Virus record (IMG/VR): IMGVR_UViG_3300009181_000033
Location: 233,895 to 297,894 of that record
DNA length: 64,000 nucleotides
Strand: one strand, 5' to 3'
This document shows positions 1 through 64,000 of the stretch, one piece after another (the first letter of the stretch is position 1; each line of letters starts with the position of its first letter). The translations under genes were made by a program, and so were the position numbers. The notes below the pieces were generated by a model. It had not been told where the DNA came from. It ran no database searches and saw only the letters and a program-made list of their open reading frames with translations.

Positions 1-2
1 AC

Positions 3-950
3 ACAAACGACGCACAAAAAGCCATCCAGGTGAAATGTTCGAGCTGTGAAGAAGTGTTCTATGGATCTCTTAGATCCTTGCAGTATGGCAAGTGTTTTAA
101 ATGTTCCCCTGGGGGATCGATTGCTCAAGAAAACATTGCGACCTGGTTGGAAGGAGTGGGTTGTGTCGTGAAGAGGAATGATAGGTCGATGCTAGGTGGT
201 TTGGAACTGGACATACACGTCCCTGGTGGGAATTTGGCCATTGAATACAATGGTCTTTATTGGCACTCCCACACGCATCGATCATCTAATTATCACGAAA
301 ATAAGACAAAATTGGCGCGCGAGGCTGGCATAAATTTGATTCACATCTTCGAGGATGAGTGGAGGGATAAGGGTGAGATTATTAAATCAATGATCTGCTC
401 CCGCTTGGGAATCGACATCAAGTCGATAGGTGCAAGAAGGTGCGTTGTGAAACAAATTGATTCAAGGGCTAGAAAGATTTTCTTTGAAGAAAACCACGTA
501 GATGGTGATGTGACATCAACTGTTGCGTGGGGATTGTATTTTGGTGAAGACCTAGTTTATGCGATGTCAATCAGGAGACCATTTCATAAAAAAGAAGGAG
601 TGATGGAGGTTGCAAGATGCGCCGCCAAAAAATTCCACAATGTTCAAGGCGGATTGAGCAGATTGGTCAAGTTGGCCATTCAATGGTGCAAAGAACACGA
701 TTACAAAAACCTAATGACGTATGTTGACACAAGACATGGAGGAATGGGCGAAGGTTATTTGAAGGCAGGTTTTTCAAAAGCTGGACGTACCCCTCCAAGA
801 TTTTGGTGGACAGACTTCGAAAATAGATACAATAGATTTAAATACAAAGCAGATTCCCAAAAAGGCCTCACAGAAGTGGCGGTTGCAGAAGCAGCCGGTG
901 TCGTAAAAATATGGGGATGTGAAAATATAATTTTCAAAATTGACATTTAG
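3..950 (+). CDS. Hef-like homing endonuclease: Zn-finger + Vsr/DUF559-type PD-(D/E)xK nuclease + C-terminal GNAT/Mom-like domain (5' partial)
   Basis: CxxC...CxxC; LELDIHVP..LAIEYNGLYWHS..IHIFEDEW nuclease motif; C-terminal NH.DG...EVARC...V.GGLSRL...TYVD.R...G.GY..AGF. The frame is open to the window edge. Paralogue of 14993-16444. Confidence 0.7.
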   Translation, partial: TNDAQKAIQVKCSSCEEVFYGSLRSLQYGKCFKCSPGGSIAQENIATWLEGVGCVVKRNDRSMLGGLELDIHVPGGNLAIEYNGLYWHSHTHRSSNYHENKTKLAREAGINLIHIFEDEWRDKGEIIKSMICSRLGIDIKSIGARRCVVKQIDSRARKIFFEENHVDGDVTSTVAWGLYFGEDLVYAMSIRRPFHKKEGVMEVARCAAKKFHNVQGGLSRLVKLAIQWCKEHDYKNLMTYVDTRHGGMGEGYLKAGFSKAGRTPPRFWWTDFENRYNRFKYKADSQKGLTEVAVAEAAGVVKIWGCENIIFKIDI

Positions 951-969
951 GTGTCATCCAATAGGCAAT

Positions 970-1026
970 AAAAAGCCTCCGATAAATGGACTCATATTGA
1001 TCCATCTATTTATCGGAGGCTTTTTT
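970..1026. terminator. Bidirectional intrinsic terminator between convergent nuclease and sheath genes
   Basis: AAAAAGCCTCCGATAAATGGA...TCCATCTATTTATCGGAGGCTTTTTT; inverted repeat with A/T tracts on both sides. Confidence 0.85.
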
Positions 1027-1044
1027 AGTTATCGTTCTAGGTTC

Positions 1045-4000
1045 TTATTGGACCTGTGCGAGGTTGTTGGCCACGACGAAGTCAAGGCTGACGAACTCGA
1101 TGCTCTTCGTGGGTTGCACGAAGATCTTGCCGCGAATGGTGTTGTTCTCGATGTCGTCCTGGGTCGTCGTCGAGGAATCGATGATGACCTTGAATCTCTC
1201 GAGACCGCTGAGGGCTTGGATTCTCTGGAGGCGTGGTGTCACAGAGGCAGAGAAGCGGGCGAGTGTTGCAGCTCTGTTAGGTTCGAACAAGATGGTGTTC
1301 GCAATGTCTCTGACTTGGCGCCTAATCTCGATGAGAAGACGACGGACATTAACGCGATCTAGAGCGGAAGCGGCAACCTGCAGTGTCTTCTGGCCCCAGA
1401 CGACGATGCCGCCGCGAGGATTGGTACCGCTCTGAGCAGAACCTGGGAAGGCGACGATAGGATTGATTGAATTGTCATACAAGGAATCCATGTCCTTTTG
1501 CTTGAGTCTAACTCTTGGCTCGAGGGCTTCTTGTGGAAGTGCACCTCTGGTGAAGCCGGCGGGGGCAAACCAAGGATGACCAACAGCGTCATTCAAGGCC
1601 AGGGCTCCGAGAACGAGAACTGAAGGAGGGGCTTGCACGTTGATTCCCTTTGGATCTCTGTATAAGACATCCGGGAAATACGCTGCGGCGAAGGAGGAGT
1701 CGACTGTGCGATTCTTGAAGTTGTTGATTGTGTTAACAACAGAAGGAATCTGGTCTTCATCCTCAACCTGTTCGTAATTCTCGTCGAGTTGTTCAATGTC
1801 CATGACGTACATGGCATCGAATCTCTCTTCAACCGCCAAAATGGCCGCATCGGTGACGATCGGCTCTCTTATGCTTGGGATGGCTAGAAGCTGTATGTCC
1901 ATGTTGACAACATTCTTCATGATCTCAATGGCTTTCATGTAGGCCTTGACGTTCGGTCCATTTTCAGCTCCACGGTTGGTTGTGGCGCCCATATCGGCAT
2001 GAACAGCTGTATTGTTGATCTCTTCTGAGTCCTTGTCAAAAATATTGACACCGTTGAATCCGCCTTGCATGAAGGTCGTATATTTCACAAATGATTTATT
2101 TGTCAAGAAGTCATCGACCCTTAGGGCTCTTGTTTTATTTGTGTTGTTGGATATGATATTTCCATCCCTCACATAAACTGCGCTCTTCCATTGATTGGAA
2201 TCTGCGTCACCTGTGGTGCCAGTGACAACCTGCAGGTGTTCCAAGGAGAACATGTTGTTGCAGAACCTATCGGAATCGACGATGCCGAGCTGTGCTGTGT
2301 CCGGTTGTCCTGAATTGCTCCCGGTTAAGAATCCAGCAAAGTCTGGATAGTATTTGCCGAATGATTTGATTCCATCATTTGGAAGAATGGAGCCATTTTG
2401 CCTCAGGACAGTTTGTGGATGCTCAAATTGAACGCCCCAATAGAATTTGGGTTCAACGTTTTCCTTTGCCGAATCAACATCATTTATTGTTATCTTCTTT
2501 CTAAATGGTAGCGGAGGTGTGACCACGTGATTGAACACAGAATCGACTGTTAGCACTGCATTCTCTACTGCCTTCAATGAAGAAGAAAGTGGTGACGATC
2601 CAGAAGTGACCAAGTGATCAATTCCCCTGAATCCGATAGGCAACGCGACTGGGTCAACGAATCCATTTTCAACATCGGGGTGAACTTCAACCCTGACGTA
2701 ATTTGATCTGTTCTCGTAGTTTCCTTGTATGACCATCTTTTGAGCAGATTCTTCTCTGTCAAAATCGTAATATGCGTGAATGTCTCCAATCACCTTTGCA
2801 ATATAACGATCAGAAGATGGATCCAGATTTACACCTGAAAATGTCTCATTCGCTATCGTCTTCTTGTCCAAATCCCTGTCATTGAACTCCCTTAGAACAA
2901 CCGTAAAGTTGCCGTATTTGTTCATGGGATCATTGGAGGGTGTTAAATTTTCAATTGATATCTTGTATTGATAGGCTGGACCAACACCGTCATCGAGAGC
3001 ATGGAACCTAAAGAGATTAATGGGCTTACCACCAAATTTCTGAGAGATGAACCAAGGCGACTTGGCATGACCAAACCTGTCCTGGAAATTCTCATAATTG
3101 GGAACAATCCTATTGGGATCAAAGTAGTTCCTGGCAGTTGATCCGGTAACCAAGAACGCCGCCTGTTCTTTGCCGGTGCCAGTTGCACCTGCACCCGCGG
3201 TGCTTTCAACAACAGCCGTCCCTGTCACAGCTGCTAAAACGGGATGGATATCCCAATTCGCATAAAGATAGTGACCAGCTTCTTGTATTTTATTGGGGTC
3301 AGTGTTGAGCACATTAGCAAAATAATTGTTTGAAGTGACGTCAAAAGAAGCTGTTATGATATTAGGATAAGAAGCCGTCAAACCCTGATGTCCGTTTAGG
3401 AACATTGAGAATTCCTGTTTGGGACTGGCGTTGTTGCCAAGGACGACGTCGCCTAATTGCGATCCTTTTATGTTTGCTTGCAAAGCAACCAAAGCAGATC
3501 CGGGTTGTGCTGAAGAAATACCGGCCACCGAGGAAGAGAGCGTTAGGATGACTCCGCTTGGGGCCATTAAAACGCCCCTAACAATAGGAACGGCGGCGGC
3601 GTGAGACCCTGCAGCTGCGGCAACTGCTGACTTGTAACCTTGTATGCCGGCTTCGCTAAAGACAGTTGAGCCAGCAGATTCTGACATGAAACAACCAAGG
3701 AAGTAGGTTCTTCCCGCAACTCCCAAGTTGTTTGCAAATGGATTTCTCTCTTTCGTTCCAGGGACGCCCGAGAGCGGATTTGGAACATTGTCTCCAACAA
3801 CGAAACCGGCATTGGTGACAGTCCCGTCGTCAGTTCTTTCCCTGCCGTCACCAGTCCCAAGAACCCTGAGATAGGTTACAGCCTGGGCATTCCTTAACCA
3901 TTCAAACACTGCAAGAGGTCCGAATTTTTTGCCGTCTGTTTCACCAAACTTATTGTACCAATCTCCTATCGTGCCGACAGTGACCGGCACGAAGGCGGGC

Positions 4001-4119
4001 CCATTAAGGGCAGTGCCAACAATGCCTGCTGGCGTTCCGACGGGTGCTCGGGCCACTGGACCCGAGATGTCTATCTCTCTTGTTGTTACTCCTGCACTAC
4101 CGAATTTCAACTGTGCCAT
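1045..4119 (-). CDS. Contractile tail sheath protein (paralogue 2), T4 gp18-like
   Basis: N-terminal SAGVTTREID.S..GPAFVP..FG..YLRV; C-terminal PWFAPAG..RG, LY...INPI, WGQKTLQ..SALDRVNVRRLL, FEPN, P.KSIEFV.LDF. Confidence 0.95.
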   Translation of the reverse strand: MAQLKFGSAGVTTREIDISGPVARAPVGTPAGIVGTALNGPAFVPVTVGTIGDWYNKFGETDGKKFGPLAVFEWLRNAQAVTYLRVLGTGDGRERTDDGTVTNAGFVVGDNVPNPLSGVPGTKERNPFANNLGVAGRTYFLGCFMSESAGSTVFSEAGIQGYKSAVAAAAGSHAAAVPIVRGVLMAPSGVILTLSSSVAGISSAQPGSALVALQANIKGSQLGDVVLGNNASPKQEFSMFLNGHQGLTASYPNIITASFDVTSNNYFANVLNTDPNKIQEAGHYLYANWDIHPVLAAVTGTAVVESTAGAGATGTGKEQAAFLVTGSTARNYFDPNRIVPNYENFQDRFGHAKSPWFISQKFGGKPINLFRFHALDDGVGPAYQYKISIENLTPSNDPMNKYGNFTVVLREFNDRDLDKKTIANETFSGVNLDPSSDRYIAKVIGDIHAYYDFDREESAQKMVIQGNYENRSNYVRVEVHPDVENGFVDPVALPIGFRGIDHLVTSGSSPLSSSLKAVENAVLTVDSVFNHVVTPPLPFRKKITINDVDSAKENVEPKFYWGVQFEHPQTVLRQNGSILPNDGIKSFGKYYPDFAGFLTGSNSGQPDTAQLGIVDSDRFCNNMFSLEHLQVVTGTTGDADSNQWKSAVYVRDGNIISNNTNKTRALRVDDFLTNKSFVKYTTFMQGGFNGVNIFDKDSEEINNTAVHADMGATTNRGAENGPNVKAYMKAIEIMKNVVNMDIQLLAIPSIREPIVTDAAILAVEERFDAMYVMDIEQLDENYEQVEDEDQIPSVVNTINNFKNRTVDSSFAAAYFPDVLYRDPKGINVQAPPSVLVLGALALNDAVGHPWFAPAGFTRGALPQEALEPRVRLKQKDMDSLYDNSINPIVAFPGSAQSGTNPRGGIVVWGQKTLQVAASALDRVNVRRLLIEIRRQVRDIANTILFEPNRAATLARFSASVTPRLQRIQALSGLERFKVIIDSSTTTQDDIENNTIRGKIFVQPTKSIEFVSLDFVVANNLAQVQ

Positions 4120-4163
4120 TTATTTGCTCCATTGATAGCTAACTATTGTCTACCTAAAAAATT

Positions 4164-7100
4164 TCACACGAACTCAACGCCACTATTTGTAACAATGAAA
4201 TCAATTGCGATGAACTCGACAACCCTTGTGGGAACAACGACTATTCTTCCATTCAGGCGATTGAGATCGACATCTTCTTGGGTGTTATTGCTCTCATTCA
4301 TAACAACCTGGAAGGCTTCTACGCCGGCCTGAATTTGAATGAGACCCAACTGGAAAGAAGCATCGGCAACAAACTTATTACGAACGGCTGGCGTGTTTTG
4401 CTCGAACACTATGTTCTTTGCAATACCGGAAATGATTCTCTTTATCTCCAGCATCAACCTTCTCACGTTGACCCTATCAAGAGCCGAACGATTAATTTGT
4501 AGCGTCTTTTGACCAAAGATAACGAAACCCATCTTGGGGAAAGTGGCTATCGGATTGATGCGTGATTCGTAGAGGCGGTCCCTGTCAGAAACATTTAGTC
4601 TCACGCCGACATTTGTTACGAAGTCCAACGCTGCCCTGTTGAAACCAGCAGGGGCAAACCAAGGATAAGAAACTCTGTCGTTAAAGCCCAAAGCACCCAA
4701 GGCAGCAACTGAGGCCGGAACCCTTACTTTTCTCTTGTTGACGGTGTCATCGACAAAGACATCAGGATAGTATGTCGCAACGTAATTATTGTCAATGGTC
4801 CTTGCATCAAGTTGATTTGCTGTGCGCACTATGTTTGGTTTGACACTTGAATCATCATAAATGACTGCGTCATCATCGCTATATGAAGGAATGTCCATCA
4901 CGTGCATGGCCATTCCATAATCCCTAACCTTCTGCATGGTTCTGTCATTTATGTATACATCCCTGATACCTGGTATACAGATGATGTTCGTGTTCGCCTC
5001 GAGCGGGTTGGTCATTATGTCAACGGCGGACAAGTAAGAATTAACACCGTTGTTGTCTTCGTTAAAGCCAGACGGATTGACAGTGCCAAAACCTTCTGGA
5101 TAGAAAGTTGGTGATGCACCTGAATCGAAAGAAACTGACTTATCATTCAATCGACGAGCGTTTCTATCCAAGAAATTGGTTCCATCAAATCCACCATACA
5201 TGAAATTGGTGAACTTGGCATAAGCGGAGAACCTATTGAATTCAGAGGCGGTCCCTTGGGACAGCAACGTTGCGAAAGTAATTCTGTCTATCTGAGAAGT
5301 CCCATCATTGTTTAACACGTACGTGCTAGAGTCAAGTTTGGCATTTCTCACGTAGGCTGCCTGCCTCATGTGACTGTTCACCGAACTTGTGAGATCTGTG
5401 ATTGAAGAGTTGTAGAACGCGACATTTGCCAATGAGAACTTATTATTGTTCATGTCGTCGGCAAAAGATCCCGTCAACAACGAGTCTAGTTTCGATATTC
5501 CAACAAACTTGGTAAATGACTCGAGCAGAGAATTTTTCTCTGTGACAAGGTTGGCGTTTAACAACATGTTGTTTTTGACATCATTGGTGACGTCAGAACC
5601 AGTGCTGCTTCTCTCAAACTTAACGCCCCAATAGTAGGCTGGATTTGCTTGCTCTGCAGCACCAGGCTCACCGGTAAACGTTGGGGTTTGTTTCACTTCA
5701 CCTCTTGTAACCTTGAACCTAAGGGGGAGAGGTGGGAGGAAAGAACCAGACAGTGATGTTCCGGCAGAAGAAGAACAATGCAGTCTTGAAGCAGAAGGAT
5801 CGAGAGCACCATCGTTGGTCAAGGGGCTGGTTTTCAACAACTCTGGACCCCTGAATCCGAACGGAAGAGCGGTGGTTGGAATTTGCTCTTTTTCGTGCTC
5901 TTCGCTCATCTCAATTCTGACGTATCTTGAATTATTTGCATACTTGCCAAGGGCAACGATTCTCTTCTCGTTAGGATCAAGAGAATCAAAGTTATAGAAA
6001 ACTTTTCTATCTCCGATCATCTTGGCTATGTAATTTGGAGCCTTTGGATCCAAGGTGACATTTGAAAATTGTTCGAGAACCATAGGGCTCACGTCGGTAT
6101 CGTTCCAGTCCCTTATTTGAACATTGAACGTTCCATACTTGTTTGCTTCATTTGCAGACGCCTTGACGTTTGTGATAGAAATCTTGTAAAGGCTGTTTGC
6201 ATATTGACCATCGTCCAACGACTCGAACCTAAAAAGATCGTATTCTTTTGTTCCATACGGTTGTGATATAAAGAATGTGCTCTTGGGCGTGGTGTATCTC
6301 GTGTTGTAAGAACCAAACACCTTGCTAAATGGATTTCCGTGAAGACCGTCAGCGGAAGAACCGCTGAGTATCGCCACAGAGTTTCCTGCATCAACGTATG
6401 CAATTGTGTGATCAACAGCAAAATCTGCGTGTAGATAATGTTGTTCTTGATAGAACTTGTCAGGATCCCTGTTTAGAACCTTGGCAAAATAATCCTTGTC
6501 TGTTGGGTTGAATGAAGCGGTTAAAACCTTCACGCCGGAAAGTCCATCCATTTTTGAGAATGAATCACCTATGGAAGAAGAGATGATGAGTTTAAATTTC
6601 CCATCGGAGTGCATTGGGTGATCGTCGTTATTAACAACCTTCACTGCCACCAAGCTAGAATTGGATCCCGTAACCATGATTCTTGCTGTAGAGGGCGTCA
6701 TGATGAGGCCTCTTATCAAGTCGGCAGATGTAGAATTTGTTATGGTGTCATTGTTGGTAAAATCAGCAACTGCAACGTCTTCATTGGGTCCAAACGTATG
6801 TTTGGCAGCCAAAAACTGAACCCTTCCAGTAGTTGAATCGTCCAAAACAAAGCCGGCATTATTGACAACACCTTTTGTCAAAGTATCACTCAGGTGTTGA
6901 GCTGTAGTGTTGGCTCCTGCACCCAGCACCCTGAGATATGTCAAGGATGATCTGTTCTTTAAAAATTCGCAAACCGCGTATGGTCCAAAATGCTTTGGAT
7001 CAAGATTGCCAAAGTTTTGCACAAATTCATTAAAATTTGCTACAGTAAATGGCACAAAGGCGGGGCCTTTGTTTGATGTTCCTATGATTCCTGCAGGGAC

Positions 7101-7184
7101 GCCTACTGGTCCAGATGTCCTGGGTGATGATAAATCTATTTCGCGTTCATAAAAATTTGGCGACTTAAAGGTCTGCTCTGACAT
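4164..7184 (-). CDS. Contractile tail sheath protein (paralogue 1), T4 gp18-like
   Basis: SPNFYEREIDLS..KGPAFVP; PWFAPAGFNR; INPIATFP; FGQKTLQ..SALDRVNVRRL; PTRVVEFIAIDF; SD AAGGAG. Confidence 0.95.
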   Translation of the reverse strand: MSEQTFKSPNFYEREIDLSSPRTSGPVGVPAGIIGTSNKGPAFVPFTVANFNEFVQNFGNLDPKHFGPYAVCEFLKNRSSLTYLRVLGAGANTTAQHLSDTLTKGVVNNAGFVLDDSTTGRVQFLAAKHTFGPNEDVAVADFTNNDTITNSTSADLIRGLIMTPSTARIMVTGSNSSLVAVKVVNNDDHPMHSDGKFKLIISSSIGDSFSKMDGLSGVKVLTASFNPTDKDYFAKVLNRDPDKFYQEQHYLHADFAVDHTIAYVDAGNSVAILSGSSADGLHGNPFSKVFGSYNTRYTTPKSTFFISQPYGTKEYDLFRFESLDDGQYANSLYKISITNVKASANEANKYGTFNVQIRDWNDTDVSPMVLEQFSNVTLDPKAPNYIAKMIGDRKVFYNFDSLDPNEKRIVALGKYANNSRYVRIEMSEEHEKEQIPTTALPFGFRGPELLKTSPLTNDGALDPSASRLHCSSSAGTSLSGSFLPPLPLRFKVTRGEVKQTPTFTGEPGAAEQANPAYYWGVKFERSSTGSDVTNDVKNNMLLNANLVTEKNSLLESFTKFVGISKLDSLLTGSFADDMNNNKFSLANVAFYNSSITDLTSSVNSHMRQAAYVRNAKLDSSTYVLNNDGTSQIDRITFATLLSQGTASEFNRFSAYAKFTNFMYGGFDGTNFLDRNARRLNDKSVSFDSGASPTFYPEGFGTVNPSGFNEDNNGVNSYLSAVDIMTNPLEANTNIICIPGIRDVYINDRTMQKVRDYGMAMHVMDIPSYSDDDAVIYDDSSVKPNIVRTANQLDARTIDNNYVATYYPDVFVDDTVNKRKVRVPASVAALGALGFNDRVSYPWFAPAGFNRAALDFVTNVGVRLNVSDRDRLYESRINPIATFPKMGFVIFGQKTLQINRSALDRVNVRRLMLEIKRIISGIAKNIVFEQNTPAVRNKFVADASFQLGLIQIQAGVEAFQVVMNESNNTQEDVDLNRLNGRIVVVPTRVVEFIAIDFIVTNSGVEFV

Positions 7185-7221
7185 TACCTATCTCCTTAAA
7201 TGTGGGCTTTCGCTTCAGAAG

Positions 7222-7229
7222 ATAAGTAT
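7222..7229 (-). promoter_or_regulatory. Putative phage late promoter ATAnTTA(T) (representative copy)
   Basis: ATACTTAT here and at 10390; related copies at 4139, 10620, 14071, 16451, 20561, 21944, 23902, 27391, 29483, 34121 and 53525, mostly just upstream of virion genes. Confidence 0.65.
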
Positions 7230-7299
7230 TATCGAAAAGTATAAAAAATAAATTATAACTTGGGACAAACGTTTGCAAACACAACATTTCAAAGAAAAA

Positions 7300-8508
7300 T
7301 CATTCTTTGGAATCACCGGGAAAAACATTTGTGAGTTCTATTTCTAAATCCCCCAGCGAATAATTGTTTTTAGAATAAACTGTTTCTCCATTTGATGATG
7401 CGCTTCTCACCCTATAATTTGAACCAAATATGGAGAGATTGTCGCGAGGAAAAAGCTTCGGTCTTTTTGGATGTATTTCCATGGGGAGCGTAGGATCGTC
7501 TGTCCCCAATTCGTACTGGTCGTCGATAGAATTAGGGTCTTGATCAGCAACCACAGACGGTGAGGCCGTCAATGACTCGAACTTTATAATAGGCGATGAA
7601 ATATATCTTTTTATTGGAATTGGTGAACCGGGAGTCTGGGAAACAAAGAAATAAGCAGGAACGTTGACGTTAAAGGAGTATTTGATGAATCTTTCCTGTT
7701 GGGACATATCATCAAAATTATTCTCTAATGCGTAAGAACCACCATCGACTGACGCTACAAACCAGTATCCCTTGGGTGTTTCAAGCTTCCAGCCTTGGAC
7801 TTGGGGCAAAAATGAAGTTATCACTTTTTCCATTATTTGGTTGGCGTGCTGCATATATTGCGTCCATATTGTTATTTGATATTTTGCAGTGTAGAATTGA
7901 GGAGTGGGCACAACTATTGTTTCTACAATATTATTGTTCAAATAAGGCTGGAGCAATTTGCCATTCATTGCATCTTTTGTGTCCGACAACTCACCTAATC
8001 TTCTATCCGTTGTCAATTGGGAAGAAGAAACGTGGGTTGAAACTGCTAAATTTTCTTGGTCTTTCAAAAAAAATTTATTTATCAAATTTTGATAATCCCT
8101 GTCAGACTTGTGTAGTCTCCTGTTGACGGTTATCTCTCCAACACTTTGATTAATTCCACGGGCCGTCATCTCTTCACTGGGTGATTGGGCTAGTTCGGTT
8201 CTCATTATTGTCAACAAGGGGAGCAAGAGAGTATTGTTCCTGTCCCTAAGAGGTCGACCATTTTTTAACAAAGACCATTTTTCTCCAGCAGCGAAAATAA
8301 CTGGGATTTTTTTCAAGGGTGATGAATCATTGCCTCCGCAGAACGGAGATATTTCTTTTTCAAAAAGATTAAACAGTGCTACGTCGACGTCTTCGACCCC
8401 ACAAGGAGGCAAATATAGATCAACACTCCCTTGAGTGGTCTCATACCCTGTGGGCAAAGGGAGCTGACCATTATTTGATTTGCTGCCTGGATTAAACCGA
8501 GTTGCCAT
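7300..8508 (-). CDS. Tail completion/terminator protein, T4 gp15-like
   Basis: IPVIFAAGEKW, LPLLTIMR, P..Y..KYQITIWTQYMQHANQIMEK resemble gp15; lies between neck and sheath genes. Confidence 0.65.
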   Translation of the reverse strand: MATRFNPGSKSNNGQLPLPTGYETTQGSVDLYLPPCGVEDVDVALFNLFEKEISPFCGGNDSSPLKKIPVIFAAGEKWSLLKNGRPLRDRNNTLLLPLLTIMRTELAQSPSEEMTARGINQSVGEITVNRRLHKSDRDYQNLINKFFLKDQENLAVSTHVSSSQLTTDRRLGELSDTKDAMNGKLLQPYLNNNIVETIVVPTPQFYTAKYQITIWTQYMQHANQIMEKVITSFLPQVQGWKLETPKGYWFVASVDGGSYALENNFDDMSQQERFIKYSFNVNVPAYFFVSQTPGSPIPIKRYISSPIIKFESLTASPSVVADQDPNSIDDQYELGTDDPTLPMEIHPKRPKLFPRDNLSIFGSNYRVRSASSNGETVYSKNNYSLGDLEIELTNVFPGDSKE

Positions 8509-8515
8509 TTTTCAC

Positions 8516-9184
8516 CTACTCATCATAAAAGGAAGAACCGGCGCCTGTTTGATCTCCCTTATCGGACACTTCTTTGGGACCGGTAATAGGTTTATCAAGC
8601 ACACCATTTTCGATAAGGTCTCTCTTGTCACCAGTGGCTTCTCCGTTTTTATCGATAGACTCGCCTCTTTGTTGAACAAATTCTTTTTGTACAGCATCTG
8701 CATCTGTGTATTTGATGTCTGTTGGCCCAATTGTTGGAGCCTTAAACAGACCTTCACGAGCTTTGATTCCTATTAGTTTGACTCCATCCTTGTGCTCAGG
8801 CATACCGAATATATTGCGCATAAAAACTCGCTCGGTTATCTCATAAAAAACATCCGAAAAAGAAAAGAAGTCACCTATGTTGACATTTATTCCTTTGTCT
8901 AAGAGGTCCCTGTATTGTATGAACGCCTCAATTTTGAATTGGGCATCGATACCGAATTTATCTATTTTTGTATCTGATTGAAAGTTGCTGTCTATTAAAC
9001 AATCTATGGCTATGGGATTGTCGTAGATCTTTTGAAGTGCTTCATTATAGACGCCATGGGATTTTGTTTTCGTCTCAGAAATTGGGTAATAATAAATCTT
9101 TTGACCGACCACATCCTTTATTATTTCCTTAGTTATGTCGGAAATAAAATTCAATTCCCTGGGTGTGATAAATAATCTGGCCAT
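8516..9184 (-). CDS. Neck/head-closure protein, T4 gp14-like
   Basis: GQKIYYYP...VYNEA...KFGI...IGDFF...YEI; synteny gp13-gp14-gp15. Confidence 0.65.
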   Translation of the reverse strand: MARLFITPRELNFISDITKEIIKDVVGQKIYYYPISETKTKSHGVYNEALQKIYDNPIAIDCLIDSNFQSDTKIDKFGIDAQFKIEAFIQYRDLLDKGINVNIGDFFSFSDVFYEITERVFMRNIFGMPEHKDGVKLIGIKAREGLFKAPTIGPTDIKYTDADAVQKEFVQQRGESIDKNGEATGDKRDLIENGVLDKPITGPKEVSDKGDQTGAGSSFYDE

Positions 9185-9187
9185 GTT

Positions 9188-10369
9188 TTATCCTATTACG
9201 ATCCCCTTGCCCAAAGGCATTGGGATGTACCTTAATTGTTTATTGAGATTTTCGGCGGCGGCCGCATCGGCCTCGAGCAACTTTTGGTGAGTAAGATTTG
9301 CCAAAAATTCCTTCATTTGAGTTTGAAGCTTGTCCTTTTCTTCTTTTCCTTGAGACAAGAGAGATTCACCGTTTAGCTGCAAATCCGCATTTGGAATCGG
9401 GATGGATTGAAATTTAGATCGAATTAAACCCAAAAGCTCTTTGCAAAGCGCCAAAGTATACTGCCTTATCCACTGCTTTCCAGGTTGATTAATTGTATTG
9501 AAAGGTATGTTGTTGAGCGGAAAATTCTGTGGGCCCGAAATTCCAAATATGGAATCGTCAGTTGTGAACGCTGACGGATTATAGGGATTGCCTGGTGGCA
9601 TAACCTTGCAATAAAGTCGACCAACCTGCAGGTCCGTCACAGGTATGGGATATATCCTTATATTGCCACCCAGAACCTCATATGAATAATGAGATCTTCT
9701 GACCCTAAAGGCAGATTCTAACATTCCTCTTCTTAAAATGTCTTCAAAGATTGGAAGAACGTAAAAGATAGTTGAATTGACGTAAGACTCATAATTGAAA
9801 TTTGTTGCCAAGAAATTAGTGACGTTTGAAGCATTCAACAAAAAATGTTGGGCTGCCAAAGGCTCAACATGAAACAATTCTACTATCTTTAATTTTCCTT
9901 TGGAACCAGAAGGCAGTGTGTCATATACCACATTTCCTGAGGTCACATCCTTTAGTTCTGTATAGAGATTATAGTCTTGTCTTCCACTTTGAATATCAAA
10001 GTAACCCAAAGTTGCGTTACTCGAGCCACCAACAAAAGCTTCAGTCGCATATGGCTCGGCTTTCCTTAAAAGATATTCAAGAGAGCCTCTGGCATATTTG
10101 TTGGTGAAATCGACTGAGCCGGTCGCTAATCCCAAAACGTTAGTCAACTCTGAAGTTATCTTTGTCTCTAGAACAAGGCGGCTATATTCACAACATGCTT
10201 CTTCAAAGCAAGCCCATATTTCCTTCTTTGTCAATTCGACTGACAGGACGTCATCGCCTAATTTTCTTTTAACAAAGACAACCATTCTGTCTGCTTCACC
10301 TTGAAAGGCGGCGTCTGAATCAAAAAACCCAAATGGCGTCGGAGAAATTGTAGAATTAAAATTAGACAT
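9188..10369 (-). CDS. Neck/adaptor protein, T4 gp13-like
   Basis: KRKLGDDVLSVELT..I..C.EEA..EYS; WIRQYTLALCKELLG.IRSKF..IP.P...LQLNG. Confidence 0.8.
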   Translation of the reverse strand: MSNFNSTISPTPFGFFDSDAAFQGEADRMVVFVKRKLGDDVLSVELTKKEIWACFEEACCEYSRLVLETKITSELTNVLGLATGSVDFTNKYARGSLEYLLRKAEPYATEAFVGGSSNATLGYFDIQSGRQDYNLYTELKDVTSGNVVYDTLPSGSKGKLKIVELFHVEPLAAQHFLLNASNVTNFLATNFNYESYVNSTIFYVLPIFEDILRRGMLESAFRVRRSHYSYEVLGGNIRIYPIPVTDLQVGRLYCKVMPPGNPYNPSAFTTDDSIFGISGPQNFPLNNIPFNTINQPGKQWIRQYTLALCKELLGLIRSKFQSIPIPNADLQLNGESLLSQGKEEKDKLQTQMKEFLANLTHQKLLEADAAAAENLNKQLRYIPMPLGKGIVIG

Positions 10370-10417
10370 TCTTCACACCTGTCATGTTGATAAGTATGAG
10401 AAAGATTTTAAATTCTA

Positions 10418-10612
10418 TTAAATATCATCAATGATTTCTTTGACAAAGAGACGAAGCAAATTTTCCTTCACGATGTCATCGTCATCGTCGTTTTCTTTGC
10501 CGCTTTTTACTAAAGTAAGACGAGCAGTTGGCGGCAAATAAGCCATTCCACCACCTCGCGAATCACCAAGTTTTCTTTTGATTATATCTCTTCGACTCTT
10601 CTTTTTTGGCAT
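10418..10612 (-). CDS. Small hypothetical protein with C-terminal ENLLRLFVKEI helix (putative internal head protein)
   Basis: ORF preceded by ATATTTAT motif; helix resembles the head-targeting motif. Confidence 0.5.
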   Translation of the reverse strand: MPKKKSRRDIIKRKLGDSRGGGMAYLPPTARLTLVKSGKENDDDDDIVKENLLRLFVKEIIDDI

Positions 10613-10626
10613 GGCGCCAATAAATA

Positions 10627-10848
10627 TTACATTCCTGCGATTAATGCCTGAACAGCAGTTGAGACTCGTTCCTGCAACTCCCTCGGCAAAGCAGAAAGAA
10701 GAACATAATTCTCTGCCTTTGTTGTGTCTTGAGGCATTCCACCAGCCATATAATCAGAATTTGTTTTTACAATGGCCCTAATTACCAAAGGCGGTAATCC
10801 CACCCTAGTTGAATAAATCGGTTGATATAAATCTACTTTATTTTCCAT
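10627..10848 (-). CDS. Hypothetical protein
   Basis: 73 aa ORF, SD AGAGGA, tightly packed. Confidence 0.6.
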   Translation of the reverse strand: MENKVDLYQPIYSTRVGLPPLVIRAIVKTNSDYMAGGMPQDTTKAENYVLLSALPRELQERVSTAVQALIAGM

Positions 10849-10849
10849 T

Positions 10850-11029
10850 TCATCCTCTGAGGAGATTCTTGTTCTCCATTAATGCCCCATTGATATTATT
10901 TAATTGCCTCTTTAGCTGAACCAATTCTTGTAAAATCAATTGGGTTGGCTCACCTCTATTCTCCAATAGTATCAGATTCTCTTCCAATAACTTTATTTTC
11001 TCACACAGAATTTCTCTTGTAGCTGACAC
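10850..11029 (-). CDS. Hypothetical 59-aa coiled-coil protein (not in ORF track)
   Basis: GTG start after GGCGGTGA: MSATREILCEKIKLLEENLILLENRGEPTQLILQELVQLKRQLNNINGALMENKNLLRG*; fills the gap exactly. Confidence 0.6.
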   Translation of the reverse strand: MSATREILCEKIKLLEENLILLENRGEPTQLILQELVQLKRQLNNINGALMENKNLLRG

Positions 11030-11062
11030 TTTATCACCGCCTTTAATCGAGAATGTTTAAAT

Positions 11063-11137
11063 TGGTTGTATAGACAGGAATTGAACCTGCGATCTTCTGG
11101 TGTGAAGCAGACGTAATACCACTTCCCACCCTGCGTC
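11063..11137 (-). pseudogene. Degenerate tRNA (Val-CAC-like; 8-nt anticodon loop, unpaired acceptor)
   Basis: T-arm GCAGG-TTCAATT-CCTGT, 3' CTATACA-ACCA, anticodon arm TCTG-CTTCACAC-CAGA; the 5' acceptor strand does not pair. Confidence 0.6.
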
Positions 11138-11180
11138 GATAATTTATATCTTATGAAGATATGTGTTTTTGTATATTTTT

Positions 11181-11254
11181 TAGTGCAGCGGATGAGAATC
11201 GATCCCACAAGCAAACCGCACAAGATCGAAAGTTTCCATTAGTTTGTGGCCACA
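11181..11254 (-). pseudogene. Degenerate tRNA remnant (Leu/Ser type, 3' half)
   Basis: GTGGG-ATCGATT-CTCAT T-arm-like element, CCGCTGC-A-CTA 3' end, long variable-arm-like GC-GGTTT-GC; 5' half unrecognisable. Confidence 0.4.
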
Positions 11255-11328
11255 TGGTTGGGGTGTAGTGAATCGAACACTAATTCACGGATTCAAAGTC
11301 CGTCGTCTTGCCATTAGACGACACCCCA
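11255..11328 (-). tRNA. tRNA-Gln(UUG)
   Basis: TGGGGTG/CACCCCA acceptor + ACCA; D arm GTCT/AGAC; ACGGA-CT-TTG-AA-TCCGT; TAGTG-TTCGATT-CACTA. Confidence 0.95.
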
Positions 11329-11400
11329 GTCTACTTGCCCAATCTTTACGATTGGACCAGAACCAGAAACACATCTATCAAATTTTATTTTTAATAAGGG

Positions 11401-11661
11401 TTACCTTTGAGGACTTGATTGAAGATTTTGACTCAAGTTCAACCAGTTATTTTGTTCTTTTTGAACCAAATCATTTATCTTTTTTGACTCCTGTTGTGCC
11501 CAGGATCTATATACTTCCTGCTCCAATTCTTCCTGTTCTTTTTTTAGAGCTGAAAGGATGGGTTTCCTAAATTTATCCAATAAATGCTGTTTGGTATTTG
11601 CGTCTCTAATTAATGTTTCATAAATCTCAAGCATTTCAGATGCCGTGAAGGCCACATTCAT
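11401..11661 (-). CDS. Hypothetical protein
   Basis: 86 aa, ATGA overlap with upstream gene. Confidence 0.6.
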   Translation of the reverse strand: MNVAFTASEMLEIYETLIRDANTKQHLLDKFRKPILSALKKEQEELEQEVYRSWAQQESKKINDLVQKEQNNWLNLSQNLQSSPQR

Positions 11662-12272
11662 TGAGTGTCACCAATTCCATAGGCATAGTCAAGTTTAAAT
11701 ATATTTGCCCAAGCCTTACATAGTCTCTTATAAGTAAAGACTTCCCAATCTTCACCATCATGAAATTCTATAGTCTTATCAGTTACCTTGATGGTGGTGA
11801 TCTCTGGAAGAAGAATTGAGCCTTCATTGATCAAAACATCGACTGCGTTCCTAAAATCTACATCCTCAAACTGAACTGTGACCTTCTCACCAATGGAATT
11901 TTTAACATCCTGGGCTGGTAAATCCTGCAAGTCAGAAGCCGGCACTAAAAAGTGATGCTCGATTTTTTCATTATCGGGCTCTTCGACTGCTTCCCTTCCC
12001 GTCTCCTCATCTTCATCTTCATCTTCATCTTCATCTTGATCTTCATCTTCATCTTGATCTTCATCTTCATCTTCATCTTCATCTTGATCTTGATCTTGAT
12101 CTTGATCTTGAGTCTGGCTTGGTCGACAAGCGCTCTCTTCACCGGTTAAAAAAATCTCTATGTTTGACATCATGTTTGATATCTGTTCCTTTGTGGCAGG
12201 ATCCCAATCGCTACCTGAAATCTGAAAGAGAAGAGAGTATAGAAATAGTGACTCGGTTTTGGAAAGATTCAT
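11658..12272 (-). CDS. Hypothetical protein with (DQ/DE)n acidic tract
   Basis: Start moved to MNLSK (12272) because SD AGGAGA precedes it and a terminator lies just upstream. Confidence 0.65.
   Translation of the reverse strand: MNLSKTESLFLYSLLFQISGSDWDPATKEQISNMMSNIEIFLTGEESACRPSQTQDQDQDQDQDEDEDEDEDQDEDEDQDEDEDEDEDEETGREAVEEPDNEKIEHHFLVPASDLQDLPAQDVKNSIGEKVTVQFEDVDFRNAVDVLINEGSILLPEITTIKVTDKTIEFHDGEDWEVFTYKRLCKAWANIFKLDYAYGIGDTQ
12007..12110. repeat. Hexamer microsatellite (TCTTCA/TCTTGA)n encoding Asp-Glu/Asp-Gln
   Basis: About 17 contiguous hexamers, directly visible. Confidence 0.95.
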
Positions 12273-12287
12273 TAGATGTTCTCCTAT

Positions 12288-12318
12288 AAAAAGGACGGGA
12301 ACTTTCGTTCCCGTCCTT
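12288..12318 (-). terminator. Intrinsic terminator
   Basis: AAGGACGGGAAC-GAAA-GTTCCCGTCCTT-TTT. Confidence 0.85.
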
Positions 12319-12347
12319 GCCACATGTCAAAGCAAAATTAATATATT

Positions 12348-12620
12348 TCAGTGTGACTTCTGTGTAAACTGATAATGCTTCTGTAGTGCCCTATAGATTG
12401 TCCTAGCAGTCCTTCCATCAAATCGATAAGTAATGCCTTCTGGGGTATCAACATACATTGTTGTCGAATCAACCTTTGGATTCGTGCTGACAGCAATGTT
12501 AACGCTATTATCACTTCGCCTAAAAGTCTCGGTCCTGAAATTGCCTCTTCGATCCTCACGAGTACGAATGGAAGCACTACGATTTTGGCTGACAACGTCG
12601 TTGTTCTTGGTCTTGGACAT
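12348..12620 (-). CDS. Hypothetical basic protein
   Basis: Start MSKTK with SD AGGAG; upstream sigma70-like TTGAAC-N18-TAAAGT; flanked by terminators. Confidence 0.65.
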   Translation of the reverse strand: MSKTKNNDVVSQNRSASIRTREDRRGNFRTETFRRSDNSVNIAVSTNPKVDSTTMYVDTPEGITYRFDGRTARTIYRALQKHYQFTQKSH

Positions 12621-12686
12621 TTCTATTTCTCCTGGACTTAATCGTCCTTGATGGTTGAACTTTAGTGCACGCACTGTCATATGTTC

Positions 12687-12729
12687 AAAAAAATAAATCG
12701 AGCGGCATTTCTACCGCTCGATTTATTTT
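12687..12729 (-). terminator. Intrinsic terminator (16-bp perfect stem)
   Basis: AAAATAAATCGAGCGG-CATTTCTA-CCGCTCGATTTATTTT. Confidence 0.85.
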
Positions 12730-12741
12730 CACATCTTCAAA

Positions 12742-13725
12742 TCACTTGATAATTCCAGCCAGCTTCTGCCAACGCTCAACAACAACAGAGCCATCTCTCT
12801 GATAGCCCGAAGTCTGTTGTTTCTTTTTATCTCCCTTTTCACCAGTCAAAGCATTGACTTCGGGTGAATATGGGGGATTGATGTCCATTTTTCCTGATTC
12901 AATGTCTTTCTTCACTGCAGCCAACTCACTTGGCTCGATTGCCGGCATGTCAACCTTGGGCGGCATCCATCCTTCAACAGCCCTAGTGTCTGCTGTGGAG
13001 GCCCAATTTTCTTTGACATGTTCAGCTGCGGCCTCGAGCGTATCAAACCCATTAGCCTGGAATGCTTTAAGGATTTCTTCAGGCACAGGAAGGAACTTTC
13101 CTCCCTTGGAGGCCATCTCCACAAACTTATCTGCGACAGCTTCTGGTGTGAGTGAATCAAGATCAGTGTCAGAAGGCTTGCCTTTTCCACCGTGAGCAGC
13201 TGTCCAAACATTAAGAACACCAACCAATTGCTTGCCAGGAAGATCAATCTGCAAACCACCGACTGAAGCGCTGGGGTCAACCATCAGGGTGGCTGCCCAG
13301 CGATGATGGCCGTCCATGATGTGATTGTCATTAGAAATAATGGCCCCCAAATCACCACCAGCTCCGCCGCTGAAGCTTCCCATCTTACCCATCATTTGAA
13401 TGGCCATTCCAACAAATTTGCCAAAGTCCATGGTTGTTTGGGTTGCTCTCAAGCTGTCAGCAGGTGAATTTGTCTGGCCGCCGGAAGCAACATCGTCCTC
13501 GGCATCTTCGTCTTCTAGTCCTTTTGAAGCCAAGGCCTTTGCGATAGAAGGATCAACTTGACTCAGGTTCGTAGGGAAAAGACTAGGGTCAATTTTAGCA
13601 GGTGAAGCATCCTCAAACAACGACAAAAGAGAGCGAGAATGCCCCTTGGGGGAACGTATTTCCTTCAAAGCTTTTCTTGCTTCAGATGCTATCAAATTTC
13701 TCAGTTGTAATTCTGTCAATCTCAT
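12742..13725 (-). CDS. ParB/Srx-like domain protein with head-targeting N- and C-terminal motifs
   Basis: L.ATQ...IISNDNHIMDGHHRWAA; N-terminal MRLTELQLRNLIASEA; C-terminal ERWQKLAGIIK. Confidence 0.7.
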   Translation of the reverse strand: MRLTELQLRNLIASEARKALKEIRSPKGHSRSLLSLFEDASPAKIDPSLFPTNLSQVDPSIAKALASKGLEDEDAEDDVASGGQTNSPADSLRATQTTMDFGKFVGMAIQMMGKMGSFSGGAGGDLGAIISNDNHIMDGHHRWAATLMVDPSASVGGLQIDLPGKQLVGVLNVWTAAHGGKGKPSDTDLDSLTPEAVADKFVEMASKGGKFLPVPEEILKAFQANGFDTLEAAAEHVKENWASTADTRAVEGWMPPKVDMPAIEPSELAAVKKDIESGKMDINPPYSPEVNALTGEKGDKKKQQTSGYQRDGSVVVERWQKLAGIIK

Positions 13726-14066
13726 TTCTTCTTTTCCTCTCCGTCCTCAGACGAAACCTTCTTCAAAACGTTCATGGCCTTAACAGTGTCCTCCGGAGAA
13801 GCCTGCATCAGCTTGGCAAAAATATCACCAAACACGGAATTGTCGAGGCTGTTTCTCTTTCCAGCCCGTAGATTGGAAACAGCGGTCTTCAACTTGCCAA
13901 CATCTGCTCCCAAAGCGTCTGCCATTTTTTTAATATCAACATTGCCTTCAACATCAGCGGTCTCGCCACCCACCTTTGTTGGGCCGGCCTCAAAAATATT
14001 GTGGAGAGTCATCTTTTGCTTTTCTGATTCAACTAATTTTCTCAAAAGTCTGGCCGTTAATTTCAT
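13722..14066 (-). CDS. Putative internal head protein
   Basis: N-terminal MKLTARLLRKLVESE; ATATTTAT directly upstream. Confidence 0.55.
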   Translation of the reverse strand: MKLTARLLRKLVESEKQKMTLHNIFEAGPTKVGGETADVEGNVDIKKMADALGADVGKLKTAVSNLRAGKRNSLDNSVFGDIFAKLMQASPEDTVKAMNVLKKVSSEDGEEKKK

Positions 14067-14087
14067 AAAAATAAATATTCAACAAAA

Positions 14088-14435
14088 TTAATTTTTTGGC
14101 CCGTGTGACCCTTTTTTTCGCAGCACCAACGGATTTTCTTTAACCAACCAAAACTCCTTGTCAATGGGCGGATCTTCCCCTTCACGAAACCACATCAACT
14201 TTCTACCGCCAGTAGATGCATAAACACCTATTATCGTTATGTGCCCCGCGTGGATCAGGTCGTGACAAGAGTGACAGACAATCGCAAGGTTTTCGTTATT
14301 GTTGGTACAGCGCGGATCACACCTGGGAATTATATGGTGGACATTGAGCGCATCAGGATTTGAAAAGTCACAGATCTCGCAACTATCCTTCAACAGACCT
14401 TCCTGTCCACTCCTCCTACGACTCTTTCGCTTCAT
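14088..14435 (-). CDS. HNH endonuclease
   Basis: CEIC...VHHIIP...NNNENLAIVCHSCHDLIH; start MKRKS after AGGTGA. Confidence 0.85.
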   Translation of the reverse strand: MKRKSRRRSGQEGLLKDSCEICDFSNPDALNVHHIIPRCDPRCTNNNENLAIVCHSCHDLIHAGHITIIGVYASTGGRKLMWFREGEDPPIDKEFWLVKENPLVLRKKGSHGPKN

Positions 14436-14442
14436 GGGAAAA

Positions 14443-14907
14443 TCACCTGCCAGACATTGCAGCCTTAAAAACAAGACTGCCGATCGCATGGTGCCTGCCG
14501 TCCACCTGATAAAAGAGGTTCACGCCCTTCTCCAATGCCCACAGGATTAACCAATTTAATGTCTTAACATCAAGCTTGCTCCTTGCCTCGGCAACCTCGT
14601 AATGTGTCAAATCGGCGCGGGATGGAAGGACTATCTTGGATATAATGACACCCGACAAATCAGGCCTCATCCACTCCGGGAACACATCCGCCTCGACCCT
14701 CCAGGAACAGTTGTACGACTTGCATGTGTTGGGTCGACCCTCGTAGTCGGTGCACTTTCCACCAGCAAGAAAGAAACAAGGTCGACCAGGATACATCTGG
14801 TGCCCCTTTATATCGGCAGACAACCAGCCCTCACAACAACCCGTGCAAGGACCACAAGCACGAGAAGAATCTTGCAAAACAGGCAATGACGTCACTTTAT
14901 CTGTCAT
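14443..14907 (-). CDS. YkgJ-like CxxCxxCC cysteine-cluster protein
   Basis: CGPCTGCC...CFFL...CTDYEGRPNTCKSYNC. Confidence 0.8.
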   Translation of the reverse strand: MTDKVTSLPVLQDSSRACGPCTGCCEGWLSADIKGHQMYPGRPCFFLAGGKCTDYEGRPNTCKSYNCSWRVEADVFPEWMRPDLSGVIISKIVLPSRADLTHYEVAEARSKLDVKTLNWLILWALEKGVNLFYQVDGRHHAIGSLVFKAAMSGR

Positions 14908-14992
14908 GCCACAATCATATGCGGTATTTCGAACTTGTCGATGGCCTCTCGAATATATTCTTCAAGTAACACTATTGACATGACATTAAATA

Positions 14993-16444
14993 CTACATGC
15001 ATGTGCTAATTCTGAATATATGTGATCCACAACCATATATCCTTGAAACTTTCGCTGCAAGGGCAACTTGTCTCTCTGTTAAACCTAGTTGTGCACGATA
15101 TCTAAATCGATCGTAACGTAACTCATTATCTGTGTACCAATAATCAGGTGCTGTGCAACCGACTCTTTCAAAACCAGCAGAAACGTATCCATTGCCAGTT
15201 CCAACTCTTCGATCAACATACGTCATGATCTGCGAATATCCATTCTTGGAAGACCAATCACGAGCCACCTTTAGCAACTTTGATAATCCGCCAGGAACAG
15301 ACATTCCCTTCTGTGTACTAAATCTAGCAATCTCAATGGAATTTTCATATTTTCCGCCATGACGAGGCACGCGTAAAGACAAAGCTGCAACGATATTGCC
15401 ATTTCTGTCACGCAGACCCCAGCAAACTTTGCTGGGTGTGTAACCAGCAAGATGTGTCGCATTAAAGAACGCTTTCTGTTCTTTCGTAGATAGCTCAATA
15501 ACTGTGGTTGACCAAGTCTTACATTTTGAAGGGTGAAATCCTAGCCTATGTTGAATCATTGATTTTATGATGTCTTGCTTGTCACGCCACTCATCTTCAA
15601 ATATTTGCAACAAGCTTATACCGACTGATTCAGCCATTTCAGCTTTCACAGAATGGGACTTCTTATCAAATTCTTCAGTGGGCTTGCCTGCTTCACTGTG
15701 CCAAAACAAACCATGACACTCAATTCCAAATTTTTTAGATGGAACATAAATGTCAATCTCTTTCGGTGATAATGTTTTTCTGTCACCGCTTATTGCGTCC
15801 GCAGATAAAGAACGAACATACTCAAATACAGATAACTCCCAATTTGATTTGCCGACTGGACAACATCGATAACAACGGCTACCTCTTTCAAACGCCTGCA
15901 ATGTTTTTTGTTGTCTCTCTCCGCATTTAAGACACTCGAATGTGAGATATTGCTGCTGCCTTGAATGATATTCATTCAAAGAAGTAATCAGCTTAAACTC
16001 AAGTGATCTCTCACTAATTCTTTCATTTAATGCCGATGAAAACAGTGTTTTATTTTCCGATATTCTTTTTATAGTCTCTTGTGCGTGACGTTTGCCATAA
16101 AAATGGTTGCCTTCACCGGTTGCCCGCTCAGCTGCAGCGGCTATTCTGACATCCGTCTCTTTTGTCTTCCCTCTGTTCCAGGCCTCGTTTGCACCGCCTC
16201 GAGCCCCTCCTTCTTTCATCGCAAGACGAGCGTGCTCTTTACAATACTTCTTAAAAGTAAAAGCAACATATCGAACATCAGCACCACACTCAGCGCAAAC
16301 AGGTTGAATTCCTCCATGCTGCGCTTGAACTGTGTAATCAAATGAAGACAACTTGTGCTCAATTCTCACATGATCAGAAAATCTCTTCAGATCAACATTT
16401 GAATAGTCGCACAACTTACACTTCATGTCGTTAACGGCTTGCAT
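14993..16444 (-). CDS. Hef-like homing endonuclease: C2H2/Zn fingers + NUMOD3 + Vsr-like nuclease + GNAT/Mom-like domain
   Basis: CKLC..H...H; WNRGKTKETD; GEGNHFYGKRH; EIDIYVP..FGIECHGLFWHS..QIFEDEW; EIARF...VPGGLSKLL..TYVDRR. Confidence 0.75.
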   Translation of the reverse strand: MQAVNDMKCKLCDYSNVDLKRFSDHVRIEHKLSSFDYTVQAQHGGIQPVCAECGADVRYVAFTFKKYCKEHARLAMKEGGARGGANEAWNRGKTKETDVRIAAAAERATGEGNHFYGKRHAQETIKRISENKTLFSSALNERISERSLEFKLITSLNEYHSRQQQYLTFECLKCGERQQKTLQAFERGSRCYRCCPVGKSNWELSVFEYVRSLSADAISGDRKTLSPKEIDIYVPSKKFGIECHGLFWHSEAGKPTEEFDKKSHSVKAEMAESVGISLLQIFEDEWRDKQDIIKSMIQHRLGFHPSKCKTWSTTVIELSTKEQKAFFNATHLAGYTPSKVCWGLRDRNGNIVAALSLRVPRHGGKYENSIEIARFSTQKGMSVPGGLSKLLKVARDWSSKNGYSQIMTYVDRRVGTGNGYVSAGFERVGCTAPDYWYTDNELRYDRFRYRAQLGLTERQVALAAKVSRIYGCGSHIFRISTCM

Positions 16445-16476
16445 GAACTAATAATTATATACTATTCTGCAATTGT

Positions 16477-16513
16477 AAAAAACAAAAAGGGCTGCCCTTT
16501 TGAGGCAGCCCTT
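16477..16513 (-). terminator. Intrinsic terminator after major capsid gene
   Basis: AAGGGCTGCC-TCAAAAG-GGCAGCCCTT-TTTGTTTTTT. Confidence 0.9.
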
Positions 16514-16544
16514 AATGAGTCATCCCTTCAGATGACGTTCAAGT

Positions 16545-18416
16545 TCAGATGACATTCATGTCGAGAACGGTGACGGTGCCGTAGAAGTCCGAGCGGACCA
16601 TCTTCTTGCCGTAGCGGGTCATCACACCCTTACGAGGTGTGAAATCCTCAGGCGCGAAGATTGTAGGGGTCACAATCAGGGGCACGTAAGGAGCGTAGAC
16701 GTATCCGGTCTCGAGGTAGCTGCCACCCTTGTAGCCGACGAGGATCTTGTTGCGAACGAAGTAAGGATCCTTGTAGACGGTGAAGCGGTTGGAGAGGGTG
16801 CCGATGGCCTCTGCACCGATGGTGAAGGGGCTAGCGACCTGGCCCTCGCCGTCCATGGAGAACTTGGGCTTGTAGAGAACTGAGCTCTCGAGGATGGTGG
16901 CGACATCGGGTCCGGTGACCATGAAGTTCGCAGAACCACGGAGTGTCTTGCGGTGGATGGTGTTGGCGACGTCGATGATGGTCTCGATGAGAGTCTCGTA
17001 CCACTCGCGGACGGTGCCTGTGAACTGAGGGCCGATCTGGTATTGGTCGGCTAGTGTTACGCGGCCACCGGTTGTCTTGTTGACGAAGCGACCGGGTGAG
17101 CGGCTCCAATAGTAGTTGGCGCCATTGGCTTGGCTGACTAGGTCGTTGAGGATCTCACGGTCGATCTCGAGGGCGATCTGCTCTGAGAGGATTGAGGTGA
17201 GCTCCACCTCGGCGTCCATGCTGTGGTACGCGTTGAGGTCCTGAGCGAGCTCGGGTGACCACTTGGCGCGTAGCTTGCGGGTCTCGGCGGTGATGCTGAT
17301 GGCCTCGATCTTGATGTCGATCTCTGGGATGACTGGTGAGGGGGTCGAGCCGAAGTCGGACTCGAAGGAGGGGACGGTGATGGTGGCACCGCTGGTGCTG
17401 TCCACGTTGAGCTTTTGGTCAAGAACGAATGTGAACTTGCCGGTAGCGGTGGGAGTAAAGGCAGCAACGCCGTTGGCACCCTTCACGAGCATGAGAACGT
17501 GAGTGCCGTTGAGGGCATTTGGTGTAAATGTGAAGGCCGAGTTGTCCCAGTCACCGCGCTTGTTGAGGCGGCGAAGGTTCTTGATGCCTGTGCCGCCTTG
17601 GTAGGTGTCGCCCCAGGCGTCGGCGCCGGTGATGCCGGCGTGGAGAGCGATCTGGTTGACGGCGAGGCGGTCAATGGTTGAACCGATTGAGTCAAGCTTG
17701 ACAATCTCGAACATCGCATCGAGCTGACCGAGGTCGAGCGCAGTCTCAACCTGGGCATCGAAGTCGGCGTAGCGGGCGTTAGAACCTGAGAAGTCGAGGG
17801 CTGATCTGAGAACGCCGCCTGCAACCCAAGCTCCTGTACCGCTCCATGAACCGGAGGCGGCGACAGAGGAGTTTGTGAGGTCGACTGTTAGGTTCGAGCC
17901 GGTAACGCGTGAGTAGCCGACGTTAACGAGGTCGTATTGGCCGCCGGTGGCTAGAGAGCCGCTCTGAACGCCTCTGCCGGTGGGGTTGTTGTAGATTGAC
18001 TGGCCACGGGTGTAGGTCGAGGTTGAGTCGGACCCTGGGACGCCAACATTGCTACCGTATGTGTAGTCGAGGTAGAAGATGAGGCCTGATGGGAGACTCA
18101 TTGGTTGAATTGAGACGAGCTCGTTGGCAACGAGGCCACCGAATACGCGGCGAACGATTGGGAACGCGATGTTGGAAAAGCCCTGGATCTGACCGGAGCC
18201 GGCGAGGTTGCCACCGCCGGTTGAAAGGCCATTGCTCTCCTTAAGGACCTGGGCAGCCTGGTTCTCTAGGAGCTGTCCCATCATCTCACGCTTCTGGCCG
18301 TCGAGGCCACGGAGGAGGCCTGTGCGGCTCCACTTCTCGGTGAGGCGTGCGCGCTCGGCACCGACGTGCTTCTCGCGGATGCCCTGAGCTAACTGATCTA
18401 AACTAAAATACTTCAT
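16545..18416 (-). CDS. Major capsid protein, T4 gp23-like
   Basis: LLENQ, PIVRRVF..L.ANELVSIQPMSLPSGLIFYL, A.TRKLRAKWSPELAQDLNAYH..DAE.EL..ILSE.I.LEIDREI, GYVYAPYVPL, F.PRKGVMTRYG. Confidence 0.97.
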   Translation of the reverse strand: MKYFSLDQLAQGIREKHVGAERARLTEKWSRTGLLRGLDGQKREMMGQLLENQAAQVLKESNGLSTGGGNLAGSGQIQGFSNIAFPIVRRVFGGLVANELVSIQPMSLPSGLIFYLDYTYGSNVGVPGSDSTSTYTRGQSIYNNPTGRGVQSGSLATGGQYDLVNVGYSRVTGSNLTVDLTNSSVAASGSWSGTGAWVAGGVLRSALDFSGSNARYADFDAQVETALDLGQLDAMFEIVKLDSIGSTIDRLAVNQIALHAGITGADAWGDTYQGGTGIKNLRRLNKRGDWDNSAFTFTPNALNGTHVLMLVKGANGVAAFTPTATGKFTFVLDQKLNVDSTSGATITVPSFESDFGSTPSPVIPEIDIKIEAISITAETRKLRAKWSPELAQDLNAYHSMDAEVELTSILSEQIALEIDREILNDLVSQANGANYYWSRSPGRFVNKTTGGRVTLADQYQIGPQFTGTVREWYETLIETIIDVANTIHRKTLRGSANFMVTGPDVATILESSVLYKPKFSMDGEGQVASPFTIGAEAIGTLSNRFTVYKDPYFVRNKILVGYKGGSYLETGYVYAPYVPLIVTPTIFAPEDFTPRKGVMTRYGKKMVRSDFYGTVTVLDMNVI

Positions 18417-18458
18417 TTCTTAATCTCCTGTGTTGTAGTTGGTAAAAATTTGAAACAA

Positions 18459-20528
18459 TCACTTAACAATGCCCGCGAGACGTGCCCAGCGCTCGGCCTC
18501 GAAACCTTCGTTGAGGTTCGTGGCGGCCGCACGGGGGGACGGACGCGAGGATGAACCAATGACTCCGTAGCTGGTTGACTCTGACAACTGCTTGGATGAG
18601 GTACCACGGAGTGCCTTGGTGAGGCTCTCGTACACAAGCTTGACTTCACGCTCATTGCGGGCCTCGTCGAGGCGCTCAATCACTTCGGCCTTCTGGCGCT
18701 TAGTGAGCGACTCATTCTGGAGGAGCTTGTTTGTGTAGAGTAGCTTAGCATTGAACAGATTTGTTTCTGCCAACTTAGCGCGGAGAATAGCGGCCTCCGC
18801 AACCGTTTTTCTGGTCTCGCCATTGATGACGTTACCTCTGCGGACAGCCTCTGTGAGCATGCCCTGGAGACGGCGGGTGCGCATCACCGACTCATTAAAC
18901 TTGCGAGCGTAGAAGTTGTAGGCCTCTTGCATCTTCTTGGCCTGCTTGGCCTTCTTCTGCTGCTCTTGCTTTGCCTTCTGGGCTGCGCCCTTCTGGCCTT
19001 TCTTCTGCTGTTCATTAGCCTGCTTCTCGGCCTGTTTGGCCTGGGACTCGGCTTGCTGCTTGCCTTTCTTGGCTTGTTGTGCCTTCTGCTTGGCCTCTGA
19101 CTGGAGACGGGCTTCGGCACGGAGATTGCGGCGGAGTGACTCTACAGTCTTGCCGGGTTCGTTTGACTGATCGCTGGGCTGCTCGGTGTCAGCGCCGTGC
19201 TCGGCGTCCTCGCCGTGGGCCTGATAAACCTGATCGAGCTCATCGAGCTCATCGAGCTCATTTGCGCTCTTGTCATCAGTGTGCTTGGAGGCGTGGGACT
19301 CTTCCTCGTCTTGGCCTTCGGTTGTGAGGTCGATGTCGACGAATGGATCGCCAAGGTCATCATCCTCGAAATCATCGGAAACATCGCCTGGGCCATGGCC
19401 CCAGCTCTGTGCCTTGGTCTCCGCCTCTTCACGGAGGGCTCTCATGCGACCAATCTCGCGGCGTAGCATGTTTTCATCAATCTCAACGACAACATCATTA
19501 CCAAGTCCGTGTGATTCCATTGTAGCTCCTTCTAAATCAAGATCTTCGTCTTCATCTTCTCCGCCTTCGACCTCTTCATCTCCACCGAGATCAAGGTCTT
19601 CCCCGCCTTCATCTTCCCCGCCTTCGGCCTCTTCATCTCCACCGAGATCAAGGTCTTCCCCGCCTTCATCTTCCCCGCCTTCTTCACCTTCGGCCTCCTC
19701 ACTGGGTGGCTCTGTGATCAAATCGACACCAATGTCGTCAAGGCTATCCTCGAGCTCGTCGGGTAAGTTGGTTAGCTTGAGTGTGAGTTCTGATTCAGAC
19801 AAATTTCTTCTATTTCTTTTCATTTTCTGCTCCGTGAGCTTGGTAAGGGTTGAATAACAATCTTTCAAAACCTTCAAATTCAGCTGTTTTTTATGCGAAT
19901 TGTCAGTGTTTTCGTTTAAGTGCTTATACATATCGCGAACTTTAGCAATAGTTGCAGAAAGACGATCAGAATATCCTCTGGATTCTCTAATTATTTTTCC
20001 GGCGCCTCTCAAAAGTTTGACGTTCTGTACAATGGATCGAATACTAGATTCGATAACTACACTTTTCTTTGATGACATGAGCATACCTAATTTTTCAGCT
20101 GCCTCCCTGCTCAATTCGTATTCTCCAGAAGGGGTTCTTAAAGCATCTAAATCCAAAGTCACTTTCCCTTCTTCATCGGGCATTGATATTGCATCAGCAA
20201 TGGCATCATGGGTCCCGAGTGCCACACTCGAATCAAGTGGAACATCATCAAAATCATCGACAGACGAACCTGCCGGCAGAGCTGTGTCATCTATTGCAGA
20301 CGCAGCTGCTGCAGTCTCAGGAAATTCGTCCATAAGCAGTTTTTCATTGTTGGCCTCAGACTCCTCAGAATTCTCAGCCTCAGAGCTCTCACCAAGCAAT
20401 TGGTGTTCTATGAGATCACGAATACGAGGCGTCACTGCCTCCAGCAAGGCTCTTTTGGCGTTATCTTCTGCCACTTCTTTTAATTTTTTAACATCGGCCA
20501 ACGCCTCTTCATAAAGCTGCTTAGACAT
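18459..20528 (-). CDS. Prohead core/scaffold protein, T4 gp22-like
   Basis: Directly upstream of MCP; acidic and coiled-coil; many LxE sites; NLFNAKLLYTNKLL..LT..QK; C-terminal ERWARLAGIVK. Confidence 0.8.
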   Translation of the reverse strand: MSKQLYEEALADVKKLKEVAEDNAKRALLEAVTPRIRDLIEHQLLGESSEAENSEESEANNEKLLMDEFPETAAAASAIDDTALPAGSSVDDFDDVPLDSSVALGTHDAIADAISMPDEEGKVTLDLDALRTPSGEYELSREAAEKLGMLMSSKKSVVIESSIRSIVQNVKLLRGAGKIIRESRGYSDRLSATIAKVRDMYKHLNENTDNSHKKQLNLKVLKDCYSTLTKLTEQKMKRNRRNLSESELTLKLTNLPDELEDSLDDIGVDLITEPPSEEAEGEEGGEDEGGEDLDLGGDEEAEGGEDEGGEDLDLGGDEEVEGGEDEDEDLDLEGATMESHGLGNDVVVEIDENMLRREIGRMRALREEAETKAQSWGHGPGDVSDDFEDDDLGDPFVDIDLTTEGQDEEESHASKHTDDKSANELDELDELDQVYQAHGEDAEHGADTEQPSDQSNEPGKTVESLRRNLRAEARLQSEAKQKAQQAKKGKQQAESQAKQAEKQANEQQKKGQKGAAQKAKQEQQKKAKQAKKMQEAYNFYARKFNESVMRTRRLQGMLTEAVRRGNVINGETRKTVAEAAILRAKLAETNLFNAKLLYTNKLLQNESLTKRQKAEVIERLDEARNEREVKLVYESLTKALRGTSSKQLSESTSYGVIGSSSRPSPRAAATNLNEGFEAERWARLAGIVK
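19561..19682. repeat. 57-bp tandem repeat (GGEDLDLGGDEE[A/V]EGGEDE) in scaffold
   Basis: ccgccttcg unit recurs at 19561 and 19618; slightly more than two copies. Confidence 0.9.
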
Positions 20529-20585
20529 CTATTGTTTCCTTACTTGTGTTGCTGTTTGTCATAACTATGAACTATATCATGTTTT

Positions 20586-21101
20586 TTATTTTGAATCACC
20601 AAAATTAAGAAATGTTCCATCTTCAGAAATTGGATTAGCTATTACATTTGCAGATGGATTAGCTGTGCCGCCTGAACCAATTGTTAAATTTGGCTTATAC
20701 GATGAAGCACTTAGCGCGGCATCATCTGCATCTGAATCTGGCAAAGACCAAGAGCCGGCCCCAGGTGATCTTAGATCGGGCATGTAAGGGTTCGCTGGAA
20801 AGCCGATCGAGAGGCTCTCCGTCTTCTTTGGTCTAGAAACGGATGTTAAATCAGGAACTGTTTCTTTAGCGATGGTCCTGGGGTTTGTCGACCAAAGGCC
20901 TTGATCGAAATCATTTAAGTGACTTAAAGCAGTAGATCGGGCAGCCCGGGCAGCATCCTCCGGTTTTTCGGAGGAGGAATAAAAATCACCAGCAGCAACT
21001 TTATCATTAAAGAGGCCTTTTAAGCGCAGCCATTTTTGAGCGCCTTCAGTTGACCTATATGGTATATAGTCGATGTATCTGCCTGAACCCGGGATGCCCA
21101 T
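20586..21101 (-). CDS. Hypothetical head-module protein (paralogue B)
   Basis: Shares G.GRY..Y.P, WSTNPR, TVPDLTSVSR, GFPANPYMPDLRSPG and ALSASSYKPNLTIGSGGTANPSANVIANPI with 21110-21646. Confidence 0.7.
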   Translation of the reverse strand: MGIPGSGRYIDYIPYRSTEGAQKWLRLKGLFNDKVAAGDFYSSSEKPEDAARAARSTALSHLNDFDQGLWSTNPRTIAKETVPDLTSVSRPKKTESLSIGFPANPYMPDLRSPGAGSWSLPDSDADDAALSASSYKPNLTIGSGGTANPSANVIANPISEDGTFLNFGDSK

Positions 21102-21247
21102 CTATAACCTCAAGATTTTTTTGTAGAAGATCCCTTGACCAAAACGGGGGTTGCTGCAACAATTGGATTAGCTATTACATTTGCAGATGGATTAGCTGTG
21201 CCGCCTGAACCAATTGTTAAATTTGGCTTATACGATGAAGCACTTAG
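20628..21247. repeat. 87-bp perfect direct repeat (20628-20714 = 21161-21247); a second, 31-bp identical block lies at 20832-20862 = 21377-21407
   Basis: Base-by-base comparison. Confidence 0.9.
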
Positions 21248-21646
21248 TGCGTCATCACCTGAATCTGGCAAAGACCAATTGTCGCTTCCTGGACCACCAG
21301 AAGAACCAGGTGATCTCAAGTCAGGCATGTAGGGGTTTGCTGGAAAGCCTGCCTTGGCTGCGGTTGGAGCTGAGGCTCTAGAAACGGATGTTAAATCAGG
21401 AACTGTTGCAGCCGGATCTTTCCTTGGATTTGTCGACCAAGTCTCTGGATCAAAATCCCCAGAGAGGTTGGCGTAATTCGTCCTAATGCCGGTGGCAACT
21501 GTGGTGAGATCATCGCCGGCATAAACACTTCCAACATCTGCTTGGGAGCTCTGGTTATTAAAAAGTCCTTTAATTTTATCGTAAATAGCCTTAGATCTTG
21601 GTTCTTGTGGCACGTACTTTGTGTATCTTCCTGTTCCTACCGACAT
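21110..21646 (-). CDS. Hypothetical head-module protein (paralogue A)
   Basis: Paralogue of 20586-21101; SD GGAAGGTGA. Confidence 0.7.
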   Translation of the reverse strand: MSVGTGRYTKYVPQEPRSKAIYDKIKGLFNNQSSQADVGSVYAGDDLTTVATGIRTNYANLSGDFDPETWSTNPRKDPAATVPDLTSVSRASAPTAAKAGFPANPYMPDLRSPGSSGGPGSDNWSLPDSGDDALSASSYKPNLTIGSGGTANPSANVIANPIVAATPVLVKGSSTKKS

Positions 21647-21671
21647 ATGTCACCTTCCATTCTTTTTAAAG

Positions 21672-21917
21672 TCAAATGTTTCCACGGAGACGACGGCGTG
21701 TTTCAGCTATTCTTGCGAGACGACGGCGTAATCTTGTCTCCTCAATTTTTAATGCCTTCATGTAATCAATTGTTTTTTCTAAAGCCTTTTCGCTCCCAAC
21801 CTCGCCTGCATCAAGCTCCTCTGTGTCCTTGGCACGATCCTCAGTGGACTCCATATCGCCAAACTTGGAGACCTCCTGGAGTATGATTTTACGAAGCATG
21901 GTATTTGTCAATTTCAT
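21672..21917 (-). CDS. Putative small prohead core protein
   Basis: MKLTNTMLRKIILQEV motif; Arg-rich C-terminal coiled coil; SD GGAGA. Confidence 0.6.
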   Translation of the reverse strand: MKLTNTMLRKIILQEVSKFGDMESTEDRAKDTEELDAGEVGSEKALEKTIDYMKALKIEETRLRRRLARIAETRRRLRGNI

Positions 21918-21972
21918 TTTTAATCTCTCCGTGATAACAAATCTTAAATATTATTCAATATGATTTTTTCAG

Positions 21973-22389
21973 TTATTTCTTAAGAGAAGAACCCATAAAA
22001 GCAAGTTCTGCCCACTTTGAAGTCACTTCTTCTCCAAAGATTTCATTGGGTTCAGCTGAGGCCAATGCTTGTTCGACTAAACCACCAGCTTGAGAAGTAA
22101 ATTTGCCCTTTGTATCTCCTTCAAGCATTTTTGGAAGTGTGGATGCAGCAGTGTCAGCCAAAATCATTTCCATTATTTTGTTTCCCCCCGACTCCTTTTT
22201 TATGGCATTAGAAAGATAAGGTGTTATTTTTCTTTGGGGTTGTTGTAAAGCACTTGAAGTTGTGGACTTGGTAGAATGAATAACCTGATTTCCTCGTGAG
22301 GAATTTGGCGAGCCTATTCCTTCGCTAAGTATTTCAACCAAACATTCCTTTACAATATTTTTTAATTCAAATTTTGACAATTTCATCAA
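21973..22389 (-). CDS. Putative prohead core protein
   Basis: MKLSKFELKNIVKECLVEILSEG; C-terminal SKWAELAF. Confidence 0.6.
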   Translation of the reverse strand: MMKLSKFELKNIVKECLVEILSEGIGSPNSSRGNQVIHSTKSTTSSALQQPQRKITPYLSNAIKKESGGNKIMEMILADTAASTLPKMLEGDTKGKFTSQAGGLVEQALASAEPNEIFGEEVTSKWAELAFMGSSLKK

Positions 22390-22410
22390 AGATCTCCTTG
22401 CGACATGTGA

Positions 22411-23022
22411 TCACTTCCTTGTGGCCAATATGTCATTAATGATTCTGTCAATTCTATCAGATTTGTTAAAAACTTTTCTTAATTCAAACGAATTAATTGT
22501 TTTCCCCTCAGGAAGCATAAAGGCTCCAGGAGTAGAGGGCTCAGAAACGTAGTCCCAACATATCAATTGAAAATCATCCTGAACGATGTGATAATCTCCT
22601 TGTTTTTTTGTGGAACCGACTCCCCTAGAAGATATTCCCAGCTTGACACCTGATTCCACCAAGGACTGCAGTATCTTTCCTGATGGTGTGTCCAGAAGCT
22701 CCACTGTCCCATAAACAACCCCCTTTTCAAGATGAGCTTCTTTGACTATGTGAGAAACATTCTTGAGGTTGACGACAGAAGAATCTGGGTGATCCAATTC
22801 GCCGAGGGCCCTATTTTCAGAAATAAACTTTTGATAATTTCTAATTTCTCTCTCGAGAACGGCAGTGGGATATATCCTTCCATTTTGGTTCAAGGTGTCT
22901 GATTTTTGAAGGATGCCCTTCATGACAACCTTGCCACCATTCTTCTCACGAGATTCTTTGATCATCTCGGGAGTATAGTCAAAAACTTCATACGAATTTA
23001 GAAGCCTTAAATCTTGTCCCAT
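22411..23022 (-). CDS. Prohead protease, T4 gp21-like
   Basis: NQNGRIYP, ALGELDHP (His), LGISSRGVGS (Ser), WDYVSEPSTPGA (Asp). Confidence 0.95.
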   Translation of the reverse strand: MGQDLRLLNSYEVFDYTPEMIKESREKNGGKVVMKGILQKSDTLNQNGRIYPTAVLEREIRNYQKFISENRALGELDHPDSSVVNLKNVSHIVKEAHLEKGVVYGTVELLDTPSGKILQSLVESGVKLGISSRGVGSTKKQGDYHIVQDDFQLICWDYVSEPSTPGAFMLPEGKTINSFELRKVFNKSDRIDRIINDILATRK

Positions 23023-23025
23023 AGC

Positions 23026-23883
23026 TTACTCCTTCGACTCCAATTCCTCTTTTAATCTGGAATATAACATAAATCTGGTAACGGTTGAATCGTCCACGTC
23101 TCCCAAGTTTTCTTGAATTAGGCACGATTTAACTTCATCAAGTTTGCTCTTCACATACTCGTTCTTTTGATCCTCGGTCTCGTATTGCTCTATGAGCTCC
23201 AATAAATTATCCTTGGCTTCATGTAGCTTCATCTTGATTGATGACATATCGTCAGAAGCAGTTGAAAAAGCGTACGCCCTTATGAGACTCTTCTGTTGTT
23301 CATTAAGCACAGAATCGTATTTTTCATTCAACTTCTTTGTCATAACCTTCATCAGCAATCTCGCTGAACCATTTGTGTCCTCGGTTATTGTTTGATCGAC
23401 AGGGGCTGACTTTTCAGTAACTAACCACTTCATCAATTGATCTTCATATTGTGCCATCTTCAAGAGATCTTTATTGGGAGATCTCCATTCATTCATCAAT
23501 GTTTGAATTGTGGCAAGCGCTCTATATTCATTAACATGTTGATCATAAAAATTATCATCATTAATGACGTGATTAATGTGCTTGATCAACAATGACTTTT
23601 CACGATCGATTGCTGCGTGATTCATGGACACAGCGGCAGACTTCGCTTCCCTGAGGATTGAGGCAGCCACGTGCTCGGAAGAAACAGTTGTCTTTACCAA
23701 AGAATTAATTAAACGAAATTCTTTATAAAGATTAGTTCCTGGTTTGTAGTGCCTCTTAAGGATCCTAAGGGCACCAGCAGACCTCTTTTTGTCATCCTCT
23801 ATCAAAGATTTTGAAATGGTCCTTACCAAGAACTCATAAAGAAGCATTGAATTTCTTTTCTTATTATGGTTCCTTCCGCTCAT
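23026..23883 (-). CDS. Hypothetical helical protein between portal and protease (probable prohead core component)
   Basis: HNKKRN N-terminus; occupies the position of T4 gp67/gp68. Confidence 0.6.
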   Translation of the reverse strand: MSGRNHNKKRNSMLLYEFLVRTISKSLIEDDKKRSAGALRILKRHYKPGTNLYKEFRLINSLVKTTVSSEHVAASILREAKSAAVSMNHAAIDREKSLLIKHINHVINDDNFYDQHVNEYRALATIQTLMNEWRSPNKDLLKMAQYEDQLMKWLVTEKSAPVDQTITEDTNGSARLLMKVMTKKLNEKYDSVLNEQQKSLIRAYAFSTASDDMSSIKMKLHEAKDNLLELIEQYETEDQKNEYVKSKLDEVKSCLIQENLGDVDDSTVTRFMLYSRLKEELESKE

Positions 23884-26800
23884 TTGTCACTCCCATCATT
23901 GATAAATACTTCTTCATTTTCATTTTCTTCTTCGAAATTTTCTGTAAGGGTTCGAGAATTTTGTTTCTGGCGTTGACCATCCATCATGTGTTGGAACTTT
24001 GGTGACATCGTCATTCTGCGAAGAGATGATGCAACATCACTCCCCATCATTGTTTTATGAACCCTAGATTCACCAAATGGATTTCCTAAATATGAATTCA
24101 TAAAGTCTTTGTCATAAGGATCAGACATTGATTTGGAATCGTGGCTCGTCATTTTTGCAAAATCAGGCTCATGAATCCTCGATGCACTATTGTGTTTTAT
24201 TCTTGCCCTGTTTCTAAGAACTCTGTCAAGTTGTTTTTGTGCCTTGACTGGGACAGTCACATCCTTTAAGCCGCCAAGCTTGACTGGGTAATCTTCTTCG
24301 TCGTCCGGATCATCGCCAGCTGTGATAAGATCAAGCTTGGGAGATTTTTGAATTGGATCGTCACTAGCGAATAGGTCACCGCCACCTTCTTCATCACCAC
24401 CGCCTTCATCGCCTCCGCCCCCAGCGGCATCACCAGAATCAACATCATCACCGCCCGAATCTTCTGGTTTGGCAGCCTCAATTGTTGCATCGATCATCTT
24501 TTCCTTAAGTCTCTGCTCGTCGATGGCGGCGATCTGTTCAGCGCTCAATCCCCATATTTCTTTACGAATAAATTCCTTGCTCATTTGACCTTCGGGGGCT
24601 GAGCCGGCTATCTCAAACTTCGCCCTCCAGAGCTCAAGCTTCTGTTGTTGTGCAATTGTTGAAGGGTTACTAAGTCTAAGGGTGAAGTTTTGAAGATCCT
24701 CTGAGTCAAATCCATTGGCATATAAATGAATAATTGCCAATTTGTTAAGCTCTGATATCATTGTCTTCTGAATGACATTGATAGTCCTGGAGAATCTAAT
24801 GTCTTCCTGTGCCAAAGTCGCCTTGCTGGAAAGGGCTTCGTCATAACCGAGATACGCTCTCGGTATCTTGAGCGCGGCGAACAACTTCTTTTGTATATAA
24901 GCAACGTCCTCTACGGCGGCTGCATTTTGACCGCCGGCCAAGGTGTCAATCTTGGTTCCTGACTCTCCACCGCGAACAGGAATGAAGTAGTCCTCATCAA
25001 CAGAAAGCGGATTATACCTCAAATCGACCCTGCCTGTTGTTCTATCAACAACCTGACTTGACCTAAGATTCTTCTTCTGTTCCTCGACGTACATCGGGAC
25101 ATTTTCCGGAGGAATATTAGCGACATCAATATAGAAAACCCTTCTCTCCGGCGCACGAACAACACGATAAACAAGCATGGCGTCCTCGATAAGGATGAGC
25201 TGGCGCCATATGCGGCGGGCAGGTTCGATGACAGAAGAACCGTAAGGAAGGAACATGTCATTGCCAAGAAGTCTGAAGTGTGTCACTTCCCAGTTTTCGA
25301 GCGTTCTATTCCCAAGAGTAACCCAGCGATATCGAACTGCCATGGGATCATTTGGATCATAATTCTCTTCTCGCTCTATCTCATTAACTGGAATTGGAAA
25401 GGCATTGATGACGCCATGTGTAGGCGAAACATCATTATAAAGAAACATGTCGCCGTATTTAACAAGGTTCCTGACCCAGGAGCGAAGATTGAACTCGACA
25501 TTTAATGTATTATAAAAGAGATCTTCTAAGATCTCCCTTATTTTTTCATTATCAGAATAAATGTGGAGTACTCTTCCTTTTTCATCTTGGGCACAAGTCT
25601 CATCTGCGTATATGTCAAGTGCTGCGGCGAGCTCGGGAGTATTGTGCGAAATGACAGTGTCTGTGGCAAAATTCTTGTATCCATCGACCGTTAAATCAAA
25701 GAGAGGAATGACACCATGATACTCAACAGATGCGACCTTGAGATTTTCATAATTGCTGGAGAAGTCCGTGTAATTCTTGTATCCATTGTCTTTTAATCTT
25801 TTCGAAACAATTTCAACAGAGGTGCCTAAAGAAGCAGCCAATTGTGACCTGGACATGCCCTTAGAAAAGGCAGAACAAATCTTATCGAATGTTAATGATT
25901 TAATATAACGTGGATTATTCCCACCATCATTATCCCATCCTGCATTGTGCCAATCTGGATTGTAGGCACGAGCAAAGGTCTCAAAGTTTTCGTATCCATG
26001 CTTTCGAAGTCTACGTTTGATGACGTTCGGATCTGTATCGAGCACCTCACACATCTTACGTGAGTTAAATCCAACTCTTTCGGCGATCTCGAGAATTCTA
26101 CCAAACGTAATGTCTTTACGCTCAGCAGGATTGTTTTCTGTCATAAACTTAGAATGATTGACTTTAAATTGTTGAATCCATTCAGAGTTTTGCTCGGACC
26201 ACTTGGCACCATTTAAGATTTTTGAGTGTAATTCTAGGTGGGCTTTTTCTGTCATCACCTGCAGATTTTCAGGCCTATTGTCGTGCTTGATGAAGTTGCA
26301 ATGATGCACTACTTCACCGTCAATCAGAGGTGAACCTTTCAACATTTCCCCAATGACTCTATGCTCTGCAACCCATCCATTCGTTTTGGAACGACGGTCC
26401 ATTGTGTAGATCCAGCGATAACCTTCACCGTCTTCCTTACAGCCATTGAAGAGATCTCGACGATAGAATGGCATCATTGCATCACCTGCCTTAAGATCTT
26501 CTATCTTACAGAAGGTGCCATCACGCTTCATAAGTCGGTGATTAGGAGTGCCGATTATTTTTTGACCATTATCGAATGTGACAGTGTATGCAGCATCGAC
26601 ACGTGTTTGACGAGCCTGTTTCCCAAAAGCGGGGACGATGCGACCTAAATTGTGATCATAGGCATACACCAAGAAAGTATGCTCCGGGTTGCTTTCGCAT
26701 TCCTGGGCCAGTTCTAAAACTGTCTTGTAACCCCCAGGAACTGCTATCTTTGTATCACCGTGAAGGCAATACTCCATCTCTCCGAAATCTTGATAACGCA

Positions 26801-27008
26801 TGAGGCGCTCGGAAAGATTATATGCATTTGCTGTAATCGTGGCATATGTGGGAGCCATCGATTTTTGGAAAAGCAAAGCGCCGCTGCTCTTTGTTTTATC
26901 AGCAACGGCTATTGTTGTGTCTAGATTTCTAAGCTTTCTTCGTACTACCGGCCCACTCCTAAAAAGCTTAGTTAATTTCTGAAATAAATTCTCGTTTTCT
27001 TTTGCCAT
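23880..27008 (-). CDS. Portal protein, T4 gp20-like, containing an intein
   Basis: RY.DF.EM...PELAAALDIYADE; LIEDAMLVYRVVRAPERRVFYIDV.N.P; EDYFIPVRG...TKIDTL.GG; YIQKKLFAALKIP; EDIRFSR. Confidence 0.95.
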   Translation of the reverse strand: MAKENENLFQKLTKLFRSGPVVRRKLRNLDTTIAVADKTKSSGALLFQKSMAPTYATITANAYNLSERLMRYQDFGEMEYCLHGDTKIAVPGGYKTVLELAQECESNPEHTFLVYAYDHNLGRIVPAFGKQARQTRVDAAYTVTFDNGQKIIGTPNHRLMKRDGTFCKIEDLKAGDAMMPFYRRDLFNGCKEDGEGYRWIYTMDRRSKTNGWVAEHRVIGEMLKGSPLIDGEVVHHCNFIKHDNRPENLQVMTEKAHLELHSKILNGAKWSEQNSEWIQQFKVNHSKFMTENNPAERKDITFGRILEIAERVGFNSRKMCEVLDTDPNVIKRRLRKHGYENFETFARAYNPDWHNAGWDNDGGNNPRYIKSLTFDKICSAFSKGMSRSQLAASLGTSVEIVSKRLKDNGYKNYTDFSSNYENLKVASVEYHGVIPLFDLTVDGYKNFATDTVISHNTPELAAALDIYADETCAQDEKGRVLHIYSDNEKIREILEDLFYNTLNVEFNLRSWVRNLVKYGDMFLYNDVSPTHGVINAFPIPVNEIEREENYDPNDPMAVRYRWVTLGNRTLENWEVTHFRLLGNDMFLPYGSSVIEPARRIWRQLILIEDAMLVYRVVRAPERRVFYIDVANIPPENVPMYVEEQKKNLRSSQVVDRTTGRVDLRYNPLSVDEDYFIPVRGGESGTKIDTLAGGQNAAAVEDVAYIQKKLFAALKIPRAYLGYDEALSSKATLAQEDIRFSRTINVIQKTMISELNKLAIIHLYANGFDSEDLQNFTLRLSNPSTIAQQQKLELWRAKFEIAGSAPEGQMSKEFIRKEIWGLSAEQIAAIDEQRLKEKMIDATIEAAKPEDSGGDDVDSGDAAGGGGDEGGGDEEGGGDLFASDDPIQKSPKLDLITAGDDPDDEEDYPVKLGGLKDVTVPVKAQKQLDRVLRNRARIKHNSASRIHEPDFAKMTSHDSKSMSDPYDKDFMNSYLGNPFGESRVHKTMMGSDVASSLRRMTMSPKFQHMMDGQRQKQNSRTLTENFEEENENEEVFINDGSDK
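25641..26768 (-). mobile_element. Intein (376 aa) with HNH homing endonuclease in the portal gene
   Basis: Block A CLHGDTKI; block B IIGTPNHRLM; block F/G LFDLTVDGYKNF..VISHN followed by Thr; internal EHR...VVHH.NFIKHDNRPENL..H. Confidence 0.93.
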
Positions 27009-27051
27009 TTTTATTTTGCCATTCCATTAAGGGAATCGGCCCTGCTATATC

Positions 27052-27372
27052 TTACACTATTTTCTCGCCAGCACCAGTTGACTTAAGAGTAACTTTCTTG
27101 CCTTTCGATTGCGGCGGCTGGGTGGTGTCGACATACTGCATTGGAGAACCGATTATCCTATTGAGCAACTTCTCCAAATCCTCCAAAAGTTTGCCCACCT
27201 CAGCTTTTGCTTTGACGCTAGCGTCATTCTTAAATGTCTCAACAGCCCCAAGTAATTTTGTAGCACTTGACATTTGCTTGGAGGCAGCATTGTGATCTTC
27301 GCCTTCATTTAACTTCGTGGCGAGTTCTTCTCTGATGATTTTTTTTAGCCTGTCTAATTCAATTTTTGGCAT
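27052..27372 (-). CDS. Putative internal head protein
   Basis: MPKIELDRLKKIIREELATKLNEG motif; ATATATAA upstream. Confidence 0.6.
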   Translation of the reverse strand: MPKIELDRLKKIIREELATKLNEGEDHNAASKQMSSATKLLGAVETFKNDASVKAKAEVGKLLEDLEKLLNRIIGSPMQYVDTTQPPQSKGKKVTLKSTGAGEKIV

Positions 27373-27404
27373 TTCACGAACCCCTAGTTTTTATATATTG
27401 ACGT

Positions 27405-29033
27405 CTAACGGTATAACCAAGAAAAATCTGTGACATCGGCATGTTTAATTTCTGATGAATCTCTTGGTTTCATAATCTGTTGCGGTGTGTATCCCATGGA
27501 ATGTGTGCTTATCACAGGTCTCACACTATTAATTCCACCAGGTAAATCAGCATAAGAATGATTACCTTTTTGTGTTGCCTTCAACATGGCCATAGCCATA
27601 TTCATGCCTTGCTCATTGTAACCAGAGTCGCCGGCAACAAGCCAAGAGCCAATGGCAACGCTCATTATGAGATCGTCATGGGCGTCTTTTGCAGCTTGAG
27701 CCTTGGAACCGTTCCAAACGAAGGCCTGGAATTGGTCATACAATCGCTGCGAGTGGGACACCAGTCGACCATTCCTTATCAATTCTTCAAGTTTTGCCAG
27801 TATTTGATTCCTGGTTTTAAGCTGTGTGGAGAAACCAGGAATTGCATCTGGGTCAGTTGATTTATACTCAAATACGTCACCTTGAGTCCCTTGGTAGTAC
27901 AACTTTGGGTAACCCATGTCTCTAAGTTTAACACAAGTAAAATAGCCAAAGGTGTTTTGCTCCGGGCATATGAGGGCATCGTTATACATTCTTCCATATT
28001 CGGCCAAAACGTCGGCAAATTTGTCGGGAGGTATTTTCCCCATAAATTCGGCACAGACTTCACAAGATTCGTGATCTATAATGTGAAAGGTTGAAAAATC
28101 GGCAGCATCTCCCCTGGCAATATCTGCAGAAAGAACATACTTTTTGCCGACTTCAGGATTTCTCCATATCCAAACCCCATTTTGATGTCCAACTTTTTGT
28201 ATTGGTGGACTAATCAGTTCGCGTAATCTCTCCAAGTCATTTGGCTGCAAGAATGTGTCACCTGAAGAAATGAAGTCACAGAGGAACTCTTGGGCCACTT
28301 TGCGCTTAGGAAGATTCTTCGTTTCCTTGTCGAACCACTCTTGATCGTGCTCAGGGTGTGTCCACCACAGAAGTCTAATTGGATTAAAATCATTTGAACC
28401 TGATTCGGCACCAACCCAGAGTTTATAGTATTGACCTCCCACACCATTTGGGGTAGACAATATGATTGCAGAACCACCGGTAGAAAGGGTGGGATACAGT
28501 GAAGTCCAAATTTCATCGAAGTCTCTAATAAATGCTGCCTCGTCAACGATTAATAAAGCCAATGCCTCTGATCGACCAGCGTCTGGGGAAGTTGGAACTG
28601 CCGTTATGGTCGACCCATTGGTGAACCTAATGGCTTGTTTTGTTGGCTCAAATTTTGTAAGCAAAAGCCAGGGAGGAAGTCCATCGAGCATCGTCTTCAC
28701 TTTTTTAATGAAGTTGATGGCCGTTGCAAGCTTGGTCGCAATAACAAGTATGTTTTTATCCTTCTTGAAGATTGCATACCAAACACAATAGGCAGCCGAG
28801 ACCGTTGAAAGTCCAAGCTGCCTTGATTTGAGAACTATGTTAAATCGATGTTCTTGAAAAGCTTTGACACAATCATCTTGAAAATCGTAAGTATCAAAAG
28901 GTATGAGCCCCCTCAGCTGGTGTTGGATCTTGCAATACTTCTTCATAAAGTATGAAGGATCTTTTCCGCATTTGATTATCTCGGCAACCTGTTGTTGCCG
29001 AGATAATGTGGGAGTGCTCGGTATTTTACTCAT
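27405..29033 (-). CDS. Terminase large subunit, T4 gp17-like
   Basis: YDFQ, KSRQLGLST, LLIVDEAAF, LSTPNG, QEFLCDF, SADIARGDAADFS, HDDLIMS. Confidence 0.95.
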   Translation of the reverse strand: MSKIPSTPTLSRQQQVAEIIKCGKDPSYFMKKYCKIQHQLRGLIPFDTYDFQDDCVKAFQEHRFNIVLKSRQLGLSTVSAAYCVWYAIFKKDKNILVIATKLATAINFIKKVKTMLDGLPPWLLLTKFEPTKQAIRFTNGSTITAVPTSPDAGRSEALALLIVDEAAFIRDFDEIWTSLYPTLSTGGSAIILSTPNGVGGQYYKLWVGAESGSNDFNPIRLLWWTHPEHDQEWFDKETKNLPKRKVAQEFLCDFISSGDTFLQPNDLERLRELISPPIQKVGHQNGVWIWRNPEVGKKYVLSADIARGDAADFSTFHIIDHESCEVCAEFMGKIPPDKFADVLAEYGRMYNDALICPEQNTFGYFTCVKLRDMGYPKLYYQGTQGDVFEYKSTDPDAIPGFSTQLKTRNQILAKLEELIRNGRLVSHSQRLYDQFQAFVWNGSKAQAAKDAHDDLIMSVAIGSWLVAGDSGYNEQGMNMAMAMLKATQKGNHSYADLPGGINSVRPVISTHSMGYTPQQIMKPRDSSEIKHADVTDFSWLYR

Positions 29034-29464
29034 GCTAGCTCAAATATGGTTTTTCTTCTATAGTACGCGGTCCTTTTGGGATTGTGGACATTGAAACCAA
29101 TTATTTCTAATGAATCAGATGAATCCTTTTCTGAAAAGCTAATAGTCTCCCCCGCTAAATCTCTATAGGCGTCTTTCACGTGCTTGACATGAGCGGCTAT
29201 AATCTTAAGAGAATCCTCTGAACAACTTCTCTTCATGAGAATCATTTCTTTTTCAGAGACAAAATTAGTAATGACTTGATATGACGCTAAAATCATGTTG
29301 CCGCCCAGCAAAGTGAATTTGACAGAATGAGAGGCGGTCAGTGGCGTTGAGCTTCTTCCCCATGTTGTGTCTATGGCCTGACCTAGGGCGTTAAGATTGA
29401 GATCGGTTAAGGTTGTGTTAATTGATTGGCCGTTGATGTAGTTGTCTATGTTTCTATTGGGCAT
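29030..29464 (-). CDS. Hypothetical late protein upstream of terminase
   Basis: Start MPNRN preceded by ATATTTAT and SD AGAGG. Confidence 0.6.
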   Translation of the reverse strand: MPNRNIDNYINGQSINTTLTDLNLNALGQAIDTTWGRSSTPLTASHSVKFTLLGGNMILASYQVITNFVSEKEMILMKRSCSEDSLKIIAAHVKHVKDAYRDLAGETISFSEKDSSDSLEIIGFNVHNPKRTAYYRRKTIFELA

Positions 29465-29489
29465 CGCTGAAGGTTTCCTCTTATAAATA

Positions 29490-29765
29490 TTATCTTTCGC
29501 CAAATTTATTTATGATTTCATCATGTGAAGGTCGCCAACCAGTAGACCACTTCTCCTGATTTCTCCTGGCCCATGTTTGTGCACATCTGTCACAACACTC
29601 AAACTTCTCGTAGGACTCATCATCATATGTCGTTCTCATAATCATTTCACAAAGAGGACAAGTAAGCGGCTGCCCCTTCTCCATGTCTTCAGGCTTAATA
29701 ACAAAAAAACCTGCAGGATCCTCTAATATCACTCGACCATTTGTGTATTTTTTCCATTGATTCAT
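29490..29765 (-). CDS. Hypothetical Zn-binding protein
   Basis: CPLC...CCDRC; ATGA-coupled to the Mre11-Rad50 gene. Confidence 0.6.
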   Translation of the reverse strand: MNQWKKYTNGRVILEDPAGFFVIKPEDMEKGQPLTCPLCEMIMRTTYDDESYEKFECCDRCAQTWARRNQEKWSTGWRPSHDEIINKFGER

Positions 29766-32700
29766 ATCAACTCAACCTTAGAATCCTTTTCATTTTTGCT
29801 TATTTCGATTATGTGGTCAGCAGAATCCTTGATGCCGTCAACGTGAGTTATAACAAATATGGTTTTAAAGTATCTCTTTAGTGATGTCAATAATCGACTA
29901 CAAGATTCAACTCCGGCATTGTCAAGGGTGCCAAACCCTTCGTCTATAATAAAGAAATTTGGTTTTGGCAAAGAAGAAACATTGATCATTGCAACCCTAA
30001 GTGATATTGCAGCTATTGTCTTTTCCATTCCGCTGCACAATTCAATTATTCTTCTTGAATCTCCGTAGTTTATATACATCTCCAGCGAATCGGAATCCTC
30101 GTCAGATTCAACTTCTATGGTGAAGTCAACAATTCCCTGAAGTATTTTTTGCACTTCTGCATTGATTATTGGCAACTGGGATTTTGTCACAAGAAGCGGA
30201 ATGCCTTTCTTGCAAAATGCACTAGAAATAAGCTCCCTAATCCTCATACTCTTCAATAAATCATCCCTGGTCGATTTTTCAATTTGGAGATTTTCTAAAC
30301 TGGCCAGGAGCTTGCCGTGTTGCGAGGCTGCTGATAATTTGGCCATATCCCATTCCTTGATGTCATCAGAATAACTTTCTATTTTTTTCTTAATGGAAAC
30401 TAGCTCAAAATTTTCCTCATTATTTAAAGCTATCTCCATGTCAACAAGCCTCTGTTTTTCTTCTTCCAGATTTTTTTGGAGAGGAGTGCAGAGCGACTTG
30501 TGTTTTTCTATTTCAGTTTCTTTCTTGGACATCTCCAGGCTCAGCTTCGCCATGAGAGCTGCGGCCTTTTCATGCTTTGAAATCTTGTCCTCGATGTTTT
30601 CGTCCTCCATTTCCGACAAAAGGATTTTTAGTTCGTCCAATTGACGGAGGGCTTCGTCGGCCTTCTTCTTTTGTTCTTCAACTTTTGTCTTGTTTGAATG
30701 GGCGTCCTTTATGAATTTGCAAGTGGGATAATCGTCACCACAAGGAACATCGTCAAGAATCTTTAATGACTTCTTCTGCTGTGTCAGAAGAGAGAGCTCC
30801 TTCTCATGAAGGTGTCTAAGCTCCAGGACAGAAGACTCAATTTTTCTTTTTGATTCGGACTTCTTTTTCAAAAAATCGATATCGTATTTTGCCAAGAGAC
30901 TAGTCAAAGAAGAGATTTTGGAACGATGATCCTCCATTTCAACAAGGAGAATAGCGTAGTTGTCTTCATGCTCCTTCAATTCTGATGAAACAGCAGCAAC
31001 TTTTTTTCTCTGCGACGTTACATCAGCCTCAACGACGATCGCGGAAGTGTGTGTGCTGGCTTCATGTCGTAGAGACGTCAATGTGGTCTGGTGTTCGGCT
31101 ATTCTAAAAGTCAAATCCAAGATTGTTTTTTGGCACTCTGAGATGGAGTCCTCGCTGCTCTTTTTTAACTCATCCCAATTCCTGTCTGGGAAATTTTTTA
31201 GTTGAGCCTTATATGAATTCACGTCCTTCGAAGCCAACTCATACATCTTGTCAAATATGTCTAAGTCAAGAAACCTGGAAAGTATGGAGCGCCTCTTTGT
31301 TGAGCCTTGCGATATGAACTGACTGGTCTCACCTTGGGCGGACAAAGAAGTCATTAAGAAGTCGTCAGGTGAACCCAATAAGTGTCTTATTGTTTTCTCT
31401 GTATCGTTTCTCTGCTCTCCGCACAAATCATCCATTTCACCGTCCTCTCTCATCTTGAAAAGATTTAGGGACGTTGAGGCGGAAACTACGCCTTTCTTAT
31501 TGGTCGATTTTGTAGTCTGTCTCTCCAAGACGTAAGTGGTGCCATTATGATCAAGCACCGCCTTGGAATAACAGTGCGGTTTTCTAACGTTGCAAACATT
31601 AATATTCTTCATTGGACCACGATCGGTCGTGTTGAAAAGGGAATACATGATGGAACCAACTATAGAAGACTTACCAGTCCTGTTTGGACCAAATATTCCA
31701 ACAATTCCATTTAGATTGTCGAAATTGATTTGATTGCCTTCTCCATATGAAAAAAGATTGTCCCACGTGAGGTGGCGAAGTGACCACTTAGAAGATCTAT
31801 TTGAATCATCGGATGTAACAGCTGTAGAGAGATATGTCTTGACTTGATCTGTGACCTCATCAACCTCCACTTGGGAAAGATTTGCCTCCTTGTGATAATC
31901 CTTTAACAGTCTAGCAAGGGTATCAACGGACCTAAGATCCGTTTTGTTGATAACTGTGTCCTCAGATGCCTTCACCACCTGCTTGTCAAAAGACACATCA
32001 GATTTGAATGTGACCTCTGTTGCCGCCATCGAAGTCCTGAGAATCTCAGAGAGTCTATGCACGTCATCTTGAGTAATTTGAACCTGGGATCTAATTCTGA
32101 ATCTGCTTCCGGAAGGCAGCTTCTTCACAAGCTGCACGGTGGAGGATAAATCACCCGCCCAATCCACGGTGATGAATGGTTTTGGATTTGGCAGCGGCCT
32201 TGTCGTGACTGACCATTTCTTGGCGCTCTCTATTTCCCACAACAAATAACCATGCTCAATCTGCTCAGCGTAATTCTGTTGCACAGGCGTTCCTGGGTAT
32301 GCAATCCAAGGTTTTTTGTTTCTGTGTCCAAGAAATTGAGGCTTGTGAATGTCGCCCAAGAAAGCAAAATCAAAATCCTTGAAAAAATCGACATTGACAC
32401 CTTCGTCAATGTCCCAACCCGTCTCTGTCGATGAACCCCTAACCGGTCCGTGAAATGCCGCTATATTAATACAATCACCAACAGGCTTCACAGAAGACCA
32501 TCCTTCTTCATCAAAGCAAGAAAACACACAAAGGTTGAAGCCTTTGTCAATTTCATAAACCCCGCTCTTTTTATAAAGGTGGACGTTCTTATTTTTCATT
32601 GCCTCCACGATTGGTGAGACAGCGTCCTGTCGAGATAGGTTGACCAGATTACCATCATGGTTTCCGAGAGTGAGATGAACAGGCGCAACCTCTGCCATCG

Positions 32701-32902
32701 CCGTTAACCACCAAGTTAAAAAATCGATGTATTCAGGTGAGATGCCCGTGGTTTTTGTGTGAAATATGTCACCGCCAACGAAAATGTGATCGACGTCTTG
32801 GGACTTACAATCGTCAATGAAAGCTTGAAGTATTTGACGATACTCTTCATGTCTAGACAACGCACGAATGTGCACGTCAGCAGTGTGGGCAAATTTAAGC
32901 AT
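29762..32902 (-). CDS. Fused SbcD/Mre11 (gp47) nuclease - SbcC/Rad50 (gp46) ATPase
   Basis: AD.H, GGDIFH, LGNHD, FHG, LGDIH; then GPNRTGKSS, Q-loop SAQG, coiled coil, CSGMEK, FFIIDEGFGTLD, VITH. Confidence 0.92.
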   Translation of the reverse strand: MLKFAHTADVHIRALSRHEEYRQILQAFIDDCKSQDVDHIFVGGDIFHTKTTGISPEYIDFLTWWLTAMAEVAPVHLTLGNHDGNLVNLSRQDAVSPIVEAMKNKNVHLYKKSGVYEIDKGFNLCVFSCFDEEGWSSVKPVGDCINIAAFHGPVRGSSTETGWDIDEGVNVDFFKDFDFAFLGDIHKPQFLGHRNKKPWIAYPGTPVQQNYAEQIEHGYLLWEIESAKKWSVTTRPLPNPKPFITVDWAGDLSSTVQLVKKLPSGSRFRIRSQVQITQDDVHRLSEILRTSMAATEVTFKSDVSFDKQVVKASEDTVINKTDLRSVDTLARLLKDYHKEANLSQVEVDEVTDQVKTYLSTAVTSDDSNRSSKWSLRHLTWDNLFSYGEGNQINFDNLNGIVGIFGPNRTGKSSIVGSIMYSLFNTTDRGPMKNINVCNVRKPHCYSKAVLDHNGTTYVLERQTTKSTNKKGVVSASTSLNLFKMREDGEMDDLCGEQRNDTEKTIRHLLGSPDDFLMTSLSAQGETSQFISQGSTKRRSILSRFLDLDIFDKMYELASKDVNSYKAQLKNFPDRNWDELKKSSEDSISECQKTILDLTFRIAEHQTTLTSLRHEASTHTSAIVVEADVTSQRKKVAAVSSELKEHEDNYAILLVEMEDHRSKISSLTSLLAKYDIDFLKKKSESKRKIESSVLELRHLHEKELSLLTQQKKSLKILDDVPCGDDYPTCKFIKDAHSNKTKVEEQKKKADEALRQLDELKILLSEMEDENIEDKISKHEKAAALMAKLSLEMSKKETEIEKHKSLCTPLQKNLEEEKQRLVDMEIALNNEENFELVSIKKKIESYSDDIKEWDMAKLSAASQHGKLLASLENLQIEKSTRDDLLKSMRIRELISSAFCKKGIPLLVTKSQLPIINAEVQKILQGIVDFTIEVESDEDSDSLEMYINYGDSRRIIELCSGMEKTIAAISLRVAMINVSSLPKPNFFIIDEGFGTLDNAGVESCSRLLTSLKRYFKTIFVITHVDGIKDSADHIIEISKNEKDSKVELI

Positions 32903-32943
32903 GCATGCTTAAACTACCCACCATTAGCCTAAATGTACAAAAA

Positions 32944-34116
32944 TTAAGCCTTGCTCAAAGCACGTGCGCCGGCGCCGAGGGCCCGTGTGCCAAGGCTGGC
33001 TATTTCGCCGGCCGAGGAGCCCATTTCAGCACCCATCGATCCCAATTCTCCGGCCGTACTCATTGCCTTTGAAGCAGCTTTTCCGGCAGCCAAGGCACCA
33101 TGAGCAGCATCCTTTAACGAAGCAAAGACTTGACCCAATGTTTCACCCAAGTGCATAAAGGCACTGATCAACATGGGAAGAAAGAGGGCAACTTTTAAAA
33201 CCTTGAAAATTGCATCTTTTTCCTTGGAAGAAATTTCAATCTCATGGCCATGTGAATCCTTGCCTTTTTCTTTCTTTGTGAAGTCAGCATAAGATATTGG
33301 CTTTTCTTTCTTAAAGACCTTGGCAAAAGCATAGTAAGCAGCGTACTGTGCCTGGGGTGGGAAGGCGGTAACCTCGAGCCACTTTGATTCCACAGAATGA
33401 AGGAAGTGTTCTATTTTTTCACAAATTTTACTAGCCTTATCAAGGCCAAATTTTCTTAGTGTCCAAACCAAGAGCTTAAGAGCAAAAATACCCAGACCAA
33501 GATAACCAACAACTGCTGTCTGTACAGCCCACCACGTGGTGGCCAAGGATGCGACCCCCGTCAGGACAGCAATCTCATGTAGTCGGCTCTTCTTGTTTTT
33601 TTCGATGGCCTCGAGGAGTTGATCCAATTGCTCCTCCAGAAACATGGAATTCTGGGAGAATTCCCCGTGCATAATCGATTCATTTTTGGCAGGGACTGCT
33701 GTAGCGATCTCTTTCTCGATATCAATAGACTTAATCTGTTCAAAACCAGCATTGATCTTAGCTAGTTCAGGAACAGTGGCCATGATTTGTTCTACGCTAG
33801 TGCCAGACTCTTCCAAGGCTTCCGTGAATTTTTTGACATCGCCTATAATGTCAAGGCTTTGAAGTGATTGCACAGCCTTGTTCAACTTCGCAATAATTTC
33901 TTCTGCCTTGGAAGCTATTTCTTTCTTTACTTTTTCACCGAGCCCCTTGAATGGTTGCTTTATGGCATCCAAAAATCCTTCATTAACAAGGTATTCTCTC
34001 GCCAATTCTTCACGTATCATTCTCCTCAAGCTACTTTCGCTGATTGAAAGTCTGGTCCCGCCAATATGCACGGGTTGGTTGAACACGATTTGTCTTGAAG
34101 AAGCTCTCTTTTTCAT
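32944..34116 (-). CDS. Putative internal head/ejection protein with hydrophobic helices
   Basis: ISESSLRRMIREELAREYLVNEG motif; long apolar segments; ATATTTAC just upstream of MKKRA start. Confidence 0.55.
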   Translation of the reverse strand: MKKRASSRQIVFNQPVHIGGTRLSISESSLRRMIREELAREYLVNEGFLDAIKQPFKGLGEKVKKEIASKAEEIIAKLNKAVQSLQSLDIIGDVKKFTEALEESGTSVEQIMATVPELAKINAGFEQIKSIDIEKEIATAVPAKNESIMHGEFSQNSMFLEEQLDQLLEAIEKNKKSRLHEIAVLTGVASLATTWWAVQTAVVGYLGLGIFALKLLVWTLRKFGLDKASKICEKIEHFLHSVESKWLEVTAFPPQAQYAAYYAFAKVFKKEKPISYADFTKKEKGKDSHGHEIEISSKEKDAIFKVLKVALFLPMLISAFMHLGETLGQVFASLKDAAHGALAAGKAASKAMSTAGELGSMGAEMGSSAGEIASLGTRALGAGARALSKA

Positions 34117-34136
34117 ATTCGTAAATATGATGAATC

Positions 34137-35126
34137 TCAAAATATGTTCTTGCTGTTCATGGCTTTTTGCAACCTGATAGAAAAATTATCCTCCCAAGAC
34201 ATTGACTTTGCCTCTCGAAGGGCAACCTCAAATTCATGTTTCGACATGTTCCCAGGGTCTCCCCAAGGCCGAACATCAACCACCACAACATCAATATCGT
34301 ACTCTTGGAGTTTCTTCACGAGTCTGGGCATCTTCTTGTCCCACATGTCTCCGTCCAAGGCCAAGGCGATAGGTGTGCCGTGCAATAAAATTTTATTGAA
34401 CAACTCATGTCTCTCATCGAGATCAGATCCCAGAAGCGATGTAGAATTTTCGACACACTTCACAAGATCAAATGGACCTTCGCACAAGACTAGTCTCTGA
34501 GACCAATCTATGTTTATTTCGTTAAAAACGACAGGGTTTCTATCGACGTCAGGGTTATCGTATTTGGGTCTTTTATTTTTATCGATGGTTCTTGCGGTAA
34601 AATAATTCAGATTGCCCTGAGAATCAAATGAAGGCATCAGGATCCTTCTTTTCCACTTCTGCTCGTTGGATACACCAAATTTATAGTACCAAGCATCCTT
34701 TTCGCATAGACCCCTAGAAAAGAGGTACCTCCACATCGCCTTGACGTCTGGATCATTGTCGGGTGCGAAGACCAAGAGCTGAAAATCCTTGGGTAGGACC
34801 AACTTTTCTTCAACGAGCTCTTTGCCACCGGTGACAATATTGTCCTTCACACCTGGTATTCCAAAGATGGAGCGATATATGTCCAATTGCGATTGTGTCC
34901 CATGTTTTTTTAGCAATGGGGCCAAAGAACGGGCTTTCCAACCACACACCCAACAATGATTAATATCATTGTCTGTGCGAATGGAAAGTTTTTTCTTGGA
35001 AGCATCTATTGGTGAACATATGGGACATTTAACGTCGAAATTTTTGCCATCGCTGGACAATTTACCGCGACCAAAAACCGTCTCATAAAATCTTATCTTA
35101 TCAGTAAGGGAAAAAACTGAAGACAC
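34137..35126 (-). CDS. DNA primase (DnaG/gp61-like)
   Basis: CPIC..HCWVC Zn finger; YL..RG; KYDNP; TOPRIM LCEGPFD, LDGD, DP. Confidence 0.9.
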   Translation of the reverse strand: MSSVFSLTDKIRFYETVFGRGKLSSDGKNFDVKCPICSPIDASKKKLSIRTDNDINHCWVCGWKARSLAPLLKKHGTQSQLDIYRSIFGIPGVKDNIVTGGKELVEEKLVLPKDFQLLVFAPDNDPDVKAMWRYLFSRGLCEKDAWYYKFGVSNEQKWKRRILMPSFDSQGNLNYFTARTIDKNKRPKYDNPDVDRNPVVFNEINIDWSQRLVLCEGPFDLVKCVENSTSLLGSDLDERHELFNKILLHGTPIALALDGDMWDKKMPRLVKKLQEYDIDVVVVDVRPWGDPGNMSKHEFEVALREAKSMSWEDNFSIRLQKAMNSKNIF

Positions 35127-35150
35127 AGGTTCACATTACTAACGACAAGA

Positions 35151-35696
35151 CTATTTGTTCAAAAGAGATGCTGCCTTGGCTATCACGTATGCATCCGTCA
35201 TATCTCGAGAAGCATCGATGGGATTGCCTGACTTCTTTTTACCCCAAACAACGTGAGATAAATCATGCTCCATCATGTGCTTGAACACCTGTTCCTTATG
35301 ACTCATTCCAGCAATGGAAGTCTTTTGCAGTTTGACACCACACATTTTTCTGGCTCGAGCAGCAGATATGTAAGTCGGCTCTATTTTAAAACTGTCCCTG
35401 GCCAGATATGAAACTATGCCATTGAACCTCATCAGCGTGGTAATGGTCCCTGCAGAGGACATTCCTTTGGAGAATCCCAACAAGGGTTCTTCAAGAGACA
35501 ATATGCCGGGCTTAAATTGCAGCTTTGAGAAATAGTCCCTTATTGAATCGGCTTTTTCAAAAAGTGTATTACAGCCTTTGAAATTTAAATAATCGAGAAG
35601 CTTGATGTGACCACCATCACTAATAACGGCATCCGAATCTAAAACGCATATTCCCGTACAGGAAGTAGAAACATCAAGTCCTAAAATAAAAGTCAT
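35151..35696 (-). CDS. ruvC: RuvC-like Holliday junction resolvase
   Basis: ILGLDVSTSCTG, LEE, D..DAY.IA. Confidence 0.8.
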   Translation of the reverse strand: MTFILGLDVSTSCTGICVLDSDAVISDGGHIKLLDYLNFKGCNTLFEKADSIRDYFSKLQFKPGILSLEEPLLGFSKGMSSAGTITTLMRFNGIVSYLARDSFKIEPTYISAARARKMCGVKLQKTSIAGMSHKEQVFKHMMEHDLSHVVWGKKKSGNPIDASRDMTDAYVIAKAASLLNK

Positions 35697-35751
35697 AAAC
35701 CATTATTTCTCATAGTGAACTTGTGTAAACGTCTAATCACGGCAAATCTGG

Positions 35752-36192
35752 TTAGAGCAACCCCATTTCTTTTAGTTGGACTTCCGTGACTATTTCATAT
35801 GTCATGCCGTGAGTCCTGCACCACTCGATCGCGGCTAATGCTTTTTTAATGACAGTCGCTTGATCTAGCTTGCGCTTAGGCTTGACCTCGATCAATTTAT
35901 GCGTACCATCCATGTAGGTCACCGAGAAATCAGGATAATACTTACGAACCTTTCCGGTCTTCTTGTTGGAAAGGTACTCTATAGCTATCAACTCGTAGGA
36001 CCATGAATAAACGTCTGGGTTGGAGTCCAGCCATTCCATGTATTTGGCTTCCCAACCACTACGATACTTGTAAACACGGCCTGTTTTTTTGGATGCATAC
36101 TCACCCCGTTGATAGCGGCTTCGCTTCTTTCGTTTCTTTCGAAGTTTATTCTTTGTAGGTATCCGGGGTTCCATGTGTTTAAGGACGGACAA
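35752..36192 (-). CDS. Head completion nuclease, T4 gp4-like (TnsA N-terminal-type PD-(D/E)xK)
   Basis: YRSGWE...W.D.NP.V..WSYE...Y...RKYYPDF...LIEVKP; start uncertain. Confidence 0.85.
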   Translation of the reverse strand: MSVLKHMEPRIPTKNKLRKKRKKRSRYQRGEYASKKTGRVYKYRSGWEAKYMEWLDSNPDVYSWSYELIAIEYLSNKKTGKVRKYYPDFSVTYMDGTHKLIEVKPKRKLDQATVIKKALAAIEWCRTHGMTYEIVTEVQLKEMGLL

Positions 36193-36194
36193 GC

Positions 36195-38738
36195 CTAAAA
36201 ATCGAAAGCAACCTTAAAAAGAATCTTATCGCGTTCTCTCTTTATGACCGGCTGGGCTAGCTTGGCCTTCGCCACAACGTTCATATTTTCATCATGAAAA
36301 TATAGGCCGCTGATGTAAACAAAAGGATCCTTGTCAGTGATATCGGCAGAGGCAGAGATAACGTTTTTATTTTTTATGTATGTCAAATTTGAAGAAGAAT
36401 TTAACAAACCGGGAGGAGCAAGAATTTCATACTTCTTGGTGTATATGTTCCTAGTACCCTTGAAGGATATTTCATACCTATTTTTGCCGAAAAAATAAAG
36501 ATGTGGACTTTTTATCACAACAATCCCTTCGTCATAAAATATATTTCCAACGCAATTAGAAATGGCGTGTTTGGTGTCACTATCTGCACGATATAAACCA
36601 CCAAATCCATCGTCCTTAAGTGTGATTTTTATTGAGCCGGCCGAGCCGGACACATCAGCATCAACAATAGAAAAGGTGCCAGGCAAAATGCTGCTGCCAT
36701 AATACAAATTGCTTATGTCAAAAAACGTAACCTGATCCGAAGAAGGATCTTTTGTTTTTTGATATATTGACAAAGGCGTGTCTTTTGTAACGCCTCTATT
36801 ATTCTGGTCTTGAAAGGATCCAGGTTGCGCTGACTGAGAATTTAAATACCTTTGATAAAGGCTCGCCATTTTGCCTGATGGCTTCAGGGGGGAGCTTGGT
36901 GAATATCCGATCAACTCTTGCTTAAAATCATCCCACGCAACAGAATCGATCTCGGTAGAACTCACAGAACCAATGTTTGTTGCATTTTCAGTTGGCCTAG
37001 ACGGAAGAACCAATTCTTCTAAATTTATTAGGCTATAGTCCTTGAGCCCAAATAGGTTCCTGTAAGAATTCCTAGAGAATTCGCCTCTTAGTATCTCATA
37101 ATTGGGATCGAACGTTCCGTCGTCGCACGGTAAAATAGTCAAATTTCTTTTGGCAGCAGTGGTCGTGTACAATAAATTATTGACATCTAATTTTGAATTA
37201 CTTGTTGAAAATATAGAGGACGTCAAATGTAACAATCTAGGATATCTGTTTTTTGCAAAATCACTTACAAAATTTTCTAGATTGATGTAGTGGGCACCCA
37301 CGCCGAAAGCCATGGCAACATTAAATGGATCATCAGTTGAACCCAATGTTGTCTTTGTTGGTGTTTGAAAAACACCGCCCGCATCTCCCAATGGTTTTCT
37401 AATTGGGGTTGTTTCTGTGAAGAAAGGAGGAAGATAAAAGGCAATTTTTTCTGCATTTCTGGCCTCTGAAAGAGAAAGTCCCGTGGCGGCCGAAGAAGAA
37501 ATTTCTAATGCAGACTCATAATATCTTTTTATGGTTATTCCATGCACCTCTGCCTTAAGAGGGTGTGTGAAAGACTGGAAGGCATGTTTTTCGCCTAATA
37601 ACGCTGTTTCAGTATCGTAAGAAGTTTCATCCAGTGGAAATATCCCGTCCCTCTCTTGTGATCCAAGCGTGAAATATTTGCCAAATGAAGCACCGTCGCC
37701 ATCATAATAATTTCCAATACACAAACCATATGGATTCTGTCTTGTTGGAGACAAGGCTGGACTGATGGAGGAAAGTGGAACCGAAAATTTCCCTCTATCA
37801 TATCCGTTGATCACAAAAGAACCAGTGCCATAATTGAGCTTATTCGTTCCCCAGCGCACCACGACATGATGCCACCGGTTGTGGATCAAAACATTATCGT
37901 CTGATAAAAACACATATGACCCTGTGACGGCTTTGGAAGGTGCGACTTCAGAGCCGTCCAATAATTGTAATTGCAATCTAAATCCGCGCGGAAGACCATT
38001 TTCATCCTTGAGGCTACCAGTCACAAGCGACAAGGCATAACTTGAAGAAAGATGCAATATGGTTCCGGCCCTGAAGTGTCCGTTGTCTAAACCGTCAACC
38101 TGATATCTTGGATTTATGTGAAAATCAAAACTAAAGGCTCCACTCAAACAATAGTCGCCTGAAGGATATCCCGTTGGTACAAATTTACTTATTGAAGCAG
38201 AATCCAAATAACTCACATTGGGATACAAGAGCACAGAAGAACTCGGTATGGACTTTGAATTATTTGATACCGTGAAAAAATTTAAACAGTTGTAATTGGT
38301 ATATGCCCAATTGGCGCTAGGGTATGTGCCGTGATAATATGGCATCAAAACATCTTTGACATTATTTTTCAAAAGTGTTTTTTCCGTCAAGTCAGAAGTT
38401 GGAGTAAATCTCTTCACCAACAGTTGTTTATTTGCCTTGATTTTTGCTTTTTTTACATTATCAACGTAAGTGTTGACATCATTTTTAATTGATTTTTTTT
38501 GATTCCTTAGATTTCTGGTGTTGTTGATGATGTTTCTTTCTTGCGTCCTAAAATCATCGTCCGCCAAATAAGAAGGATTGGAATCACTAAAGGAACAATT
38601 TTTCTCTGACGTTGACTGTCTGGAAAAGACATTAATTGACCCTGTCACGCCTGCCGAACTTGAAACATATGTTCGGCGAGGCGTTGTTACTAAAGTCAAT
38701 GTCTCTATATTGTCTTTATTGACAGGTATAATTGCCAT
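36195..38738 (-). CDS. Virion structural protein with LamG/ConA-like domain
   Basis: FSFDFHINP, RWHHVVVRW..F.ING; GNIFYDEGIVVI; C-terminal GLY.HD.N.NVVAKAKLAQPV.K.....F....DF. Confidence 0.65.
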   Translation of the reverse strand: MAIIPVNKDNIETLTLVTTPRRTYVSSSAGVTGSINVFSRQSTSEKNCSFSDSNPSYLADDDFRTQERNIINNTRNLRNQKKSIKNDVNTYVDNVKKAKIKANKQLLVKRFTPTSDLTEKTLLKNNVKDVLMPYYHGTYPSANWAYTNYNCLNFFTVSNNSKSIPSSSVLLYPNVSYLDSASISKFVPTGYPSGDYCLSGAFSFDFHINPRYQVDGLDNGHFRAGTILHLSSSYALSLVTGSLKDENGLPRGFRLQLQLLDGSEVAPSKAVTGSYVFLSDDNVLIHNRWHHVVVRWGTNKLNYGTGSFVINGYDRGKFSVPLSSISPALSPTRQNPYGLCIGNYYDGDGASFGKYFTLGSQERDGIFPLDETSYDTETALLGEKHAFQSFTHPLKAEVHGITIKRYYESALEISSSAATGLSLSEARNAEKIAFYLPPFFTETTPIRKPLGDAGGVFQTPTKTTLGSTDDPFNVAMAFGVGAHYINLENFVSDFAKNRYPRLLHLTSSIFSTSNSKLDVNNLLYTTTAAKRNLTILPCDDGTFDPNYEILRGEFSRNSYRNLFGLKDYSLINLEELVLPSRPTENATNIGSVSSTEIDSVAWDDFKQELIGYSPSSPLKPSGKMASLYQRYLNSQSAQPGSFQDQNNRGVTKDTPLSIYQKTKDPSSDQVTFFDISNLYYGSSILPGTFSIVDADVSGSAGSIKITLKDDGFGGLYRADSDTKHAISNCVGNIFYDEGIVVIKSPHLYFFGKNRYEISFKGTRNIYTKKYEILAPPGLLNSSSNLTYIKNKNVISASADITDKDPFVYISGLYFHDENMNVVAKAKLAQPVIKRERDKILFKVAFDF

Positions 38739-38752
38739 TTTTGTTCCAAGTC

Positions 38753-40045
38753 TTAGAAGTCGAGTCTTACTCTAAATGTAAGATCTCTTCCGGGATTTTT
38801 TTCCACTGGCCTACTCAATTTGGCAACAGCCAAGAGAGTTTGTGAATTATCATAAAGGCCAATGGTTGTGACATACGTAAATGTCTCTTGGTTGTCGTCG
38901 CCCTGTGCAGGATCATAAATTGTCAATCGACCCTGATTGTCACCTGTCTGCTCAATGTAGGTTGGATTTGAAGAATAATTGAAATCATCCGGCATTGCCC
39001 TGCAGAATATTAAAGAAGAATTAATGTTTGTCACATTCTGGAATGTCATGGCCGTCAAACTGCCGGCGCCGAACCTAGAATAACAAAAATGATCAATGAC
39101 ATTATCGACACTTCCGGAAACCAAGAAGTCTGGCACCAATTTAGCCTTGTTTTCTGTTTCAGTTCCTGTTCCGCCCAATATTGTGAACCCCAGAGGTGCC
39201 ATGGCATCTATTGGTCCGTAAATAAACTGTGTTCCTGACACGACTTTTTCTATGTCTAATACAACTATTCCATAGTCATAATAAAGCAAACCCACAGTAT
39301 TTGTCGTAGAAGATGCATCAACCAAATATCCGTATTGTCCACCCACGTCAAAATACCTGGCGGCGGCGGAACCAATGTCGGTGTAAATGGCAGAGCCAGA
39401 CGTTGCAGTCAAATTAATGTTATATCTTGGACTTGAAACAGGTGGACCATAGCCAGCACCGGGAGAGCTGCTTGGAGATGAGGCTGTTGTAAAAAACCTC
39501 ATGGCAAAAGTTTCTCTTTTTATTTGATCTCTAGAAAACAGCCTCTTAAATGCAATGAATAGCGCTGCATCTACTGGTTTATTTTGTTGACTACTGACCA
39601 AGGTTGAATCATTTGGCAATTGAAACATGCTCGAACGATCTCCGAGCAAAACTTGGGCAAACTGTCCGTAAATATCGGTCTTTTCCCTCATCATTATCGA
39701 GCTGCTCGGATAAAGATATTTGTTGTTTATGTCGTAACCAGTGGAAGCAGTGCCAGCTATTCCACTTGAGTTTTTTGTGTCTGATTGCCTAAATGAATCA
39801 GGCGGGGCTAGTCCAACAGTTATGTCAAAGATTGGATTTGCAGTTTGGAGAGTGAAATCTTGATCATAGACTGTTTGAAAGAGAGAAGAAGTTACCCCAG
39901 GGCCTATTCCACCTGTAACAAAAGACTGATATTTTCTTCTAGAAACAGAGGCGCTGATGTCCTCCTGCAGGACATCAATCAATTGATTTAAAAAGGATCT
40001 GGTTGTTTTTATGTCGCTATCAGCAATTGCCTTAAGTGTAGCCAT
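38753..40045 (-). CDS. Virion structural (baseplate/collar-like) protein
   Basis: GLLYYDYGIVVL; FNYSSNPTY; TYVTTIGLYD..LLAVAKLSRPV.K...FRVRLDF, paralogous to the C-terminus of 36195-38738. Confidence 0.65.
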   Translation of the reverse strand: MATLKAIADSDIKTTRSFLNQLIDVLQEDISASVSRRKYQSFVTGGIGPGVTSSLFQTVYDQDFTLQTANPIFDITVGLAPPDSFRQSDTKNSSGIAGTASTGYDINNKYLYPSSSIMMREKTDIYGQFAQVLLGDRSSMFQLPNDSTLVSSQQNKPVDAALFIAFKRLFSRDQIKRETFAMRFFTTASSPSSSPGAGYGPPVSSPRYNINLTATSGSAIYTDIGSAAARYFDVGGQYGYLVDASSTTNTVGLLYYDYGIVVLDIEKVVSGTQFIYGPIDAMAPLGFTILGGTGTETENKAKLVPDFLVSGSVDNVIDHFCYSRFGAGSLTAMTFQNVTNINSSLIFCRAMPDDFNYSSNPTYIEQTGDNQGRLTIYDPAQGDDNQETFTYVTTIGLYDNSQTLLAVAKLSRPVEKNPGRDLTFRVRLDF

Positions 40046-40060
40046 CTTTCTTTATCTCTC

Positions 40061-40810
40061 TTATAGTGTTAGTGTAGCAGTATATGTGACAGGTATGTTT
40101 AGCGTACAACCATGTTGATTTCCAACAACAACGATATAGCTGCTTATGGTTCTTTCATTTGAAACGCCTGTTCTCTTCCCGTAAATTGACAACGTTGTAT
40201 TGTCAATGCTTTGAGGTGCGATTTCAAATTGAATGTAATCGGATGTTTGTCTCAGGCTGTACGTATAAGTGGCCACCCTGTTGGAGTCGCCGGCATCAAT
40301 GGAGGCCGAGGCTCGACCAGGCGCTGTCAAAGAACCATTTACGGCATTTCCAATGCTAAAAAACCTATCTGGCACCTTTATTGTATATGAAGTTTGCAAT
40401 AGTGATGTTGGTATATTGGAAACTCCCGTTGTGTTATTGTAATACAATTGAACCTTGACAGGTGAAACATTTCCTTTTTTTAAGGAAATAATGCTGTCTG
40501 TCTTTAAGACTGGGAAAAACGTGGTTTGTACCGCGGCCGCATTATTTTCCCTACCTATCAATCTGTACTTGATTGCTATGTTGGAATTGGTCATTGCCTC
40601 AAAAATAGGCGTATTTTTTTCTATCTTTTCTTTTCCAACAGATCGGCCATATTTTTTTATCAACCTATAGTCGACTTCATCATCAGCGAGAGAATAATAA
40701 ACTATTTGGAAATTTTCTTTGCCGCTGGCGGTTGCCAATTGTTGACGACCATAATCCGTTAAAACTGCATCCAAAATAATATTGTTTGTACTGTGATCTA
40801 GCAATCCCAT
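40061..40810 (-). CDS. Virion structural protein
   Basis: MGLLD...ILDAVLTDYGRQ.LA...F.I..YSLADDEVDY..P.FEA, shared with 49938-51440. Confidence 0.6.
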   Translation of the reverse strand: MGLLDHSTNNIILDAVLTDYGRQQLATASGKENFQIVYYSLADDEVDYRLIKKYGRSVGKEKIEKNTPIFEAMTNSNIAIKYRLIGRENNAAAVQTTFFPVLKTDSIISLKKGNVSPVKVQLYYNNTTGVSNIPTSLLQTSYTIKVPDRFFSIGNAVNGSLTAPGRASASIDAGDSNRVATYTYSLRQTSDYIQFEIAPQSIDNTTLSIYGKRTGVSNERTISSYIVVVGNQHGCTLNIPVTYTATLTL

Positions 40811-40904
40811 GTGAGGCCTCTTTATGAAATATTATACTCTATTTTTTTATGACCAATTATATCGAATTCAAATGATGTGTTGACACCAAGAAATTAATCA
40901 GTCT

Positions 40905-42716
40905 TCAGTGTGTGTAACGGTTTTTGTCATAGATTTGTATTTTCACCAATTGCATTTTTTGATTATCTAAATTCATCAATTGCAAAAGATAATATGGAGA
41001 AGAATCAGCTGATACATTATCTGACCCGTTAACTATTCTAAACTCCTTCGCACCGCTCAAAACTTTTAGATACTCAGGATTAAAATACACTGTCATTTTA
41101 GTGTTTCCGTACCCTGTCAATTTGATACAATCCTTGAATGCATCCATTTTTAAATTCATGTTGGGGTATTGGCGGGGTGAATTTGCGTCGCAAACTACCT
41201 TCGAAACAAGTTTATTTTTATACGAATCAAATGTGACTAAATGTTGTGCAGAATAATTGGATATCATTCCATGCGCATCAACAGTGCAAATAGAATAAAT
41301 GTATGAAGAGGCAGTTGAAAATTCCTTGTCTATATAAAAATCATCATCAACATGTATGTAAATTGGAGTCGAAGATGTTTTTACCAAATTAGATAAGTCA
41401 CTTCTTGGTGTCCTGTTCCCATCAACTATTTCGCCAGTACCATATCTTAAGTTGGCATCACCGGCGTCAGATGTATCCCATGAGTATTGGGCAATCAATT
41501 CGAATGGTTCCTCAATGCTCTTTCTTCTCATGATCTGTATTTGTTTTATGTCGTCTTGAGTATTAACTGGCAATCCCCAGGATATTATTAGGTTGTTTTT
41601 CTGAAAATCGTATGAAAATTTAATGTCTTCGGGTGGTGGGGGAGGAATATACTCAAAGCACTCTATTGATTTTGAAATTGGCCTTGATGCAACAAGAACA
41701 TTTCCATAAGAAGACTCTTTGTTATCCTTGTCATAAATCAAGACACTCATTTCAGCAATAACGCTTAAGGAATAGATGTAGGTTTTTCCATATAGAATAT
41801 TTTTGTCTATGTAGAAATTTTTCTCAAAATCTTCTATATAAAATTCTTCTTCGAATTGAAATCCATCAGGTGTAACTAAATACCTTTTTAGAAGATATCC
41901 CCTCATATAAACAGAGCGATTATTTAATGTTGAACTATATTTCTTGGTTAATGGTAAATTGATCTGTTCAGGCCAGCCACCAGCCTTCGCAGCTATAGAA
42001 TTTTCATTTAAAAACTTGAAATTAACATTCTTTAATTTTGAACCAACAAACAAATCAGGAACAACAAAAGAATTCAATTGAGCATTGAGCGATAAGTTTT
42101 CTGATATTGAATTTAAAAATTCGCTTGTATCATGAGCTGACGAGGGCGCACCGGTACCATTGACTACCTTTAAACCCAATGAATTATCAGGAAAATCTGC
42201 TAGGCTTGTGTAAGCTTGAGCTATGCTAGCAAATTCTTTCTGTTGTTTCTCGCTATCCATATCAGTTTCTTTGGCAATGTCGCCGATAAGAGCAGCTGCC
42301 ATTTGAAAGACACTTTCCGTTCGAACGTTGTTAATTCTAGCTGCAACCTCTATGTCTTCACTCCCTTGTCGTATATCCTGAACATCTGAAAAAACAAATG
42401 AAACGTAATTGGGACTAAAATCATCTTCAAAGACTATTTTTGAGATGTTTTCTTTTATGTAATTTTTTTTTGTTTTTTGGGATCTGGGGTCAACAGGTCT
42501 ATCAAGTTCAAATTTTGATATTTGGGGTTTAAACCAAGAAATCTTGACATATCTTGGTAATGTTTCAGTAAGATTTCCTGACCGTGGACTATCCGGTCGG
42601 CGTGTTCTTTCATCGACGACATAAAAATTATAATTAAATGTTACATCAATTGATTTTACTTCGGGCACATTGACTATCGTAGAAGATGGTGATGCGTTAG
42701 ATTCTTTGCTAGCCAT
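40905..42716 (-). CDS. Hypothetical virion protein, possible FN3/Ig-like domains
   Basis: PPPPPEDIKF...ISW, YIYSLSV, YIYSICTVD patterns. Confidence 0.45.
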   Translation of the reverse strand: MASKESNASPSSTIVNVPEVKSIDVTFNYNFYVVDERTRRPDSPRSGNLTETLPRYVKISWFKPQISKFELDRPVDPRSQKTKKNYIKENISKIVFEDDFSPNYVSFVFSDVQDIRQGSEDIEVAARINNVRTESVFQMAAALIGDIAKETDMDSEKQQKEFASIAQAYTSLADFPDNSLGLKVVNGTGAPSSAHDTSEFLNSISENLSLNAQLNSFVVPDLFVGSKLKNVNFKFLNENSIAAKAGGWPEQINLPLTKKYSSTLNNRSVYMRGYLLKRYLVTPDGFQFEEEFYIEDFEKNFYIDKNILYGKTYIYSLSVIAEMSVLIYDKDNKESSYGNVLVASRPISKSIECFEYIPPPPPEDIKFSYDFQKNNLIISWGLPVNTQDDIKQIQIMRRKSIEEPFELIAQYSWDTSDAGDANLRYGTGEIVDGNRTPRSDLSNLVKTSSTPIYIHVDDDFYIDKEFSTASSYIYSICTVDAHGMISNYSAQHLVTFDSYKNKLVSKVVCDANSPRQYPNMNLKMDAFKDCIKLTGYGNTKMTVYFNPEYLKVLSGAKEFRIVNGSDNVSADSSPYYLLQLMNLDNQKMQLVKIQIYDKNRYTH

Positions 42717-45700
42717 TATGAAATTCCTAAAAATGGTTCGATGGTTATGAAATATTCGTCCATATACACATCATCAGGTGTAATGTCCCTTAATTTATAA
42801 AGAAATTTATCTTTATCCCTGTTGGATTTAGGCGCATGGGGAATTATAAATTTTTGATTCTTAAGAGAATCAATTTGTGGCTTGAGTTCAGCGAATGATT
42901 TGCCTGGCTCCATCATCGATGTGTCTATTATAAAATCATCTGGGTCAAAAATTATTGAAAATGTTCTATCGAACTTCCTGGGATATACGGCCTTCTTCAA
43001 TATTTGTGCTGGCCTAAGAATAAAAGTTTCATTATGCAAATAGGAAATAAGCGTACTGGTAACGTCTATTGTAGGTAGATTATTTTGATTCGTGGCAGCG
43101 GCAGCAGCATTTCTTTCTTGTTGAGATCCATTCACAGGCACTTCTCTTGTGACTCCTGTGACTGGATCAACATATGTTGTCCTATTTGTACCAGCACTGA
43201 CTCCTCCTGCTGTAGAAGCCAAGGAAGCAAATTTACCATAACCCTCATTCAAGTAAGAAAGCTCTTTTGACATGGGTTCATAATTATAATATCTAGTTTC
43301 ATCAATCGAAACGCCTGTCATCCATCTAATATATTCTTCCGCCAAGAAGCTTTTAGCATGATTCTCATAAATTTCAAGACTCTCAGAAGTGCTGAGGGAT
43401 GAGCCGTACTTTATAGCTATTTTTGGATCAGAAGCGTCAGTGTGCAATTCAAAACGGTCGCCCGTCCAATATTTTGTTGGTAACTCAAGCGGATTATTTG
43501 TTCCATTCTTCAATGTTGATGCATCCCAATTTCCAATGACTCGGGTTGGGAATCTATTGAGATCAAATAAATAACTCAGCGGTTTAAAAACCAAATATCT
43601 ATGCAATAAATCAATTTTAAATATTTTGATTCTTACAATATTTTTCTTAATGGATTCATCCGACGTAAAATCTTGACTGTCGTATGACATAAGATTTCTC
43701 ATCATTTTTGGTGGTATTCCCACAGAAATGATTCGCTTATTGTTTCCATCTTTCTTATAAAAAATCTCATTATTAAAATAAGTTTTCACAATAGGAAAAG
43801 AACAAATTTCCAAATCATTGACAGGAAGATAAGAACCAAATGGCAAATTTGCCATGGAGTTAGAATTAAAAGATGGAATTATGCTCTTTAATTTATTTTG
43901 ACCATCGTTTTCTTTTGATATTCTATCAGATATTTCAGAATATATGTAATTCGACATTATCATTTGCTCTTCTGTGCTAGACGCATTAAAGAGCGATATT
44001 TTTTGGTCAATAGTGAAATTATTATTTTCATAAAAATAAGGCAGCGTCTTATCGAGATAAGGTTTAAAATTATTGGACAATAATTCTATAAAACTATTGA
44101 TTTTATTAAGAGCGTGGGTGACAAAACCCTTTATCATAAAAACTTCAGAAAGCAATTCTTTCATTTCTTGTTTCATGTAGGTTTTTGCTTTAAAAAGATA
44201 TTTGTTAAAAACACCATTTTTATCGGCGGTAAAACCCCAAATTGTTGAATGATCAATTGGATTGCTTTTATTAAAAAAAGATGTCGTAAAAATAAATGTT
44301 GAATCACCAAAAGCATTGTTTAAATTTACGCCTTGGGCACCGGTGCCCACAGACCAATAATTTGTATTCTCAAGACTTCGATTTCTAAAGATTTCACTTG
44401 ACACTTTAAAGTTGCTCATTGTTGATGCCAGTTTTTTTGTTGCAACGTAAGCCATGTCCAGACTTTCATGTGTTAAACAAGAAATTGTCAGCATCATATT
44501 TGTCATGTATGCAACCATATAAACGTTCTTATCTATCCCAGAGTATTCTGTGTTTATGGGGTAGATGTTATATTCTTCCTTGAATGTTTGCATAAAGGTC
44601 AAAAGAATATTTGATTTTTCATAAAATATTTCTTTTTTTATTGTTTCTAATTCAAAAGCAAGATTTTGATCAAAAGCATTCACCCAAAAACTAGACACAT
44701 TTGATATTTCATCAAATGAATCAAGAGATTTTAGCTGATCAGATTGCCAATGACCACATAGCGAGGTCAAACTTTCCATAAGATTATCAACAGCATGTTT
44801 GTATAAGAAATTGCCCTCTGTCACAGAGGCCTCATCAAGAACAAAACATATACACATCACCCAGAGACTAACAGCTCCTCGGCGAGCGGCATGCCCTTTT
44901 ATAGGATCAGTTTGAAACATAGAACCGGCTATTTTTTTTATCAACATAGCAAAAAACCTATTATGGTTATCAGCCGGGGTCCAGTCGCTAAATTTGGATG
45001 TATCGGTTTTTATATTTTTTTTATCAGATATGTCCAAGATTTTAACATAACTTGTAAAAATACTTTTAAATCTTTGGTTTAGATATTGAGGTAAAAAATT
45101 TTCCTGGGCATTCTGGGAATTGTTGAGATCGTCATTGTAAGTGTTAACAAAATCCTCCAAGATCTTAGTGGTCTCGACAGCATCTTCGAGTCTCTTCTTT
45201 AACCTATTGATTCTACTTAAATCATAGGCATCACCATTTGCATTAATGTTCAATGATGTCTCGAGATAATATTCTCTACCTGTTGTAATTTTAGGCGACT
45301 GTGTGTCACCAAGTGGACTATTGTCCCTCTCAAAGGTAAAAACGCTATATTTATCTTGTCCGATTGATGCATATTCATGAGCAAGGCTCATGAGAGAAAG
45401 CCCCTTGCCAATTGGATTTTCTGGCATTTCAAAAGTTTTTTCAGGGACAACACCAACAAGATGGTCCCAAACTGATACGTTCATTCCGTCAGGAGCTGTT
45501 TCAAATCCTCTTGCTTTCAATGCGCTGGAATAATCATTGATTGTTTTACCATAACTCTTTTCCCTTTGTAAAACGTCAGATATTCTGGCCACTGCACGTG
45601 GAATGGCATCTTCAAAGGCTGTAGTATAATCCGTGCCATTCCAATTAACCGCCTCGGCAATCTCCTTGTTGTTTTTACCTCCGATTGGTCGATCTATAAA

Positions 45701-47416
45701 AATAGATTGTTTTTCGGTAAAAGTAAATAACTTTAAAAGTGGTTTCTCCACTTGCTCAGTGTATATAGATAAACTATCCTTTGTAGACAAACTTGATAAT
45801 GGATTAGTTGTGACAATATTGGCATATGTGTCTGGCATTTTAATGCCATTATTTATCCATAATGAATCTTTGGCCTGCAGGTTCTTATCAGAAGAGGCAA
45901 TAGAATTAAATGATGAATTGCTCGTCCCAATTGAAGAAACACTCAATGAAAATTTCAATTCATTCAGTGTTTTAATCCACAGTTCAGTATCAGGGAATGT
46001 TTTTATGCCTTGAGGTGTTGCTATGCCTTTTTTTATTAAATAGTCTTTGACGTTTTCATATTTCGAATTTCCAACCAATCTAATTCCTAGTCTAGCTAAT
46101 TCATTGGAAAATGAATTTTTTGATGGGCTTAGTTTAGCCAAATCTTCCTCTTCGGTTGGAAAATCTTCTTCTACAGGGTATTTGTCTTTCAGAGGCTTAT
46201 TAACATTGAGAGCAGCGTCAAGCTCCTTAAATTTTGGAAATATTTTATTTAAAAATGAATCTGTGACAATTGGCAAAGTTGCTTTAATGGAGTCTTGAGC
46301 CGGCTTAACCACTCTTTCTTTTAAATTTGTGCTATGAAGAACAGTTATTGCATTTTGGGCATTCAAAATCCTTGCATTTTCTTTGAGATTTAAAATGTCT
46401 CCAATTCGTGTTAAATCGCCTTTTTCATAAATTGGCAAAAATTCAGAATTCAATATTATGCTGGGCGCTTCATTTGGTAGACCAGAATATTTTAAAACCT
46501 TTATTTTTGAAGGAGTTGGGGCAGCTGACGTGTCTTTTTCTCGTGGTGATCGTGAAAATGGCGGTTTTGCTACTATTTTTTTACTTTCAATAACGTTTTT
46601 TGCTCTTTTTTCATCAAGATCCTTCAGGATTTGTTGATATCTTGTATCAAGACTTGGTTCTCTTGCAAGATCGCCTGTGGCAGCTGTACCCTCAGTTGCA
46701 CCTGCAGCTGCGCTGCCTACACCTGTGGCATCTGTACCTATGGCTGGGCCTTTTGTAGTTTTAGCTTTGGCTGCAGCTTCAGCTGCTGCAGCTTCAGCAG
46801 CCTTTCGACGCATAGCATCATTTGCAGCTGTCCCTGCCGTGCCTGTGGCAGCTGTACCCTCAGTTGCACCTGCAGCTGCGTTACCTGTACCTGTGGCAGC
46901 TGTGCCTGCTGTAGTTTTAGCTTTGGCTGCAGCATCTGCTTCAGCTTTTAATTTCATCTGTTCAGCTAAAGCGGCATTATTCGTTCCAGTTGATGGAGGG
47001 GAGGAACCATGAACATGAGAAGCAGTAGAATTAGATTCATTTTTTACATTTTTTTGTCCACTTCCTCCTTTTGTTTGTCCGGAAGGTGTTTTTGTAGTGG
47101 CGTTAGTCGCCTGCTTTTTTTTCTCTGCGTCAGCAGCAGCTTTTGCTGCTGCTGATTTTGCGGCAGCATCAGCAGCAGCTTTAGCAGTCGCTGCCTTTTC
47201 TTCATCTGTTCTCTTTTTTTCGTCTGCCTTTTTCTTTGCTTCTTCGGCTGCCCTTTTCTCTCGATCGGCTTTTTCCTTCTGAAGATCTTGAAGCCTTTTT
47301 TTGGCAGCATCTTCTGTCGCTTTTTTTGCGGCTGCATCCGCCGCGGGATCTTTTGCCGTTTTTGCAGCAGAATTTGTTCCTGATCTGCCTGCCCCTGTTC
47401 CTGTTCCTGCTGCCAT
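42716..47416 (-). CDS. Large hypothetical protein (1566 aa) with Ala/Lys/Thr low-complexity N-terminus
   Basis: Long ORF; about 250 aa TolA-like N-terminal region with internal repeats. Confidence 0.7.
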   Translation of the reverse strand: MAAGTGTGAGRSGTNSAAKTAKDPAADAAAKKATEDAAKKRLQDLQKEKADREKRAAEEAKKKADEKKRTDEEKAATAKAAADAAAKSAAAKAAADAEKKKQATNATTKTPSGQTKGGSGQKNVKNESNSTASHVHGSSPPSTGTNNAALAEQMKLKAEADAAAKAKTTAGTAATGTGNAAAGATEGTAATGTAGTAANDAMRRKAAEAAAAEAAAKAKTTKGPAIGTDATGVGSAAAGATEGTAATGDLAREPSLDTRYQQILKDLDEKRAKNVIESKKIVAKPPFSRSPREKDTSAAPTPSKIKVLKYSGLPNEAPSIILNSEFLPIYEKGDLTRIGDILNLKENARILNAQNAITVLHSTNLKERVVKPAQDSIKATLPIVTDSFLNKIFPKFKELDAALNVNKPLKDKYPVEEDFPTEEEDLAKLSPSKNSFSNELARLGIRLVGNSKYENVKDYLIKKGIATPQGIKTFPDTELWIKTLNELKFSLSVSSIGTSNSSFNSIASSDKNLQAKDSLWINNGIKMPDTYANIVTTNPLSSLSTKDSLSIYTEQVEKPLLKLFTFTEKQSIFIDRPIGGKNNKEIAEAVNWNGTDYTTAFEDAIPRAVARISDVLQREKSYGKTINDYSSALKARGFETAPDGMNVSVWDHLVGVVPEKTFEMPENPIGKGLSLMSLAHEYASIGQDKYSVFTFERDNSPLGDTQSPKITTGREYYLETSLNINANGDAYDLSRINRLKKRLEDAVETTKILEDFVNTYNDDLNNSQNAQENFLPQYLNQRFKSIFTSYVKILDISDKKNIKTDTSKFSDWTPADNHNRFFAMLIKKIAGSMFQTDPIKGHAARRGAVSLWVMCICFVLDEASVTEGNFLYKHAVDNLMESLTSLCGHWQSDQLKSLDSFDEISNVSSFWVNAFDQNLAFELETIKKEIFYEKSNILLTFMQTFKEEYNIYPINTEYSGIDKNVYMVAYMTNMMLTISCLTHESLDMAYVATKKLASTMSNFKVSSEIFRNRSLENTNYWSVGTGAQGVNLNNAFGDSTFIFTTSFFNKSNPIDHSTIWGFTADKNGVFNKYLFKAKTYMKQEMKELLSEVFMIKGFVTHALNKINSFIELLSNNFKPYLDKTLPYFYENNNFTIDQKISLFNASSTEEQMIMSNYIYSEISDRISKENDGQNKLKSIIPSFNSNSMANLPFGSYLPVNDLEICSFPIVKTYFNNEIFYKKDGNNKRIISVGIPPKMMRNLMSYDSQDFTSDESIKKNIVRIKIFKIDLLHRYLVFKPLSYLFDLNRFPTRVIGNWDASTLKNGTNNPLELPTKYWTGDRFELHTDASDPKIAIKYGSSLSTSESLEIYENHAKSFLAEEYIRWMTGVSIDETRYYNYEPMSKELSYLNEGYGKFASLASTAGGVSAGTNRTTYVDPVTGVTREVPVNGSQQERNAAAAATNQNNLPTIDVTSTLISYLHNETFILRPAQILKKAVYPRKFDRTFSIIFDPDDFIIDTSMMEPGKSFAELKPQIDSLKNQKFIIPHAPKSNRDKDKFLYKLRDITPDDVYMDEYFITIEPFLGIS
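46674..46934. repeat. Internal duplication (AAAKAKTT...AAAGATEGTAATG x2)
   Basis: cctgtggcagctgtaccctcagttgcacctgcagctgcg and tgtagttttagctttggctgcagc each occur twice. Confidence 0.85.
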
Positions 47417-47430
47417 GTTCCAATCACCCT

Positions 47431-49941
47431 TTAGTTAAAATTTTTCCTATAAAGAACTGGCGTTATCCACTCAGAATCAACGTATATTTCATTGGAATAG
47501 CCGGGTTCATCAATATCGTAATGTGGCATTAATGGTACAATAATATAGTAAATCGAACCCACATCGTCCTTGTTTAATTCATGATAGATATAATTTTTAT
47601 GGGTTTTACCCAAAAATTTCCTAACACCGTTTACTACCTTCATGACAAGAAAAGAGTCATAGAATACTCCCGCGGCATTTCTTACGCTAAAGTTTATTTC
47701 CCAATTAATTCTTATGGTGTCTATGTCAAGCCTAAACGCGTTAACATTTTTAATGGATATGGCGTCGACAAAACTATTGCTTTTAATCTCCTGTGTCAAA
47801 CCATATTGTTCGGCTGTCATTGTTTCGTATGTGTCGATAACTGGGACTCCGTCTAGTTCGAAATTTAAAACTCCAGTTAATTTTGTAAGTGGATTCTCCC
47901 ATTTGTAGGGCGAGTAAAACCACTTTTTACCGTTCACTTCTCCGTTTTCAACATAATCCTTGAAGAGAGTAAGCGGATTTCTTCTATAAGTTATGATTTT
48001 ATAAACGTATTTATTGTAAGGATCATAAGGAAGCAGCGCATTTTTAGTCCTACTTTCATTATCATCTATAAAAGTACCATCTCCCATTAGGGTAAAGCTT
48101 TCTCTCACACAAGTCGTTAAATTTAATCTAACTACTTCATGGACTATAATACCTGTGTAGTCTTTTTTAGGAATGGCAGAAGTGGATATGTTCGACGAAT
48201 TAACGAAATAATCATATAGTTCCGGTGAAAACTCCTTTAATATGCTAGTGATTTTATCGTCTTCTTTTTGTGATGTGGTTGTTATTATGTTAAAAGCAAC
48301 ATTTTCAAAAGAAACATCTGCAGTTGATACAATACTAACATCAATTGGATTCTCAAAATAAGAAAGTAGAGGATGTTTATAAAACATGAAATTTGATCTA
48401 TTTTCTACTATTCCATTGTCAACAGAAACATAATATTCGAATATTTCGCCTGGTTCATACGGAACAGACAACGTAGTCTCAGATTCGCCAATAGTCGTAG
48501 AAATCATTGAAGCTAATATATAGCCTCCCTCATATTCCTTTGTAAATCCATTTGACAATCTTCTTTTATAGAGAAAAATTTTCTTGCAATCAAATGGAAT
48601 ATTATAGACTTTCACAAAAATCATATCATTATTTTGTGGAATTTTATAAGCATCAATCATGATAGAATTGATAATCTTGTTTTGCCCCCAGATGATTTCA
48701 TTGAATACGTGTGATTCAACACCATCAATATTCACTGGTACTATTTTAAAAATAGTTATGGGATCGGAGGGTCTATAAATTATTGGTACACCTATTCTTT
48801 CCCTCAACACAGATGTCAAAATGTTATTTTTTGTATAAGAAGTTCTGACATTGTGCTGGTTAAAAGATGCCACGTAAACGTTATAAGAAACTATTTCTGG
48901 TCCATTCAAATTATCTTTAATAGTCAAATAACATATGTTATCAACCTTATTGCCCGTGACAACCAATTCTGGTTGATATATTGAGGCCTTGTATGCCTGA
49001 TAATGTATTAAACAGTCTATATTAAAATTTTTTGTTTCAACTATTTCATTGAGCTGTTTATGAACTTCAAAGGCTACGTTGATTTTAGAATTTTTATAAT
49101 TCATTGAAATTTCAACATCTGTTGTCATTTCAAAAAAATCAAGATCTTTTGTGGTTTCCCTTGTTTCATATAATATAGATTTATTTTCAAATTGACTTGG
49201 CGAAACAACGTGTAGAAAATATCTCAAATAATCCAAAGATATTTCTTTTTTGTTTTTCAAATAATTTGAAATAAATTTGGCATCATATGTGTCAGTCCTA
49301 GAGTCAAAAGACTCCTCACTTACAGAATGTGGCATGACACCATATCGGTTAATTGCATCTATTGCATTATGTGGATTGAATAAAACGTTTTCTGCAAGCT
49401 TTTTTGGCACATGAGGTGTTATGTCAGAAGCGTAAGTTTCAATGAATGTATAATTATATTCATATAAGTCCTTCGGAATGGTTGGAATGCCATAAGGAAC
49501 AAAAATTAAATCTTTTTCAACAATGGTGGTGCCGTCACTCTTTATGCCCTTGTGGTGCATCAATTGATTCAAACCTGAACTTAATTTTGATTGTGCCGAT
49601 GGTGATAATGGCTCACCACCTTGAAAAAACCCATTAGATTCTTTTTTGGATTGATCTCTTGTATTTATTTTTTCTACTTGTGAAGTGTTTCTAGAGTCAC
49701 CAATTATCACATCATTGTCTTGTGGAACATTAAAATTTTCGTCGGTCTCATTTGACTTGACCCTAATCACTAATTTTTCATAATCCCTAATATCTTCGCT
49801 GGTTCTCAAAGAAATTTTCCAACGAAATTTAAATCTCATCGTGTTCTTTGTCCTATCAACATCCACCAATTCAGCAAAGGCATCTTTGTTTATGATAAGC
49901 AAATCACTGGTGTTTTGATTTTTATTGTAAGAGAATATCAT
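47431..49941 (-). CDS. Hypothetical virion protein (beta-rich, possible FN3-like repeats)
   Basis: 836 aa, very AT-rich, ATGA-coupled to the upstream gene. Confidence 0.6.
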   Translation of the reverse strand: MIFSYNKNQNTSDLLIINKDAFAELVDVDRTKNTMRFKFRWKISLRTSEDIRDYEKLVIRVKSNETDENFNVPQDNDVIIGDSRNTSQVEKINTRDQSKKESNGFFQGGEPLSPSAQSKLSSGLNQLMHHKGIKSDGTTIVEKDLIFVPYGIPTIPKDLYEYNYTFIETYASDITPHVPKKLAENVLFNPHNAIDAINRYGVMPHSVSEESFDSRTDTYDAKFISNYLKNKKEISLDYLRYFLHVVSPSQFENKSILYETRETTKDLDFFEMTTDVEISMNYKNSKINVAFEVHKQLNEIVETKNFNIDCLIHYQAYKASIYQPELVVTGNKVDNICYLTIKDNLNGPEIVSYNVYVASFNQHNVRTSYTKNNILTSVLRERIGVPIIYRPSDPITIFKIVPVNIDGVESHVFNEIIWGQNKIINSIMIDAYKIPQNNDMIFVKVYNIPFDCKKIFLYKRRLSNGFTKEYEGGYILASMISTTIGESETTLSVPYEPGEIFEYYVSVDNGIVENRSNFMFYKHPLLSYFENPIDVSIVSTADVSFENVAFNIITTTSQKEDDKITSILKEFSPELYDYFVNSSNISTSAIPKKDYTGIIVHEVVRLNLTTCVRESFTLMGDGTFIDDNESRTKNALLPYDPYNKYVYKIITYRRNPLTLFKDYVENGEVNGKKWFYSPYKWENPLTKLTGVLNFELDGVPVIDTYETMTAEQYGLTQEIKSNSFVDAISIKNVNAFRLDIDTIRINWEINFSVRNAAGVFYDSFLVMKVVNGVRKFLGKTHKNYIYHELNKDDVGSIYYIIVPLMPHYDIDEPGYSNEIYVDSEWITPVLYRKNFN

Positions 49942-51440
49942 TCCGGATCCCTATCTCTTTGAGAAAGAACTATCGTAAACAAATTAACATAACAAGTGGT
50001 TCCTCTGTCATCAATAAAAGTTTTACCAATGAAAAAAACTCTATTTTTTTCATTGGGATCACTTCCAACATCATTTTGCATATAACCAAAATCAACAATG
50101 TCCAATTTAGAAACTGTATTGTCAACAATTTCAAAGAACTGCCCTAAGATATTATTATTTCTAGAAGTTTTTTCAAAAACAACATCTTGACTAGGATAAT
50201 TTTTTAGGTCTGCCATTAATTTTGACATCATTAACGTCATTTCATTATCACCCCATGAGGGATAGTCGCCTAGAAAATATTTTGTTGGTATGTTTTTTAT
50301 GTCTTTTTTGTTTGCAACAATCGAATCACTGACTTTAACCAAAGGTGGCAAATATCTAAAATTTTCTAAATTACTTAATTTGCTATCGCTAAAAAGAGAA
50401 TCGATAGAATTCAATGTTGGAGGAGCCATCGTAAGCTGCCTAAGTCGTCGTGCAGATATTTGGTTTAAATCAAATTTTATTTCTGAGTCAAATTTGCTGT
50501 TTTCAGGAGCCTTTGGGTAGATACTGAAATTATCGTCCTCAAACAATCTATCTATTGTAGAAATTATTTTTAGGTCTTGAAAGTTGTCAAATGAAGAAGA
50601 CAAAATATCAGTTATTTGACTAGAAAAATTTGCAACTTCTATTTCTTCTCTGTGTAATTTGCCACCCAACACCGGGCCCTCTAGTGATAAAGAAGACGTT
50701 ATTGAGCCTATTGTGTTAGGTGTTATTTTCAAAATCTGTCCACTTGCTATATTTTCGGTGCTTTTCGAATCCAAAAAAACAACATTGGCCTGTTGTGTTG
50801 CAAAAACACTGGGCCCTTCACTGGAGCTGATTAAAGAAATAGCCCTGACTATACACTTGGCTAAGGACTGCGCATCCAATCCATCCTTAGTTCCTATGTA
50901 CGCTTTGTAGGGTTTACCAGTTAGACCGCTACATCCAGCAAATGAACCGGTAATGAATTCTGATGGGAAGTCAGGTTTTATTAAAATGCTGGCCGTGAAT
51001 GCCCCCGCGCCATCACAATAAATAAACCCTTTTTCATCGTTGGCTTTATCGTACTTTAAAAAATTAAAAGTCTTTATGGTCCTTCCGTGATAATAAGAAT
51101 ATGCAGATAATTTGCCATTTATGAATTCACCTTGTGCTTGACTAGATCCTTCGCCAAAAGGCAAATTGATTCCAAGGTTTAAGTTTTGTTTTTTAAATGG
51201 AACTAATTTACCTTCGTCGTTAGCTTCAAAAACTATTTGATCCTGTGGCAAATTTGCTGCTTCAAAATAAAGCTTGCTTGTAGGATCTTCATGCCCATTT
51301 TCGACGTCTGGCAGATAAGAAACATCTGCATCAGTAAAAGTGACATAGGAGACATTAAACGTGCCTTCGGACATTTGTCTACGACCTTCGGACGTTATTA
51401 TTGCATCAATGATTCTGGATTTATTATCGAGTATTCCCAT
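49938..51440 (-). CDS. Virion structural protein
   Basis: MGILDNKSRIIDAIITSEGRRQM..F.VSYVTFTDADV.Y..FEA, paralogous to 40061-40810. Confidence 0.6.
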   Translation of the reverse strand: MGILDNKSRIIDAIITSEGRRQMSEGTFNVSYVTFTDADVSYLPDVENGHEDPTSKLYFEAANLPQDQIVFEANDEGKLVPFKKQNLNLGINLPFGEGSSQAQGEFINGKLSAYSYYHGRTIKTFNFLKYDKANDEKGFIYCDGAGAFTASILIKPDFPSEFITGSFAGCSGLTGKPYKAYIGTKDGLDAQSLAKCIVRAISLISSSEGPSVFATQQANVVFLDSKSTENIASGQILKITPNTIGSITSSLSLEGPVLGGKLHREEIEVANFSSQITDILSSSFDNFQDLKIISTIDRLFEDDNFSIYPKAPENSKFDSEIKFDLNQISARRLRQLTMAPPTLNSIDSLFSDSKLSNLENFRYLPPLVKVSDSIVANKKDIKNIPTKYFLGDYPSWGDNEMTLMMSKLMADLKNYPSQDVVFEKTSRNNNILGQFFEIVDNTVSKLDIVDFGYMQNDVGSDPNEKNRVFFIGKTFIDDRGTTCYVNLFTIVLSQRDRDPE

Positions 51441-51482
51441 GTCAATTACCACACTAATTTATGTTTAAACAAAACATTATTG

Positions 51483-52877
51483 CTAAAGAATCTTTGAAGC
51501 AAGTGTTGCCAATTCAGATCTCTCTCCCTTTAGCAGTGTTACGTGACCTGATATTGCAAATGGCTTGAATTTTTCTATTGCATAAGTCAAACCATTTGTG
51601 AACGTGTCAACATGAACGTTGTCAATTTGTTCTATATCGCCGGTTAAAACTATTTTGGTTCCATCACCTGCTCGAGTAACAATAGTTTTTAACTCATGCA
51701 TGGATAGATTTTGAGCTTCATCAATTATCATAAATGCATTGGGAATTGATCTACCCCTAATGAAGGAAATTGCTTCGATCTCTATAAGGCCCTTTTGTTG
51801 CATTAATTCAAGATAGGGATCTTTAAATCCACCAGGCTGTTGTTCGGAGCTCTTTTTTCTATTATTCATGCTTTGTTTCTTCAAAGAAGAGCCAAGCAAG
51901 TATTCAAGATTGTCCCTTATTGGAGCAATCCATGGCTCCATTTTTTCCTCCAAAGTCCCAGGAAGAAAACCAATATCTCGACCAACGGGTTGCACTGGTC
52001 TAGAAACTATTAACTTTTGATATATCGGTTTTTTTCCCAATGAATCAAGCTGTTCAAGACCCGCTGCTAGAGCCAACAATGTTTTTCCGCAGCCTGCTCT
52101 TCCGGTAAGGGTCATTAACTTAACTTCAGGATTTAACAATAAATCCATGGAAAAAACTTGTTCTTTATTTCTACACCTTATGCCAAAAACATTTTCATGT
52201 TTTTGCACATGTACCAAACTGCCATCAGCTTGATTTCTGGCCAGGGCCGAATTTGTCGTATTTCCAGCGCTATTGATAGATTTTAGAACGACTATTTGAT
52301 TGGGAAAAAATGCCTCTTGAGAAACATCGGAAGTGATCATCTTTTTTTCTTGATAAAAAGAATCAACAATTTCCTCCGTCGTTTCTACAACTTTTACGCC
52401 TGTATACAGAGAATCAACATTGTCAGAAACTCTATTGCTCAAATAGTCTTCTGCTTGAATTCCAAGAGAAGAACACTTTATCCTGATATTAATATCCTTG
52501 GAAATTAATATGACATCTGGGTCAACTTCCTTCATTTGAAGGATGAACCCAATGATCATATTATCAACAGAGGAACCGTATCCCAAATCAGAAGGCAAAA
52601 GATCCTTGTGTTCTCGTGAACAAGAAATAATTTTTAACTTGCCTCCACCAGGTAGATCAATTCCTTCCTTGAAATTTTGATCTCCTGACACGGATAAATC
52701 ATTTAGTTTTCTGGTGACCTCTCTGCAATTTCTACCGACCTCATCGGATCTAATCTTATGTTTGTCCAATTCCTCTAGAACCATCATGGGAATGATGAGG
52801 TCGTTATCTTCAAAATTTCTAAAACAATTAGGGTCACTCAATAAAACGTTTGTGTCTAAGATGTATGTTTTTTTCAT
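51483..52877 (-). CDS. phoH: PhoH-family ATPase with N-terminal PIN domain
   Basis: YILDTNVLL..VLEELD..DN.I..SKDIN.RIK; GRAGCGKT; IGFLPG; RGRSI; IIDEAQN; GDIEQID; ERSELA. Confidence 0.93.
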   Translation of the reverse strand: MKKTYILDTNVLLSDPNCFRNFEDNDLIIPMMVLEELDKHKIRSDEVGRNCREVTRKLNDLSVSGDQNFKEGIDLPGGGKLKIISCSREHKDLLPSDLGYGSSVDNMIIGFILQMKEVDPDVILISKDINIRIKCSSLGIQAEDYLSNRVSDNVDSLYTGVKVVETTEEIVDSFYQEKKMITSDVSQEAFFPNQIVVLKSINSAGNTTNSALARNQADGSLVHVQKHENVFGIRCRNKEQVFSMDLLLNPEVKLMTLTGRAGCGKTLLALAAGLEQLDSLGKKPIYQKLIVSRPVQPVGRDIGFLPGTLEEKMEPWIAPIRDNLEYLLGSSLKKQSMNNRKKSSEQQPGGFKDPYLELMQQKGLIEIEAISFIRGRSIPNAFMIIDEAQNLSMHELKTIVTRAGDGTKIVLTGDIEQIDNVHVDTFTNGLTYAIEKFKPFAISGHVTLLKGERSELATLASKIL

Positions 52878-52936
52878 TTGATTTAAGTCGCAGTTTTTAT
52901 ACAATTTATGTTCTACGACAAACTATAGCATATTAT

Positions 52937-53215
52937 ATGACACAAATCAATAAATCAGACAATAAAACTAAGTTAAATGTTTTAGATAACACCACGTGCT
53001 ACGAAGCAATTGATAAGAATAAAACCACATGTCAAAGAAAAAATTGCCACCAGTGGATTAATCACCCTGGTGGTAAAAATTGCATTCATGTAACAACTCA
53101 ACAGGGAGCACTAACCCTAAGAGAAATAGGAAAAATATATGGCCTTACCAGAATGAGAATATGCCAAATAGAAAAAAATATCTATCAAAAAATAAGAACG
53201 TCCATACTCACTTAA
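52937..53215 (+). CDS. Stand-alone sigma-70 region-4 HTH protein with 4-Cys N-terminal domain
   Basis: LTLREIGKIYGLTRMRICQIEKNIYQKIR matches the region 4.2 pattern TLEEIG..F.VTRERIRQIE.KAL.KLR. Confidence 0.8.
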   Translation: MTQINKSDNKTKLNVLDNTTCYEAIDKNKTTCQRKNCHQWINHPGGKNCIHVTTQQGALTLREIGKIYGLTRMRICQIEKNIYQKIRTSILT

Positions 53216-53495
53216 CAGACTTCTTCTTAAATTTTCCAGGATTCAAGGCAGGCTCTGATTCAACAGCAGGGGGGACATTTTCCTCTTGCTGTTTTTCAAT
53301 TTGAACCTCTTCTTCAAGTGTCTTTATTTCTCCAACGCTATGAACCTCAACAACGTTGTTGCTAGCAAATTTACGATTTATTTCAGCTGAAGAATTCTCA
53401 ACGTTGGCGACGGTTTTTAATTCGTCCGCTGATCTTTTCTCGGCATCGATTTTTTGTTGCCAGACAATTCTTCTAACTCTTTCTTCTTGTCTCAT
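53208..53495 (-). CDS. Hypothetical protein
   Basis: 95 aa, SD GGAGA, ATATATAA upstream. Confidence 0.55.
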   Translation of the reverse strand: MRQEERVRRIVWQQKIDAEKRSADELKTVANVENSSAEINRKFASNNVVEVHSVGEIKTLEEEVQIEKQQEENVPPAVESEPALNPGKFKKKSVK

Positions 53496-53506
53496 TTTGT
53501 TTCTCC

Positions 53507-53544
53507 AATAAAATGGGCACAGTTTTATATATTTAACTGCACCC
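53507..53544 (-). terminator. Probable terminator after Hc1 gene, with late-promoter-like motif in the loop
   Basis: GGGTGCAGTT-AAATATATAA-AACTGTGCCC-ATTTTATT. Confidence 0.55.
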
Positions 53545-53552
53545 TTATTTTA

Positions 53553-53780
53553 TCACTGCTTTGTTTTCTTGGGCTTTGCTGGCTTTTTTGCGGCTTCAGC
53601 TTTCTCAAGCTCAATTGTAGACTTGACTAAATCCCTGGCATTGGCTTGCAACTGTCGAAGGCCTTTTCGAGCTCTGACACCAGCAGCAGCCACCCCGCGA
53701 GCATTCTTCAAAACATCGGACTCTATGGCTTCAATTAGAGCCTTAAGCTCTGTCCACTTGGTAAAAACATCTAAACTCAT
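53553..53780 (-). CDS. Histone H1-like nucleoid protein (Hc1 family)
   Basis: D..K..RG..AAGVRARKGL..L core plus Lys/Pro/Ala tail; SD AGGAGG. Confidence 0.75.
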   Translation of the reverse strand: MSLDVFTKWTELKALIEAIESDVLKNARGVAAAGVRARKGLRQLQANARDLVKSTIELEKAEAAKKPAKPKKTKQ

Positions 53781-53836
53781 TGGTTAATGATAACCTCCTG
53801 CTCGAAATATACGCACGCCATCAAAAAAGTAAACCC

Positions 53837-55486
53837 TCAGCCCACAGATTGAGTAAATTCTTCAGGAAACATATCCTTGTTTCTCAAGAAGAAACGATTC
53901 CAATCGGAGTCAAGGATGTATGATATGGCGTGATCTTTCTCATTCCTGATAGATCTACCAAATGACTGGATGATGGACTTCGCAGTCATATATGGATACC
54001 ACATTTTATTACGCTCCATCCTTTTTTTGACTACAAGATCACCAAGGTATGGAAACGGTACCTTGCAAAGAATTTGAAATCTAGATGCTTCATCGGCCAA
54101 GTCAACACCTTCCATCATCGATGGACTGAGAAGGATGGTTGGCTCTTTTGCTTCGAGATGTTTCTTGAGTACATCATCCCTGTTTGTGGAATCATGAACA
54201 AGTATTCTGCTTGATCTGATGTTCTCTTGGAGAAACTTGGCGACCTTGTAATTCGAACTATGGATGATGCCTTTATCGCTAGGGTGTTTTTCCATGAGCA
54301 TCTTGACCGCCTCAACCATAACCGGCAACGTCTTATCAATGTTGTCCTTTGACATGCTACCGACTGGCACATAGTGAATAGGCCTATTCTCAATTGGAAA
54401 TGGTGAAGGGATTCTCAAGTATGCAACGTCATTTGTTTTTAAACCCACAGAGGCGCAAAATACATCCTTGTCGACCACTGTCGCAGACATCATCAAGATT
54501 CTTGCGCCGTTCCTAAAAAATACCTTCTCACTATACGGAGAAACATCGATGGGCTTAAATTCGAATTTTCTGGCGCCTCTCTTGTTGCCTTCCTGTGGAT
54601 AAGCAACATTCATTGCCCAATTGTCAGGTTTATAAACCTCAATGAACTGGTCAATCTTTCCCACATGTTTCTCCAGCATCTCATATTGCTTGGAGTAATC
54701 TCCGTAGCCCTCGATGCCCTCAGAGAGCTTCACAAGATTCTTTTCCAATTCTTTGACATATTTATTGACCGACTTTTTGTAAGTAGTCTTAACCCAGTCG
54801 AAGACGGCTTGTTGGCTGTCCAGCTTTGGTATCTTGCACTTAAGTGCATCGCGAGCAAATTTCTCTGAAAAAGTCACTTCCACAAATTTACCGAGCTCTG
54901 TCTCCACATTGTGACACTCATCCACAATGAGAAGCGCACGTGGTTCGAGCTTGCCTGCATACGTTGTCTCTGCCAAGAAATAAGAGAAGTTAGTGATGGA
55001 AACGGGCGAATCGATGAAGTCTTGTTTTTCTAGGCTATAGTGACACTCGTTCTTACACTGCTTCTGAAAATCAGTACCATTGAGTTGTTTGCCCAGCTTT
55101 GACAACAGCCTTTTCGACTCTGCACAAGTCTGATCGGAATAAAACTTGCACTTATAGTTGGAAGATGACTTGATGGACCTGATAAGTCCCTTGCCTGACT
55201 GGGGACCGAAGTCGGACATGTATTGTTCCTGCAGCAGCTTTTGGGTAGTTATGACGTAGGCACCTGTCATGGGTTCGCCATCTTCGTTCTTTATGGTAGG
55301 CGCATGAGCTTCCATATAGCGCGCGATGGCAATACCAGTAGCACTCTTTCCACTACCCGTACCCATTTCAAGCAATACATGTCTCTTTCCTGACTCATAT
55401 GCATCGATGGCAAATTCGATAGCCTTCCTTTGTTCCGGTCTAATTTTTGAGAACGGAAAATACTTTAAGTAGTCGTACTTAGGCAT
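53837..55486 (-). CDS. DinG/XPD (Rad3-like) SF2 helicase with Fe-S cysteines
   Basis: RPEQ, MGTGSGKS, NYKC..C..C..C, IVDECHN, MSAT, SPF, EGVDL, KVPFP, QSFGRSIR..D, LD. Confidence 0.9.
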   Translation of the reverse strand: MPKYDYLKYFPFSKIRPEQRKAIEFAIDAYESGKRHVLLEMGTGSGKSATGIAIARYMEAHAPTIKNEDGEPMTGAYVITTQKLLQEQYMSDFGPQSGKGLIRSIKSSSNYKCKFYSDQTCAESKRLLSKLGKQLNGTDFQKQCKNECHYSLEKQDFIDSPVSITNFSYFLAETTYAGKLEPRALLIVDECHNVETELGKFVEVTFSEKFARDALKCKIPKLDSQQAVFDWVKTTYKKSVNKYVKELEKNLVKLSEGIEGYGDYSKQYEMLEKHVGKIDQFIEVYKPDNWAMNVAYPQEGNKRGARKFEFKPIDVSPYSEKVFFRNGARILMMSATVVDKDVFCASVGLKTNDVAYLRIPSPFPIENRPIHYVPVGSMSKDNIDKTLPVMVEAVKMLMEKHPSDKGIIHSSNYKVAKFLQENIRSSRILVHDSTNRDDVLKKHLEAKEPTILLSPSMMEGVDLADEASRFQILCKVPFPYLGDLVVKKRMERNKMWYPYMTAKSIIQSFGRSIRNEKDHAISYILDSDWNRFFLRNKDMFPEEFTQSVG

Positions 55487-55525
55487 GAAATGTATACTAA
55501 ATGGCGAAACAGCAAATTTGCACCA

Positions 55526-56134
55526 TTACTCTTTTTCGCCAATGATCTTGTCGACAATTCCTAGTTTGATTGCCTCTTCAGGGAGAAGATAAACGTCATG
55601 ACCGGTCGACATTATCTTTTCTATTTTTGTCTTAGTTGCCCCGGTTTCTTTTACAATTGCATCGACCATTTGGTCTTGGAGCCTCTTGTGTTCCTTGACA
55701 TCATTGAGGACATCAAACACGGTGCCTCCAACGCCGCCTGAAACGGGGTGAATCATGATTCTGGCAGATTTTCCGATCATTCTTTTGCCCTTGTGTCCGG
55801 AAGCTAGCAGCAACACTCCGGCCGACATGACTTTTCCTAAAGCAATCGTATGCACCGGGCAAGGCAGGAATTTAATGGTGTCATAAAGAGTAAACATTTC
55901 ATCGACTGATCCACCATAAGTGGATATGACAAGATGAATGGGTTTATGGTTTTGGTTGGCCAAGTGCAGTAATTGCGCAACAACCATAGAAATAGATACT
56001 TCGTTAACGTCACCATGTAACACAACTAATCTAGTAGTGTCTCCGGCACTCACATTGGAGACGACCATGGTGTCTTCTGAATTGTTCTTTTCTTCTGATT
56101 TCAATAGTAATTTTGCTGTAGGCCTTCCCATCAC
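55526..56134 (-). CDS. clpP: ClpP protease proteolytic subunit
   Basis: ISTYGGSV, GKVMSAG (Ser), IMIHPVSGG (His), D.YL.PEEA..LGIVD. Confidence 0.9.
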   Translation of the reverse strand: MMGRPTAKLLLKSEEKNNSEDTMVVSNVSAGDTTRLVVLHGDVNEVSISMVVAQLLHLANQNHKPIHLVISTYGGSVDEMFTLYDTIKFLPCPVHTIALGKVMSAGVLLLASGHKGKRMIGKSARIMIHPVSGGVGGTVFDVLNDVKEHKRLQDQMVDAIVKETGATKTKIEKIMSTGHDVYLLPEEAIKLGIVDKIIGEKE

Positions 56135-56391
56135 ATCTCCTTGTCTTGCATGTCATCACCACCATAAATCTTTGATATAAACAATGTATCGCCTTTCAAT
56201 TCTTTTATGTGCGATGTCATGTCCTTCATTTCGTCTATGTTTTCAAGTTCGAGACTGAGTTGATAAATGATTAACCATCTTTGTCTATCATTGACACCAA
56301 ATTGATTGATTTCAGAAACTATCTGACGAGCCTGGTTGTTATCGTATGCAATTTTTTCGGATTGCATCTGGCCATAAAATATTTGTTCCAT
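56131..56391 (-). CDS. Hypothetical protein
   Basis: Coupled ORF, SD GGGTGA. Confidence 0.6.
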   Translation of the reverse strand: MEQIFYGQMQSEKIAYDNNQARQIVSEINQFGVNDRQRWLIIYQLSLELENIDEMKDMTSHIKELKGDTLFISKIYGGDDMQDKEM

Positions 56392-56394
56392 TAT

Positions 56395-56865
56395 TCACCC
56401 TGGGAATGCGACGTCTGTCCTGTTAAAAGATTCTATCTTAAAAAATGTATCACTCATTATGCGAACATATTTTCCTTGTTTCGTGTCGCTCTCTTCTTCC
56501 TTGACTAGTATCACAAACTCTCCCCACAATTTGTTTTCTACAATAAACTGTGCCAATTCCCACATCGGTAAATCAACATTATTTCTCTCCAAAATTGCAG
56601 AAAGATTTGAAGGCATAGATGTCTTAATGTCTTCAATGCTTAGTATTGAAGAAAGATTTTCTTTTCCTTGCAATATCTCAGACTTGCATATGTCAATAAC
56701 CTTATGAATTGATCCACAATTGTTGCATTGAGCATATTTAATGATGACTTCATCATCATCTTTTATTGCAGAAAAAACGATGAATTGGTGGGCAGGTGGA
56801 TTGGGTGTGGACTTAAATTGTGATAAAACACATCTGCATTTTACCAAGTGGAGTTGACCGCGCAT
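56395..56865 (-). CDS. Hypothetical Zn-binding protein
   Basis: HLVKCRC...CNNCGSIH...C. Confidence 0.65.
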   Translation of the reverse strand: MRGQLHLVKCRCVLSQFKSTPNPPAHQFIVFSAIKDDDEVIIKYAQCNNCGSIHKVIDICKSEILQGKENLSSILSIEDIKTSMPSNLSAILERNNVDLPMWELAQFIVENKLWGEFVILVKEEESDTKQGKYVRIMSDTFFKIESFNRTDVAFPG

Positions 56866-57090
56866 TTATACCAACTTTTTTATTGAATTTTGAAAGTATG
56901 ATATTGCCTTTTGAGAAGAATCATCAAAAATGAAATTAACCACTTGAATTAACCTAGGGAGCTCCGAAGCTTCAATTTGAATTTGTCCATTTCGACTTGC
57001 ACTGATTAATCCGACAATCAAATTATCTTTGGTGCTATCAAGCACAAGCTTGGCTTCTTTTGAAATTTTATCGACGTTGTTCATGTTCAC
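56866..57090 (-). CDS. Hypothetical protein
   Basis: 74 aa, SD AGAGG. Confidence 0.55.
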   Translation of the reverse strand: MNMNNVDKISKEAKLVLDSTKDNLIVGLISASRNGQIQIEASELPRLIQVVNFIFDDSSQKAISYFQNSIKKLV

Positions 57091-57113
57091 CTCTTTTTAA
57101 AATAATTCTACTT

Positions 57114-58226
57114 TCACACATGTAAATAACCCATTTTTTCAATGGCGCCATTGAAAGATTCAAAATATCGATTTGCAACTACTTCAGGACGTATTCCATT
57201 CGAACAAATGGAATTTAATCGACGTATTGCCTCGTCAAACTCAATCGAATTGCATGCGTATGATGCATCATCCGGTAGAGCCACCTCAACGCAGGAAGAA
57301 GATAGGCACTTTATGCGCTTTATTAGCGTCTCTGTCAGCTCAGGATTTTTTTCCATTTTTTCTTTGAGTTGCTTGATCAATATTTTTGTAGATTTTTTTG
57401 AGGCGGCATTCTTCAAGATTACCTTGTTTGATTGAAAGTTGCAGCTTTCCACCATTTTCAAAGTCGACATATCAATCGAAGAGATGAGTTGTCCCTTGAG
57501 GCTTGACACCACATCGGTGTTTGATGCTGTTGCTATATCCACCAAAGTATTAACACCTTCAAGGTCATATGTGATTTGATATGGAAAAAGCACCAGGTTT
57601 CCTCGATCATTGTTGACCTTGATTGTGTTAGCAACATCATCAGATAATCCCCTGCAAAAAAGTGCGCAGGGGATTTTGTTGTCGGAAAGAAATGTTAAAA
57701 CATGATGAATTTCAGATACGCTTTCAACATATCCATCGATGCACAAAACAGAAACATTCTTCAATAATTGCGGTCGAATATTGACCAGTGATTTTGCTGG
57801 AAATGAATAACCGTCATAAGCTTCAATGTAAAAATTGTGATTTGATGATTTTTTCAAAATCACACTTGTTGAAGATCCGGACATGTCAATGATGTTTTCC
57901 ATGATTTTGCGGTTGCGATGATTCATGAATCGAAAAGAGTTGATCACGGACTTTTTGGTGACTGGGGTGTCAGATGTGTCTTCTATTTTTTGGCCGACAA
58001 AAAGCCTGAGAAACATGTTCCCGGATCCAGGAGAAGTCTTCTCGGCCGTAATAAAATTAGAAAGCAAAATTTCATAAATCTTTGACTGGGATATATCAGT
58101 GGGTTTAATCCGAAGAATGTGCTGGATGTGCTTGAGTGGTCCGTCTTTTGAAAGTGATTTTTCAACATCCAAATTTTCTCTTATGATTTTTCTTACTTCT
58201 TCAACAATGACCGGCAATTCACTCAT
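57114..58226 (-). CDS. Divergent, truncated chaperonin (GroEL/Cpn60 apical-domain-like)
   Basis: DGYSF...VLCIDGYVESVSEIHHVL....ALFCRGLSDDVANTIKVN..RG.L...LVDIA...VVSS..G resembles GroEL apical/intermediate segments; no GDGTT. Confidence 0.55.
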   Translation of the reverse strand: MSELPVIVEEVRKIIRENLDVEKSLSKDGPLKHIQHILRIKPTDISQSKIYEILLSNFITAEKTSPGSGNMFLRLFVGQKIEDTSDTPVTKKSVINSFRFMNHRNRKIMENIIDMSGSSTSVILKKSSNHNFYIEAYDGYSFPAKSLVNIRPQLLKNVSVLCIDGYVESVSEIHHVLTFLSDNKIPCALFCRGLSDDVANTIKVNNDRGNLVLFPYQITYDLEGVNTLVDIATASNTDVVSSLKGQLISSIDMSTLKMVESCNFQSNKVILKNAASKKSTKILIKQLKEKMEKNPELTETLIKRIKCLSSSCVEVALPDDASYACNSIEFDEAIRRLNSICSNGIRPEVVANRYFESFNGAIEKMGYLHV

Positions 58227-58310
58227 GGGCTTATTCTACACACAACGAATTGCAAGTGGTTAATGCAAATTTACTTTTTGCATGTACAAGTCTAATTGCA
58301 GGTAGTATTC

Positions 58311-58456
58311 TAATTAATAATTAGAAGAATTAATTGGATCCAATTAGATACAATTAGAAGAATTAATTAGATACAATTAGATACAATTAGAAGAATTAAT
58401 TAGATACAATTGGATCCAATTAGATAGAATTAGATCCAATTAAGAGGCTAATTAGA
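58311..58456. repeat. AATT-phased iteron-like array at the strand switch (putative origin or regulatory region)
   Basis: Units AATTAGATAC, AATTAGAAG-AATT, AATTGGATCC, AATTAGATAG, AATTAGATCC; palindrome AATTGGATCCAATT occurs twice. Confidence 0.85.
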
Positions 58457-60445
58457 ATGAATTTAAAAGAACCAATTTTTGTAAATCCCAATAAGCTAAT
58501 AGAAGAAAATTCTGAGATTATTTTTGTTGCTGACGTGTTCGTTGAGGATTATGTCGGTGGAGCCGAATTAACGTCGGATGCAATCATCCAGGAATCACCA
58601 TTTGTGGTGCAAAAGCTACACTCAAAAGATGTAAATCTTGCAACTTTACAACAGGGAATTAATAAATTTTGGATATTTGGAAATTTTGCACAACTCAATC
58701 CAGAATTAATTCCTTCAATTGTGGCAAATTTGAAATACTCCGTCCTGGAGTATGACTATAAATACTGCAAATTTAGATCACCTGAAAAACACGTTGCAGC
58801 CGAAGGCACGTGCGATTGTGAAAGTAAAATCAATGGAAAATTGGTTTCCGCTTTTTACTTTGGATCCCAGGCTTTATGGTGGATGTCAGAACAACAAAAA
58901 AACAAATACACCAACTTATTTCCGTTTCTGCTGGAGAAAGATAATGTAGTTTTATCCAGCGTATTTTCCAAAGAAACTCTTGGAAAATTGAGACACTTGA
59001 GGGAGCAATCAAATCCAAAAAAGGGTTGGATTGTTTTAGGATCCACTTCTTGGGTGAAGGGTTTTGAAAATGCAAAAAAATGGTGTGAAGACAATCACAA
59101 AGAATATGAAGTTGTATGGAATTTGAGCTATGATGAAGTGCTAGCAAAACTTTCCACCTCTGAGGGCTTTGTCTACCTACCGGCCGGAGCCGATACGTGT
59201 CCAAGAATGGTGATTGAAGCTAAGTTATTGGGTTGTGAGCTTCACATGAACGACCATGTTCAACATGCAAAAGAAGAGTGGTTCAATACAGACGATTTAG
59301 ATTCTATCCAAGATTATCTCTACACAGCGCCAGACATATTCTGGAAGGCAATCAAATTGATCAAAAATCATAAACCAACCATTAGCGGTTACATCACTAC
59401 TTACAATTGTATTGCACAGGAATATCCATTTGAAAGAAGTATTAATTCCATGTTGCAATTTTGTGATGAGGTCTGTGTGGTCGACGGAGGTTCCACCGAT
59501 ACCACACCCGAGACTCTCTTTGACTTACAGATGAAGAACTCTCCAGAAGAGTCACGAGTCAAATTGATCGAGGACCTGAAGAGAGAGAAGGGTGAGACTC
59601 TTCCTATTTCCGTTCTCCACGAGGCACTCAACGGTATTTCACGAGTCAAAGTGAAGACGATATCCCGTGATTGGACTCATCCTCGACATGCAGTTTTTGA
59701 TGGCATGCAGAAGGCAGAAGCACGAAAGATGTGTACTGGCGAGTTCTGTTGGCAAATGGATTCTGACGAAATAGTACACGAGAAAGACGCTCATAAAATC
59801 ATTGAATTGTGTCAAAATATTCCAAAGAACGTCGACATTGTTTGTCTCCCGGTTGTGGAATATTGGGGAGGGCCCGAAAAAGTTAGACTTGACATTCAGC
59901 CTTGGAAATGGAGACTCAGCAGAAATTCTTCACACATCACCCATGGAATCCCAGTCGAACTTCGCCGCAATGATGTAAATGGTGACCTCTATGCACTCGA
60001 AGGTACCGATGGTTGTGACATGATCAACACAGAAACGGGTGAGAGATTGCCACATGTTACGTTCCACAACACAGAGACAGAAACAATTCGTAGAGCAGCA
60101 GTTTTAGGTGATGAGAATGCCATTAAAGCCTATCAGGATTGGTTCAATAAAGTTGTTGAAAATCTTCCTGGTGTATTTCATTATTCATGGTATGACATTC
60201 CGAGAAAAATTCGAACCTATAAGAATTATTGGACAAAACACTGGAATTCCCTTTACAACAAATCAATGAAAGACACAGCAGAATCAAACATGATGTTTGA
60301 TTTACCGTGGTCAGAAGTTTCTGAAGAGATGATAGAAGATTTGGCAAAAAATCTAAAAGAAAAAACAGGCGGTTGGATTTGGCACGGCAAATGGAAAGGC
60401 CAGCAAATTCCCCACCTGACAATTAACACAACGGAGCCAAAATGA
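58457..60445 (+). CDS. Two-domain glycosyltransferase (GT-B-like + GT2/GT-A)
   Basis: GGAELT, KG, DTCPRMVIEAKLLG; then ISGYITTYN..VVDGGSTD...QMDSDE. Confidence 0.85.
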   Translation: MNLKEPIFVNPNKLIEENSEIIFVADVFVEDYVGGAELTSDAIIQESPFVVQKLHSKDVNLATLQQGINKFWIFGNFAQLNPELIPSIVANLKYSVLEYDYKYCKFRSPEKHVAAEGTCDCESKINGKLVSAFYFGSQALWWMSEQQKNKYTNLFPFLLEKDNVVLSSVFSKETLGKLRHLREQSNPKKGWIVLGSTSWVKGFENAKKWCEDNHKEYEVVWNLSYDEVLAKLSTSEGFVYLPAGADTCPRMVIEAKLLGCELHMNDHVQHAKEEWFNTDDLDSIQDYLYTAPDIFWKAIKLIKNHKPTISGYITTYNCIAQEYPFERSINSMLQFCDEVCVVDGGSTDTTPETLFDLQMKNSPEESRVKLIEDLKREKGETLPISVLHEALNGISRVKVKTISRDWTHPRHAVFDGMQKAEARKMCTGEFCWQMDSDEIVHEKDAHKIIELCQNIPKNVDIVCLPVVEYWGGPEKVRLDIQPWKWRLSRNSSHITHGIPVELRRNDVNGDLYALEGTDGCDMINTETGERLPHVTFHNTETETIRRAAVLGDENAIKAYQDWFNKVVENLPGVFHYSWYDIPRKIRTYKNYWTKHWNSLYNKSMKDTAESNMMFDLPWSEVSEEMIEDLAKNLKEKTGGWIWHGKWKGQQIPHLTINTTEPK

Positions 60446-60813
60446 AAGAGAACAAATTGCATCAAGCAATATCGAAGCTTTTGACTGACCGCTTGGCAAA
60501 AAATAATGGAAAAAGATTGAATAGAGAAACTTGTACGGAAATATATCAAGACATATTTTTTAGCATAACGGAGCTATTCAAAGAGTCATCCACACCGCTT
60601 GGTAACGAAGCTGCAAATCTATTGGCACAGATGTATTATGATTGTGTGACACTGCAGACATCTTCTGGCAATTCAGAATTGGATCCAAGCATATTTGAAA
60701 AGAGGGCGTCGACAGACAACGTTCCTACAAAGGAATTAGCATTATTGGCAACAATGATGAACGGTACTCCCTTTGCACCTGTGTTTATATCGGCAGTCAA
60801 GAGGCGATCGTGA
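60442..60813 (+). CDS. Hypothetical protein in GT operon
   Basis: ATGA/GTGA-coupled on both sides. Confidence 0.65.
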   Translation: MKENKLHQAISKLLTDRLAKNNGKRLNRETCTEIYQDIFFSITELFKESSTPLGNEAANLLAQMYYDCVTLQTSSGNSELDPSIFEKRASTDNVPTKELALLATMMNGTPFAPVFISAVKRRS

Positions 60814-61544
60814 ACTCAATAGAGGATGTGAAAATTTGCGTCGCCATTTGTAATTACAATCACTCTCGCTATCTTAAGGAATCCATACAGAGCATTGTGG
60901 ATCAAACACACAAAAATCTTGATATTGCCGTTATTGATGATGGCTCAATCGACCAAGGAAATGTAAAGGACTTGGTTAAATCTTTTAACGACGAAAGAAT
61001 TAGGCTCATTCTTTTACCTACGAACAAAGGAAAATGGAATGCACTAAACACTGCCTTTTTGGGAACAGATGCAGTGATATGTACTTCTCATGATGCCGAC
61101 GATGTTTCTCTGCCGTGGAGATTAAAAGCCCAGATTAATTGCATGATTGAGACGAAGACTGTCCACAATTTGTGCGGCTTCATCTCTTGTTGGTCTGATC
61201 AAGAGGTGATAGATTACGCAACAAAGATTGAACTGCCTTCGGAAATGAAGGTAGCATCTGGCGATGCGGTCACGAAGAGCGTCCTTCAAGGTTTCGACAC
61301 TCCTGGAATCAACCATTATTTTACAGGCAATTTTGAAACTGCTGGTGTTAGTTCAATGTTCTATAAGAGAATTTGGGATTTAGGAATTAGATTTTTACCG
61401 CCTGGCAAAAACGTTAGGGTACTCATGAGTGAAGATTCTGATTTTAATTTTAGGCTCACGACAAGCCATCGTTCAACTTCTCTGTTATTAGAAACACCAT
61501 ATCTTTATAGAAGAAACACCAGCACAAACAAGGAAGAAAAATGA
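60810..61544 (+). CDS. GT2 glycosyltransferase
   Basis: ICNYN..YL.ESIQS..QT...IDDGS.D, NKGK..ALN, HDADD, SEDSDF, YLYR. Confidence 0.92.
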   Translation: MNSIEDVKICVAICNYNHSRYLKESIQSIVDQTHKNLDIAVIDDGSIDQGNVKDLVKSFNDERIRLILLPTNKGKWNALNTAFLGTDAVICTSHDADDVSLPWRLKAQINCMIETKTVHNLCGFISCWSDQEVIDYATKIELPSEMKVASGDAVTKSVLQGFDTPGINHYFTGNFETAGVSSMFYKRIWDLGIRFLPPGKNVRVLMSEDSDFNFRLTTSHRSTSLLLETPYLYRRNTSTNKEEK

Positions 61545-62293
61545 GCACTTCTTTTAAAATAGTTGTTCCCGTGTATAATTCGGAAAATTGGATTGAAAAA
61601 TGCCTATCTTCAATCAAGAATCAAAAACATAAAGAATTTGAATGTGCCATATACAATGATTGTAGCACCGATTCAACAGGCGAAAAAATAGAAGATTTTA
61701 TTAAAGAATATGGTGATGAAAGATTTACAGTCGTTCACAATTCTTCTAACAAGAAAACTCTGTTTAATCTCATAGATGGATGCCAAACACTTAAATCAAA
61801 AGAAGAGCCAGAGTCAGTTTTGGTGGTAGTCGATGGAGATGACTCTTTGTTCAGCGAATATTCTTTGAGCTTGGTCGATAACGTATATCAAAAAACTGGA
61901 ACGTCTTTGACATATGGTTCATTTGTTCATTGGCCTACAGGAGAGATTTCTAATTTTTCTAGGGAATTCCCGAATGAAGTAAGGGCAAATAATAATTACA
62001 GAAAATTCCCGTTCGTTTCCAGTCATCTTAGAACCTACAAGAGCTATCTTTGGAATTCCATATTGGATTCAGACCTTAGAGACACAGATGGAGAATATTT
62101 TAAGGTAGCTTGTGATGTTGCAACAATGATACCAATGTTAGAAATGGCTGGTGGAAATTTTATACACATTCCCAACATTCTATATGTTTATAATAGATGG
62201 AATCCACTGAGCGATGACGTCATTAATTCTTCAGAGCAAGGAAGAATAGATAGATTAATAAGGTCTAGAAAAAAATACGAGCCGTTTTTATGA
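61541..62293 (+). CDS. GT2 glycosyltransferase
   Basis: IVVPVYN..WIEKCL.S..NQ..NDCSTD, VDGDD, SHLRT, LYVYN. Confidence 0.92.
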   Translation: MSTSFKIVVPVYNSENWIEKCLSSIKNQKHKEFECAIYNDCSTDSTGEKIEDFIKEYGDERFTVVHNSSNKKTLFNLIDGCQTLKSKEEPESVLVVVDGDDSLFSEYSLSLVDNVYQKTGTSLTYGSFVHWPTGEISNFSREFPNEVRANNNYRKFPFVSSHLRTYKSYLWNSILDSDLRDTDGEYFKVACDVATMIPMLEMAGGNFIHIPNILYVYNRWNPLSDDVINSSEQGRIDRLIRSRKKYEPFL

Positions 62294-63057
62294 GAGATTT
62301 TTATAGTTTTGCCATGTTGGGAAAATATGGCAGACTTGGCAATCAAATGTTTCAAGTAGCTACAGTCGCATCCCTTGCAAGATTAAAGGGGTGCGATTTA
62401 GTTTTACCCAATAATGAAAACACAATCATTAGAAAATGCTTCAATATCCCATGCATTGACGCAACAGAAGATCATTCCTTTTTAACAAAAGGAAGATGGC
62501 AAGAGCCAAGCTTTTGTTATTCTAGACAAATATTGGATCTTCCGACCAATGTTGATATATTGGGATATCTCCAATCGTGGAGGTATTTGTTTGATGAAAA
62601 ATATATTAGACAAATATTTTCTTTCGATAAAAGTGTCATCGAAAGATGCAAGAATAATTTGCCAATAGGAGAATTAATATCTTTACACGTGCGAAGAGGA
62701 GATTATCTAAAATTTCCAAAAGTTTTCCCATTGCCATCAGTTGAATATTATGAAGATGCAGTGTCTTCAATAAAGTCTGAGAGACAGGATGCAATACCAG
62801 TAATTTTCACCGATGACAAAAAATGGTGTGAAGAAAATTTTCCAAAAATGCAAATTTTTTCCACTTCAGAAATCGATGATTTGTGTATGATGTCGTTATG
62901 CAAACATCATGTGATTGCCAATAGTAGCTTTAGCTGGTGGGGGTCTTGGTTGGCAAAATCAGAAGAACAAATAGTGTATTCACCGCATGCATGGTTTGGT
63001 CCAGAAGGACCACAGGACACACAGGATTTATTGCCACCCTGGTACAGGAGATCTTAA
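62290..63057 (+). CDS. Alpha-1,2-fucosyltransferase (GT11)
   Basis: GRLGNQMFQ, GYLQS, HVRRGDY, FTDD..WC, IANSSFSWWG. Confidence 0.92.
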   Translation: MRDFYSFAMLGKYGRLGNQMFQVATVASLARLKGCDLVLPNNENTIIRKCFNIPCIDATEDHSFLTKGRWQEPSFCYSRQILDLPTNVDILGYLQSWRYLFDEKYIRQIFSFDKSVIERCKNNLPIGELISLHVRRGDYLKFPKVFPLPSVEYYEDAVSSIKSERQDAIPVIFTDDKKWCEENFPKMQIFSTSEIDDLCMMSLCKHHVIANSSFSWWGSWLAKSEEQIVYSPHAWFGPEGPQDTQDLLPPWYRRS

Positions 63058-64000
63058 TGCTATTAGATTTAGAAAAAATTGTTGAAGTTTTTAACATTCC
63101 ACAAACAGGTGTTTTTCACGTGGGTGCTCACCACGGCCAAGAAATGGAAAGGTATAAAAAATTAAAACTTAAGAATGTTGTGATGTTCGAACCATCTCCA
63201 AAGACATTTGAAATACTACAAGAAAACCTAAAGGATGAAGAAGTTACATTGGTAAATTTGGGCCTGGCGTCAGAAGACTCTGAACTAGAGCTCTATGTTG
63301 AATCAGCAAATTTAGGACAGTCTAATAGTTTGCTCAAACCAATGCTCCACACATCACAATATCCAGACATAAAATTTGAATCAAAAGAAAAAGTGAACCT
63401 CACTTCTTTGGACAAGTGGTGCGAAAAAAATGAAGAAAAATCCATTGCCAACATAATGTCTTTAGACGTTCAAGGCTATGAGCTTGAAGTATTACTGGGT
63501 GCACAAAAAACTTTGAAAAACATTGACATCATTATATGCGAGGTCAATAGAAGTGAACTATACAAAGATTGTGCTTTTGTAATTGAAATAGACATCTTTT
63601 TAAGACACCATGGCTTCAGGAGAGTGGCAACAAACTGGGTCGGAAAAACTTGGGGTGACGCAGCATATGTAAAGGAGAACTTTGTGCAAAGTGTGTCGAA
63701 GATTCCATCCATCGACATAATAGACAAATCATTTTCACACTCTAAGAGTGTTTTGGGATTTGATTCAGCTTGCCTATTGCCTACTTCTAAATTTAATTGG
63801 AATAGAGAGAAGACAGGTGATTTCGATTTTGTTGTTATAACCGATGAATCTGTCGCCACCAAGACTGAAAAAAGAAAAATTGCTTGGCTTTTGGAACCTA
63901 ATGACATATCAAATCATGCATACAACTATGTAGAAAATCACCAAAATGATTTTGTCGGAATAGTTTCTCATGACATAAATTTTGTTCAAAAAATTGAAAA
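63057..64000 (+). CDS. FkbM-family methyltransferase fused to a further, probably GT, domain (3' partial; not in ORF track)
   Basis: TAATG overlap; MLLDLEK..GVFHVGAHHGQE..FEP..SNSLL..LD..MSLDVQGYELEVLLG..EVN..WGDAAY; frame stays open through KIAWLLEP to the window end. Confidence 0.88.
   Translation, partial: MLLDLEKIVEVFNIPQTGVFHVGAHHGQEMERYKKLKLKNVVMFEPSPKTFEILQENLKDEEVTLVNLGLASEDSELELYVESANLGQSNSLLKPMLHTSQYPDIKFESKEKVNLTSLDKWCEKNEEKSIANIMSLDVQGYELEVLLGAQKTLKNIDIIICEVNRSELYKDCAFVIEIDIFLRHHGFRRVATNWVGKTWGDAAYVKENFVQSVSKIPSIDIIDKSFSHSKSVLGFDSACLLPTSKFNWNREKTGDFDFVVITDESVATKTEKRKIAWLLEPNDISNHAYNYVENHQNDFVGIVSHDINFVQKIE

What the first reader, a model, noticed from the sequence alone, without database searches (positions are those of the whole stretch)
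58311..58456. AATT-phased modular repeat array at the genome strand switch
About 145 bp are built almost entirely from AATT-initiated modules: AATTAGAAG-AATT x3, AATTAGATAC x4, AATTGGATCC x2, AATTAGATAG and AATTAGATCC. The roughly 10-bp AATT spacing matches one helical turn, and the 14-bp palindrome AATTGGATCCAATT occurs twice. The array lies in the only major divergent intergenic region and runs right up to the ATG of the GT operon, which has no SD. Inference: a replication origin with iterons and curved DNA, a packaging site, or a variable-length regulatory switch for the glycan operon.
Basis: partly seen in the sequence, partly recalled or inferred. Interest (0 to 1): 0.65.

Follow-up and report, generated by a model that had tools for sequence, protein, structure and literature searches.

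The report
AT-rich repeat array before glycan operon
A real, 33-bp-unit repeat array sits just before the first sugar-transferase gene of a freshwater T4-like giant phage. It is the easiest-to-melt DNA in the genome, and it most likely belongs to that operon's promoter control region rather than being a proven replication origin.

Summary
The array is real. Window 58312-58456 holds 17 AATT in 145 bp (genome mean 1.2, next best 8). It is a 33-bp unit (one 13-bp plus two 10-bp AATT modules) repeated 3.4 times, found once in the 297,894-bp genome of a freshwater T4-like jumbo phage.

Two claims need correcting. An AAGAGG Shine-Dalgarno lies 9 nt before the ATG. The skew minimum is explained by gene orientation.

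The array is the least stable 100-140-bp duplex in the genome and about the third most curved. The same spacer, before the conserved first glycosyltransferase gene, is the genome-wide stability minimum in 7 of 10 large relatives. There it carries lineage-specific short repeats with a shared T(A/T)AGAT(C/A) core, usually just upstream of a TGwACA-N16/17-TAnnnT promoter-like site. Here the last modules form such a site (GATACA-N16-TAGAAT, 26 nt before the ATG).

- **Best reading (about 0.42):** an expanded, curved, AT-rich upstream control region or protein-binding platform for the glycan-operon promoter, growing by 33-bp slippage. K-mer depths hint that 2- and 3-unit alleles coexist.
- **Replication origin (about 0.25):** not excluded, but unsupported by skew, flanking genes or the closest relatives.
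- **Packaging site:** no support.

The parts
57114..58226 (-). Leftward gene, 370 aa, GroEL-apical-domain-like protein
   Evidence: ORF list. Matches phrog_5725 'chaperonin groEL' at 1.7e-11. Weak match to the Cpn60 apical domain 5cdj. Homologs at 30-41% identity in relatives L003-L006.
58233..58238 (-). -10-like TAGAAT, 6 nt before the ATG of the leftward gene (leaderless geometry typical of this phage)
   Evidence: Read from the sequence. The same -10-N6-ATG geometry occurs at 9 or more other promoters of the genome.
58260..58283 (-). Vestige (7 codons) of the start of a 173-208-aa coiled-coil/TM gene. Relatives have this gene here; this phage has lost it.
   Evidence: tblastn finds no homolog in the genome. 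Alignment A1 shows the conserved TTTTT-CATGTACA block.
58283..58311 (+). P1: promoter-like TGTACA-N17-TATTCT (alternative -10 TAGTAT at 58303-58308). It is positionally orthologous to the GT promoter of the closest relatives and would read into the array.
   Evidence: Pattern scan. Alignment A1 has an invariant G-T-A...T block. Relatives show TGTACA/TATACA-N16/17-TAGATT.
58291..58315 (-). Two inverted copies of the heptamer AATTAGA (58291-58297 and 58309-58315), bracketing the TAGTAT hexamer
   Evidence: Genome-wide heptamer positions.
58312..58441 (+). The array: 33-bp units at 58319, 58352 and 58385, plus a partial unit at 58418-58441. It holds ten direct AATTAGA heptamers.
   Evidence: Module and repeat structure. 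Least stable 100- and 140-bp duplex of the genome. Third most curved of 5,955 windows.
58332..58345 (.). Perfect 14-bp palindrome AATTGGATCCAATT, copy 1
58408..58421 (.). Perfect 14-bp palindrome, copy 2, 76 bp from copy 1. The two copies give the array partial dyad symmetry: arms 58331-58356 and 58397-58422 are 85% complementary.
58403..58430 (+). P2: promoter-like GATACA-N16-TAGAAT made from the last modules. The predicted start is near 58437, giving a leader of about 20 nt.
   Evidence: This is the same geometry as the gene-proximal promoter-like sites of 23 of 36 relatives. The C-to-G change in the module at 58418 creates the only -10 hexamer in the array that ends in T.
58442..58447 (+). 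Shine-Dalgarno AAGAGG, 9 nt before the ATG
58457..60445 (+). First gene of the rightward glycan cluster: 662 aa, with a GT1-like N-terminal domain and a GT2 domain
   Evidence: PF00535. Atlas neighbours include GT1 families. 78 homologous loci at 37-68% identity.

Best explanation
The array is the locally expanded form of a conserved, very AT-rich control region. This region precedes the first glycosyltransferase gene of the glycan cluster throughout a clade of freshwater T4-like jumbo phages.

**Shown**
- The array is a 33-bp unit repeated about three times.
- Each unit carries 10-bp-phased AATTAGA/AATTGGA sites.

**Inferred mechanism**
- The array lies directly upstream of, and partly forms, a sigma-70-type promoter, P2 (GATACA-N16-TAGAAT). 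P2 drives a short SD-bearing leader into the operon.
- The phased AATT modules make the DNA intrinsically bent and easy to open, and they offer about a dozen same-face sites for a DNA-binding protein. Candidates are RNA polymerase alpha-CTD, a host nucleoid protein, or a conserved phage protein such as the nearby Hc1-like or sigma-R4-like gene product.
- Unit number would then set the strength or timing of transcription of the operon, and possibly of the divergent gene.
- The array grows and shrinks by slipped-strand or unequal exchange of 33-bp units, so its length varies between and probably within populations.
For: - **Linkage to the gene.** In 44 dereplicated relatives, the spacer before the GT homolog carries local short repeats in 40% of loci, against 8% of other spacers.
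- **Shared motif.** These spacers are enriched about 5-13-fold for TAGAT/AGATC/TAAGAT-type words compared with other spacers. They hold twice as many as their own dinucleotide shuffles, z=9-12. This phage's modules (TTAGATA/C, GGATCC) fit that core.
- **Position relative to the promoter.** In 23 of 36 relatives with a TGwACA-N15-18-TAnnnT site, the site lies 5-40 nt from the start codon and the motif cluster lies upstream of it. P2 has this geometry here.
- **Independence from strand switching.** The association holds whether the upstream gene is divergent or co-oriented.
- **Physical properties.** It is the lowest nearest-neighbour duplex stability of the genome: -102.4 kcal/mol per 100 bp, against a mean of -133.5 (sd 8.3). 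It is the third most curved of 5,955 windows.
- **Conservation of the stability minimum.** The orthologous spacer is the genome-wide stability minimum in 7 of 10 large relatives, third in one, and about 31st and 55th in the other two.
- **Origin of the array.** The left 85 bp aligns with the whole 57-78-bp spacer of the closest relatives, and the array starts where their short leader starts. So the array is an add-on, not the core element.
- **Copy-number variation.** In the source run the loop unitig has depth 7.7, the twice-used 38-mer 21.2 and the flanks 15.5. This fits a roughly 1:1 mix of 2- and 3-unit alleles better than a uniform coverage dip.
Against: - No transcription data exist; no RNA run holds the phage. 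P1 and P2 are consensus matches only.
- If P1 rather than P2 is the active promoter, the array is a transcribed leader, not an upstream element.
- Curvature is not conserved: the spacer is in the top 1% in G003 and G004 but ordinary in G001 and G002.
- The curvature parameters were recalled from memory. Their sign was calibrated only on the A4T4/T4A4 control.
- No binding protein has been identified, and none of the immediate neighbours is a recognisable DNA-binding protein.
- The shared motif was chosen from the same data on which it was then tested.
- The copy-number inference rests on two depth figures.
Confidence: 0.42

Rival explanations
1. Replication origin. The modules are iterons and the array is the unwinding element, opened by an initiator or by an R-loop from promoter P1 reading into it, as at T4 oriF/oriG or oriE.
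For: - The phage is T4-like: gp23, gp20, gp17, gp15, sheath, SbcCD and primase are present.
- The T4 review PMC3016281 states three things. oriF/oriG are a promoter plus an A+T-rich unwinding element. oriE has evenly spaced 12-nt repeats and an early promoter. Active origins lie near transcriptional divergence.
- The array is the least stable duplex in the genome.
- The orthologous spacer is the minimum in 7 of 10 relatives, including the one-strand genome G003.
- P1 points into the array.
- The array is a single cluster in the genome.
Against: - The skew minimum at the array vanishes when transcription-linked skew is removed. No residual GC3/AT3 extreme lies at the locus in any of 6 genomes, and G003 skew is monotonic.
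- The flanking genes are a GT and a GroEL-like protein, not an initiator.
- The closest relatives have only 57-78 bp here, without an array.
- In most relatives the promoters point away from the repeat cluster.
- The annotated T4 oriE/F/G are not stability minima (z 1.0-1.95), and the T4 'iterons' are coding repeats of gp5.
- The modules are 10-13 bp and contiguous, unlike the 17-22-bp spaced iterons of plasmids and lambda (own knowledge).
Confidence: 0.25
2. Functionless slippage product. An unconstrained AT-rich spacer has expanded by tandem duplication and has no effect on the phage.
For: - The units are 93% identical, so the expansion is recent.
- The closest relatives lack the array.
- The module sequence is unique to this phage in IMG/VR; the 17-mer gives only single chance matches.
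- Copy number is probably polymorphic.
- Contigs of relatives often break in this spacer.
Against: - Repeats recur at the same locus across lineages at 50-60% protein identity and share a core motif.
- A spacer of about 200 bp is kept at this place in otherwise compact genomes (median spacer 56 bp).
- The palindromic variant arose twice, at mirror positions.
- The single module change that creates TAGAAT lies at promoter spacing.
Confidence: 0.17
3. Transcribed 5' leader. P1 is the active promoter, and the array is a leader of about 140 nt whose long imperfect hairpin or repeated AU-rich sites control translation or stability of the GT mRNA.
For: - P1 is the positional ortholog of the relatives' promoter.
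- In the closest relatives (L007, L009, L011) the small repeats lie downstream of that site.
- The leader RNA folds to -25.6 kcal/mol, z -4.67 against shuffles.
- T4-type phages use RNA-level repressors such as RegA and gp32 (own knowledge).
Against: - In 23 of 36 relatives the repeats lie upstream of the gene-proximal promoter-like site.
- No Rfam family matches.
- The fold follows trivially from palindromic AATT/GGATCC cores.
- The -35 to TAGTAT spacing is only 14 nt. The 17-nt alternative has a weak -10 (TATTCT).
Confidence: 0.1
4. Packaging (pac/cos) site, physical genome end, or a plasmid-type partition centromere.
For: - Short-repeat arrays occur near the ends of some phage genomes and at parC-type centromeres (own knowledge).
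- Contigs of 4 relatives end within 340 bp upstream of the GT gene.
Against: - The terminase is T4-type, which implies headful packaging without fixed ends (own knowledge).
- The terminase gene is 29 kb away.
- The 123-bp terminal repeat of the record lies 5.5 kb from the array.
- No ParR/ParM/ParA-like gene is adjacent.
- The contig breaks are explained by the repeats themselves.
Confidence: 0.04

Closest known systems
Intrinsically curved / UP-like A+T-rich DNA upstream of strong phage and bacterial promoters (phased A-tracts, rrnB P1 UP element; own knowledge)
   Same: Lies directly upstream of a sigma-70-like -35/-10 pair. AATT is phased near one helical turn. Predicted curvature is in the top 0.05% of the genome. 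The DNA is very A+T-rich.
   Different: It is built from exact tandem 33-bp units rather than irregular A-tracts, and it extends to about -125. It contains two perfect 14-bp palindromes. Its effect on transcription is untested.
Bacteriophage T4 oriE 'iterons' and oriF/oriG promoter-plus-unwinding-element origins (PMC3016281)
   Same: The phage is T4-type. The repeats are evenly spaced and short. The site lies next to a promoter-like site, at a transcriptional divergence with a skew shift, and has an A+T-rich stretch downstream of P1.
   Different: It is not syntenic with any T4 origin. The T4 iterons lie inside gene 5 coding sequence. T4 origins are not stability minima. No replication-linked skew is seen here. 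The geometry is not conserved in relatives.
Operator or centromere arrays of contiguous 7-11-bp repeats bound by small RHH/wHTH proteins (R1 and pSK41 parC, omega heptads of pSM19035, tubC; own knowledge)
   Same: About a dozen contiguous sites, direct and inverted, with a period of roughly one helical turn. They lie immediately upstream of an operon and overlap its promoter.
   Different: The operon does not start with a small DNA-binding autoregulator, and no partition NTPase is nearby. The downstream genes are glycosyltransferases.
Promoter-region tandem-repeat contingency loci (repeat-number-dependent promoter strength in Haemophilus, Neisseria and Mycoplasma; own knowledge)
   Same: A tandem repeat in or next to a promoter of surface-glycan genes. 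Unit number is probably polymorphic within one population.
   Different: The unit is 33 bp rather than 1-7 bp. The host is a lytic-type T4-like phage, not a bacterium. On/off switching has not been shown.

Membership tests
Iteron-type replication origin (plasmid, lambda, T4 oriE-like) | Cluster of evenly spaced direct repeats | tested here: met
   Ten direct AATTAGA heptamers at 10/13-bp spacing within a 33-bp unit x3.4. The repeats are shorter and more contiguous than classic 17-22-bp iterons.
Iteron-type replication origin (plasmid, lambda, T4 oriE-like) | Adjacent or overlapping initiator gene | tested here: not met
   The flanking genes are a GT1-like/GT2 protein and a GroEL-apical-like protein. 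The small neighbours have no Pfam or PHROG match.
Iteron-type replication origin (plasmid, lambda, T4 oriE-like) | A+T-rich unwinding element | tested here: met
   Least stable 100- and 140-bp window of the genome. The property is conserved in 7 of 10 relatives.
Iteron-type replication origin (plasmid, lambda, T4 oriE-like) | Replication-linked strand asymmetry or coverage peak | tested here: not met
   The raw cumulative skew minimum lies at 291-292 kb. No residual GC3/AT3 extreme remains at the locus after removing transcription direction, in 6 genomes. Coverage along the genome is not available from contigs.
Iteron-type replication origin (plasmid, lambda, T4 oriE-like) | Supports replication initiation | not testable with these tools
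   Needs infected cells or a plasmid replication assay.
T4 oriF/oriG-type R-loop origin | [quoted passage not shown] | tested here: inconclusive
   P1 (58283-58311) points into the array but is only a consensus match. In 23 of 36 relatives the promoter-like site lies downstream of the repeat cluster and points away from it.
Curved / UP-like upstream promoter element | Lies between about -40 and -150 of a promoter | tested here: met
   The array at 58312-58402 lies upstream of the predicted P2 -35 at 58403-58408. The promoter itself is predicted, not mapped.
Curved / UP-like upstream promoter element | Helically phased A/T tracts giving intrinsic curvature | tested here: met
   End-to-end/contour ratio 0.669 against a mean of 0.956 (sd 0.034), rank 3 of 5,955. 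AA/TT 10-11-bp periodicity ranks about 30 of 29,776. Among relatives the spacer is curved in G003 and G004 only.
Curved / UP-like upstream promoter element | Raises transcription of the adjacent promoter | not testable with these tools
   No RNA run holds the phage.
RHH/wHTH operator or parC-type centromere array | Contiguous short repeats upstream of an operon whose first gene is the cognate small DNA-binding protein | tested here: not met
   The repeats are present, but the first gene is a 662-aa glycosyltransferase and no ParR/ParM/ParA/TubR-like neighbour is found.
Repeat-number contingency locus | Copy-number polymorphism within a population | tested here: inconclusive
   The k=31 graph has a loop. 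The loop unitig has depth 7.7, the shared 38-mer 21.2 and the flanks 15.5, which fits about half the genomes lacking one unit. There are only two figures and no spanning reads.
Dam/GATC epigenetic switch of glycosyltransferase operons (gtr/pap type) | Clustered GATC sites plus a GATC methyltransferase | tested here: not met
   The array has three GATC sites. GATC is enriched in relatives' spacers (1.15 against 0.51 per 100 bp). But the genome has no D12-class methyltransferase and its GATC frequency is neutral at 0.95. The host is unknown.
pac/cos packaging site | Defined cleavage site near the terminase genes, or read-start pile-up | not testable with these tools
   Only contigs were available. 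The T4-type terminase gene is 29 kb away.

The most novel reading that the evidence does not exclude
The repeat-bearing, minimum-stability spacer before the first glycan gene could be the conserved primary replication origin of an uncultured clade of freshwater T4-like jumbo phages. It would combine an unwinding element with initiator sites of T(A/T)AGAT(C/A) type, and the 33-bp array of this phage would be a lineage-specific iteron expansion. That would make an origin predictable from sequence alone in a group where none is known.
Probability: 0.22. Interest if true: 0.65.

Novelty: new variant of a known kind. Interest (0 to 1): 0.45.

Why it matters
Control regions and origins of environmental jumbo phages are essentially unmapped. 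This work defines a sequence-recognisable landmark shared by a whole clade. It is the genome's least stable, repeat-bearing spacer, fixed in front of the first gene of a roughly 19-kb glycan-synthesis cluster.

If it tunes that cluster, repeat number would be a simple, fast-evolving dial on phage-directed glycosylation. If it is an origin, it would be the first candidate for this clade. Either way it gives a short, testable DNA target (about 230 bp) and two conserved candidate binding proteins.

It also warns that assemblies of these phages tend to break or mis-count at this spot.

Tried and rejected
- **GenBank phage search:** a nucleotide search of 5 kb around the array found nothing.
- **Rfam:** a permissive scan of 57900-58800 found no family.
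- **Array 17-mer in IMG/VR:** 29 single chance matches and no other array.
- **Metagenome-contig scan with the 370-aa protein:** returned only the source contig, which is identical across the array, plus distant relatives. No close strain was available for copy-number comparison.
- **Skew as an origin test:** rejected, because it follows gene orientation.
- **'Lowest duplex stability means origin':** tested on T4 and rejected as a rule. oriE/F/G rank 66th-247th in 99 kb.
- **Curvature model:** the first implementation failed the A4T4/T4A4 control. The tilt sign was corrected before use.
- **Dam-type switch:** no D12 methyltransferase in the genome.
- **Array as a decayed remnant of the lost 173-aa gene:** rejected. 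The vestige lies to the left of the array and there is no tblastn similarity.
- **PDB sequence search of the GT:** no match.

Full report
**What is there**

The higher-order structure is a 33-bp unit: one 13-bp module AATTAGAAGAATT followed by two 10-bp modules AATTrGATmC. The unit is repeated at 58319, 58352 and 58385, with a partial fourth copy. TRF gives 3.4 copies, 93% matches and score 191.

- The recurring core is the heptamer AATTAGA. There are ten direct copies in the array and two inverted copies at 58291 and 58309.
- The two perfect 14-bp palindromes (58332 and 58408) lie at mirror positions. They give the array partial dyad symmetry.
- The region has 17 AATT in 145 bp. The genome mean is 1.24 and the runner-up window has 8.
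- The modules occur nowhere else in the genome.
- It is the strongest intergenic tandem repeat of the genome.

Two side claims fail. AAGAGG lies 9 nt before the ATG, and SD-like words precede 41% of genes. The genome also has many small strand switches, although this one is the main one.

**Where it is**

The window is the last 64 kb of a 297,894-bp IMG/VR virus record with a 123-bp terminal overlap. The phage occurs in freshwater metagenomes.

It is a T4-type myovirus. It has a gp23 capsid protein, a gp20 portal with an intein, a gp17 terminase, gp15, sheath proteins, SbcCD and a primase.

- To the left of the array lies a GroEL-apical-like 370-aa gene.
- To the right begins a glycan cluster of about 19 kb: a bifunctional GT1-like/GT2, GT2, GT2, GT11, an FkbM methyltransferase, GDP-mannose dehydratase and further GT1s.

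**Is it an assembly artefact?**

Logan k=31 contigs of the probable source run cover every part of the array exactly, but they break inside it.

- One contig ends at 58370 and the next starts at 58382.
- A 55-nt unitig specific to the middle unit has depth 7.7.
- A 38-nt unitig that occurs twice in the assembled array has depth 21.2.
- The flanks have depth 15.5.

This is a loop in the graph, so the unit number is not verified. The three depths fit a roughly equal mix of two- and three-unit alleles, which predicts 7.8 and 23.3. A uniform coverage dip predicts 7.7 and 15.4, a poorer fit.

An independent sample (X2) holds 58407-58557, and its contigs stop at 58310. The array is therefore real, and its length is probably variable.

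**Relatives**

The 662-aa GT has 78 homologous loci in IMG/VR at 37-68% identity.

- The spacer before it shows local short repeats in 40% of loci, against 8% of other spacers. The units are lineage-specific; L041, for example, has a 14-bp unit x8 plus a 10-bp unit x10.
- These spacers share an over-represented core of TAGAT/AGATC/TAAGAT type. It is 5-13-fold enriched over other spacers. It is twofold enriched over the spacers' own shuffles, z=9-12, though the motif was chosen post hoc. This phage's modules fit that core.
- The closest relatives (64-68% identity) have only 57-78 bp here.
- Alignment shows that the non-repeat left 85 bp of our spacer corresponds to their whole spacer. It includes a 24-nt vestige of a 173-aa gene that this phage has lost. 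The array begins where their short leader begins.

**Promoters**

The genome has a clear promoter class, GTGCAAA...GGTAnnnT-N6-ATG, and a second class, TGwACA-N16/17-TAnnnT.

- In 23 of 36 relatives a site of the second class lies 5-40 nt before the GT start, with the motif cluster upstream of it.
- Here two such sites exist. P1 (58283-58311) is positionally orthologous to the closest relatives' site and reads into the array. P2 (58403-58430) is formed by the last modules, 26 nt before the ATG. A unique C-to-G module change creates its TAGAAT hexamer.

**Physical properties**

- The array is the least stable 100- and 140-bp duplex of the genome.
- Under a wedge model calibrated on the A4T4/T4A4 control, it is the third most curved of 5,955 windows.
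- The orthologous spacer is the genome-wide stability minimum in 7 of 10 large relatives. These include a genome with all genes on one strand and two GC-rich ones. It ranks third in another.
- Curvature is conserved in only two of four relatives tested.

**Origin test**

- The cumulative GC and AT skew minima fall at the array. In the one-strand relative, however, skew is monotonic.
- After removing the transcription-linked component, no genome shows a residual extreme at the locus.
- In T4 itself the annotated oriE, oriF and oriG are not stability minima, and the oriE iterons are coding repeats of gp5.
- The T4 literature does describe promoter-plus-unwinding-element origins and iterons near transcriptional divergence (PMC3016281).

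The origin reading therefore stays open but has no positive support beyond A+T-richness and repeats.

**Verdict**

- **Upstream control region (0.42).** The array is most likely an expanded, bent, easily opened control region or protein-binding platform of the glycan-operon promoter, evolving by 33-bp slippage.
- **Origin (0.25).**
- **Neutral expansion (0.17).**
- **Transcribed leader (0.10).** The RNA fold has z -4.67 and there is no Rfam match.
- **Packaging site or centromere (0.04).**

The conserved Hc1-like and sigma-R4-like gene pair lies 1.6-14 kb upstream-side of the locus in all six genomes. These two proteins are the obvious candidates to test for binding.

Noticed in passing
window 23880-27008 (-): The T4-type portal gene (gp20) is interrupted by an intein with an HNH endonuclease domain.
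   Followed up: no
genome G000 38-165 kb (outside the window), e.g. 38686, 65851, 70287, 93757, 163205: A sharply conserved promoter class, GTGCAAA-N~11-GGTAnnnT followed by exactly 6 nt and ATG. This implies leaderless or near-leaderless mRNAs. A second class, TGwACA-N16/17-TAnnnT-N6-ATG, also occurs.
   Followed up: partly
window 58260-58283 (-); L003 5426-5947, L004 5418-5942, L005 5218-5844: Relatives carry a 173-208-aa coiled-coil protein with a C-terminal membrane helix between the GroEL-like gene and the GT gene. This phage has lost it and keeps only a 7-codon vestige of its start.
   Followed up: yes
window 52850-53215 (+) and 53601-53756 (-): A sigma-70 region-4-like gene and an Hc1 (histone H1-like) gene form a divergent pair. 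The pair is conserved on the upstream side of the GT locus in all six genomes examined. Among the control genomes, Hc1 matches only Bacteroides, which hints at a Bacteroidota host.
   Followed up: partly
G004:C1:119332-119676 and G007:C1:137462-139351: The sigma-R4-like homolog of G004 has two in-frame TGA codons. The GT homolog of G007 has one TGA and one TAA. These may be broken genes, sequencing errors or recoding.
   Followed up: no
L010, L060, L013, L044 (contig ends 1, 138, 216 and 337 nt upstream of the GT start): Contigs of relatives end inside this spacer far more often than expected: 4 of 10 upstream-truncated loci, against about 0.6 expected. Repeats breaking the assemblies is the likely cause.
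   Followed up: partly
window 57114-58226 (-): A 370-aa protein resembles only the apical domain region of GroEL/Cpn60. It is an odd truncated chaperonin-like gene that is conserved in relatives.
   Followed up: no
window 12007-12109 and 19550-19682: Coding tandem repeats: a 6-bp unit x17 inside ORF 11658-12323, and a 57-bp unit x2.3 inside ORF 18459-20528. The 16-20 kb segment is also much more GC-rich (0.54) than the rest of the window.
   Followed up: no
window 46507-46660 (genome about 280401), inside ORF 42716-47416: This is the most curved window of the genome and has the strongest 10-11-bp AA/TT periodicity. It lies within a 1,566-aa ORF of unknown function, in a stretch with strong AT skew.
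   Followed up: no
T4 AF158101 79427-79541 (L201): The 'iterons' of T4 oriE coincide with the 24-nt coding repeats of the gp5 C-terminal region. [quoted passage not shown]
   Followed up: yes
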